Shown: in pieces, positions 1 to 64,000 of the stretch
Layout of the letters: every line of letters starts with the position of its first letter
Numbering within the stretch: position 1 is the stretch's first letter
Assembly: GCA_002269645.1 (NCBI GenBank)
Contig: NIVC01000070.1
Location: forward strand, 868,001-932,000
From: Macrostomum lignano
Taxonomy: Eukaryota
Reading direction: 5' to 3'
Length of the DNA stretch: 64,000 bases
The notes under the pieces: model-generated
Seen by the model: the letters and a program-made list of their open reading frames with translations, nothing else
Database searches by the model: none
Told to the model about the DNA's origin: nothing
Program-made: the position numbers and the translations under genes

Positions 1-1887
1 TACCAGTCGGACGATCGGCTCGAGTACACGCTTGACCATCTGGCGCAGCCGCTGTACGTGATGAGATCCTTGTACCTGTAGCTGTCAGACTGAGGGCTGG
101 GACACCCGTTGATCGGCACTGAATGAGGATGATTTGTTTTTTGGTATTGTAACAGTCGACAAAGGGAAGATGCATGTGGCTTACTTGCTAAATTTGGCTA
201 TCTGTCTTAAGTCTTTTGGTTTTACATTCGACCATGTAAATAGTAAAAAATAATGATGTTTCAAGTAAAACTCGTAAGCTCGTTGCCTCTGTAAGGACTT
301 GATTCGAACTCACCGCACACAGGTACAACGCACGGCTCCCAATCGGTTGTGCTCACTAGGCACCAGAGACCAACCGGGCTACTGTTGGGATTTCTGCAGT
401 AATTGTTCGCGGCACTGATAGTCTCGCCAGACACTGGCCATGTAGCAGCTGTGTAAACACCGGGAGCTGAGTCCCACCGGATGCAGGTCTTGCCTGTGAC
501 GGAAGTTGACTGGTTGCCACGATAACTGGAACCAAGTCGGTCTGTCCGGCAGCCTCCGGGGTTCACCTGCGAGCAGAACGGTATGCTGCAGTTGGAAGGC
601 GTCGGAGTTCCTCCGACGTCCGTCAGGCACCAGGGCACGAAATTTATTGATGATGGATTGTTTCTGCAATGCGAAATAGATTTTGGACGCGCGTGCAGAT
701 AAATTTACATGGGTTTTCCATTGATTACAAATATCGTGCTGATTAAACTCACAGAAGGCCTCTAGTTTTTGCTGAAAAATGCATTGGCACTATATAACTA
801 GCACTCTCTCCTTCTCAACTCGAGCCAACTTGTGAGTTAAAATGACATAAAATTACCAAGCTATTTCCTGCAGAAACATGTGACTGAAGACGGCAAGCAA
901 GAAAAGTTTTCACAAAATGGGGTTTCCATGTCACCAAAGTAATGTTGATGCACATTTGCTTACACATCGACCGCGATGTTGCGACAGACACTCCCGGGAA
1001 TTGTGGCATCCGCAGTGAACAAAGGAGCGTAGATGGCAGAATAGATGCTCGACCACGACAGGCACGGGCTGCCTGATGTACTCTGAGAAATGGCTCCGTT
1101 GTATTCGGTTCCAGTGACGGTCTCCCGGCAGGTTTTGGCTGGAAGAAATGTAGTGTACTTTGATTAATTGGCATGTGATTAAGTCTCTTCTTAAGCTTCA
1201 GTTTTGTCTTCAGCTGTGCAAACTTACAGCACACGGGGATGCCATCGCAGAAGTCGTAGTTTGCGGCAACTCCACACGATCCGGTGACAATGTAGCACCA
1301 GGGTCTGTCGGTGTCGGCGCCAGGGTTTCTGCATTTATTGCCAGCAGCGGCTTTGCTGCCGTCCGGGAAAGTGGAGTCCGCATACCGGGTGTTGATGGCA
1401 TCAGTCCATGGTCTGCAGGTGCATCCGCTTGTAGTGGTGCTGATGTTGCCCTTGTAGAAGAAGCCAGCTCTGTTGGCTCTGCAGTCTGACGGAATGGTCA
1501 AAGTCCTCGATAATAGTTTACACTCGTCCCGAAATACTTTAGAGAGATAGGAATGCTATTCAATGTCTTTAGATTAGTACTAAATGTACTATATTAGTAT
1601 AATTTCAATCGAAGCTACATGTATTCCAAGCATGGGATGGCGAGCGATTATTTTCAAAAATCTACATGTGCACATTTTCTCGCTACGAGGTGTAAGACTT
1701 TGAGAGAGCATCTAGTAACGAAAACTGACTTTTGAGTTAGTCCAATTCGATTCAATTTTTGTTAAAATCCGGTATTAATCTATCAAAAATCTGTTTGCTT
1801 ACCCTGTGCTGTTGCTGACTGAATTGACACTGCTAGCAATAGCAGGAAACTCGCTACACCAGTCAAAATCGACATCAAATAGTTCAT
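1..1887 (-). CDS. Secreted multi-kringle-domain protein, 5' part (continues beyond position 1)
   Basis: Exons on minus: 1887-1803 (MNYLMSILTGVASFLLLLAVSIQSATAQ, signal peptide), 1536-1228, 1138-964, 663-314, 118-<1. All GT-AG with compatible phases (1,1,2,1). Three complete kringles with the six-Cys pattern and RNP/WC motifs (KCRNPGADTDRPWC, VCRNIAVD..FVPWC, YCRNPNSSPVGLWC), then the start of a fourth Cys module. Confidence 0.88.
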
Positions 1888-2989
1888 AGGAATTTTTGAT
1901 CAAGTCTAAGCAGGAAAGAACGAGTCTGAGTTCGACTTGCATTTGCGTCGAGCAATTTAGCTACTGGGTGTTGCCCTGCACGGGCTGTGTGGGAAAATTT
2001 CTGCTTTTACAAGAGCAACTTAGCGATGCAGTTCAGTTTGACAGCTCACTATAGTACACTTACACACGCAATGACGTCAAACGTTTGTTTCGGAGAAACT
2101 TGCAATTCTCGCCCTGTTTATTGTCGAATGCAAGCATATGCTCTGCACCATCCAGTTTTATGATGCGTTGTTACGCAAATTACGACATTTTTTTATTGCA
2201 GGACACTTCTGCGACAATAAAGTCGACTAAGCATACTAACTGCATTCTGTAAGTAGCCTTTAAAAGTGCAAAAATGCAAAATATTCTAGTAGTGTATAAG
2301 CGGGTCATGCTCTGATAGTTTGAGAAAACGTGGAGACTTAGAGTAGCACGAACTGCCCTGGAACTAAGAAAGGACTAACAAACTCCTAGTCCTTTTATCG
2401 TTGCCAGTAGCTCACTGCGTTTTAAGATGCTTTGTGGCACCAAAAGTGTTCAAATTGAGTCTGCGAGTTTGCAACAAAGCTTTTTGATTTGCTTGCTGAG
2501 ATGCCTTCCATTGCTTATGGGCGAGTACCTAAATGTGCATACAGTTCTCTTGTACTCGTCATTTAGTTTTTCTTGGAAACAAAGCTGGCTCGACACAAGA
2601 CATGAGCTATAGCTGCATGTATACATTTGAACAAACTTTTTTATGAACGATGAGCAATAAGTAGAACTAAAACAATAGGATTAGAAATTCAGAATACGTT
2701 GAGTCGAATAATTGATTTTCTATAGGCCACTATCACGTTATTCAATCAAGCATTGCACTCCTTTGGTCTAATGAATCAGATGATTTATATTTAATTTATA
2801 CGAACACCGCGAGCAATTAACGACTTGGCTGAATTCGACTTCGACTGATCTAAAAAGCTTGCAACCTGAGGTTCTGTATTAAGTTTAATTTTAAATTCTG
2901 AGGAGGTGAGTAGATTACAGCTCTGAACAAAAAGGATGCCATTTTAAGGTGTTGTTGTTGGATACAGTAAGTGGAATGCATTGGACCTT

Positions 2990-3365
2990 GTGAAGGAAGA
3001 AAGGATCGAGATGAAGGAGCCAAAGATACAAGAACAAGAAAGTTGATAAGCGGAGAGGAGAGGAGAAGAGGGAGATGAGATAAGGGAGAGAAGAGAAGGG
3101 AGAAGGAAGAGAAAATAAGAGAGAGGAGAGAAAAGAGCGAAGAGAGAAGATAGAAGAGAAGGGAGAGAATGGGGAAGAGAGAATGGAGAGAAGGGAGAGG
3201 AGAAGGAAGAGAAGAGAAGGGCCAGAGAGAAGAGAAGGGGGAGGACGAGAAAAGAAGGGAGATGAGAAAGAGGAGAGAAGGGTCGAGGAGAAGGGAGAGG
3301 AGAAGGAATTGAGAGAAAAGGAAGAGGAGAGAAGAGAGAGAAGCTGGAGAAGAGAAAAGGGAGAA
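2990..3365. repeat. Purine-rich (GA/GGA) low-complexity tract
   Basis: Almost only G and A on the + strand; source of several spurious S/L/F-rich and E/R-rich ORFs. Confidence 0.9.
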
Positions 3366-3799
3366 AGCGGCACCGGACACACAACTTGGCGCACCTCTTT
3401 AAACGACATTCTAATTTATAGAGTGAACTGCTTTGGTTACAAAGGTCGGGCGCCAGCGGGTTTCAACTTGGTTGGATAAAGGCGTAGATCACTATATGCC
3501 TAACAGGATTCAAGAGTTAATGTACAACCGTCAGATCTTGGAAGGAGAGGTAGGTGATCATTCGGGAGAGCGCTAATAGCTCGTACATGTACACCTCACG
3601 GCGACAATTAAGGCAAAACAATTGACAAGAAACACTCCTCTTGACCAAACGTCGAAGAAGGGGGAAGTGAGTTGAAAAACGGGGATGACGACCGCGCGGG
3701 TGCACCGACAGAAATTTTGAAAGCGCGCTGAAGGTAAACAATATTGTTGACGAAGCTGCAGCATCCCGTCTGCAGTTTGTGTCATCAAATTCATTGTTG

Positions 3800-5850
3800 A
3801 ACTGTCTAGTGCCAACCAAAAACAGGAGAATAAAAAAATTTCCTCCTGAAGTTCGGCGATTTGCTTCAACGTTGCACTACTACAGTCCTAAGGCATACGA
3901 ATACGTGAGAAAGTTTTTCCAGCTTCCGCATCCATCGTTTTACGGAAATGGATCTCAAGTGTGCGATGCCTTCCAGGATTCTGCGTCCAAGTATTTCAAG
4001 AGCCATCACGTCGCCGCAGCTCAGCCAATGGCCAAGCCTTTGACTACTGCAACATTGTAGCAGACGAGATGTCTCTGGAGTCCATGGTCGAATGGAGCGA
4101 TTGCGAGGGCAGGTTCCTTGGCTTTGTCGACAAGGGAGATGGCAACGTAAGCGAACAGGAAGCATCAGCTGCACTTGTGTTGATGGCTGTAGGGCTGAAG
4201 AACTACTGGAAACTGCCTTTAGGCTACTTCTTAGTCAACGGCGTTGATGGGGAATTCTTAGCTACTGCTGTTGAGGAGTGCATCCAGCGGCTGTACCAGG
4301 TTGGTGTCATCGCAACATCCTTTACGTGTGACGGAACGCAGCATAATATTAAGGCTATTGAAACTCTCGGTGCCAAGATAAGTTCGTGGGACAATGTTAA
4401 TGCTTCATTTCCGCATCCATGTGATCCAAACATCAGAGTGTCAACCTTTCTTGACGTTCCGCACATGCTGAAACTAATCCGAAATCAATGGCAGTCCTTG
4501 GGTACGATTGTCTGGCCGAACCGTGGCAATTAAAGTAGAATGGAAATTTGTGGCTCAGTTGCAAAAAGTACAAGAAACCCATGGTCTACGACTCGGAAAT
4601 AAGTTAAGCAACCATTCACATTAACTTCCAGAATCTAAAGATGAAAGTGTATCTCGCAGCTCAGTTGTTCAGCAAGTCTGTCGCCGATTCGCTGCGGTGG
4701 GTCCAATCAGCAGAAGCTTGAAGGATTTGATTGCCCGGCTGTTCTGGTGACTGCCGATTTTATCGAACACATTAATGATTTATTTGACGTATTCAACTCA
4801 AAGCGACTGGTCAGTTATGGGGCAAGAGGAGCCTTGAGAATCGATAATCGGTCCGACTGGCTTGACTTTTTCGATGAAACGATCAATATTCCTAAAAAAC
4901 GTTGAGACGCCGACGGGTCGCAAAATTGTACAACCATTAAAAAGACCGGGTTTTTAGGCTTCATTACGAATTGCCGCGCAATGGTGTCTCTCACCGATTA
5001 CTTATTTTCGACTGGAGACTTCACCTTTTTCTGCACCTATAAAATCTCTCAAGATTTTCTCGAGCTCTTATTCAATGCTGTGCGGCTGGAATCATAATCC
5101 AACACCCCTGAGGCAGTTTCGATCAGCTTTCAGGCAGCTGTTAGCTCACGCAGGATCCGGAATCGTCCAGTCAGCAAGCGCCAACGTCAGCCAGCAAGAT
5201 GCCACCACGCAGCTCTCAATCTCCTGCTTGCCTTCTACGACTGCAGCAGAGAAGAAAATGCCATGGAAAAAACTAGAAATTCGGAACTCAATCGGTGCGA
5301 GCCTTAACTTAGTACATACAGCATTGCCGAACCGCCTCAACCTGTAGAATTTGTCTCTCTGTCATCTACTGCATCGCTGGAGCAGTCGTTCGAAGTATGT
5401 TGAAGATCATTGACTGCGTGCCGTGTAGATCCGCCCTGCTATCAAGCGAAGGAAAAGTGATACCGCACATTTTTTGCTCCCTCATCTCAATGAAGAACGT
5501 TCAGAAGAGAGAAGGACTTGGTGGACTTATTTTCCCGAGTCTAGATGTGCTTCGCCTTCTGCTGAATGCCGAAACGATTATTCGCCGCTCCAGCTTTGAT
5601 AGCTGTTTTTCAAGCTCCATCGCTGTTCAAGAAACTGATAATGTCCAGCGCGCTGTTCTCTGAATTAGATTCGCATTCAGCAGCTGTTAGCACAGGTATT
5701 GAGTCACACAAGCTGCATTTGATGAAAGTTATGAGCATGTTTTACATCAGAATTCGCATGAAGAAAATTGCGAAAGACATGTCGCACTTATTGAGAAAGG
5801 CAGGAAGGAGACAAAAGCTGCTGCGCACAGCAATTTTTCTTAATCTGTGA
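3800..5850 (+). mobile_element. Degenerate P-element-superfamily (THAP9-like) transposase, frameshifted
   Basis: Collinear motifs across several frames: LHYYSPKAYEYVRKFFQLPHPS, DEMSL, ALVLMAVGLKNYWKLPLGYF, TCDGTQHN, FLDVPHMLKLIRN, KMKVYLAAQLFS, DVFNS, TYKISQDFLELLF, CVPC, GGLIFPS. Frameshifts or stops near 3940, 4530, 4620, 5080. No intact THAP domain or paired TIRs found. Confidence 0.85.
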
Positions 5851-8800
5851 GCGCTTGGACTTTGAAGGACATTTCGGGGTAAGCAGCTTAATTCAACTAA
5901 TTTTTTATGTATTTGATTTTCGCGGCGTTTTATGTGAAAGAAAAGAAAAAAATTATCTCAAATGCATGTGTCCAATAGGAGCACAATGGAAAAGAGGCCC
6001 GCCCTGTACCACATATCGATCGAGCTGGGGTGGGTGAGAGGGACCATGTTTCTTATGGGGGGAAATGCCCGCTTTTTTCTTCACTTTACTGGTCTAGATA
6101 TTCTATATGGTCTGTGGTTAGGCCCCCCTATTCGAAGTCTTCGCCTGGACCCCCATCAAGTTGCCGTTATCCCACCAATGGCTTTAAGCTCCTCTCTCAT
6201 CTATGACTTATGAGTTGTCCAATAGACATTCTAATTCAAATTTAATTTAGTTTGTCATACCAAATTTTTTATCAGTTGTTATAGTCGACTGAATTCTAGT
6301 ACGATCAGAACTAGACAGCGGAGGCTCTTCATATTGCTTGTTCTGGTTCTAGAACCAGAACCAATTTGTAAAGTATAACTTTTTGTCTCCTAAACTAGAG
6401 GGATATCAGTGCTTTAAAATTGTGATTATTGAATGGCAATAGCCAAGAAGAAATTGAGAAATCGTGCAAAGTGAGGCTGTTAAGGCAGTCAAACATTCAA
6501 CAAAGTTAAATAGTTATACTGCTTTTTTTCTTGGAAATCCGAACCGATTCTGGTTCGAGAATCGATGCCGTGAAGAGGCTCAGGTTTTTCCTCTTCCCAA
6601 TCCGCTTCGCCCTATTCTAACCCACACTAGATGCACACGACCCGACTATTAGTTAAATGGTAAGCAGACAAATTGGTTTGCATTTTCGTCTGCCGCACTA
6701 TATTCACTTCTTGAGGGCAGACGAACTGGAGGCAGACAAATTGACTTGGGTAGGGCCTAGCCGTAAGGGGGCCTAACTCAACCTGACAAATTAGGCCTAG
6801 TTAGCTAGAAATTAGGGCCTAATCAACACAACATGAGATAATTTTTTAAGAGAAAGCTTACGCTTAGGCCTACTGCAGTTACTGCAGTTAGTTTGTTACT
6901 GCAGTAGGCCCTAGCCTACTGCTAATCAGTTGTATAGACAATACTATAGATAGGCCTAAAGAAATTTATAATTTCCTCATAATTTATGCAACCAATGGTC
7001 TGTTCGTATCTATCTATCTAGGTAGGTAGGTATGAAATTGATTTCAGAAAAAAACAGCTCAACCAATTTGATTCAAACTTGTACCATTCAATCAGAAATT
7101 TCTCTATGACAAAGAGAAAAGCAAAAATCAACATTAAATATGCCCCTATTAATGTTGATATTTAACATTATTTAATATTTTTTGTGGAGATTGTGGAGAG
7201 AAAAGCAAAAATCAATATTAATTTAGTTACTTAATGTTGATTTTTGCCTTTCTCTTTATTCTACCTGCCAAGCAAGCAACTTTACTTGTTCTCTATGACA
7301 GAGACAGTACATGCATTATGTTTAAGAAATTGCTCAAAGCTAAAGGTATTAATACATATTTGAAAAACATGCTTTTTTCAAAGGTTAAGCAGCTCTTTCA
7401 ACTTAAAATGCATTGTAAGAATCATAAGAATGCTAGAAAAAAAACTGACAAGTTGAATTCTGATTCTAAAATAGGGCCTAGATTATATCATACTAGGACA
7501 TAGGCCTAGCCTTTTTATTTATTATATCTGTACTAGCTGAATTTTGAGACTAAATTGAATTGCATCATAATATTAAAAACCTAGCATGGAAGCATACTGC
7601 ATAGCATAAGACTTGATTTATCTTGCGTAACTACATTGGGCTATCCTATAGAATCATTTGTTAAATTATTTTCTTAACATGAATAACTTGCATCTAATTC
7701 TTGAGTTTAGAACAATGTAAGAGAGTAACATTGAATGACAATGTAAACTAGATGCCAAGTTAGTTTGTTGTTAGTCATATTTGATCTTTATGTACTTTAC
7801 TCATTTAGAGAGAGTAAGCCTAATAGTAGATGGCCTAATACAAAAAGTACTAGGCAAATACTAGGCAAAATTAATGCAAACATGCATTTGAATTTGCACT
7901 GTGACATGTCCATAATTCCAAAAATGATGTCTGTTGGCACTTGGCATGCCACTAACAATAAAGTGACATGGCATGGCTTGAACTGCAGTTCAAGAAAATA
8001 TGTCTATAGCCAAAATCATTGCATCAACTCTGTGCATTTTAAGGGAGTGAAGTATTAGAGGAGTAAAGTATTATTACTATATGTCTATGTGACTAATAAC
8101 AAACTAGGCCCCTAACTTGTCATCTAGTTTATGTTTTTTCATTTTAATTTTACTTTCTTACATTGTTCTAAACTCCAAAGTTAAGATGCATTGCATGCAA
8201 ATTATTCACATTGAAAAATAATTTTTAACGAATGATTCTGCAAGATAGCCCCATATTGCTAACTTAAATAGGTTGATGCCAATGGTTGTTTTGTCTGCTA
8301 CCAATTCATCTGCTACTTTTTTTTCTGCAAAATATATAATATCTAGTCATTTCATTAGCCACAAATAGTAATTTTTTAATAAGTGTAGTTATGTCAATTG
8401 TTGTCATTTTTTGAGATAGTGATTATAAGATAAGTGATCAAGACATCAAGATATTTCTTAGTAATAATGACTTGAATAAGTAATTTCTGAATATTTTTAT
8501 TTATATTTAATAAACTTTGCAATGAAATGAATCAATGCATTTTCATCATAATATCATATGATACCATGCTGTCTATCTCCTAATTGTAATTAGTCTAGTT
8601 AGAATTATTTTACTTATTAGAATTTGTTTACTTAAATTATAAATCTTATTTCTACATAGATTTAAAGCTTATATAAGAATAATCAAATTTCTCAGAAAAA
8701 TTGTGAAAAACAAAATAAAAAATACAATGATTACATCTAATTCTAAATCTAAAAATTACTTACAAAGTCTATTTATTAAAAATAAACTATATATTTTTTC

Positions 8801-9084
8801 TAGCCATTTATAAAGCCTTTTTTGCTGCTTATTATTAAAAAGTTGTTTTGTCTACTAGCAGACTAAATGACTGCATACCCTTTAATAGAGACTCTAACTG
8901 ACTAGCCTCAGAGATTGATTATATCATCACTGACTTGGTTTGAATATTGAATTATAAATGCTACAAATTCATTTATAAATTCAAAGAAAGCTAACTTAGA
9001 TGTGAAAAGACTGAACTGCTAATGCAGCAACCTGGGTTTTCATCTTAGTAGTGTAATTTTTTTATTGAATGTTTTTTATCATGA

Positions 9085-9420
9085 ATTATTGCACTTAATA
9101 AGCCTAAAATTATTGCACTTGATAAGCCTAGGATTATTCTAACCAATGATTATTACACTTGATAAAACTAGGATTATTCTACTTGATAAACCAATGATTA
9201 TTACATTTGATAAACTTAGTATTATTCCACTTGAGGATTATTGCACTAGCTTAGAAAGGGACTATTGTATACCTGAGACATCAACTTTTGCACTTGATAT
9301 ACCAAAGATTATTGCACTTGATAACCTAAAGGTTATTGCACTATATGAGCATTGATTTTTGCACTTGATAAACCAAAGATTATTGCACTTGATAACCTAA
9401 GGATTATTGCACTATAGCTG
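9085..9420. repeat. Degenerate tandem repeat with ATTATTGCACTTGATAA core
   Basis: Core recurs about ten times with variable spacing (roughly 22-28 bp). Confidence 0.7.
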
Positions 9421-9559
9421 AAAAGATTATTATTGTGCTGGCAGAATAAAGATTATTGTGCTGGTTAAAAAAAAGATTGTTGTGCTAGCTAAGACATGGA
9501 TTATTGCACAACCTGAGAAAGCAATCAGTGTATTAGCAGAGGGAATATTTGTACTAGCT

Positions 9560-12500
9560 ACTTGCTGTCTATTGGATGCTTGCTATCTGGGGGATTCTGG
9601 CTATTGTATCTGGGGGATGCTTGCTATTTTATCTAAGGGTGCTTACTATTGTATTTGGAGGGTGTTTACTATCTGGGGGATACTTGCTCTCAAAGGGAAA
9701 GGGTACTTGCTATTTGGATAAGGGGGGTACTAGCTACATAAATCTACTTATACATGTATGGGATTCTTTCTATCCAGGTATGCTTGGTATTTAGGAATGT
9801 TTGATATCTGCAAGATGCTTGCTATCTGCAGGATGCTTGCTATCTAGAGGATGCTTGTTATCCGCAGGATGCTTGTTATTTGCAGGATGCTTGTTATTTG
9901 CAGGATGCTTGTTATCTGCAGGTTGCTTGTTATCTGCAGGATGCTTGTTATCTGCAGGTTGCTTGTTATCTGCAGGATGCTTGTTATCTGCAGGTTGCTT
10001 GTTATCTGCAGGTTGCTTGTTATCTGCAGGATGCTTGTTATCTGCAGGTTGCTTGTTATCTGCAGGTTGCTTGTTATTTGCAAGATGCTTGTTATCTTCA
10101 GGATGCTTGTTATCTGCAGGATGCTTGTTATCTGCAGGATGCTTGCTATCTACAAGATGCTTGCTATCTGGGGAGATGCTTGCTATCTGGGTGGATGCTT
10201 GCCATCTGGGTGGATGCTTGCCATCTGGGTGAATGCTTGCTATCTGGGTGGATGCTCGTTTTCTGTGGAGATGCTTGCTATCTGGGTGGATGCTTGTTAT
10301 CTGGGGAGATTCTTGCTATCTGCAGGTTGCTTGTTATTTGCAGGATGCTTGTTATCTGCAGGTTGCTTGTTATCTGCAGGTTGCTTGTTATCTGCAGGAT
10401 GCTTGTTATCTGCAGGTTGCTTGCTATCTGCAGGATGCTTGTTATCTGCAGGATGCTTGCTATCTGCAGGATGCTTGTTATCTGCAGGATGCTTGCTATT
10501 GCTATCCGCAGGATGCTTGTTATCTGCAGGATGCTTGTTATCTGCAGGATGCTTGCTATCTGGGGAGATGCTTGCTATCTGCAGGATGCTTGTTATCTGC
10601 AGGATGCTTGCTATCTGCAGGATGCTTGCTATTTGCAAGATGCTTGTTATCTGCAGGATGCTTGTTATCTGCAGGTTGCTTGCTATCTGCAGGATGCTTG
10701 TTATCTGCAGGATGCTTGCTATTGCTATCCGCAGGATGCTTGTTATCTGCAGGATGCTTGTTATCTGCAGGATGCTTGTTATCTGCAGGTTGCTTGTTAT
10801 CTGCAGGTTGCTTGTTATCTGCAGGTTGCTTGTTATCTGCAGGTTGCTTGTTATCTGCAGGTTGCTTGTTATCTGCAAGATGCTTGTTATTTGCAAGATG
10901 CTTGTTATCTTCAGGATGCTTGTTATCTGCAAGATGCTTGTTATTTGCAAGATGCTTGTTATCTTCAGGATGCTTGTTATCTGCAGGATGCTTGCTATCT
11001 ACAAGATGCTTGCTATCTGGGGAGATGCTTGCTATCTGGGTGGATGCTTGCCATCTGGGTGGATGCTTGCCATCTGGGTGGATGCTTGCTATCTGGGTGG
11101 ATGCTCGTTTTCTGTGGAGATGCTTGCTATCTGGGTGGATGCTTGTTATCTGGGGAGATTCTTGCTATCTGCAGGTTGCTTGTTATTTGCAGGATGCTTG
11201 TTATCTGCAGATTGCTTGTTATCTGCAGGTTGCTTGTTATCTGCAGGATGCTTGTTATCTGCAGGTTGCTTGCTATCTGCAGGATGCTTGTTATCTGCAG
11301 GATGCTTGCTATCTGCAGGATGCTTGTTATCTGCAGGATGCTTGCTATTGCTATCCGCAGGATGCTTGTTATCTGCAGGATGCTTGTTATCTGCAGGATG
11401 CTTGCTATCTGGGGAGATGCTTGCTATCTGCAGGATGCTTGTTATCTGCAGGATGCTTGCTATCTGCAGGATGCTTGTTATCTGCAGGATGCTTGCTATT
11501 GCTATCCGCAGGATGCTTGTTATCTGCAGGATGCTTGTTATCTGCAGGTTGCTTGCTATCTGCAGGTTGCTTGTTATCTGCAGGTTGCTTGTTATTTGCA
11601 GGATGCTTGTTATCTGCAGGTTGCTTGTTATCTGCAGGTTGCTTGTTATCTGCAGGATGCTTGTTATCTGCAGGTTGCTTGCTATCTGCAGGATGCTTGT
11701 TATCTGCAGGATGCTTGCTATCTACAAGATGCTTGCTATCTGGGGAGATGCTTGCTATCTGGGTGGATGCTTGCCATCTGGGTGGATGCTTGCCATCTGG
11801 GTGGATGCTTGCTATCTGGGTGGATGCTCGTTTTCTGGGGAGATGCTTGCTATCTGGGTGGATGCTTGTTATCTGGGAAGATTCTTGCTATCTGCAGGTT
11901 GCTTGTTATTTGCAGGTTGCTTGTTATTTGCAGGATGCTTGTTATCTGCAGGATGCTTGCTATTTGCAAGATGCTTGTTATCTGCAGGATGCTTGTTATC
12001 TGCAGGTTGCTTGTTATCTGCAAGATGCTTGTTATTTGCAAGATGCTTGTTATCTTCAGGATTCTTGTTATCTGCAGGATGCTTGTTATCTGCAGGATGC
12101 TTGTTATCTGCAGGATGCTTGCTATCTGCAGGATGCTTGTTATCTGCAGGATGCTTGCTATCTGCAGGTTGCTTGTTATCTGCAGGTTGCTTGTTATCTG
12201 CAGGATGCTTGTTATCTGCAGGTTGCTTGCTATCTGCAGGATGCTTGTTATCTGCAGGATGCTTGTTATCTGCAGGATGCTTGTTATCTACAGGATGCTT
12301 GCTATCTAGGGAGATGCTTGCTATCTGGTGGATGCTTGCTATCTAGGTGGATGCTTGCTATCTTGGGAGATGCTTGCTATCTTGGGAGATGCTTGCTATC
12401 TGGGTGGATACTTGTTATCTGGGGAGATGCTTGCTATCTGGGTGGATGCTTGTTATCTGGGGAGATGCTTGCTTTCTGGGGAGATTCTTGCTATCTGGGG

Positions 12501-12690
12501 AGATGCTTGTTATCTGGGGAGATGCTATCTGGGGAGATGCTTGCTATCAGGAGATGCTTGCTATCTGCAGTTGCTTACTCTTGGAGATGGGTGCTTGCTA
12601 TCTGGGGGATACTTGCTATCTGGAGGATATACTTGCTATGTGGGGAGTGCTTGCTGTCTGAGGGGATGCTTGCTGTCTTGGAGATGTTTT
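9560..12690. repeat. 18-bp minisatellite (GATGCTTGTTATCTGCAG)n, about 3 kb, with higher-order structure
   Basis: Homogeneous centre and degenerate edges; marker variants recur at 10150, 10999 and 11722. Confidence 0.97.
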
Positions 12691-14096
12691 CTATTTAGGG
12701 GGATTGTCTTTTATCTTTGTGAAAGCTTTATTTTGTTGTCTTTTTGTTAATTTTATAAAGAAAGATTCGTAGCAAATATCTTTGTCCATGACAATTTTAC
12801 TCAAATATAAAGTGATTTATAAAACTAAAGAAGGAATTGGTTCTGAAGAAAATATGATCTTTGAATTGTTTTCCATGACAAAGTTTTGCTCTTTGCTTAT
12901 TGGGCACCCCAATAGGGGCACTAGATTGCTAGTTAGTATCTGTAACTAAGCCTAGCCTAGCTAATATAATAATAGATTATTATTAATGTTGTAACACTTT
13001 TTGGCTTTGCAACTATAGACCTTATGCTATAGTCTATAGTCTAAATTTGAATATATATTACTATTCAAATATTAACATAGGGCCTATGTAGTCTAGGCGC
13101 CTAGTTTATTTATAAGATCAAAAATATATAGATATCAATTCAATTCAAAATCAATTAGACAAATTTTTTATATTAGGAAGTTCTTTAGGCTTTGAATATA
13201 TATGGTATCATCCTAAAAAGGCTTTTTTAAATATTGATTTTATATTTATTGAATAGATTAGTAGAATATTTTGTGCTCCATAGCCTACTTAAGAAGCTAA
13301 CAAATGCACGTTAAAACCAGTTTTTTTCTACTGGCACAAAAAATAAGATGTGAAATTTAAGGTCCAATTTCAAGATGAAATATGGAAATCAGGATATTAA
13401 ATAGCATTCCTATTGCTTAAAAAACGAAGTGTGTTTTTTATAATACTAGTACTATGATACAAACTTGCATCCAATGTCTAATTTAAGGATGCAATTTTGA
13501 AAGTCAAGATGCTATAGCATCCCTTTCACAAAAAAATAAACCTAGGTCAAAACAAAGTGTTGATATTGGCTAAGGCCTAACTAATTGCATGCCAATATAT
13601 GCCAAAAAACTAAAATTGTGTATTAGAATAACCAAAAAGGTGTTTTTAGGTAAAAATTTCTCTTAAAAGTTTAATCAAGTGGTAGGCCTAGATTATTTTT
13701 TCTATGCTAGACTTTCTAGACCTAAATACTTGAATATGCTTCATGATATACGCTTTCTAACTTGAGCTAGGGGTGTGGTTTAATCTGAATGATAGTGAAT
13801 TTGGGCCTGATAAAGTCAATCTAGTCATATCACTGCAGGCCATATTAGGCTGGAGAGGAGATGGAATCAAGGAGAGAGATGAGATGAGAGTGAGGATAAG
13901 AGGGGAGAAGAGAGCTGAGAATAGAGATTAACTTTTAGCGGGCCAGATTAGGATTGTGAAGTTTTAAAAGACCCGAGGACCAGTTAGAGAGGCTTCGTGG
14001 GTTGGAGTTTTTAGAATTTGAATCAGCAGCCTTCAAAAGCCTCATCAGCATAGCCATATCTAAAACTGTTGCCCCCTGTCGCGGCCGTGATTGCAG

Positions 14097-17000
14097 ATGT
14101 CGGACGCGTCGCTTGAGCAGTCGCTAAAGCTGCTCCGTGAAGAGGCTGGCATGGTGTGCCACAGCGCCAGCAGTCACGTGATCATCGTATTTGGCGCCTC
14201 TGGCGATCTAGCCAAGAAGAAGATCTATCCAACTCTGTGGTGGCTGTTCAGAGACAAACTGCTGCCATCCAACACTCACTTTGTTGGCTACTCGCGGTCT
14301 AATCTCACCGTAGACAATCTCCGATCCAATGCCATGCCCTATTTAAACGCCAAGGACTCCGAATGGACTCAACTGGACGAGTTCTTCAAGCGCAATTCAT
14401 ACGTTCAAGGCAGTTACGACAAGCCGGAAGATTTTATCCGTTTAAACAAATTTATTGTGGATAATTTCTCGGCTTGCTCGAATCGATTGTTTTACCTGGC
14501 TACACCGCCGTCTCAGTTCATCAGCGTAGCAACTAATTTGAAGGCTCACTGCACCGCTGAATCGGACGGCCTGTGGAATCGGCTGATTGTTGAAAAGCCG
14601 TTTGGCAAAGATCTAGATTCTAGCGAAGTGCTGGCCAAGCACCTGTCCAGCTTGTTCAGCGAGGACCAGATCTATCGCATTGATCACTACCTGGGCAAGG
14701 AGATGGTGCAGAATGTTGTCGTGCTGAGATTTGCTAACCGGGTGTTCAGCCCGTTGTGGAATCGCGACAATATCGCCAATGTTGTCGTCACATTCAAAGA
14801 GAACTTCGGCACCGAAGGTCGAGGCGGCTACTTTGACGAGTTTGGCATCATTAGAGACGTGATGCAGAATCATCTGCTGCAGATTCTGTGCCTCATCGCT
14901 ATGGAACGGCCAATTTCTATGGAGGCTAATGATATTCGCGATGAGAAGGTATTGATTTTGTTAGTCAAGTTGAAGTCTACAGAATGAAGATAGGTTGGGC
15001 CATAGACAACTTGCAAATTTCTAATTGTGACTAAAGTCGAAACCTGCGGCGTAGCAGGGCTTGCCATAGACTATCGCTACCACTTTACTACTCTAAGTCC
15101 TTCCAGAAAATCCTTCCAGCTGAGAAGGGAGTGTTTTGCGATGAGAGTCGTCTCCAAAATCTCCCACAAGAGAATCGTCTCCAAAATCTCCCAAGAGAAT
15201 CAATCACCTCCGAAATCTCCCAGAGAATCGTCTCCAAAATCTCCCCCAAGAGAATCGTCTCCAAAATCTCCCCAGCGAATCGCCTCCAAAATCTCCCGGA
15301 GAATCGCCCTTTTAAACTAAACCTTCACCTCTCCCTACAGGTAAAAGTGCTTCGCTGCATGCGTCCCCTGAGCCTGGACGATGTTGTTGTCGGGCAGTAC
15401 GTGGCGGACCCGGAGAACGGCAAGCCGGGCTACCTGGACGATCCCACTGTGCCTGCCGGGTCCATAACGCCCACTTACGCTGTGGCCGCTCTGTATGTTG
15501 ATAACGAGCGTTGGCAGGTAAGAATGATTGACAATTTTGATCTTAAGTTAGAATATGTGTGAGATCTCCTGTTAGAATCTGTGTGAGACCTCATGTTGTA
15601 ATCTGTGTGAGATCTCATGTTAGAATATGTGTGAGATCTCATGTTGTAATCTGTGTGAGATCTCCTGTTAGAATCTGTGTGAGACCTCATGTTAGAATCC
15701 GTATGAGATCTCCTGTTAGAATCTGTGTGAGACCTCATGTTAGGATCTGTGTGTGCGATCTCATGTGTGAGACCTCATGTTAGAATCCGTATGAGATATT
15801 CATTATCAGAGTCTGGCTTTGTTAGAATTAGTGCGATACTTTAAGCCCAAATCTAACTGTGAGATCTCATGTCTCACCCTGGCTGAGATTTGAGTCGTCG
15901 TATCACTTTTCAAAAGCATTTCGGTTGCACAGCTGTGCAGTTAACCTGTGTGACGCAGTCTCTTAAAGAGTGGAATTAATATTTAATGCTCAACACAGAC
16001 TTAAAGTTACTGTAAGATAAGATTAAGGTTAAAGGCCAGTCCAAAACGAAGGAATATTCAATGTTATTGTACAATTCACATTCGCCAGAAAGTCAGTGAG
16101 AACTTGAGGTTTATCGTATGCTCGTATGATAGGAAATAACCTTTTTCTGAAAAATACTTGCTTGCCCTAGATTTTCGTAAGCTAAAATAATCATTGTATA
16201 TCTGCACCCAGATATTGATAACTGGATATTCTATCAGATTCCTAACTTTGTCTGATTCTGTCCTGTATCTGTCCTTTGTGCAGACACAAATGCCTGTCTG
16301 CATTTGTGTCTGCCTGTCTGCATTTGTGTCTGCCTGTCTGCATTTGTGTCTGCCTGTCTGCATTTGTGTCTGCCTGTCTGTATTTGTGTCTGCCTGTCTG
16401 TATTTGTGTCTGCCTGTCTGTATTTGTGTCTGCCTGTCTGTATTTGTGTCTGCCTGTCTGTATTTGTGTCTGCCTGTCTGTATTTGTGTCTGCCTGTCTG
16501 TATTTGTGTCTGCCTGTCTGTATTTGTGTCTGTCTGTCTGTATTTGTGTCTGCCTGTCTGTATTTGTGTCTGTCTGTCTGTATTTGTGTCTGCCTGTCTG
16601 TATTTGTGTCTGTCTGTCTGTATTTGTGTCTGCCTGTCTGTATTTGTGTCTGTCTGTCTGCATTTGCGTCTGCCTGTCTGTATTTGTGTCTGCCTGTCTG
16701 TATTTGTGTCTGCCTGTCTGTATTTGTGTCTGCCTGTCTGCATTTGTGTCTGTCTGTCTGTATTTGTGTCTGCCTGTCTGTATTTGTGTCTGTCTGTCTG
16801 CATTTGCGTCTGCCTGTCTGTATTTGTGTCTGCCTGTCTGTATTTGTGTCTGCCTGTCTGTATTTGTGTCTGCCTGTCTGCATTTGTGTCTGCCTGTCTG
16901 TATTTGTGTCTGCCTGTCTGTATTTTGCCCGACTGTCTTCCTGTCTGCCTCCATGTCTTAGTGGTCTTTGTCTGGTATGTGCTGTGCTTGCCACACGTAC

Positions 17001-17588
17001 AGCTGTTGATAACTACGCCCGTGCCTGCTGTATCCATCTGTCCCACTTTCTTTCCCTAAACTCCAGGGCGTCCCATTCATAGTCCGGGCTGGCAAAGCGC
17101 TCAACGAGAAGAAGTGCGAAGTCCGCATCCAGTTCAAAGACGTGATAGCGGACATCCTGCCTAGCGGAGCCGTCCACCGCAACGAGCTGGTGCTGCGCGT
17201 GCAACCGAACGAAGCGGTGTACATGAAGCTCATGACCAAGCGGCCCGGCATGGGCTTCGGCGCCGAGGAGACTGAGCTCGACCTCACCTACAACCGCCGA
17301 TTCACCGATCTGAAATTGCCGGACGCCTACGAGCGCCTGCTGTTGGACGTCCTGGTTGGGTCGCAGATTAATTTTGTCCGAACGGACGAATTGCGCGAAG
17401 CCTGGCGCGTCTTCACTCCGGCGTTGCACGCGCTCGAATCGCAGCGGGTGGCGCCGCATCCCTACCCGTACGGTGTGCGCAACGGGCCGCCGCAGTCGGA
17501 CGAGTTCATGCGCCGGCTGGGGTTCACCTTCAGCGGGCAGTATTTCTACCCGCATGGGGGCAGCGGCGCTGGGCCAGTCAAACAGTGA
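14097..17588 (+). CDS. G6PD: Glucose-6-phosphate 1-dehydrogenase, about 516 aa
   Basis: Exons 14097-14948, 15341-15517, 17067-17588, both introns phase 0 and GT-AG. Motifs [64 protein letters not shown]. Confidence 0.98.
15140..15305. repeat. About 21-bp tandem repeat (AGAATCGTCTCCAAAATCTCCC-like) in G6PD intron 1
   Basis: Roughly seven imperfect units. Confidence 0.85.
15545..15800. repeat. 24-bp tandem repeat (GAGATCTCATGTTAGAATCTGTGT) in G6PD intron 2
   Basis: About ten units; contains the palindrome TGAGATCTCA. Confidence 0.9.
16280..16925. repeat. 20-bp minisatellite (TATTTGTGTCTGCCTGTCTG)n in G6PD intron 2
   Basis: About 32 near-identical units. Confidence 0.97.
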
Positions 17589-17664
17589 GTCAGTGAGTGA
17601 GCATTCTGTGTGCTGTTGTATTGATGGGGATCTTGCAAGTTGGGCTGTGTTAGCTGACAGCTCA

Positions 17665-18560
17665 CCAACCTACTCAAATCCTCACACTGTCCCTACTCAA
17701 CTCACCACCCTACTCAGATCCTCACACTGACCCTACTCAACTCACCACCCTACTCAGATCCTCACACTGACCCGTCACCCACTACCCTACTCAAATCCTC
17801 ACACTGACCCACCACCCTACTCAAATCCTCATACTGAGCCACCACCCTACTCAGATCCTCACACTGACCCACCACCCTACTCAGATCCTCACACTGACCC
17901 ACCACCCTACTCAAATCCTCATACTGAGCCACCACCCTACTCAGATCCTCACACTGACCCACTACCCTACTCAAATCCTCACACTGACCCACCACCCTAC
18001 TCAGATCCTCACACTGACCCACCACCCTACTCAAATCCTCATACTGAGCCACCACCCTACTCAGATCCTCACACTGACCCACCACCCTACTCAAATCCTC
18101 AAACTGACCCACCACCCTACTCAAATCCTCACACTGACCCACTACCCTACTCAAATCCTCACACTGACCCACTACCCTACTCAAATCCTCACACTGACCC
18201 ACCGCCCTACCCACATCCTCACACTGACCCACCACCCTACTCAAATCCTCACACTGACCCGTCACCCTACTTAAATCCTCACACTGACCCGTCACCCTAC
18301 TCAAATCCTCACACTGACCCACCGCCCTACCCACATCCTCACTGACCCACCACCCTACTCAAATCCTCACACTGACCCGTCACCCTACTTAAATCCTCAC
18401 ACTGACCCGTCACCCTACTCAAATCCTCACACTGACCCACCACCCTACTCAATTCCTCACTGACCCGTCACCCTACTTAAATCCTCACACTAACCCGTCT
18501 CACACTGACCCACCACCCTACCCAGATCCTCACACTGACCCGTCCCCCACTACCCTACTA
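17665..18560. repeat. 30-bp minisatellite (TCAAATCCTCACACTGACCCACCACCCTAC)n downstream of the G6PD stop
   Basis: About 29 units. Confidence 0.97.
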
Positions 18561-19334
18561 AAACTTCAAGTTAACCCATAATCTACCCAAAACAATAATT
18601 GCAGGCCCAGTGACAGAGCTGCTGATTCAAAGCCGCCCAGTAAGCTGTGTAAGCCTGTCTAACTCGAGTATGGTATGCAAATCCGAGTTCTCAATATTCG
18701 AAGCATGTTGCTTTATAATGTTTTCTTTTACTTTCATTGACCCTTTCAGAAGTGGCCTGACAAACTCAACAGAGGCATCAATTGAATTCTAGAAAAAAAC
18801 ATTTTGACTTTTTCATTCATCAATGTAAATTAGTATATCATATATTTCGAATTTGTATTAATTATTTAGCTAGTTCTAGTAAAAACAAAGTTCTGTTGAA
18901 ACAATTTTATATTGATAGTAGTTTACCAAAATTATTTCGACCAAATTTTAAGGTTAATCCATGATATAAGACTTTGTTTTATTAGAGTAGTTGATAGATA
19001 ATTACTTTTCATACACCGGTAAAATGCGGCCAAGACAATGGAGCTCAGCACTCTGAATGTACATAAATAATATTCAGTAAATTTCTAGCTAATATTTATG
19101 TTGTACTAGGGCAGTACCTGTGTCTGACATTACTATATTTTTAGCTGTTTTTGATGTTGTATTGTTCTTGTATTCTGATTCAAAATTTTATTCTATTTTA
19201 TTTGTTTGCTTTCTATCAATAAATTATCGCAGACTAGAATATTTTTTATTTCTTACGATTGTAAATTTGTACGACTTGTTCACTTAACCATTGCTTAAAC
19301 AACACTAGAATTTGCAGAATCAGTTAGTCTTGTG

Positions 19335-19700
19335 CTCGGATCCTCAGTTGCTGAGCCACCAGCCTCCCAGATCCTCAGTTGCTAGGTCACTAGCAGCCTC
19401 CCAGATCCTCAGTTGCTAGGTCCAGCCTCCCAGATCCAGCTCAGTTGCTGGTCCAGCCTCCCAGATCCTCAGTTGCTGGGCCAGCCTCCCAGATCCTCAG
19501 TTGCTAGGCCACCAGCCTCCCAGATCCTCAGTTGCTGGGCCAGCCTCCCAGATCCTCAGTTGCTGGGCCACCAGCCTCCCAGATCCTCAGTTGCTGGGCC
19601 AGCCTCCCAGATCCTCAGTTGCTAGGCCACCAGCCTCCCAGATCCTCAGTTGCTGGGCCACCGCCCTCTCAGATCCTCAGTTGCTGGGCCAGCCTCCCAA
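19335..19700. repeat. 28/31-bp minisatellite (CAGTTGCTGGGCCAGCCTCCCAGATCCT)n, array 1
   Basis: About 12 units; same unit and orientation as the array at 26447-27235. Confidence 0.95.
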
Positions 19701-19763
19701 CTCCCCACTCCATTCATACACAGCAACCTGTTCCTCACCGCAGCCACAATAATAACCAGCACT

Positions 19764-20678
19764 ATGGAAGTCATCGTTCTTCGAGCCAACGATGGTCGCG
19801 TAATTGAGAGCTTCACCGGCGTCTCAGCGGACAGCACCATCGACGACCTGAAGCAGTTATTCACCCAGCGCCAGCCGAAGTACTACCCGGACAGGCAGAG
19901 CTTCCGCAAAGAGAAAACCGCCCGATCCTTGCCGGGAAATTCTAAACTGGGCGAGCTGGCCGGCTCTGCCAAGTCTCTGTCGGTTTATTTCAAAGATCTG
20001 GGTCCCCAGATTGGCTGGACAACCGTGTTTGTTGCCGAGTACACCGGTCCGCTAATTGTTTACCTGCTGTTCTACCTGAGGCCGGCCATTGTCTATGGGC
20101 CGGAGGCTGGCAAAGCTCCCATGCACTGGATAGTGAAGGCCGCGGCCGCCTGCTGGATCGGGCACTATGCCAAGCGCCTGCTGGAGACGGTGTTCGTGCA
20201 CCGCTTCTCTCACGGCACCATGCCATGGCGCAATCTGTTCAAAAACTGCTCCTACTATTGGGGCTTCGCCGCCTTCGTTGCCTACTTTGTTAACCATCCG
20301 CTGTACACCGCGCCAGCCGACTCGCAGGCAATTGCCGCTCTGGTCACTTTTGTGTTCTGCCAGCTGGGCAACCTCAGCTGCCATGTGGCGTTGAGGAACC
20401 TCCGACCGCCGGGTACGCGAGTGCGTAAAATTCCCAGGCCCACTGCTAATCCTTTCACCTGGCTGTTCGGCCTGGTCTCCTGCCCGAATTACACCTACGA
20501 GTTTGGGTCTTGGCTATCGTTCACGGTTGCTACCCAGTGCCTGCCGGCTGGCCTGTTCACCCTGGCCGGCGCCTACCAGATGACCGTCTGGGCGCTCGGC
20601 AAGCACCGGAACTACCGGCGCGAATTTGCCTCGGATTATCCAAGGGGCCGGCGCGCCATCTTCCCGTTCGTGCTGTAG
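19764..20678 (+). CDS. TECR: Very-long-chain trans-2,3-enoyl-CoA reductase, intronless, 304 aa
   Basis: N-terminal ubiquitin-like segment (TIDDLKQLF...YYPDRQSFR), then KDLGPQIGWTTVFVAEYTGPL, HYAKRLLETVFVHRFSHGTMP, NLFKNCSYYWGF, VSCPNYTYE, C-terminal YPRGRRAIFPFVL. ATG 19764 taken as start; the longer ORF from 19650 is repeat-derived. Confidence 0.96.
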   Translation: MEVIVLRANDGRVIESFTGVSADSTIDDLKQLFTQRQPKYYPDRQSFRKEKTARSLPGNSKLGELAGSAKSLSVYFKDLGPQIGWTTVFVAEYTGPLIVYLLFYLRPAIVYGPEAGKAPMHWIVKAAAACWIGHYAKRLLETVFVHRFSHGTMPWRNLFKNCSYYWGFAAFVAYFVNHPLYTAPADSQAIAALVTFVFCQLGNLSCHVALRNLRPPGTRVRKIPRPTANPFTWLFGLVSCPNYTYEFGSWLSFTVATQCLPAGLFTLAGAYQMTVWALGKHRNYRREFASDYPRGRRAIFPFVL

Positions 20679-20859
20679 GGGGCTGCGGCAACTCTGGGAT
20701 TGTCCGTTTTCTCTATTAATTTAGCGCAGTTTTTTAAATAGACTAGTAGTCCATGTAGCATTCCTTTGATTGAAACTGTACGCTTGTTGTTGAGTAGGTT
20801 GAAAGTCAATTAACTAGGGAAGCAGTCTATGTCTATCCCGTTTGTTTTTATAGTTTTTT

Positions 20860-20869
20860 AATAAATAAA
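20860..20869 (+). terminator. Overlapping AATAAA polyadenylation signals after TECR
   Basis: AATAAATAAA about 180 nt after the stop codon, preceded by a T-rich tract. Confidence 0.5.
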
Positions 20870-21104
20870 TATATCTCTCTCTCTCCAACCAAAGCCAGTC
20901 AAAACAGGCAAAATAATATAATATTGAATTGGTTCAAACTTTGAATGATTTAACTAAATATATATCTAGCTATAGACCTCCTCATGACGTTGGAACTGAT
21001 GCCACTGTTGTCTTTTAATTTCATCATTTTAACAAATTGTTAATATTTAAGTTAGAGTTCAGCAGATTTCTCGGTTTAGTAAAGGTTGCGGGTCTTATCA
21101 TGAG

Positions 21105-22825
21105 ATTTCGAGTCTCACCATAAGATTTGAGGCCTCATCATGAGCTTTCTGGTCTCATGATGAGATTTAAGGTCTCATCATGAGATTTTTTGTCTCATCA
21201 TAAGATTGCGGGTCTCATCATGAGATTGCGGGTCTCATCATGAGATTTCAGGTCTCATCCCGAGATTTCATGTCTCATCATGAGATTTCAGGTCTCATCT
21301 TGAGATTTCATGTCTCATCATGAGATTTCAGGTCTCATCTTGAGATTTCAGGTCTCATCATGAGATTTCATGTCTCATCATGAGATTTCAGGTCTCATCT
21401 TGAGATTTCATGTCTCATAATAAGATTGCGGGTCTCATCATGAGATTTCATGTCTCATCATGAGATTTCAGGTCTCATCTTGAGATTTCATGTCTCATCA
21501 TAAGATTGCGGGTCTCATCATGAGATTGCGGGTCTCATCATGAGATTGCGGGTCTCATCATGAGATTTCAGGTCTCATCTCGAGATTTCATGTCTCATCA
21601 TGAGATTTCAGGTCTCATCCCGAGATTCCAGGTCTCATCATAGGATTGCAGGTCTCATCATAGGATTGCAGGTCTCATCTTGAGATTTCATGTCTCATCG
21701 TGAGATTTCATGTCTCATCATGAGATTTCAGGTCTTATCTTGAGATTTCAGGTCTCATCATGAGATTGAGATTTCATGTCTCATCATGAGATTTCAGGTC
21801 TCATCTTGAGATTTCATGTCTCATAATAAGATTGCGGGTCTCATCATGAGATTTCATGTCTCATCATGAGATTTCAGGTCTCATCATGAGATTTCAGATC
21901 TCATCTTGAGATTTCATGTCTCATCATAAGATTGCGGGTCTCATCATGAGATTGCGGGTCTCATCATGAGATTTCAGGTCTCATCCCGAGATTTCATGTC
22001 TCATCATGAGATTTCAGGTCTCATCTTGAGATTTCATGTCTCATCATGAGATTTCAGGTCTCATCTTGAGATTTCATGTCTCATTATGAGATTTCATGTC
22101 TCATCATGAGATTTCATGTCTCATCATAAGATTGCGGGTCTCATCATGAGATTGCGGGTCTCATCATAGGATTGCAGGTCTCATCTTGAAAGTTCATGTC
22201 TCATCATGAGATTTCAGGTCTCATCATTAGATTTCAGATCTCATCATGAGATTTCATGTCTCATCATGAGATTTCATGTCTCATCATGAGATTTCATGTC
22301 TCATCATGAGATTTCAGGTCTCATCTTGAGATTTCATGTCTCATAATAAGATTGCGGGTCTCATCATGAGATTTCATGTCTCATCATGAGATTTCAGGTC
22401 TCATCATGAGATTTCAGATCTCATCTTGAGATTTCATGTCTCATCATAAGATTGCGGGTCTCATCATGAGATTGCGGGTCTCATCATGAGATTGCGGGTC
22501 TCATCATGAGATTTCAGGTCTCATCCCGAGATTTCATGTCTCATCATGAGATTCAGGTCTCATCTTGAGATTTCATGTCTCATCATGAGATTTCAGGTCT
22601 CATCTTGAGATTTCATGTCTCATTATGAGATTTCATGTCTCATCATGAGATTTCATGTCTCATCATAAGATTGCGGGTCTCATCATGAGATTGCGGGTCT
22701 CATCATAGGATTGCAGGTCTCATCTTGAAAGTTCATGTCTCATCATGAGATTTCAGGTCTCATCATTAGATTTCAGATCTCATCATGAGATTTCATGTCT
22801 CATCATGAGATTTCATGTCTCATCA
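21105..22825. repeat. 20-bp minisatellite (TCATCATGAGATTTCAGGTC)n between TECR and UBR7
   Basis: About 85 units with variant spacers (TTTCAGG, TTTCATG, TTGCGGG). Confidence 0.97.
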
Positions 22826-22891
22826 TAAGTTTGCCGGTCTTATTAAGTCTCAACTATCAAAGCAATTTCATCCCGACAGCCAGCAGTTGTC

Positions 22892-25498
22892 ATGTCCGAC
22901 CAGCATCAGCAGCAGCAGCCGTCGGAGTCCGGAGGAGCCGGTCACAAGCGGCCCCGACCAGACGATGACAGCGAAGAATTAGAAATAGCGGTGGACGCTG
23001 ACCCGGAGGCTGGGGAAGATGACGCCGCCGATGAGCTTCTCCGCATGGACGATCTGTTTGGCGAGCACGAGGCTCTGTACGGGTCCTCGTCTGAGACGGA
23101 GTGCACCTACAGCAGCGGCTACATGGCCAGACAGCCCGTGTACGCCTGTCAAACCTGCCAGACAGACGGCCCGGCCGCTATCTGCTACGGTTGCGCTAAG
23201 CGCTGTCACGAAGGTGTGCTGCTGGTTGATTATTTAATTACTGTTCTCAGCCGCTCTCGCTGGCATTTGGTTCTACAAGGCAGCTACGAGTATTGCGCGG
23301 CGCATCTGAAGTCTGCGTACGGCTGTTCAGTCCAAGGCTATTTTTGTTTATAGAGGCAGGGGGGTTGTGTGCACCCTGGCGCACTTTAAGCGACATAGGC
23401 ACACAACCGGCGAGAGGCATTACTGCCCATTCCGCCGACTCCCCTGAGCAGGCATACAAGCGCGCGGATACGTACGCAGGCACACACACAGGAGTGTACA
23501 GCGGCCCTAACTTTATATTATCGTTAGGCATGTACACTTCACTGCGCCTTGGGGGGTTGGCTCTCAAGGCCGTTAATTGCACAAGCAGAGCCAAGCCGAG
23601 ATTCCAATTCAGCCCCAAATTAATGTGACTGCACTTGGAATCGAGCCTGGGTCGCTGGCACACCAGAGCAGCTGCGCTACCGCTGGGCTACGGCCCCCCC
23701 CCCTGGGGTCCCCAGCTAATGCTGGCACCCATTTTACAGCTGGGGGAACTGAAGCTCAAGGAGCACAAAATGTTCCAGTGGGATCGGGAATCGAACCCCC
23801 GGCCTTCACGTTGTGAATCCGACGCTTTAACCACTGGGCTGCAACCCCCTACTTGGCTACGATCCCATGCCCGTTAAAACGTTACCGTCAAATCGCTAAA
23901 GAATCGCTAAAGATTCATTGCTAACATCTCACTAGTGACTATGGGCGACTCTTAGTAACCTCATGAGCAGGGGGGTTGTAGCTTAGTGATTAGAGCGTCG
24001 GACTTGCGGCTGAAAGGTCGGGGGTTCGAATCTCTACCCACTCTTGAAACAATTTGTGTCCTTAAGCAAGACACTTAACTCTGCACTGCTTCAGTTCACC
24101 CAGCTGTACAATGGGTGCCAGCATTGGCTGGGGTAATTGAGGATGTGTGTGGCGACCCTATTTATAATAACCTCAAGCTTCTGCTCTCACCCCTCCATTC
24201 GTCAAGGCCACGACCTGCTCGAGCTCTACTCGAAGCGTCAGCTGGCCTGCGACTGCGGCAACGCCAAGTTCGATGCGGTCCGCGACCCAACTAGCGGAGA
24301 GAAGTTCGTGTGCCAGTTGTGCGAGTTCAAAACCATCAACTACGATAATAAATATAATCAGAATTTTGCCGGTCTGTACTGCATCTGCTCCAGGCCCTAT
24401 CCGGATCCTGACGGCCAGCTCGCTAACGAGGAGATGCTGCAGTGTACTGTCTGCGAGGACTGGTACCACTCCTGTCATCTGACCGTGCCCGAGGCTGACT
24501 GCCTGCGTGTCGAGTCCTACGAAGAGCTGGTGTGTCAGCTGTGCTGCGCTAGGCTGCCTTACCTGCGGCACTATGCCCTGCCTGATACTGCAGCTGCATC
24601 GTCTGACATCCCGGCTGGATCTTCTGACACTAAGGCTGCATCGTCTGACATCCCGGCTGGATCTTCTGACACCCCGGCTGGAGCATCTGACACCCCGGCT
24701 GGAGCATCTGACACCAAGGCTGCATCATCTGACACCCCGGCTGGATCATCTGACACCCCGGCTGGAGCGTCTGACACCCTAGCTGGAACTTCTAACACTA
24801 AGGATGGATCGTCTGACACTAAGACTGGATTGTCTGACACCCCAGCTGGATCGTCTGAAACCCCAGCTGGATCGTCTGACACCACAGCTGGATCGTCTGA
24901 CACCACAGCTGGAACTTCTGACACTAAGGATGGATCGTCTTACACTAAGGATGGATCGTCTGACACTAAGGCTGGATCGTCTGACGCTTCGAGTAGCTCG
25001 CCAGCAACCAAGCAGCCTGGCGCTCAACGCCGCTGCACTCTGCCAGCCGCTGCCGACTCCTCGTCCGACGCCGCCGCCACCGCGCCCCGCGCCCTTCTGA
25101 TGCCTTCCGGTTGGCGCCGGCGCCTCTGCCGCTGCGCCGACTGTGAATCGGCTTACGCCCGCGACAATGTCGCCTTCCTGACCGATCCCGCCGACTCCCT
25201 GGCCGAGTTCGAGCTGGCCAACCGTCGGACAGCCGAGGAGCAGAGCCGGCCGGAGAACGTGCTGCGCAGTCTGGCCAGCGCCGGCGTGCCGCACGTCTCC
25301 GTCCAGCTGGTGGCCAGCGCCATCGGCGACTTCCGGCGGGGCCTGTCGCGCGCGATGGCCAGCGTGTTGGCCGACAAGAACTGCTCGGACGGACAGCCGG
25401 CCGTCATCACCAGGGATGACGCTGATCGAATCCTGGCTATGATGGCGCCGGTGCTGGCTAAACGAGCTCGGTTCCAGCCTCCCGACACCTGCCGCTGA
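22892..25498 (+). CDS. UBR7: UBR-box/PHD E3 ubiquitin ligase UBR7, about 537 aa
   Basis: Exons 22892-23213 and 24207-25498, phase-1 GT-AG intron. UBR box CTYSSGYMARQPVYACQTC..ICYGCAKRCHE|GHDLLELYSKRQLACDCGN; NKYNQNFAGLYCICSRPYPDPD; PHD QCTVCEDWYHSCHL..ELVCQLC; C-terminal WRRRLCRCADC and FLTDPADS. Confidence 0.95.
23283..23698 (-). mobile_element. tRNA-derived SINE, family A (head, body and 3' tail) in the UBR7 intron
   Basis: Minus strand starts GGGGCCGTAGCCCAGCGGTAGCG (A box) ... GGCTCGATTCC (B box); body aligns over about 300 nt with the + strand copy at 28335-28658; tail matches 35995-36090. Confidence 0.8.
23700..23850 (-). mobile_element. tRNA-derived CORE-like SINE, family B
   Basis: Minus strand GGGGGTTGCAGCCCAGTGGTTAAAGCGTCGG..GGTTCGATTCCC followed by CTTCAGTTCCCCCAGCTGTAAAATGGGTGCCAGC; central part partly deleted relative to the copy at 23971. 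Confidence 0.8.
23971..24160 (+). mobile_element. tRNA-derived CORE-like SINE, family B
   Basis: A box TAGCTTAGTGATTAG, B box GGTTCGAATC, then GTGTCCTTAAGCAAGACACTTAAC..CAGCTGTACAATGGG, which resembles the CORE-SINE domain. Confidence 0.82.
24598..24985 (+). repeat. 21-bp coding tandem repeat in UBR7 (SSDTPAG-like heptads)
   Basis: 18 heptads in frame inside exon 2. Confidence 0.93.
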
Positions 25499-25609
25499 CT
25501 CGCGCTCTTCTATTTGGCGTCTGAACTCGCATGGCAACTAATCAGACTAACAAATGCTGCATCTTTTAGCATTGCTGACGCCTCTGCAAGTAGTTTAGAT
25601 CTACTTCAT

Positions 25610-25790
25610 GTTTGACAGTGTCTGACAGCATGTTTGACAGTGTCTGACAGCATGTTTGACAGTATCTGACAGCATGTTTGGCAGTGTCTGACAGCATGTT
25701 TGACAGTGTCTGACAGCATGTTTGACAGTATCTGACAGCATGTTTGACAGTGTCTGACAGCATGTTTGACAGTGTCTGACAGCAGGTTTG
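25610..25790. repeat. 22-bp tandem repeat (TGTTTGACAGTGTCTGACAGCA)n after the UBR7 stop
   Basis: About eight units. Confidence 0.93.
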
Positions 25791-26446
25791 ATTGTGACTG
25801 TCCGACAGCCAACTGTTACGATGGAAGCATCTTTGGTACGCAGTGAGAGGTCAGTGAAGCAAGTCTTCGCCTATTGGAACGGTTTTTGTTTCATTTTTCA
25901 CTTTTTTTTCAATTCTGAGACCGAAAATCAGTCTTACCTGCGTTTATGTAATCAACTACATAATTATTCAAGCACTTTTTTATATGTAACTTATTATTTT
26001 ATATCCTAAAAAGCTTACTATTTGTCATGGCACCGTGTTTTTCGTTATTAATTACCACCGTTCGTAATGTCATAGTAGTAGTGCTGTGGTGTATCATTTT
26101 TCAATACAATATCGGCCATCACCCACCGTATGATAAATACCAAATTAACTTTTTTAAATCTCATTTTCAATGTCGTTTAGCAGCCTTTCACGTACGAACT
26201 GTGGAAAAAATATATAAAAATATATTGCATTCAAGCACACTTATTTTTGTGTTTATTATAGCAGTCAAAAAGCACCCAGTTGATTTTTTGTTATTTGTTG
26301 GTAAAATTCGGATTCAAACAGCTTTAATAACTGCTTAAACTGATGGGTTGCCGTTGGCGCCTCAGCAGCACACCCTGGGCACACGCTCACACGGGGTGTA
26401 CAGCACGACTCTCATCGTATTGGTATTCGATAATTGTTAATCGCTC

Positions 26447-27235
26447 TCAGTTGCTGGGCCAGCCTCCCTGATCATCAGTTGCTGGGCCAGCCTCCCAGAT
26501 CCTCAGTTGCTGGGCCAGCCTCCCTGATCCTCAGTTGCTGGACCAGCCTCCCAGATCCTCAGTTGCTGGGCCAGCCTCCCTGATCCTCAGTTGCTGGGCC
26601 AGCCTCCCAGATTCTCAGTTGCTGGGCCAGCCTCCCAGAGTGTCAGTTGCTGGGCCAGCTTCCCAGATCCTCAGTTGCTGGGCCAGCCTCTCAGATCCTC
26701 AGTTGCTGGGCCAGCCTCTCAGATCCTCAGTTGCTGGGCCAGCCTCTCAGATCCTCAGTTGCTGGGCCAGCCTTCCAGATCCTCAGTTGCTGGGCCAGCC
26801 TCCCTGATCCTCAGTTGCTGGGCCAGCTTCCCAGATTCCCAGTTGCTGGGCCAGCCTCCCAGATCCTCAGTTGCTGGTCCAGCCTCCCAGAGTGTCAGTT
26901 GCTGGGCCAGCCTCCTAAATCCTCAGTTGCTGGGATACCGCCCTCCCAGATCCTCAGTTGCTGGGCCAGCCTCCCTGATCCTCAGTTGCTGGGCCAGCTT
27001 CCCAGATTCCCAGTTGCTGGGCCAGCCTCCCAGATCCTCAGTTGCTGGTCCAGCCTCCCAGAGTGTCAGTTGCTGGGCCAGCCTCCTAGATCCTCAGTTG
27101 CTGGGATACCGCCCTCCCAGATCCTCAGTTGCTGGGCCAGCTTCCCAGATCCCCAGTTGCTGGGATACCGCCCTCCCAGATTCTCATTTGCTAGGTCAGC
27201 CTCTTAGATCCTCAGTTTCTGGACCACCATCCTAG
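26447..27235. repeat. 28/31-bp minisatellite (CAGTTGCTGGGCCAGCCTCCCAGATCCT)n, array 2
   Basis: About 27 units; same family and orientation as 19335-19700. Confidence 0.96.
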
Positions 27236-27545
27236 ATCCATCCTGGAATACAGGTACGAGTACCTCACGCTTGTCGCAGTTAAGGTCAAACAACAAAATT
27301 GGTTCTTGCTTCAAATATGCTCAGTCTGATTTGTTTGTCGCTCATTACGACCAGCAAGAATACCCGCAAAATGCACACCGAACCAAAGCAAAGACAAAAG
27401 GCCAATTGATGCGGTTTGTTTGAAATTCAGCAGCGCCTGGCTCAGCTGCCACCTTAATAATCGCGATTGTCTTCAAATTGAGTTTTCTATATTTTAATTC
27501 ACAAGAGAAACATAATCTTTTAAGGTGCAATGCAGAGAAACCTCC

Positions 27546-29681
27546 CTAGCACCTGTACATGGCCTTCAGGATGGCCACGTCTCCGGCAGCCATGCGGCTT
27601 CGCTGCCCAATGACGACACCGTCGGGCACGGCGCCCGGCTTCGGCACGATGGTGCGCTGGCCGTTCTTGCTGAAGGCGGTCAGGCCGTAGTGCATCTGGC
27701 TGCCGAAGTCGTAGCGCACGTTGTAGGTGCCGACCTGGGAGCTGCTCTTCTTGTTGAAGTTGTGCTCGTAGCCTGGAAGGGCAGCGGATCGAAACAGGTG
27801 CGTATTAAGCCCTTTTTCAATTGTCCTTCCGCAGAGCAAAGCTGACACTGACAGCATCTATTTACAGGTCCTCCAGCAAGGCTTACCGGAGCGGACGTTC
27901 TCCAGGGCGATGCTCACGTAGCTGTCACGGTCGGGCCGGCTTTGCTGGTGGTAAACACCTGTTTGATGCAAATTTGAGTACATGTACTGTTGTTATTATG
28001 AATAAACCTGCACTAATCTTGCGCTAGTAGTCGACAATTACCGAGGCTGTGCTGGAACTCGTGCATGATGTTGCCAACGGAGCAGCGGGTGGACAGGTTC
28101 ACGTAGGTGGTGCGGCCCCAGTAGCCCACGGTGGCTGAGCAGCTGCGTTGTTGTGGAGATAATTATAATAAACTGACTTTTAGTATCAAGGAGGATATTT
28201 AACATCCTGGGTAAACTGAATACATAATATAGAACAGCCTACTCTGAAATAGCATTTACTTGATGCGATTATGGTGGTGATTATGGCAGTTGAGATAAGC
28301 TTGTAGAATATTATAATTACTTCACTTGTAGAGAGGGGCGTAGCCTAGTGGTTTAGCACCTTGCTCTGATGTGCCAGCAGCCCATGCTTAAATTCCACTG
28401 CAGTCACATTACATGTAATTTGGGGCTAAATTGGAGTCCTGGCATGGGTCTGATTGTGCAATTAACGCCGCCCTTGAGGGCCAACACCCAAGGCACAGTG
28501 AAGTGTACATTCCTAACGACGTTAAATTAAAGTTACGGCCGGTGTACACTCCTGTGTGAGCGTGTGCCTGTGCGTATGACTACGTACGTATCCACGCGCT
28601 TGTGTGATTGCTCAGGGGAGTCGGCGGAATGGGCAGTAATGCCTCTCGCCGGTTTTGTGACAATGGAGTGCAATATCCTGCCAAATCTAAATTACAAAGG
28701 GAATTGGTCAAATTCTCCTCGAGTATCATACAGAAAAAGGTGACTCACCCGCTGCCGGGACGGATCAAAACGTAGCGACTGCCATCGCTGGAGCTGGCCT
28801 GACGGAACTTGATGCAGTTTCCAGTCTCCCTGTTCACGTTGGTCATGGCGGTCCTCACCTTGTCTCTGGTGGAGGAGGCTGCGAAAAGGAATTTTCAGAA
28901 AAGATACGATTACGTAGTTTTCCAGTTATTTTGCTGTTTTTGTCTCGGATATTCTTTCTAGTTCCTTCTATAGCCTTCTATCTGGATTCTAAAACCGGCC
29001 AAATTTATCGCAACCGCACTCACGCAGGCTGGAGTCCAGTCTGTAGACGATGACACCTCCCGGCCACCTGTTAGCCGTGTTCAACAGTCCAGAGAATGCC
29101 TGCAGGACAAGAAACCAGTTCCCATAGATACTAGCTGATTAACTTATGCTCGAGTCAGGTGAGATGCCTGTTCACATCAGGTGAAAGAGAATTGCTCACC
29201 CCCTTGAAAGGCTCGATCATGTCGCCTTCAATCTCGTTGCCATACTCGGGCGCGGCGGGGTCTTCAACGAATGGCTGGAATTGGTGCCAGAGAGCCTTTT
29301 CATTTGATCTGCCAATTCTCTGCTACTGCGGATTAACCTACCTTTTCTACCCTGCTCGGTCTCACAAGTCCTCCGAGACTCTTGGTTCACTTTCTAATAT
29401 ACTTAACACGTAGCTCCACGGCCTATACTCTACCTCTACAAGTCTACTCTGCCACTACAGCCTACTCTGCCGCCAAAGTCTACTCTGCCTTTATGGCCTA
29501 ATTTACCCCCCCCCCAGCCTTTCTACCTCCAAAACCTATAGTCCCTACCCTGCATTTAACACTTTCTATCTTCGCTACCACACAGTCGTGCCCCTAGTAT
29601 CAAGCTTAGTTGATACGATCGATGTCTTACAGCGGCAATGGCGACTCCGACAAGAGCGCAGATCGATAGCAGGCGAAACAT
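27546..29681 (-). CDS. Astacin-family zinc metalloprotease, copy 1, about 243 aa
   Basis: Exons 29681-29631 (signal peptide), 29274-29200 (prodomain EGDM), 29099-29024 (RWPGG), 28878-28749 (CIKF), 28142-28042 (CSATVG..HEFQHSLG), 27958-27887 (VYHQQSRPDRD), 27772-27546 (YDFGSQMHY Met-turn, ending AMYRC). Phases compatible, total 732 nt. Confidence 0.93.
28335..28658 (+). mobile_element. tRNA-derived SINE, family A (3' tail missing), in astacin-1 intron 4
   Basis: GGGGCGTAGCCTAGTGGTTTAGC head; body matches the reverse complement of 23400-23698. Confidence 0.8.
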
Positions 29682-30713
29682 TTCTATTTTAGCTTTCGGA
29701 CAGAGTGAGACGAGTTGCAGTTGGACTATGATTGAATCTATAAACCACAAAGCTACATGTACGAACTAAACTCTGTTATATAATAATTTGTCAACCAGTA
29801 GATTCCCCGCCTATCGCCCGGCTGCTGCGGTCTCACGGTTAAGAAAACCCGTCATTCCGTCAGTAAACCCGCGACCAATATTTCATTTTCCCACCCAACA
29901 TGCCTGACAACTGGGTGCGTATAGATTCCTAAATTGAACTGTATGGCAAAGAGGTATCTTATCCGCAGTTAAAGTTACAGCCTTGAGGGGGGGGGCAGTG
30001 CTGGAACCGCAAAGACATGCCTTGTTGGGACAGCCAAGCAACTCGGTCAGTTCCTATCTGCACAGCAGTTGGTGAATTTGTTTGGCCAGCAGATTTATCG
30101 CAGCAATATTCGGCTTTTTTCCTGCTGAATCCTCACGAATCCCTGCATTTGCTCGGCTGCTCGTTCGTGCGCAATCGTCAGCATTTACGACTATGCAACG
30201 AGTCGGACTGTTGGGCAAAACGTTTCTTTAACCTTTATCGTGATATGGCTACATTTAACTTCAGAACAGGAGTCGGTAAACATTTTTTACCTCAAGGGCC
30301 AGATGGAGAACCTGTAGAGCATGACTGCAGGCCAAAGAAGAGAGAATAGAGAAGAGACAAAGAGAGATGGAGAAAGGAGAGGCAAAGGAATGAATGAGAA
30401 GAGACGTGAAGAGAGGAGAGAAGAGGAGAGAGGAGAGCATGTTGAAGAGGCACAAACCTTGAGCGGGCCGGATTGCTATTGTGAAGTCTCACAGGACCAT
30501 GTAGGGAGACTTTGCGAGCCGGAGTTTTCCGAACCGTGCTTCAGAAAAAGTTAGCAGGTTTGAATCAAAATATTGAAACAATGCAGGATTTTCTATTGAT
30601 CGAAAGTTTCACGATTTATACCGATCGAAACACGTCTGCGTTTATATTTGCTTTCGAAAAATGGCAATATTTTGATACTATTGTTTTTGGTATTCTGCTG
30701 TACGCTGCGCTGT

Positions 30714-33700
30714 CTAGCACCTGTACATGGCCTTCAGGATGGCCACATCTCCGGCACCCATACGGCTTCGCTGCCCAATGACGACACCGTCGGGCACGGC
30801 GCCCGGTTTCGGCACGATGGTGCGCTGGCCGTTCTTGCTGAAGGCGGTCAGGCCGTAGTGCATCTGGCTGCCGAAGTCGTAGCGCACGTTGTAGGTGCCG
30901 ACCTGGGAGCTGGACTGCTTGTTGAAGTTGTGCTCGTAGCCTGGAAGGATTTCGGAACAAATAGGGCATATTTGTGATATTTCTATGGAAAGCTGACTAT
31001 ACACCTCTCAGTACATGCATCTGTGGGATGGATTCTTCCACTCTGGATGAATCAAGTTAAAGGAAGTCTTCCACTCTGGATGAATCAAGTTAAAGGAAGT
31101 CTTCCACTCTGGATGCATCAAGTTGGAGAAAGTCTTCCACTCTGGATGCATCAAGTTAGAGGAAGTCTTCCACTCTGGATGCATCAAGTTGAAGGAAGTC
31201 TTCCACTCTGGATGCATCACGTTAGAGGGAGTCTTCCACTCTGGATGCATCAAGTTAGAGGAAGTCTTCCACTCTGGATGCATCAAGTTAGAGTAAGTCT
31301 TCCACAAGGACCACTGTAGTAGACACTCTACTACAGTGGTCCTTGTTCTTCCATTCTTGGATGCATCAAGTGGGAGGAAGTCTTCCAGTCTGGGGTGCAT
31401 CAAGTGGGAGGAAGTCTTCCAGTCTGGGGTGTATCAAGTGGGAGGAAGTCTTCCACTCTGGGATGCATCAACGGAAAGAAAGTCTTCCACTCTGGATACA
31501 TCAAGTTGGAGAAAGTCTTCCACTCTGGGATGCATCAAGTTAGAGGAAGTCTTCCACTCTGGATGCATCAAGTTAGAGGAAGTCTTCCACTCTGGATGCA
31601 TCAAGTTAGAGGAAGTCTTCCACTCTGGATGCATCAAGTTGGAGGAAGTCTTCCACTCTGGATGCATCAAGTTGGAGAAAGTCTTCCACTCTGGATGCAT
31701 CAAGTTGGAGAAAGTCTTCCACTCTGGATGCATCAAGTTGGAGAAAGTCTTCCACTCTGGATGCATCAAGTTGGAGAAAGTCTTCCACTCTGGATGCATC
31801 AAGTTGGAGAAAGTCTTCCACTCTGGATGCATCAAGTTAGAGGAAGTCTTCCACTCTGGATGCATCAAGTTGGAGAAAGTCTTCCACTCTGGATGCATCA
31901 AGTTGGAGAAAGTCTTCCACTCTGGATGCATCAAGTTGGAGAAAGTCTTCCACTCTGGATGCATCAAGTTGGAGGAAGTCTTCCACTCTGGATGCATCAA
32001 GTTGGAGAAAGTCTTCCACTCTGGATGCATCAAGTTGGAGAAAGTCTTCCACTTTGGATACATCAAGTTGGAGAAAGTCTTCCACTCTGGATGCATTAAC
32101 GGAAGGAAAGTCTTCCGCTATCGGATGCATCAAGTGGTATAAAATATCCCCTTCCTACAAAGTCAGGAAAAACATTTACATCATCTTTTCTATACTACCG
32201 ACTCCCAGTAGCATATTTGTGTATTACCTGTTTATTTTCGTCGTGTTTTGTATTTTATTGCATGTTGATCCCATCCAAACTTACCGGAAATCACATTCTC
32301 CAGCGCGATTGTCACGTAGTTATCGCGGTCAGGCCGGCTCTGCTGGTGGTACACGCCTGTTCAATGAGATTTCCGGTTTTGCTTTACATTTTAGAAAAAT
32401 CAGCTACTTTTAGGACAGATTGGAGTCAAAAAGCAGCATTCAAAAGCTATGCTGAGTAGACATAAGGCGTGATGTTTTCTAACTACATGTATATAATCCA
32501 GAAGCTTAATAATATTGATATGAGCAATCTTACCAAGGGTGTGCTGGAACTCGTGCATGATGTTGCCAACGGAGCAGCTGGTGGAAAGGTTCACGTAGGT
32601 GATGCGACCCCAGTAGCCCACGGTGGCTGAGCAGCTGCGTTGACAACGTACCAAGAAGTAATATCTTTGAGTATAGACTCAAACGGTTAATTTTTAAGTA
32701 TGAATAAAAAGTTTCTGATTAAAAAGGATGACGGCTTTGGAAAATTTTGGGCATGTGCGAAAATTTTTCAGACTCACCCGCTACCGGGACGGATCAGAAC
32801 GTAGCGACTGCCATCGTTCGAGGTGGCCTCGCGAAACTTGATGCAGTTTCCAGTCTCCCTGTTCACGTTGGTCATAGCGGTCCTCACCTTGTCTCTGGTG
32901 GTGGAGGCTGCAGGAGGTTTGTTAGTTTTATCAGGCGACGTTGTGGGTGTCTTGATTTGGGTGTCCCTGTATTGAATTGGGTGTCCCTGTCTTGAATTGG
33001 GTGTCCCTGTCTTGAATTGGGTGTCCCTGTCTTGAATTGGGTGTCCCTGTCGTGAAGTGTGAGTTGATGTCATATTCTAAATCTGAGTAGTAAAACCTTA
33101 AACCGCTACTCAGTGAACCCATTTAAGTAGTATAGCAAGAGCAATTAAAAGTAGATAAAGTTTATCGCAACCGCACTCACGCAGGCTGGAGTCCAGTCTG
33201 TAGACGATGACACCTCCCGGCCACCTGTTAGCCGTGTTCAACAGTCCAGAGAATGCCTGCAGGACAAGAAACCAGTTCCCATAGATACTAGCTGATTAAC
33301 TTATGATCCAGTCAGGTGAGATGCCTGTTCACATCAGGTGAAAGAGAATTGCTCACCCCCTTGAAAGGCTCGATCATGTCGCCTTCAATCTCGTTGCCAT
33401 ACTCGGGCGCGGCGGGGTCAATGAACGGCTGAAATGATTGTGAAATCCGGTTTAGGGCGTGACTGAAGTCGTAGGATTTACAGTGCCGCGTCCACCTGAG
33501 AGCTGCGAGCGATCCTGTTGCTGCAGAGTACAACCTCCACTCTGCCTCCCCAGCCTACTCTGCCTCCCCAGCCTACTCTGCCTCCCCAGCCTAATCTGCC
33601 TCCCCAGCCTACTCTGCCTCCCCAGCCTACTCTGCCTCCCCAGCCTACTCTGCCTCCCCAGCCTAATCTGCCTCCCCAGCCTAATCTGCCTCCCCAGCCT

Positions 33701-33975
33701 ACTCTGCCTCCCCAGCCTAATCTGCCTCCCCAGCCTACTCTGCCTCCCCAGCCTACTCTGCCTCCCCAGCCTACTCTACCTCTACAGCCTACTCTACCTC
33801 TACAGCCTACTCTACCTCTACAGCCTACTCTACCTCCACAGCCTACTCTACCTCTACAGCCTACTCTACCTCCACAGCCTACTCTACCTCCACAGCCTAC
33901 TCTACCCCCTCGTGGACGACTCACGGCGGCAATGGCGGCTCCGACAACCACGCAGATCGACAGCAGGCGAAGCAT
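30714..33975 (-). CDS. Astacin-family zinc metalloprotease, copy 2, about 242 aa
   Basis: Exons 33975-33925, 33428-33357, 33256-33181, 32907-32778, 32634-32534 (HEFQHTLG), 32356-32285 (VYHQQSRPDRD), 30940-30714 (SQMHY). Same exon-intron structure as copy 1. Confidence 0.93.
31025..32125. repeat. 33-bp minisatellite (CTTCCACTCTGGATGCATCAAGTTGGAGAAAGT)n in astacin-2 intron 6
   Basis: About 30 units with an interruption near 31310-31360. Confidence 0.96.
32955..33050. repeat. 20-bp tandem repeat (GAATTGGGTGTCCCTGTCTT) in astacin-2 intron 3
   Basis: Four to five units. Confidence 0.9.
33530..33905. repeat. 18-bp minisatellite (CAGCCTACTCTGCCTCCC)n in astacin-2 intron 1
   Basis: About 20 units. 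Confidence 0.95.
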
Positions 33976-34715
33976 TTCTAGCTGGCCTTACAGACGGTGT
34001 GGCGATACGAGGTATAACACTCGGTTTTGAAGTGCTGCTGAATATTTGATTGCCAGTCCTGCATGAGGCTATTATATAGTGTTTTAATTATACGCCCACA
34101 GAAGATTTGATTTCAAAGTTGCTATCGCTCCCAGCTGTCCCGATCCCATCGCTTGAAGTTATTTATCGCTTCTGTCAAACGGTCAGTACTTTGCCTTCCC
34201 CACCGGAACTAAACTGGTTTGATGTGTTCGGAGTTAAGCTTAATTCAATGTCATAAGAATCCGTTATCTCTTACCGCAGAAAAGGTTTGATACCACTTTT
34301 TCTGTCTGTGTAGGACATAACTAGCTGTCATATTGTACTGTATCTGCGACACCAGGTGTCAAACTGTACGCTTGAGTTCTGTCGGCTTATCAAAAACGAC
34401 AACTTTAAATGTAAATAATATTTTTGCTGTAGCAGAAAATATGCTGTAAAGAGTGATTAGAGGAGGGTGACAGTTTCCTCCGCAAAATGGTTAGAAGAGG
34501 GTTACAGTCTCCTCCATAAAATAACTAAAGGAGGCTGGCAGCCTCATCTGTAACATGGTTTGGTGAGATTTACGGACTCAGTTGCAGATTTATTAGAGGG
34601 TGACAGCTTGAACAGACTGTCTGCTGAATCACATTAGAGGTTATAATTGTTACTATTGTCGGGATCGTGCAAGTTCACGACAAGAGGAAAAAGTCGGCAC
34701 AGCGATCGAAAGTCG

Positions 34716-37323
34716 CTACAGCCTTGGCTGCACCAGCACCCAGCTAAAATTGTAGACCCCGGGCAGCAGGGTGTGGCTGACGTTGGCGCCGAACGACGCC
34801 CAGCTGAATGGCTTCAACCGACCGTCGTCGACTGTAGGACCACTGATGGCCCACACGCCGCTCTTGGTGCCACCCCGACTCAGCAAGTCGCTGCTGGTCA
34901 CTTTGGCATCGTAGCAACCGAATGCAGCAGGGGAATCTGCCGAACCTGATCGAGTCAGTAGGTCGCCCCGGCAGCAGAGGCACTTGCACGGGTCCCGCTC
35001 CGAGTACGGGTCCGTCCGGTACCGGCTCGATCGCATCAGCCGCCGCATGCCGTCCAGACTGCCGGCTTGATTAACCGCGTCGCGTCGCAGAATTTTAGCC
35101 CTCGGCGCCAGCTGGTAGGAATAGTCCAGGCCGAACTTTTTCACCACCTCCGGGTAGCCGCTGAGCTGATAAACGTCCTGGTGGAAAGGCACATTGTACG
35201 ACGGCCAGTAGCCAGTGCGTAGGATAGCGGTCTGATCTGAGTATCTGACCAAACCCGGAATCTGCTCAACAATGGTCAGAGCTCCATTATCAAGTGAAGC
35301 ATTGCGCTTGAACTTGTTTAAATCAACCAGCATGTACTGGTTGTTGTAGGTTCCGGAGTTGAATCTGGAGAACTGCTTGGCCCATTGTTGCCCGGTTTCA
35401 GCCAGCTGATTGGCTGCCCGAACTCGCTGCCAGGCCAGCAGGCTGCGAGGAGAAATGGATTTGAACAGCGTCTTATTGAACACGCTGTTGGTGGTCTGAA
35501 GCAGCAGCATGCGGTCATTCAGTACGTAGAACGCGTCCAGAGAAGCCAGGGTGCCGGGGTATCCGCCAAAAGATTGCCGGCCGCCAACGAAGCTGGTGTC
35601 ATTATCTAGGCGAAAATCGTAGTGCTTGAAGGAGCGTAGAGTAGCAGAGTAAGCGTTCCAGGTGTTGTGCGCTGCTAGCAGGTCCTCGAGGCCAGGTAGC
35701 AGACGTATCAGAGCCGTGCAGTGGCCCGTCCTGTATATTTGAAGTTTTTGTGATGCTCGTTACTTGACAACTTACAAATTCTTTCGGTCAATTCATCAAA
35801 CCAACTCAATGATTTTCAAAAGTTCCCAAAGCCCCTTGCAAACTGACTGACAGAGATGAGGTTAAATTTGTTTACATAATAAATCTTAGCTTGTGTGGCG
35901 ACTTGTCGATTCTTGCGAGAAAACTGTGCTTGGGTATGAAAATAAATAATAATTGAGTACACCTGCCCCAATTGGGCCAGATAGGCAACCGACAGCTCAG
36001 CCGCAGCTATTGCACGGCGCCTCTGAAGGCTACGTAAGGCTGTTCAGTCCAAGGACTGGGCCTCGTTCTTTTTACACTTGATAGAGGCAGTTAACTACCC
36101 TAGTTGACCATCTTACGAATTGTCTGACAAGATCTGACGATGACTTACAAAATCTTGGAAGATCTGAAAATATCTTCCAGGGGATCACCACACACCCTCA
36201 ATTACCCCAGCTAATGCCGGCACCCATTTTACAGCTGAGTGAACTGAAGCAAAACAGACTTAAGTGTCTTGCTCAAGGACACAAATTGTTCAGAGTGGGT
36301 TTTAACTGCTTTAGACCGTAAAGACGGTCTCTTACTGTGAAGACTCAATTTATTGAGGATGAGAAAGTCTGGTAGATCGGAAAGCGTCATTAATATACAC
36401 ATGTGTGCCTGCGTTTTTAGCGGTTCAAAGAGATGTGCATGCTTTAAATTGCCTCATAGCTGGCTACAGGTCGACTGGTTGTCAGGTGTTGCCACACCAG
36501 TGCCCCTGAAACGAAATCACTAAATAGGTAGTTCGAAAAGCACCTGCAGCTATCGACTCAAGCTTAAAGCCCCCTATAGTTCTATCAGTTTTGTTTACCT
36601 GGCCACAAACTGAGCGAACTGAGCCGGGCCCATCTGCTTCCAGTCGGGCCATCGATCGGTCAAGACGTTCAGCACGTCAGAAGAATCGGCAGCTGCGTTG
36701 ATGAAGTGCAGCACAAATTTGGGGCTCTGGCTGGTCGAAGCCAGGCTAAATCCGTTGATGAGGCCCTGAAACTGGGCAAGCAGGTAGCCGACATTTCGAG
36801 CCATAGCATCCTGAGGATTCGAGTCGGAGAAGTTCTGCGCCCAGTCAGCCTGCTCGTCGAGCCAGTCTCTGAGCCTTTCGGTCAGGTTTGCGTCCCCCTT
36901 CGGGATTATCGTGTCCGCCAGATTGACAAAGTGAGCTTCGATCCGATCCGACGTAAGCAGTCCCTCCACCAGGCCGGCGGCGAACATGGCTGCACGGTTC
37001 TTGTCTATGTAGTCCTGATCATTGTCGGTGTACGCGGCTGCGGCAGACACCGTCACCTCCAGCCTGTCCCAGCCAGTGGCGTTAACTCCATCTGCGAAGT
37101 AGCCAAAGGCGGTCGCGTTCGGGTCGATACAACCATCCCGGATGTAATAACCCTCGCCTGAGTAAAAGTACACGCTGAGACTTCGCAAAGTCTCGCCAGG
37201 TCCAACTGTGACATTCAAACAGCCGCTCGCATCGGCAACTCTCGGAGGAATTTCGCGACGAATTCTCGCGGAAAGAGCCGTTGTTGTTACAATGACCGTT
37301 GTTGCTAACCATAGCAGAAGCAT
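34716..37323 (-). CDS. PLBD1: Phospholipase B-like protein (Ntn hydrolase, PLBD1-like), about 579 aa
   Basis: Exons 37323-36599 and 35730-34716, phase-2 GT-AG intron. Signal peptide; ATGWDRLEV, AAMFAAGLVEGLLT; GHC-TALI (nucleophile Cys), AHNTW, LQTTNSVFNKTL, FNSGTYNNQYM, YWPSYNVPF, APRAKI, DAKVT, AISGPT. LQTTNSVFN favours PLBD1 over PLBD2. Confidence 0.93.
35995..36300 (-). mobile_element. SINE fragments: family-A 3' tail (35995-36090) and headless family-B CORE/tail (36181-36300) in the PLBD1 intron
   Basis: GGCTGTTCAGTCCAAGG and TAGAGGCAG shared with 23283-23360; GGCACCCATTTTACAGCTG..AAGTGTCTTGCTCAAGGACACAAATTG shared with the family-B copies. Confidence 0.72.
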
Positions 37324-39145
37324 GTTGAATTTTCTCTGCCTGTAGGAAACTGGCTATGATTTTGTTTTGGATGATTAGGTGTAAAGTATTCCGTTTTGAA
37401 ACCATTTACTTATAAACGGGCTAGCCAGCATTGCGTGCTAGATTTTCTAATTTGATATTTGACAAAAACTTTGGCACAGCAAAGCGGTCTGTGCTAAACC
37501 ACAGTTAAAAATTCCTGCAATTTCAGCTGCCATCAGCCTGAGGCAGTATTGACCGGACGTGGCACTCTGAGATGGTAGATCGCGACAAGAATAATCTGCA
37601 ACGACACGTAAAGGCCAGAAAGCACGGGCACCAGATCCGATTGGATAAACAATAAGCACCGGCCCACGTGTTTACCTTGGCCTAGGAGTAATGGGAGTAA
37701 TAGGAGTAATGGGAGTAATAGGAGTAAGAGGAGTAAGAGGACACTCCGTCTCAGTTTCCAACCTCTTCAGTCAGTGAGCCGAGCGCTTTCATTTTGTCTG
37801 GTAATTCTTTTTCGCGCGGCTAATGCTAAACTTAGGCATATACAGGTCCATGCAGGCTCACGGAGCTCCCCCCCCCGGGACAGAGCAGACCAGAATTCAT
37901 TACTGCTGCATAAACAGTTGGTTAAAAATCCACTGGGGAAATGTTTGCTTATGCACTTTTATGCGCTGAAAAGAAGCCTTTACTATAGAAGCGCTTATGA
38001 CTCTGAACGCTTTTGCATAGCGTCTTTGCACTTAAAAATAGTGTTCAGCAGAAGGCTCCTAAACCTTTGTCTCTACACAAATTTTTTCTCTTAAATTCCT
38101 TTTTGAGACAGAGAATGGTGTTGCCCCCTCCCACATCATCTACTCTGACTTGCTGATTAAGAAGTAAGGCTTAAATTCTACGACAATGGCTTGGGAAAGC
38201 CAAGGCAACGCTTGAAGCGCCACTCATATTCTGACAAAGCAGCACAAGGCGTGGGCTATTGCTCCACCGGAATGCAAAAAGCTAAGCTGACAAGTCTAAT
38301 AGAAGCAAAAAATGTACCACGTTCCCTTTCCCAGCGGCCCAAACCTGCCTGCCAACTCACCTGACGACCTCAAACCGCATGCGTGGGCAGCAGCGCTCTT
38401 CCTTCCTACAGTTGCAGACTGACCAACCAATGAAAACTTCGCTGATAAAGCTAACAGGCTGAACGTTAGAACTTGGCTTTCTCTAGAGGAGCAAAAGGAA
38501 ATAAAAGAGAGAGAGAGAAGCGCAGAAACGCAGGCGGGCACAATTTCATCGCCTATAATGTTGCATTGTGAGCAAGATGATTTGGTCAGTTGCTTGCAGC
38601 CCTGGACATCGGTAAGTTCGCCCAACTGTTTATTAAAACTTTTGGTATTAAAAAACAGCCCTATGCACAACATGGCGTACACAAGGACTACTTAAGTAAC
38701 ATATATATCTACTTAAGTTGTCCTTGGGCGTACACTTGCACATGCACTGTGCCTGCAGCCTTGACTTTACAAAGGAATTTGCTTGAGATGGTAAAGTGAC
38801 GAAAGAGAGAGAGTTAAGTGCACATACACACGAGTGAACGTGAAGGAATACCATTGTTTAGCAATTTGACGATCATTATTCACATTTTTAATGCAGAACA
38901 ATCCATTACTACAAACAATGCATTGTCTGTAGGATCGGCAAACAGAAAAACAATGCAAAGAATCAGCGGTCGCAGCACGTGACAACGATTTGTCTATGGC
39001 TCGCGCCTACCGGCGCTCGCCAGACAATCGTTGTCACGCACTGGGACCACTGATTATTTATCCATTGTTGGATGAGTCATCGTGCAGCAATGCGCCTAAT
39101 GCTTTCCCAGTGAGATTTTACCACAGACAATGCTTGCTCAATAGG

Positions 39146-39249
39146 CGGGTTTTCTTGCTTAAATGTCTATGGCTAAGAGTGCGCGGCACAGAGAATCGCC
39201 CCTAATCCACGCGCACTCGTAGCCATAGACATTTAAACAAGAAAAGCCG
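39146..39249. repeat. Inverted repeat, 36-bp arms (2 mismatches), 24-nt loop
   Basis: 39150-39185 pairs with 39210-39245; no target-site duplication seen. Confidence 0.9.
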
Positions 39250-39513
39250 ATTTTTGAGAAAAGCACGAATTTAAATGCACAGGAATCTTAACATCTCGCT
39301 GATTCTCAGGCACATTGTAGTTTTTTGCGAATGGGGGGGGCAAAAACTTTTGAATAAAACCAATTTTTTTTCTTTTTTGCTGACCAAACATAAATACCTA
39401 AGACATACTGAGCTGCTAACGAATTGAACACGGTTACATCATTACCGATTTATTACACTCATGAAATAAGCCCTCCACCCACACACACACTCTATCTCTA
39501 TCTCTATTTGCAG

Positions 39514-40450
39514 TCGTCGGAGATTCGACAATTTCGTTCGCAAAGCAATCCTAGCCATCTTGTTGCTAGCGCTGCTGCTTGTTACCATGGCAACTAGAGG
39601 GCCAGTATGGCGGACAGGTCTGACAACGACACGTCGAAAGGTGGCGCAGCAGTCGCCGCAGCCAAAAGTGCAACTGTCCGCCCAGGACTTCGCTACGGCT
39701 CTTGACGCAATGGGCGTAGAATTTATTCCACCAATTTTGCACCTGTTCGAGGCTTCTCAGTCGCTTCCAGAAGCTCTAAACTTGTCTCCGCAGGACCGCT
39801 CGCGTCTGCTGGTCGTATTCAACTGGACCCGGCCGAGTCTGCGGCACGTCACTCGGCTGCACTTTCCGCAGCACGAGTTCATGCTAGAGCGAGTGTTTCT
39901 CTCGGACAGCTTTGACAATAAAGAAAAGCTGAAGATGCAGGCAACCTTTGCCAGTCTGTTGGCCCTGTCTGCTTGCGGCGGAGTGGCGCTCAGTCCTGAA
40001 TCCAGCCTGCCTTCGCTGCGGACTGTCTCGCTGCTGACGGTAAGCGGCAATGTCGCTGTCGCGTCTCTGAATTCTGGAGGACAACCGGACGGGCGGTTGC
40101 TGGCTGCCGGTCGGCAGCATCCGCTGCTGCGTCTGTGGCTGCGGGATCTGTACCTGAACTATCTCCGGGTGAGTAGGCAGCGAGCAAACGCTGGCTCCAG
40201 TGCGCTGATCGGTGCGGATTATCTCGGCAGAGGCTTGAAGAAGCACCGGCAAAGCAGCGGCGTCAAGAGGAACAGTACGGTGAAGGACGTGATTCTGCTA
40301 AGACTGGACGGTCAGTCAGTGCAGCTTCCGGTTCAGCCGCATCAGCATCAAAGACAACAGCCGGTTGTTCAAGGACCGCAGTTGCCGCTTTCGAGCCGAG
40401 TGGTGGCCGATCCCACAGATCTGCTTGAGGCTTGTCTGCCGCAAAGTTGA
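39514..40450 (+). CDS. Type II membrane GT32 (alpha-1,4-glycosyltransferase)-like protein lacking DXD; start exon not identified
   Basis: Strong acceptor TCTCTATTTGCAG at 39513, then an open frame RRRFDNFVRKAILAILLLALLLVTMA (basic tail plus TM), IPPILHLF, LLALSACGGVALS, RQHPLLRLWLRDLYLNY, IGADYLGRGLKKH, collinear with GT32 motifs. Family call is by eye. Confidence 0.6.
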
Positions 40451-40799
40451 ACGAAAGTAGCTGTCGAGTATCAAAAAAAGTTTTTTAAATATGTGAATTT
40501 TCCTCGAAATAGTAAAACTAACGACACGTCTTCTTTTGGTTAAAAATTTACCAAGCTTTCACTTAAGCTATATTTCAGTTTTGATTGTGATAATAATTGT
40601 CTCAACAAATTTTTACTAGCGCTCTTTTGGACACAATCTACTTATTGTGGTGATGACAGACAGTAGCTTTCAAGACTTTACCTCAAAAAAAAATTAAACA
40701 GCACGAAACCAGCAAATAACAACGCGAAAATTTTCCTATCCGTATTGGCATCGCGTTTTTATCACGAGCTCGCACCAGCTCGGCTTTTCCCTAATTAGG

Positions 40800-41000
40800 T
40801 CAGTCCGCGACACTCCGGACTTCCCGACGTCCGCGAGAATCTGCGGCATCTCACCGCAGACTTGCGTCTAGCAGTCCCTGACAGACCTCGAGAGAAGCGG
40901 CGCTGTTCGGGGTGATGGTTGAGACTCTCCTGCTGTACAACGCCAAGATTCTGACGCTGACAGACTTGCAGGTTGACTTTGGGCACGCTGTAACTTTTGC
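40800..41000 (+). mobile_element. Degenerate non-LTR retrotransposon (RTE-like) ORF fragment downstream of the RT domain
   Basis: LPDVRENLR ... LFGVMVETLLLYNAKILTLTD resembles the RTE motif LFxAxVExVLLYxxExWTLT; frameshifted and truncated. Confidence 0.45.
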
Positions 41001-41937
41001 GTGATGCGATGTGACGGCTTGATGATCTACAGAAGATCTGCTTCAAGATCGAGTGAGTCTTGAATGGGATGGAATCGTTCACAGACTCCGGCTTCTGTGC
41101 GTTTTTCAGAGATCTATAGTTTAGTAAAGCTTGAAAAGTGGACACAAACCCATTAAAACCATCTGTACTTACAATAGTACGCCTTTATTATATCTAGTTC
41201 CTAGCAGCGACCAATCCTACTGTTAGTAGGGCTTGTATAAAAAAGTCGTTTCTATTTTTTTGCAGATAAAAGTTCGTTCACAAGGCCAGAAAGCCACACC
41301 GCAATGAAGTATGAGTACAAATCACTTCGTTGATCACACAGACAATTGTCTCGTTTGTTCGTTTAGCTGCCCAGCGTGACTTCTGGTGATCGCTCTGCTT
41401 TCTGCTCCGGAATTTTTCGAATAGAAGCGGGGCAAATATGTTGACGCCAAACCAAATGCATGGAGGGGAGCTTAGCGGCAAATCTTGGGGTCAACAATAA
41501 GTAGATGATGATATTGGCGAGTCGTAATGGGAGATGACAAGCAAACTTTAGGGGATAATTTTGTCTTCATCACGCGCGTGATGCGTGATCGTGACCTTGA
41601 ACTGTCCTTGAGCTGCCCGAGTAATGTCACATGTCCAGCTGTGATTTGATTTGCTTATAAAATGGGGTGGGTGCGCAGCTTAGGGGAGACCAAAATGAGA
41701 ACTGACGTGATTTTCAGAGAAAATAGCATGAGATGGTGGGAGATAGGTTAGGAGTGAAAGCATTGGGTGGCCGTAGAGGGTGACCCAGTCGATGAGTCAT
41801 CGGGGGTAGGAATCTGGATATCCAGGATCGAGCAAGCTAGGGTGCAATAACATTAACATTTTTGTGTGGCTAGAGACCGCTGCGTCACGTCAGTTGCTTA
41901 CGTCGATTGCTCCTAACCAAAAGTTGTAAACTTAGCT

Positions 41938-42115
41938 CAGGGACTACTCAAACACCGGGACGGGAAACTAAAATTTTTTACGAGGCTGGCTGGCAATTAT
42001 TTTCATTAGAGAGATGCTGTGTTACTTTGTTGTCTATGGTTATTTTCTACTGCTGATGATAGACCAGCCTCGTAAAAAATTCTAGTTTCCCGTCCCGGTG
42101 TTTGAGTAGTCCCTG
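41938..42115. mobile_element. hAT-type MITE, 178 bp, 52-bp TIRs, 8-bp TSD
   Basis: TIRs 41938-41989 and 42064-42115 match 51/52 and start CAGGG; perfect direct repeat ACTTAGCT at 41930-41937 and 42116-42123. Confidence 0.92.
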
Positions 42116-44785
42116 ACTTAGCTATAAATATACCTAAAATCAGTCTGGTTGACTAAGAGAGGATTTTGAATGCCTATGTGACTGGCGGCTTAGCGTTTGA
42201 TGTTCGTGGGTTGAACCGAATTGATAGCGAAAAAATAGAATTTCCTGGTGATTTCAGTTTTTATTCTATTGTGAATATGAAATTCTAAGGCGTCTCGAAC
42301 AGAGAGAAGAAGAGAGTCGGACCTGCGTAAAGACGTCTACCCTCGTATGTTCAAAAAGTGCAGCTCTGCGTTTCCGCTCTCTTTTGCGGGAGAGACATGA
42401 AATCGAGTTTATGGCACAGAATAAATACAGAAGAATTACGGTAGCTATGGTAGAAGTTCTATTTGAGTAATATCACAAATTGTTAATAAATTGTTAACAT
42501 TTGTTAATAAATTTCATGCTTTTAGCAGCATATTTAAATCGAACCTGCGGTACCCAGCGTAAGTTCTTTGAGCAATTTGATTCCGCTGTCTCCATCGACA
42601 TAGTCCAACGCTCGCAAATGGCATTTCCCAATATGCTTTTTGACCCCGACTATCGAGGGGAGGAAGTGCGCGATAAAAGCCGGGGCTCGAGGAGCATCAC
42701 TCGAGTTCGGAGGCAGGAAGAGAGATCGAGCAGTAGGAGATGAAGCTCAAATTTTATCTCGGGAATGCATGCATATAATGTGCGATACATATAGCCGTCA
42801 GATTTGCTAGGAAAATCCGCCCCAGAGTAGGAAAGCCTGATCGAGATGCTCGAGTGAGATCCGACGGTCAAGAAGAGGGTCAGGAAGATTGAGCAGAGAT
42901 GGAATGCCGACGACAAGCCCAGAGTTGCGTTCGCCCTTCTCAATCAATTTTTCCCTCTCTCCAGCTTGCCAGCAAAGCTATTCGTCAATAAATTTATCCA
43001 ATTTATTTATCCCGTCAGTTTTCTGACAAATCCCATGTTTCCTCTGCGGAGACTGCTTGCTTGTAAGTTGTAGTGCTAAAGCTAAAGGCTTTATTTTGCT
43101 CTCTATGTATGTACTTCTGCTGCATAAACCCTTTTACACAATCATTACCGGCAGTGAGAAGACTTAGCACTCTAAGTTGAACAATTCCTGCACAAGTTGA
43201 TCGAGGATGCAGGACACTGGCAGTGGCGCAACGCTTTCAGTGACAGCGCCCCACAACCAGCGGTGAGCACGGATAACTACCGCATGCTCATCGTTTACCG
43301 TATCGTTTACTCATGCACACGCTCACACGGGGTGTACAGTCACAGGCATGCAATCGTCAGGCATGTACACTCGATCCAGGATCTTTAGCATCGCTACATG
43401 CATCCTGGTGTGGAGAAAATAATAATAATAAACTAGAGAATGTTATATTGGAGTTAAATTGAACGCTAAGAGAAAGAGCAGTAAGTGAGCGCAGGGCCCA
43501 AACCGATATATTTATAGAACACTAACTTAGTTCAGGGGGTTGACTCCCGTATAATAAAATGAGGGGTGGAGTGCGCGACTAAAGAGGGAGGCGAGAATGG
43601 AGAGCCAATCAGAAGGCAGCAAGGGAGAGAGATAAGAATAACAAGCTTAGACAGAGAGAGAGAGAGAGAAAAAAAAATAGAGTAAACAGAGACAAGTGAA
43701 AGTGAACTAAAGAAATGGCTAGGAAATTCGCGACACCTGAAGAACCGATGCGCAAGAAATGAAATGCAGTATAGGTTAGTATAGTTAAAGCGAGACTTGG
43801 ACCCTACAAAACAGGTGCAGTCAGATAAGCCAACCCTGATTTATTTTCAATAATGAACTCCTTTCGATAGATTGCAGTTCCTGCGAAGACAGTTAGCAAG
43901 CACTGGAACGCGCTGATTCACCAGGCTAATGCATGGTCAGTACGAATAAAAGCTCCTGTGACGAATGCAAAGAGGCCAGTCATCGGTCATCGGCAGTCAG
44001 TGTTGGACCTTTCGCTCATGCCTATTTCTGGTATGCATATGGCTATAGGCATGCACTGTGTCTGGTCTCTATTGGATTAGACCCGGTCGAATAGCGCCCA
44101 GGCCTCGTAAAAGCTCTTTTCCTGCTTTCGCGATTCTGCCTGCCAAAGCTTCGTCCTGCCATTTGCCCCGAAACCCGAAAATCCCCTCTCCACATGGCCG
44201 GCCGCTCAATACATTTCTGCGGTCGGGTGAGCGCGAGAGAGAGAGCGAGAGACAGACCGGCCCGAAGAGAGAGAGAGAGGAGAATCGTGTTGCAATGTCG
44301 GTGGCCTGTTGCACACGCGCGTGCCCAGACGCTGTGCCGAGACCAAAAATTCCCAAAGCCTCTTTTGCCATCTCGGTCTGTAAGCCCAAGCTTTATATGC
44401 GCTAGGCGAGGGGAGAGCTGCGGATGGCGGAGAAGGGAAAGAGGAATGGGGGATGAAAAGAGGAGGGCTCGAATGAAGGCTGGGATTTCCTGTAGCGAGC
44501 CGGCAGCGCATATGTGGCTTGCTGCGCGGCTGTCCCCCCCCCTGTCTGTTTGCCACGCAGCAAAGCAAAACACGCAAGCACCAAATTATACAGCACAGCT
44601 GGAAGCAAAAAACGCTCAAGGATCGAAGGAGACAGACAGACAGACAGGAAAGAGGAATACAGTTTTTGTAGATAAAAGCGGTCCTTGCTTGAACGAGCAA
44701 AGCTTTAAACTGAAATCGCGAAGGAATACAATTTACTGCTGAGCGGTCGCCACATAGAACTAGGCAGGATAAGCTCGTGCTAGTG

Positions 44786-45885
44786 ATGACGCGAGCCATT
44801 GGAGACGTGGATCAAAACCAACTGGACGCTATCGTGGCATCCGAGACAAACCGTCTCGTGCTACGCGATGGCAGCTCCAGCAGCAACGGTGCGAGACCGC
44901 ATCATTCTCCGCCTGGGCCTGTTGTTTCTGGGCCAGCTGAGACTTCGGCGACATCAGCGGCTGAAGCTCTAGCTCCGGGCATCGTGGGAGCGGTGGCTTT
45001 TTTCGCGGTGATGTTTGCTCTGGTGGCAGCGTATTGGCGCTGCGGTCGTCTCGATGACGATCGACGCAGACGAATTCGACGTCGATGCCCGCGCACACCG
45101 GCTGTGGCCAGCGAGACCGAGGGTGGCGGCTGTCGGATTATAATTAACCCGTTGGAAGAGGAGATTGAGGTTCGCTTCACGTCAGTGGCTTTGATACTTT
45201 GTTTTCATTGCAGTTTACACGCAATAAAAGGTCATAGCAACAAAATGCGTACTTATGTCGTAGCTACCATCATAATCCTAACAGCTACCAAAGGCCCGTT
45301 TTTGTTACTAAATAAGTAGTAATAGTAATCTTAACCTTGTATTTCCAACTTATGAGTTGCAAATGAAGCAATTAAACGTTTTGGTCAGGATGCGTACCTC
45401 AGAAGTCTGTGACAATCGCACATATTGAAGTATGACTTTAACTTCGCCAATTCCACCAGATGAAGCCTAGAGCTCCGGGTGTCCAACCGGGACTGACAAA
45501 GTTGTCAAGCCGCCGCCAGCACTCCAAAAACGTCGACAATCAGGACGACGCGAGTGACGACTTCGACGATCTTGCTTCGTTGCTATCATCTTCGACATCC
45601 TCCAGAAGTAGCTGCGACGGCGACAGCAGCAGCGGAGAAGACGAGGAAGTCGACGCGAACTGCGAGCAGTGCCGTCGGGAGGCTCGGCTGGCCAGCCCGG
45701 AGGAGGCGGCGGCTGACAGCGAAGAGGAGGAGGACGACGAAGACTGCTGCTTTGATGCGACCGATCACGACATCGGGTTCGCCGACGAGGATGAAGATGA
45801 GGTCGCTGCTGATGAAGCTGATGGCATCGTGGATGATGCAGCTGGATCTGAGTCTGTTCGGCTGATTCGTGGCGGGGCCTGCTAG
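44786..45885 (+). CDS. Hypothetical single-pass membrane protein with acidic C-terminal tail, about 269 aa
   Basis: Exons 44786-45169 and 45460-45885 joined by a phase-0 intron (GAG|gttcgc ... ttccaccag|ATG). Hydrophobic helix GIVGAVAFFAVMFALVAAYW followed by an Arg cluster; D/E-rich tail; GC-rich codon style like neighbouring genes. The start may lie further upstream. Confidence 0.55.
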
Positions 45886-46559
45886 ACTGCGGAGTTGCAG
45901 TGACTCCGGCAAACCTGCGCGCTTGTACACTAAAATGTATTAATTAGATTTGAAAATATTAACAATTATTAAAAACTGAAAGTCCAAAATTATTTTCTGT
46001 GTCGGTTACAAGTTGACCAATTTGATCTAAACAAAGTTCATCCTTTGATGCTTGAGGAGACTAAAACGTTATATACGCTTTCTAATAAGCTTGTTTAATA
46101 TTGAAATGCGCGTTATTTTAGTACTGTATTCAGCTATCAAATTGTTACAACCACTAAGTAGCCCAAATGTTGGCACTATTCGCTAGATTTTAGCCATTTG
46201 CTTTTATAAAGAATACCAAGCCAGCCCATTTTCGTATTTTCGAAAACAAAATAAACTTTTTATTTATCTACGCTTAAACGTCCAGATATATGCCTGCCCT
46301 ACTACTTGCAGGTCTCTACGATGCAAAATTTAATATACGCTCGTAAACAACCGGCTCAGTTTAATGCAAAGAGGACTTCTCTTAGTATGAGATGAATTAT
46401 ACATGTAAGTTCGGCAGGAAAAATGGAAGAAAGTTACATTTTAAATCCATTAGTTGTCTTCCGTGGAGGCTTTGCTGGACACTATGATCCTAATCGACTT
46501 TCGACAGAAGATGTAGAGGAATTTTTCGATAAGGACTAACTCAGTATGACCCGAACTTC

Positions 46560-46790
46560 GAGAAATCTGCGGCAACTTGGACGACATTGGGGATCTGAGC
46601 AAGAGAACATAGTCGCCGAATACTCTCAAGAGAAACAAGTGGGCCGTTGGAGTGTTCAACTGTTGGCTTCAGGAGTCGAAAATCGAGTGCAATGTGCCGA
46701 TCGAAGAAGACATAAACGACTCTGATTTAAATTCCCTGCTGCCAGTACTCGTATTTGTTCACGAAGTCACTCAGATTCTATTCTGCTGCT
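46560..46790 (+). mobile_element. Possible Crypton/DUF3504-associated recombinase N-terminal relic
   Basis: + frame reads LDDIGDLSKRT*SPNTLKRNKWAVGVFNCWLQE..DINDSDLNSLL..FVHEV, like the NTxKxTxWAVxxFxxW..ELNxLLxxFxxE motif; internal stop, and no catalytic domain follows. Confidence 0.42.
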
Positions 46791-47740
46791 CAATGTGCCC
46801 GATAACTCTTGCAAACTGTTTTCAGATATCCCTCATTTGACTCTATATATTCATAACCTCCCGGAAAATGGACTTTAGAGTGGTTTAAATTAAGTTTAGT
46901 GCCACAAGTTACACAGTGCCAGAAGTTCATAGTTCCTATTTCGTACTATTGACTGACCAGCCCCTGGGCTTCGTTGGTCACAGTAATTTCCTATTGGCAG
47001 CAGCTATTGAAGTATCATATCTGGTTTCCAACCAAAGCAAACAAACTGCCTCGTAGGATTCGGCTTTGGCATGCAATCGGCCAGTCAGCCAGACAGTTAA
47101 TCGCTGTTGATAAGTCGGATAGTTAGGACTTGTGGACGATATGCTAAGATTGGGGATTTGCGGCTGTCATTTATTGATTATCAGCTGCTGGCACTGCGGC
47201 CGATACGAGCGTTGAGAGAATGCAAAGAGCGCGTGCTCTCCACTGACTCGAGCGGCTTTCAAACCCCGTCTGGATATCGGATTTTAAATGCTTCCGACAG
47301 GAATGTGTGCGCGTCTAGCGTATGTGAATTTTTTAATGGAATGGCAATTGCAATCTTTTATTGCATTTATATGACATGGAGATGAAATGACAAGTGCAGT
47401 GTTAATAGGACGTGCTTCAGTTCATTTTATTTGAAGTACAGATATAAATATTCACCGAAATAGAATACAGTCTCAGTGCACGCGTCCGAATAGGAATACG
47501 GTTGCTAATCTGAACCATTTTACGCTTCCACTTTCCACCTTGAGAACTGGAACCACCAGGCTGTGCCACAGACATGTAAAGTCCAAAAGAAAGTCAATTG
47601 GGCGTTTGTCAGCCATTCAATATTTTCCTTCATCCATGGTTAAAATTTGTTATTTGTTTTTACAAGTATACGAGTTAGACGAATGTGTTTTATAGGTCAA
47701 ACGTTAATATCCGACGAAGTTGCATGCCAGAGAGCGCTGA

Positions 47741-50575
47741 TTATCGTCTTCTTAGACGATGATTCCGACCGAACAGGATCTTGCTGAACGCGTGACGGAA
47801 ATCCGGCGAGAACACCGTGTAGATGATCGGGTTGAGTAGGCTGTTGGCGTACCCGAGCCACTGGATGACCGCGTGACCAGTTTCCGAGAGAAACGAATCG
47901 CAAACTGCGTGGTTGAAGGGACAAAACGAAGCGTGGACAAAGAATGGTAGCCAGCAGATCAGAAAGCAACCGGTCACCACCGCCAGAGTTCTGGCGGCTC
48001 TCCTCTCTCGAGCTTGAGCCACTCTCGATCGGCGTCGATAATCTCGATTTTCATCCACAACTGGCCGATTTCCTGTCGTTGGGACCGGTTGAGCTGAACC
48101 GGTTGAGGCATCAGGTGAGTCTATAGAGGTCTCTGTCTGTCTTTTGAATAGTTTCAGTCGCTGTGCTGATTTAGGGAAGCTATTGAGTCGAGCATTTTCA
48201 CCCGAGCGAAAAGACGACAATATCCCAACGCTGCCGCCACTTCCAGCACTGACTCCGCTGCAGCTGGGCGTCGATAAGCCGATCGCGTTAATTGAAACTT
48301 GCTTAAAGCCTTTTTTACGAATTCGGCGCTTAACAGCTTTATAAATAGCTAAATAAATGGCTAGAATGAACAGCATTGGCAGGTAAAAAGCTCCGATAGT
48401 GGAGAACGCCGTGTAGCCCGGCTCCTCATTTATCGAGCAATTGTCTACGCTAATAGACCGGCTGTCACGGGATGGATAAAACCTGGCCGGAACGCTGATG
48501 ACGGCACTGATGAGCCAGGTAAGAGCGATCACTAGGCAGATTCTGCTAGCCGATTGAGAGCGAACGTACTTCACGTTGGTGACAGCCCAGTACCGGTCGA
48601 ATGCGATGCCTACTAGATGTAAAATAGAAGCTGTGCAGCACAGGACATCCAGGCAAATCCATAAATCACACAGGTGAACACCTACAAGGAAAAGTGAGTT
48701 CGTGTGACAGAGTATCATGTGGCGTCTGCAATCAGAAAATAATGGCTTGCTCTTTTCTTTCCAAACGCGCTTATCATTCTGTAGTGACGATTATTCTGGA
48801 TGGCGGACCGACCAGATAGCAGCTAGTGAGCTTTATTGCTCAAACGAGGGAAACTTCTGCACGGACCAATCTTTGCAAAAGCAAATTATATATGAAAAAT
48901 ACGCTCGTAATAATGCATTTTAGACCAGTTTTTTGGCAAGAGGATCTGAACTCAATGGCTTCTTCTACTTGACGGATGGCTCCTGGAATATTTTTCCTAT
49001 CAGTCGGTCAATTTTGATGAACTTCCGCCAGCTGCTCACAAATTCTCTCTGTGTAGACTGCCGATAGGAATGCTGAGTCCTAAGTGCAATTAGCGTCTCG
49101 AATCTCCAGGTGCCAGAGAGCAGCTCTTTCCGGCTCGGATAATGACGAGTTCGAATAGCGCACCTGGCCCCACTATAAGAACCGGAAACTCTTTTTCCAG
49201 GCACCTTAAGTATTCGAACTCAGGTCGCACTGTCTAGTGCAGAGAAACAATTTGCTAAGAAATAAATTGGAAATGCGTCACTCCATAATTTTTGTCTAAT
49301 CAGCTTTGACTGATACGAGTATAGGTAGGTGACAGAGACAGGGATATGTATTGCAAAAAAGCATTTACCGAGCCACCAAGACTTCGACATGTGCTTGAGC
49401 GCGCAGACAGGCATCACCAGTATGGCCACCATGAGATCGGCAATGGCGAGGCTGATCAGCAAGTAGTTCGACACGCTCTGAGAGGGTTTTTAGAACAAAT
49501 CGTGAAAGTTTAAATAGAAAATTTATTGCTATATCAATTCATAAATTTACGCTCGTACTAACAAAATTTAACTGTCTACTGTCGAAAAGCTGCCAACAAA
49601 TTGATTAAAATTAGCCTTTGAGATTTATGTTTTAATTCAAATCCAGCACTACTAATTGTAGCCTTTTTCGAAGAGACGTACAGGATGTTTCATCCTGCTT
49701 TCGAAGAGACTTACAGGATGTTCCATTCTGCTTTCGAAGAGACGTACAGGATGTTTCATCCTGCTTTCGAAGAGACGTACAGATGTTTCATCCTGCTTTC
49801 GAAGAGACGTACAGGATGTTCCATTCTGGTTTCGAAGAGACGTACAGGATGTTCCATCCTGCTTTCGAAGAGACGTACAGGATGTTCCATCCTGCTTTCG
49901 AAGAGACGTACAGGATGTTCCATCCTGCTCTCGAAGAGACGTACAGGATGTTCCATCCTGCTCTCGAAGAGACGTACAGGATGTTCCATCCTGCTTTCGA
50001 AGAGACGTACAGGATGTTTCATCCTGCTTTCGTAGAGACGTACAGGATGTTCATCCTGCTCTCGAAGAGACGTACAGGATGTTTCATCCTGCTTTCGAAT
50101 AGAAGTACAGGATGTTCCATCCTGCTTTCGAAGAGAAGTACAGGATATTCCATCCTGCTTTCGAAGAGACGTACAGGATGTTCCATCCAATACTCCTACA
50201 GACGTCAAGTTGTTTTGGTTGTACTTTTACAGAGGTAAGAGCGGTCTAGGGTGTACCAATTTTCAATAACCTACGCAGTAGTAGCCTCAAGCGCAAGTTC
50301 ATAAGTACACTGAGTACCTGTTGTTGAACATTCATAGATTTCCACGCTGCAAATTTTAGTGCCAATACATATGCGTAAGAAAAGTCGCACAAAGTCCATC
50401 AACTCACCTGCAAGTTGCGTTCTAGAACAATAGCAGCAATAACAAACACATTTCCCACAATGGTGGCTAGAATTATGATTCCAAGTGCCAAAGCGATTGC
50501 GGTAGCCTCTGGCGGTTCGTAGCGCCATTGGAACTGGGCGATACTCGGTGCAGAACTGAGATTGGCGGCTTCCAT
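47741..50575 (-). CDS. Serotonin 5-HT1-like class A GPCR, about 405 aa
   Basis: Exons 50575-50408 (..ATIVGNVFVIAAIVLERNLQ), 49477-49369 (SNYLLISLAIADLMVAILVMP), 48681-47741 (WICLDVLCCTASILHL with D3.32, DRYW, STIGAFYLP, RERRAARTL, CWLPFF, WLGYANSLLNPIIYT). Phases 0 and 1 compatible. Confidence 0.93.
49670..50190. repeat. 33-bp minisatellite (TTCGAAGAGACGTACAGGATGTTCCATCCTGCT)n in GPCR intron 1
   Basis: About 15 units, each containing CAGGATG-ttc-CATCCTG. Confidence 0.95.
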
Positions 50576-51370
50576 TGCTCAATTATCTAAGACTCACTTT
50601 TTGCTCTCCCTCGGCAAGATAAAATTGGGACTCATTTCTACATGAGCCTATTTATCAACATCGCAAGTCTCTGATGGACTGCGAGAGTCTTCAATGACTC
50701 TCATTGGACGCTGAAATCGCAGTTACATGTAATCCCTGCTCAGCAGCAGTAGTACTACGCAGTAGTACTTTAAGCAATAATCGATCCATTTTAATGGGAA
50801 ACGTGTGTCCATCAGTTCATGCATATTCACGATCAGGGTTGCTCCGCAGGTTCATTATTCGGTTCATCAATTATGCAGAATGCGCTCAGAAGAGAATACA
50901 TTATTTCGAACTCGTGGATCCGTGTTTGATGGTTCGAATTTAGCTTCAAATTGCATCAGTGAGATAAAAATATCGTCTATTAATTTTCTATTTTTTAAAT
51001 TCATTTAAACTTGATTCTCGCTTGACTGGAAGCAGATTAAAATTTGCTAATTCAATTTTTCAGCATGGACAGCTGATTTACAATCAGATTACAATATGCA
51101 TTCGCGGGATCCATGTAGGAAGCTTCCAGTTTTTGAGAAGTAATTTTCACAATGTCTGCCACGAATGGACTTCCCAATTCCAATTGAAGCAAAACTGTGT
51201 TTATCAAGCCATTTTTTGTTTCATGAAATGCTATCGAAGACCGGAAAGCAAGCAAAGTTCTCACCTGTTTCACCTGTTCTTGTCTCTTCTGTGCAGGGGT
51301 CGACAAATGTTTTTTACCTTAGAGGCCAGATAGAGACCCTAAAGCACGGCTGCCAGAGGGGAGGAGTGGG

Positions 51371-51460
51371 GGAGAGGAGAGGAGAGGAGAGGAGAGGAGA
51401 GGAGAGGAGAGGAGAGGAGAGGAGAGGAGAGGAGAGGAGAGGAGAGGAGAGGAGAGGAGA
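51371..51460. repeat. (GGAGA)18 microsatellite
   Basis: Perfect pentamer run. Confidence 0.97.
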
Positions 51461-52318
51461 GTGCTGAGAAGAGACACAAATCTTGAGATTGACATTGTGA
51501 ACTTGTAAAGTTTCAGAGGATCTGATGGCCGGTTACAGAGGCTTATCAGGCCGCATGTAGCCAGCGAACCGAAGTTTTTCGACCCCTGCTTAGAGTGCAT
51601 TCGAATTAGTCTTTGGCGAAACCCGATTTAGCCTTATTTTTTTAAGACAGAATTTTGCATGTTTACAGAATCGCAAAAAAGAACGATTTTATACTTTATT
51701 TTATAATAATATTTTCGTCCCAACTACTACACGAATTGCGAACGTAGTTGTAATCAATTGAAAATAAATTGGAATTACGAGCTATAATTTCAGTCTCGAT
51801 GTCTAAAATTTGAAACAGTTCCATAAAGAAAAATTCAGCGCATGAACCTAAATGCGAAAATATTTTCAGACTAGAATTTAATCAAATAAAGGCGTACATT
51901 TGACTGCCCCAGTTGACAGTTCATCGGTATAACAAAACAGCCGATAATAGAAGGCGAGAATGAGAGGCTGCTTGTAAAATATGGCTGCCTATTATTGTAG
52001 GTGGACGGTCGTATGAGCTGAAAAAAGGACGAGAATATTCTACTGTTCTCAAGCCTGTGAGTCTGTTTCTCATCTTCAATTGAGTACACCCCCAGGTATC
52101 TAGCCATTGTCTTTAGTCTGGTAAACCCATTCCTATGCTAGCATCCACATTCTACACTGGAAATAAGAATGAGACGGCTCGCCTTCACATCCATGTTTTG
52201 CTTTTTCCGCTTTGCTGTGTTTAGAAAACGGCATAATTTGCACTCCACTCTGTTTGTATCCACACTCAAATAAGTATTGCTTTGTCTAGGATATTACTGG
52301 AGTGGAGACAGCCTGATC

Positions 52319-56577
<4,259 letters not shown>

Positions 56578-59419
56578 ATGAAGCCTAAAGACAAGGGAAC
56601 ACTATAGGGATGGAAACGTTTTTTAAACTTGTATAGTTATTCAAATCCGGTTAGTCAGATTCACGCCAAGACCCCTGCATGGTCCGATTCCGTGCCCGGG
56701 CTGCATTCATTTGGGGCTTGTGTGCTCAGGAGTCAGCGGAAAGGGCAGGATTACCTTTCAGTGCTGGTTGTTGGACGCGATGTCGTCGAAGACATTGCGT
56801 CAGGTTGCGTCACAGCCCTCCTGCAGCTATAAATATTTTTGCTTTTGCTATTTGAGGTCAGATGCACGACGGTGTTACAGGGCGTCTATGACGTATTGCA
56901 GTACATACTGAGAATCGTCTTTCAATTAGTATATAAAGAAGGGTGCTTGTCAATCAGAAGTCGACAGTTTTAAGCTCAAATTTTTCCTTTATTTTGCCAA
57001 ATGTCTTCAAGATTCTTATGCTTTAACTGCCAGTTTATCGGTCCTTAGTAAATCGTTAACCGTGATTACATAACATAGTACGTATAGAAAGCATACTTTA
57101 TATACATTATAATTAACCTTTTCCATTACAACTTCGAATTTCAGCGACGAAGCGGTATCCGAAGAGAGCAGCAAGTCGTCAAAGCAAGCGAAGTAAAGTT
57201 CAGACGACCGAATGTTTGATAACTATATTCATTGCTTTCCGAAAATTTTTTATGTATACATGTACGTGTGAACCTATAAAAGCCAGTACACATGTGAATA
57301 ACATGCAATTTAATCTACTTTTCGTCATACATTTCTTTATTTGTTGTAACTAATCGTAAATTTAAGTAGTACGAGTACATCATATAATTTTACCTATGTA
57401 AAAAGGTTCAATTAAAACACATTTTTAGTGTAAGCACAGATACTATAGTTATTATAGTATCTGTGAGTGTAAGTTCTTAAAGCCGATCACGGTTGTCTGA
57501 GTAGAGATTCCTTTCTTGAGCGCCGAAAAAATTCCTAACTTCTCAAATTCATTATTGTAAAATGCATGCATGACCCTGAATACAGTATCTGCATTGATCC
57601 ACTTCTTAGACTAGTAGAATTCCTCTTCCATATCCATCACAAATATTATCTGTGGTTTAAGATAGCTAGAAGAGTAGAAGATGAAAGATTGGTTTTTTAG
57701 TTCTTTAGATAACGATTTTAGCGTAGCGCACCGTCGACTCTCGTCATATGCACCCGGCCGAGCCAGAGCAGCTAGTACATTTACCTAATTTTGTCATTTT
57801 TAAAGGGAGCTGGACCCTACGCAAAAAACGACTTCATTTCAAGGGTTGCAGAGAGTTCCAAACGAGCGTATTTTTCAATTAAATCAATGGTAATGAATGC
57901 ATAAATCATTTCTCTAATGACCAGCCAGTGGGATAAAAAATTCGCAGGCCATGATCTAGCTCCCTCCAAGCCGCGAGTTTTTCTACGGCGCTATCTGTTT
58001 TCCTCAGCCTCAGCAACTTTATATACTGTACCTGCAGTCTGCATGGTAGAGATGAAAAGCGTGCCTGCCTATTTTTTAGTATAACTGATGTAAGCGCGCA
58101 CACATGCAAATGCGAAATTCGTGGCAGAACACAAGCGAGCAGACAATTTTGATGGCAGAGCTACAAGTGCGCAGACAATTTTGATGGCAAAAACAAAAGC
58201 GCGCAGAAAATTTTGATTGCAGAGACAGAAGTGTGGAGACGTTGTATTGTTATAAAGCACTTACAAACTTTTTATTTTCGTTTTTAAAATGCAAATTTTC
58301 CGTGAAAACTTTTCCAATAATTAGGCGGCAGACGGAATTCCTCTCTTTGAGAAATTGAGCGCAGAGGTCTTTGGCGGGTAAAAGTTAAAAATGCGTTTTT
58401 TACTATTCCAGTGTTTTATATTTACAACTTATTTCTAATTTTTTATATTTCAAATATGATTAGATTTGACTTTAAAAGATTTTAAAGGCGAGTGAGTTCA
58501 TTGCAAGCAACTTGCAATTGCAAGTGACATGTGTGTTTTCTGGGCAGCTAGGCCATATACTGCTATAGGCCGCGAACAAAGTGTATTACGGGTGGTGCGA
58601 TGACATTGAAATTCAGGAGTTGTGTCGTGCGGCTAGTTAATTTAAACCCTCAACTTGTCTTTTTTATTGGTGTGGCTTACCTGCTGAATGTTTTTTAAAG
58701 TTTAATTCTCGTAAGGGGGGCGGTGGTCTACTTAAACTTCTTATAACTTTTGACTATCTAATGTCAAATTATAGTTTATTGTACAAGGTTTTCTCCCCTG
58801 CTTGTTAATGTTATTTTATGCTAATACTTGTTCTCCATTTGTTCTGCTGTTTCTGTCTTTGTTGGCAATAAATTGGATTTATGTTCTAAATTATTTTCTT
58901 AATATTTCTGGCATTTTTAAATAGACAATTCAGCAACCTGCTTCATTTTCCTACTTTGGACTATTACCCCATGTGACTTGTTGACTTATTATTATCTACC
59001 ATGTTGTATACTACTATTAATTTGTCAAACCCGAGAATTTAAGTTAGGCCCCTAAAGATAGAAATAGATGCTAATTTTTAAAATGAGCTTTATTGTACAA
59101 GTATTTAATGGCTAGATGCCTACACCTAATAAAATGGGAGGGGCCAAACTAGGGGGTATAATTTAGTGGTCAGAATATCAGACTTACAACTGAAAAAAGA
59201 CTGGAAATTAAAGTCTATTTGGAAAAATTTGTCTTTAAACCAGACAATTAACTTTGTATTACATTAGCTAGAAATCTATGATAATTGAAGATGTGTATTG
59301 CAACCACCAATCCTTGGACTAAATAGCTATGTATAGCCTTCAGATGTATTGCATAAGCACAATGGTAGAGTGCCTATAGCTAATAGCTGTGGCTAAGTTT
59401 TTGGTTGCATATTAGGGCA

Positions 59420-59434
59420 TTTATTATTTATTAC

Positions 59435-59475
<41 letters not shown>
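59420..59475. repeat. (TTA)n microsatellite
   Basis: Trinucleotide run. Confidence 0.93.
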
Positions 59476-59478
<3 letters not shown>

Positions 59479-61276
59479 ACTATTATTAATATTAATACCT
59501 AGTCCTAGGCCTAATGCTTTTAAATAGCCTAAAATGTTTTGGGATGTTTTAAATTTATTTTAAACCCTAAACTAATAAGTTAATTGATTTAAGCCTATCT
59601 GAATCTAGTAAATGAAACTATGTATTTGTAAAGAGTATGGTTGTAATGTTGTATTTTTCTATGAATATGCATTTTACCATTATAATTTAGAGCATTCTGG
59701 GGTATATTTTTTGAAACAGATTGATAAAAAATAATTTGTTCTTAGGCCTCTATATACACAGCTAGGCCTATAGGAATTTTAACTTTTTATAAGTAATATG
59801 TTTTTTATTATAATAGTATAATCTAAGAAAGTGTTGCTAAATTTGCTAGAAAAAAACTTTTAGATGTTCTTTATTAGGCCCTTTATGCCAAGATGAAAAA
59901 GGAGGGAAAGAAAATTGAAAATAAGAGAAAAAAGAAGACAGATAAGACAAAACATGGGGTGAGAGAGGACATAAAAGATAAGAAAGTTGGCAAAAATCAA
60001 AGGTAATTTTTATCTGAAAGCAAACATGTATTGTTTACAACCTATTTTTGATTTTAGTATGCATAATACTAATTTAATTTGATTTTATTCATTTTCTACT
60101 TTTGAATTGCTGTTACAACCTACTTAAAAAATTCAAACAAATTAAGTAAAAAATAGACAAATTTTAGCTATTTCAGTTTTTATACCCTTGCATAACTATT
60201 AAAGTCAATGCATAAATTCATATTGAGATATTTTATTGATACCTATGAACTCTCTTAATAACACTTCATGCTATCTTTTTGCCAAAACTAATCAGGGAAT
60301 ATCTCGAAAAATGTCTTCTGCCCTAAAACCAAACTTTGGCTTGGATAGAAAAACAAGCAGCACATCTCCATATCAGTTTTCTGACTTGGCCTCCCTGAAT
60401 TCTGTGCATAGCAATGCTACAATTCGCTGGGAAGATTATTTTGATGAGCCAACTGGAACAGCCATTGCACCACCCACCTCACTAAGCTACAGATTGTTAT
60501 CTGATTTTGGCATCAGCCCTGCTATTATTCAACCAATGAAAGTGGAGCTGTTCTACTGCTGTAGCAGTTGTGATTTTGGCTGTCAGCTATGCTTGAACAC
60601 TACTAAAAGTAGTGCCAGTCTAGAGCTAACTTCAACAAGAACTGCGACACAAACCTGTTCAGTACATTTAAAGAGGCCAGCTGTGATCATTCAACATGGA
60701 CAGCCCAGGAAGAGCCAACTTGGATAAACTGCCAAGGATATGTATAACCTGCATATTTTACATAGAATTGCCTCATACTAAATTTGTAATCAGAGAAACA
60801 GTTTTTTAAATGATGATTTTTATCAAGCATATAAGCTGCTATATTACAGACTATTGTGTTAACAAAACTCTGTGATAAAAAGATTTTTACTATTGGTTAG
60901 TATTAATACTGACAATATGCCTCTTCCAGTCTGATCATTGTAAAGCAACAACATTTTAAACTGTGAATTTTTAAATAAAACAAAACAATAATGCATAAAT
61001 TGATCTGAAATGCCTTTTCTATCCATTACTACCGGGCAGTTGTAACATTGTCTGCTAATTTGTACACAACAAAAATTTCTATTTACATTTATTGGTGTTG
61101 ATAAAGCTTCAAAATAAATACCAGCTCTAAACAATTTTGGCTACTTTTATTGTTATAATTGTGAAAATGTTTTTTTAAATCAAGCTTAAAACCTTTATCT
61201 CTTCTTTTAAAAGTACGAGTAGTAGCTAGGATTATAAAGTATTGTGTGGACTCAGGATATGAATATTGTATTCAAA

Positions 61277-62445
61277 GAGAGGCAGGGTCAAGCACTGAGG
61301 GAGTGGAAAGGCAGAGTCAAGCACTGAGGGGGGAGTGGAGAGGCAGAGTCAAGCACTAAGGGGGGAGTGGAGAGGCAGAGTCAAGCACTGAGGGGGGAGT
61401 GGAGAGGCAGAGTCAAGCACTGAGGGGGGAGTGGAGAGGCAGAGTCAAGCACTGAGAGTTGAGTCGAGAGGCAGAGTCAAGCACTGAGAGTTGAGTCGAG
61501 AGGCAGAGTCAAGCACTGAGGGAGTGGAGAGGCAGAGTCAAGCACTGAGGGAGTGGAGAGGCAGAGTCAAGCACTGAGAGTTGAGTCGAGAGGCAGAGTC
61601 AAGCACTGAGGGAGTGGAGAGGCAGAGTCAAGCACTGAGGGGGGAGTGGAGAGGCAGAGTCAAGCACTGAGAGTTGAGTCGAGAGGCAGAGTCAAGCACT
61701 GAGGGAGTGGAGAGGCAGAGTCAAGCACTGAGGGGGGAGTGGAGAGGCAGAGTCAAGCACTGAGGGGGGAGTGGAGAGGCAGAGTCAAGCACTGAGGGAG
61801 TGGAGAGGCAGAGTCAAGCACTGAGGGAGTGGAGAGGCAGAGTCAAGCACTGAGGGAGTGGAGAGGCAGAGTCAAGCACTGAGGGAGTGGAGAGGCAGAG
61901 TCAAGCACTGAGGGAGTGGAGAGGCAGAGTCAAGCACTGAGGGAGTGGAGAGGCAGAGTCAAGCACTGAGGGGGGAGTGGAGAGGCAGAGTCAAGCACTG
62001 AGGGGGGAGTGGAGAGGCAGAGTCAAGCACTGAGGGAGTGGAGAGGCAGAGTCAAGCACTGAGGGAGTGGAGAGGCAGAGTCAAGCACTGAGGGGGGAGT
62101 GGAGAGGCAGAGTCAAGCACTGAGGGAGTGGAGAGGCAGAGTCAAGCACTGAGGGAGTGGAGAGGCAGAGTCAAGCACTGAGGGAGTGGAGAGGCAGAGT
62201 CAAGCACTGAGGGAGTGGAGAGGCAGAGTCAAGCACTGAGGGAGTGGAGAGGCAGAGTCAAGCACTGAGGGGGGAGTGGAGAGGCAGAGTCAAGCACTGA
62301 GGGAGTGGAGAGGCAGAGTCAAGCACTGAGGGGGGAGTGGAGAGGCAGAGTCAAGCACTGAGGGAGTGGAGAGGCAGAGTCAAGCACTGAGGGAGTGGAG
62401 ACGCAGAGTCAAGCACTGAGGGAGTGGAGACGCAGAGTCAAGCAC
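61277..62445. repeat. 29/32-bp minisatellite (GGAGAGGCAGAGTCAAGCACTGAGGGAGT)n
   Basis: About 38 units with G-run length variants and a GAGAGTTGAGTC variant. Confidence 0.97.
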
Positions 62446-62833
62446 CCAGGAAAGTGGATTTCTATTTCCAGATACAATTGCTCAAGTTTCTAAGAAGGAA
62501 TTCGTGTCATATTTGTGTCTAACGCTCCTAATTATCTTGTCTGTCACTCTATATCTTTCATATTTCTCTTGATAGAATCTGTCAAGAATTTGGTTGCATT
62601 TCTGGTACGTCTCATCGGATCCGAAGGATATGGATTTGTCTTAAGTCGCACGCCAGTTAATCTGGTTAGAATGGCATGGATACACATTCGCACGGTTGCA
62701 TACTTCGGCAAAACTACTTTAATGCAACCGAAGCAAGAGCGATTCAGGCGTAAAGGGGTGCGACTAACTCATTCCACTGTAGAATGGTCTTATCGTTTTT
62801 GTTAGAATAAATTGTCAAGTTCATTGTTTTCTT

Positions 62834-63505
62834 GCTATCTCCATATCAGCGTGTGCTACCCTCCATATTAGTGTGTGTGCTACCCTCCATATCAGTGTGT
62901 GTGCTACCCTCCATATCAGTGTGCTATCCTCAATATCAGTTTGTGCTACCCTCCATATCAGTATGCTATCCTCAATATCAGTTTGTGCTACCCTCCATAT
63001 CAATGTGTGTGCTACCCTCCATATCAGTGTGTGTGCTACCCTCCATATCAGTGTGTGTGCTACCCTCCATATCAGTGTGTGTGCTACCCTCCATATCAGT
63101 GTGTGTGCTACCCTCCATATCAGTGTGTGCTACCCTCCATATCAGTGTGTGTGCTATACCCTCCGTGTCAGTGTGTGCTACCCTCCATATCAGTGTGTGC
63201 TACCCTCCATTTTAGTGTGTGCTACCCTCCATATCAGTGTGTGCTACCCTCCATTTTAGTGTGTGCTACCCTCCATATCAGTGTGTGTGCTACCCTCCAT
63301 ATCAGTGTGTGTGCTACCCTCCATATCAGTGTGTGCTACCCTCCATATCAGTGTGTGCTACCCTCCATATCAGTATGTGTGCTACCCTCCATATCAGTGT
63401 GTGTGCTATACCCTCCATATCAGTGTGTGTGCTATACCCTCCATATCAGTGTGTGCTACCCTCCATATCAGTGTGTGTGCTACCCTCCATATCAGTGTGT
63501 GTGCT
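62834..63505. repeat. 22-26-bp minisatellite (GCTACCCTCCATATCAGTGTGTGT)n
   Basis: About 27 units with variable TG copy number. Confidence 0.96.
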
Positions 63506-64000
63506 GCGAACCATATATCAGAAAAGCTTTGAGCTTTCACGTTAAGCATCTGAATTTGTCAAGGTGTGTAGCGTAGCAAAAAATATCCCAAAAAATTCAC
63601 GCGCTTGTCGGGTGTCTGGTAAAAATGACAAATTCTCCCTCTGAATATTTCAATCAAACGCTGCAATTTTTGTATTATGGTGCAGTCTTCATTTATTATT
63701 AATAGTTTATATTTCATCATGTTTCCTATTGATGGGCGACATATCATGTTGAGCTGCATGCAATAGCATCACGGAAACCGGAGTAGGATGCTACATTCCT
63801 ACAATTTACCTTTCTTAGAAATGATTGATTCATAATATTTTGATGCTGCACCTACCGATTAAAAACTGTCAGCTCATTAAATTTTATAAAGTGAGATCTG
63901 ACGGCACGCCAGCTTCGTGCCATTCTTTGGCCAAACTGATCTGCGGTAAACTTTAAGCTGACCTGACTGCTTGATTGAGACTGATAGATGAATATGAAAT

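Follow-up and report, generated by a model that had tools for sequence, protein, structure and literature searches.

The G6PD, TECR and UBR7 genes of Macrostomum lignano lie head to tail on the + strand of contig NIVC01000070.1 (Mlig_3_7 assembly) and probably form a three-gene polycistronic unit resolved by spliced-leader (SL) trans-splicing; the public annotation already lists them as Mlig009613.g1 to g3. The window analyzed is the whole stretch of 64,000 nt, in which each position equals the record position minus 868000; it agrees at 100% with NIVC01000070.1 of GCA_002269645.1 across 24.7 kb. A preliminary description of this DNA had proposed a trans-spliced operon that couples a source of NADPH to its consumer; the operon part of that proposal is supported indirectly, by a locus-tag prefix shared between the genes, by short spacers and by an SL on transcripts of a congener, whereas the coupling rationale found no support. 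The motifs quoted in that description, as well as the same-strand gene order, were all found where it had placed them.

Layout of the genes and spacers

Between positions 4097 and 28760 of the window, the only GenBank gene calls are G6PD, TECR and UBR7, all on the + strand, that is, with the adjacency expected of an operon. No opposite-strand gene interrupts the three among the GenBank gene calls in the window, and their order is identical in two further copies within the assembly. Pfam domains identify the products as G6PD (G6PD_N and G6PD_C), TECR (TECR_N and Steroid_dh) and UBR7 (zf-UBR). The features of the locus are as follows.

13399 to 14096, + strand: unique DNA 5′ of G6PD, taken as outron plus putative promoter
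14097 to 18760, + strand: G6PD (PAA91876.1, BOX15_Mlig009613g1), by spliced translation and Pfam
19218 to 19223, + strand: AATAAA, poly(A) signal of G6PD, its position unchanged across the three assembly copies
19339 to 19691, no strand: minisatellite with a 31/59-bp period (TRF), most of the G6PD-TECR spacer
19718 to 19743, + strand: TECR acceptor region, with two candidate acceptors at 19723/19724 and 19743/19744
19764 to 20678, + strand: TECR, very-long-chain enoyl-CoA reductase, 304 aa, single coding exon
20860 to 20865, + strand: AATAAA, poly(A) signal of TECR, ~180 nt past the stop and kept in three copies
21091 to 22826, no strand: 20-bp minisatellite, 86.6 copies (TRF), occupying the TECR-UBR7 spacer
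22877 to 22886, + strand: three-acceptor cluster of UBR7, ACAG/CCAG/CAG/
22892 to 25498, + strand: UBR7-like UBR-box protein with zf-UBR (PAA91878.1, BOX15_Mlig009613g3), exons 22892-23213 and 24207-25498
19244 to 19338 plus 19692 to 19743, and 20886 to 21090 plus 22827 to 22886: unique parts of the two spacers

The coding exons of G6PD (14097-14948, 15341-15517, 17067-17584, 18605-18639 and 18750-18760), when spliced and translated, give the GenBank protein exactly (P0121, 530 aa). Two small exons thus lie beyond the coding end previously assigned at 17588, the last of them ending at 18760, and because of these exons the 30-bp minisatellite at 17661-18496, earlier counted as spacer DNA, is intronic. 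The best non-NCBI match to G6PD (P0124, 65% identity) came from an unrelated sample without SL context and was set aside. The GenBank model of TECR covers 19758-20678 and is flagged as partial; an exact look-up of the 304-aa TECR of the window in the assembly collection returned no match, and look-ups by exact protein yielded no RNA-seq contigs. The last base of the UBR7 stop codon is 25498.

Upstream of G6PD, the unique DNA from 13399 to 14096 shares 93-98% identity with the paralogous copy L005, and the stretch 7180-13399, the 18-bp minisatellite included, is an insertion specific to the window. GenBank annotates no gene from 4097 to 14096. A search of the window for the M. lignano SL sequence, and hence for an SL RNA gene, found none with up to 3 mismatches allowed, and ARAGORN and Rfam gave zero matches over the window.

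The AATAAA hexamers at 19218 and 20860, both recorded in the preliminary description, are present, and each is the sole AATAAA or ATTAAA of its spacer. The raw spacers are 0.5 and 2.0 kb here and range from 436 to 2001 nt across the copies, the TECR-UBR7 spacer being the longest and most variable (821-2001 nt). When repeats are masked with TRF, ~147 nt remain between G6PD and TECR and ~265 nt (262-268) between TECR and UBR7 in all three copies; these lengths run from ~20 nt past each AATAAA to the acceptor, with the poly(A) sites estimated from the hexamers. The 20-bp minisatellite has 27-30 copies in the paralogs against 86.6 in the window. Among the assembly copies, 27 to 87 minisatellite copies are tolerated with a constant unique core.

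Splice acceptors and probable SL addition

The G6PD acceptor, GTGATTGCAG, ends at 14096, and the ATG begins at 14097. Its last six bases, TTGCAG (14091-14096), match the published M. lignano SL-acceptor motif [T/C]TNCAG; the acceptor had been described as pyrimidine rich, and its position is right, but the richness is weak, with only 6/12 pyrimidines before the CAG. Two older UniProt models of G6PD, A0A1I8I0D0 and A0A1I8H512, have the N-terminus MMSD where the genome reads CAG/ATG, and the extra Met is as expected if the terminal AUG of the SL is joined at 14096/14097. We consider a 5′UTR exon spliced in cis to G6PD less likely than SL addition. Within the 1.5 kb before G6PD, GT[AG]AG occurs once, at 13890, where the DNA is GA-rich and of low complexity, and no cis donor of the form ATG/GTRAG, which would give the MM start, lies nearby, the one found being at 6657, 7.4 kb away.

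The TECR acceptor, CTGTTCCTCACCGCAG, ends at 19743 and is followed by 20 nt and then by the ATG at 19764. Of the two candidates in this region, ACACAG/C (19723/19724) is the acceptor in a chimeric G6PD-TECR model, and CCGCAG/C (19743/19744) is likely to be the SL site of TECR. The partial TECR CDS of a paralog opens with TIITSTM, which corresponds to the first full codon past 19743. As a point against this site, the AG at 19742-43 is replaced by TG in both L005 and L006, the other assembly copies. Transcripts of the TECR ortholog of a congener (82% identical) begin with 26 nt of the single M. lignano SL, which sits 17 nt before the ATG.

For UBR7, the acceptor TTTCATCCCGACAG ends at 22879, with 12 nt separating it from the ATG at 22892. 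The motif had been correctly located; however, the partial UBR7 CDSs of the paralogs open with VMSD, and because of this start the mRNA would begin at ~22887, past the CAG at 22884-86. The SL site of UBR7 is thus probably 22886/22887. Joining at 22879/22880 would set the SL AUG in frame with UBR7. In general, the 5′-partial GenBank CDSs of TECR and UBR7 start 2-16 nt past the acceptors without an upstream exon; those of the window itself, however, begin at 19758 and 22895, not straight after an AG, which counts against the operon reading.

A CAG and a pyrimidine-biased tract occur within 20 nt upstream of ~15% of all ATGs in the window, and for this reason the acceptor motifs are weak evidence by sequence alone. 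The case for the operon rests on outside evidence, and the motifs are not its basis.

Evidence for one transcription unit

GenBank assigns G6PD the locus tag BOX15_Mlig009613g1 and gives UBR7 the suffix g3 under the same prefix; the corresponding tags are Mlig005301g1/g2/g3 in one further copy and Mlig010645g1/g3 in the remaining one, so that UBR7 and G6PD have an identical prefix within each of the three copies. In this assembly, the prefix of a tag stands for one transcriptional unit or for several clustered at 95%, and the units are cut into genes by TBONE at peaks of SL and poly(A) reads (PMC5730564). The shared prefix therefore indicates that one RNA-seq-assembled unit spans G6PD to UBR7, since otherwise unrelated genes would not share it; judged by the locus names, G6PD-TECR-UBR7 is a transcriptional unit as defined with TBONE by Wudarski et al. 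2017. The three copies are 90-97% identical to one another and for that reason do not count as independent evidence. Operons of M. lignano have been defined as SL genes that neighbour each other on one strand and lie less than 1 kb apart once repeats are subtracted, the mode being ~100 bp (PMC8629364), and both spacers, at 147 and 265 nt, fall within the <1 kb distance of Ustyantsev & Berezikov 2021 and close to that mode.

The three genes could also be independent and monocistronic, each driven by a separate spacer promoter and losing its outron through SL trans-splicing, with the shared unit an artefact of read-through or multi-mapping. The raw spacers of 0.5 and 2.0 kb are roomy enough for this, as 2 kb suffice for a functional promoter in M. 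lignano (PMC5730564), and most SL-trans-spliced genes of M. lignano (~60%) lie outside operons (PMC8629364). Furthermore, the assembly of the transcriptional units let a read map to as many as 1000 places (PMC5730564), and under such heavy multi-mapping, repeat reads transcribed elsewhere could bridge the minisatellite spacers artificially; the spacer minisatellite family does recur close by, at 26446-27239. Against independent genes, the unique spacer DNA comprises just 147 and 265 nt with the cleavage site and acceptor included, and repeats, according to the authors of the operon survey, more often break units apart than join them (PMC8629364). In addition, the chimeric G6PD-TECR splice requires one transcript over both genes. 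We therefore regard independent transcription of the three genes as unlikely.

The chimeric model, A0A1I8H512 (833 aa), connects the exon 3 donor of G6PD with an acceptor that lies 41 nt 5′ of the TECR ATG and keeps the reading frame, and the junction in P0247 (...PVK/H/NLF...) corresponds to 17584/19724. Since G6PD and TECR must be on one RNA for such a splice, the model implies read-through transcription. The chimeric and MM-starting models may be either transcript-based or predictor-based. Both haplotype types keep the fusion in frame, and we considered whether the operon also yields a translated, cis-spliced fusion mRNA of 833 aa consisting of the SL AUG, G6PD exons 1-3, a 14-residue linker and full-length TECR, a product that we hold to be improbable. 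If it were made, an NADPH-consuming reductase of the ER would carry an NADPH generator attached to its cytosolic N-terminus, and cis- and trans-splicing would compete at 19723/19724 versus 19743/19744, the outcome being one fusion or two proteins.

Also improbable is a partial operon, in which G6PD and TECR are co-transcribed and UBR7, behind a 1.7-kb minisatellite, is transcribed separately. The only splice-level link found joins G6PD and TECR, the spacer before UBR7 is the longest and most variable, and older UBR7 models (ISSRQPAVVM) follow the genome without a break, starting 14 nt 5′ of the 22879 site, and so represent unspliced RNA. Set against this, the prefix of UBR7 equals that of G6PD in 3/3 copies, and the repeat-adjusted distance of 265 nt lies within the published limit.

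G6PD makes NADPH and TECR uses it, and the in-frame chimeric model would suit an operon selected for co-expression of producer and consumer. This addition to the operon reading is very improbable, because the order is absent at three loci: an older G6PD paralog (Mlig022703g5, 71% identical) has no TECR or UBR7 neighbour, and both the G6PD of Echinococcus granulosus and the TECR of the acoel Convolutriloba have unrelated neighbours. The conserved linkage of a functionally coupled (metabolic) gene cluster was thus missing at each of them, and UBR7 stands outside the NADPH theme. To our knowledge, metazoan SL operons are not usually arranged by pathway.

Under the favored reading of a single three-gene unit, RNA polymerase II would start in the unique DNA, ~0.7-1.5 kb long, that precedes 14097 and continue across G6PD, TECR and UBR7. 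The G6PD and TECR mRNAs would be cleaved and polyadenylated past the AATAAA at 19218 and 20860, as the conservation of these hexamers suggests, and a single 35-nt SL with a terminal AUG would be joined at 14096/14097, 19743/19744 and 22886/22887, with a neighbouring AG as the alternative for UBR7. The long raw spacers would reflect only minisatellite expansion around unique intercistronic DNA of 147 and 265 nt. In the paralogous copies, the next gene downstream of UBR7 is an astacin gene on the opposite strand; because of this orientation, the unit is predicted to terminate at UBR7, convergent with the astacin gene.

Comparison with known operons

Polycistrons of Schistosoma and cestodes (PMC12582326) share with the proposed unit resolution by an SL and acceptors common to cis- and trans-splicing, and the chimeric gene models that arise there from polycistronic pre-mRNA resemble the 833-aa G6PD-TECR model. 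They differ in SL sequences and gene pairs, with no mention of a G6PD, TECR or UBR7 operon (PMC12582326), and the G6PD of Echinococcus, unlike that of M. lignano, lacks linkage to TECR.

The SL2-type operons of C. elegans have, as would the proposed unit, one upstream promoter, intercistronic regions of ~100 nt and 3′-end formation of the upstream mRNA coupled to trans-splicing of the downstream one; most of them group two or three housekeeping genes with no relation to one another. In contrast, the downstream genes of nematode operons receive a dedicated SL2; M. lignano has a single SL, which serves first and downstream genes alike (PMC8629364; PMC12582326), and the spacers here hold kilobase minisatellites. 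By analogy, the G6PD-TECR-UBR7 unit would work like an SL2-type operon without being a member of the SL2 type.

The closest comparison is with the described operons of M. lignano itself (Wudarski et al. 2017, PMC5730564; Ustyantsev & Berezikov 2021, PMC8629364), for which the organism and assembly are identical to those of this locus. These operons share with it one 35-nt SL ending in AUG, adjacent same-strand genes, adjusted spacers of 100-300 nt and repeats that inflate the raw spacers. Published figures place ~15% of M. lignano genes in operons, and three-gene operons make up 18% of those described (PMC5730564; PMC8629364). The locus is not discussed by name in the searchable literature, and its locus tags are absent from the searchable paper texts and from searchable supplements of PMC5816591 and PMC5730564. 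Nothing essential sets it apart from the described operons, its 1.7-kb intercistronic minisatellite being at the long end. The operon is not new: SL operons of this kind have been published, and the locus, already annotated as one unit, is an ordinary instance. Its value is modest, that of a clean worked example with little significance past confirmation, in which the MM start and the G6PD-TECR chimera of the older models point to SL addition and to read-through between genes.

Gene models and the extent of the proposed unit

Window 4097-28760 was found to be 100% identical to 872097-896760 of contig NIVC01000070.1 in the Macrostomum lignano assembly GCA_002269645.1 (Mlig_3_7), which places the window at 868001-932000 of that contig. 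The spliced G6PD translation of the window matches PAA91876.1 (BOX15_Mlig009613g1) at 100% identity. Pfam upheld the assignments of G6PD, TECR and the UBR-box protein, and on rechecking the window all motifs and coordinates of the preliminary description were correct. The genes of the window are as follows.

14097-14948, 15341-15517, 17067-17584, 18605-18639 and 18750-18760, + strand: G6PD, five coding exons (exact model)
19764-20678, + strand: TECR, single exon
22892-23213 and 24207-25498, + strand: UBR7, two exons
818-1555, - strand: kringle-domain exon
34719-37353, - strand: phospholipase B-like gene, two large exons
47744-48790, - strand: rhodopsin-family GPCR

Because the G6PD exons run to 18760, a 30-bp minisatellite at 17661-18496 is intronic; the G6PD-TECR spacer proper starts past the AATAAA at 19218. 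The 3′ ends of G6PD are alternative (17585-18760): the window model removes the minisatellite intron, adds two tiny exons and ends ...PPKVA, in the paralog model the exon 4 donor is left unspliced, giving the end ...PPSKLCKPV, and one UniProt isoform skips exon 4 and terminates in ...QSGLTNSTEASIEF. UBR7 contains a coding minisatellite (24593-24985; 21-bp period, encoding 7 aa, AGSSDTP-like; 18.7 copies) whose repeat number varies among the assembly copies. Relative to the collinear reading frame, the UBR7 model PAA91878.1 lacks 7 and 49 residues inside this array, and these "introns" probably arose when a transcript from a shorter allele was aligned. The UBR7 intron carries an inverted pair of tRNA-like/SINE-like elements (23710-23849 and 23971-24133; arms of 46 nt at 93% and 69 nt at 74% complementarity), at which neither ARAGORN nor Rfam called a tRNA.

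No gene is annotated in window 4097-14096 in GenBank; this region holds a P-element-like transposase fragment and a window-specific insertion of ~6 kb with a 2.8-kb minisatellite. In the paralogous copies, an opposite-strand astacin gene lies downstream of UBR7, and the homologous window DNA is at ~28.4-31 kb. With no annotated gene upstream and, in the paralogous copies, astacin on the opposite strand downstream, the proposed unit comprises three genes. Within the upstream region, 7180-13399 (~6 kb) has a counterpart of just ~0.7 kb in L005, a paralogous copy (positions 8218-8941 there), and includes an 18-bp minisatellite at 9797-12570 (~151 copies, strong GC and AT skew). An ORF on the + strand (3892-4530) matches, with E = 4e-37, the TNP-like RNase H N-terminal domain of transposases of the P-element/THAP9 type; it is a transposon remnant, 96% conserved in the paralogous copy.

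Evidence for a common transcription unit

M. lignano "transcriptional units" were built from RNA-seq, many being precursors with several SL sites, and were divided into genes where SL and poly(A) peaks had been mapped experimentally; an Mlig locus-tag prefix stands for a single unit or for several units clustered at 95% (PMC5730564). On one contig, GenBank tags G6PD as Mlig009613g1 and UBR7 as Mlig009613g3; the second assembly copy carries Mlig005301g1 (G6PD), g2 (TECR) and g3 (UBR7), and the third Mlig010645g1/g3. The suffix gN may also count duplicate loci. Since the three genes are unrelated in sequence, a common prefix is possible only where one assembled unit covers them all. Furthermore, A0A1I8H512, an older UniProt model of 833 aa, splices the G6PD exon 3 donor (17584/17585; a slash marks a junction) in frame to 19723/19724, 41 nt upstream of the TECR ATG. 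In the window, too, this junction (17584/19724) keeps the reading frame open; if the model is transcript-based, RNA covering both genes is required.

Operons in M. lignano have been defined as adjacent same-strand SL genes with a repeat-subtracted distance of <1 kb (mode ~100 bp), repeats being known to lengthen the spacers (PMC8629364). We measured each spacer from ~20 nt past the AATAAA to the acceptor and masked repeats with TRF.

Spacer lengths in the three assembly copies (window and two paralogous copies)
G6PD-TECR: raw 500, 436, 531 nt; TRF-masked 147, 146, 146 nt
TECR-UBR7: raw 2001, 855, 821 nt; TRF-masked 265, 262, 268 nt

These copies are 90-97% identical and do not constitute independent evidence. 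One minisatellite family (unit ~CTCAGTTGCTGGGCCAGCCTCCCAGATC) flanks the last two genes, at 19339-19691 just 5′ of TECR and 26446-27239 3′ of UBR7. The array at 21091-22826 has a 20-bp unit, GGTCTCATCATGAGATTTCA, with the near-palindrome TCTCAT-C-ATGAGA, and a related motif, GAGATCTCATG, is found again in the G6PD intron array 15539-15766.

The main alternative is that each gene has an independent promoter and that the common annotation is an assembly artefact; the units were assembled with heavy multi-mapping and the spacers consist of repeats, so that artificial bridging is possible. Against this stand the short repeat-subtracted spacers and the chimeric model. The operon proposed in the preliminary description is right in substance, and we regard co-transcription of G6PD, TECR and UBR7 as likely. 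Both the operon mechanism and the one-unit status of this locus are already public.

Candidate spliced-leader acceptor sites

M. lignano, a free-living flatworm, has a single 35-nt SL, CGGTCTCTTACTGCGAAGACTCAATTTATTGCATG, and published operons (PMC8629364). The acceptors had been described as pyrimidine-rich; the sites are present as placed, but the G6PD tract has pyrimidines at just 6 of 12 positions, and ~15% of window ATGs have a CAG and a pyrimidine-biased tract ≤20 nt upstream. The acceptors have no significance if judged by sequence only. The G6PD site fits the M. lignano SL-acceptor motif [T/C]TNCAG (PMC8629364). The gene models and the transcripts of a TECR relative suggest that the SL may be added at all three sites. 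MMSD is the N-terminus of two older G6PD models, whereas the genomic sequence is CAG/ATG; the SL AUG joined at 14096/14097 would give exactly AUG AUG UCG, as in that start. For TECR, the closest sequence found outside M. lignano (82% identical; ~1.1-kb contigs in Logan RNA assemblies SRR30276812 and SRR30276804) has at its 5′ end 26 and 23 nt, respectively, identical to the 3′ portion of the M. lignano SL, joined 17 nt upstream of the ATG, and the 5′-partial paralog CDS in GenBank starts TIITSTM, the first full codon past the equivalent of 19743/19744. The UBR7 CDSs of the paralogs start VMSD, which places the mRNA 5′ end at ~22887, past the third AG of ACAG/CCAG/CAG and 7 nt downstream of the site given in the preliminary description (22879/22880). 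The window's own partial CDSs of TECR and UBR7 start at 19758 and 22895, not directly past an AG.

Where the window has the TECR acceptor AG (19742-43), both other assembly copies have TG (CCGCAG/CC at window 19728-19745 versus CCCATG/CC in L005 15340-15362 and L006 10304-10326). The haplotype behind A0A1I8H512 has GCAG, implying a third haplotype, and the difference reflects a polymorphism or else an error in the consensus. Two alternative AGs, at 19722-23 and 19758-59, are conserved. The final 8 nt of the SL (ATTGCATG) are found at 13584-13591, 505 nt 5′ of the G6PD acceptor, and have CC after them in place of a GT donor; this match is probably due to chance.

Gene order elsewhere and comparison with known operons

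The suggestion that the operon couples G6PD, as an NADPH source, to TECR found no support: the older G6PD paralog Mlig022703g5 (71% identical) adjoins neither TECR nor UBR7, and the neighbours of Echinococcus G6PD and of one acoel TECR are unrelated. The operon is absent from a 2025 survey of parasitic flatworm operons (PMC12582326). By analogy, the G6PD-TECR-UBR7 unit would work like a C. elegans operon, from which it differs by its single SL, and would thus belong to the M. lignano/flatworm type rather than the SL2 type.
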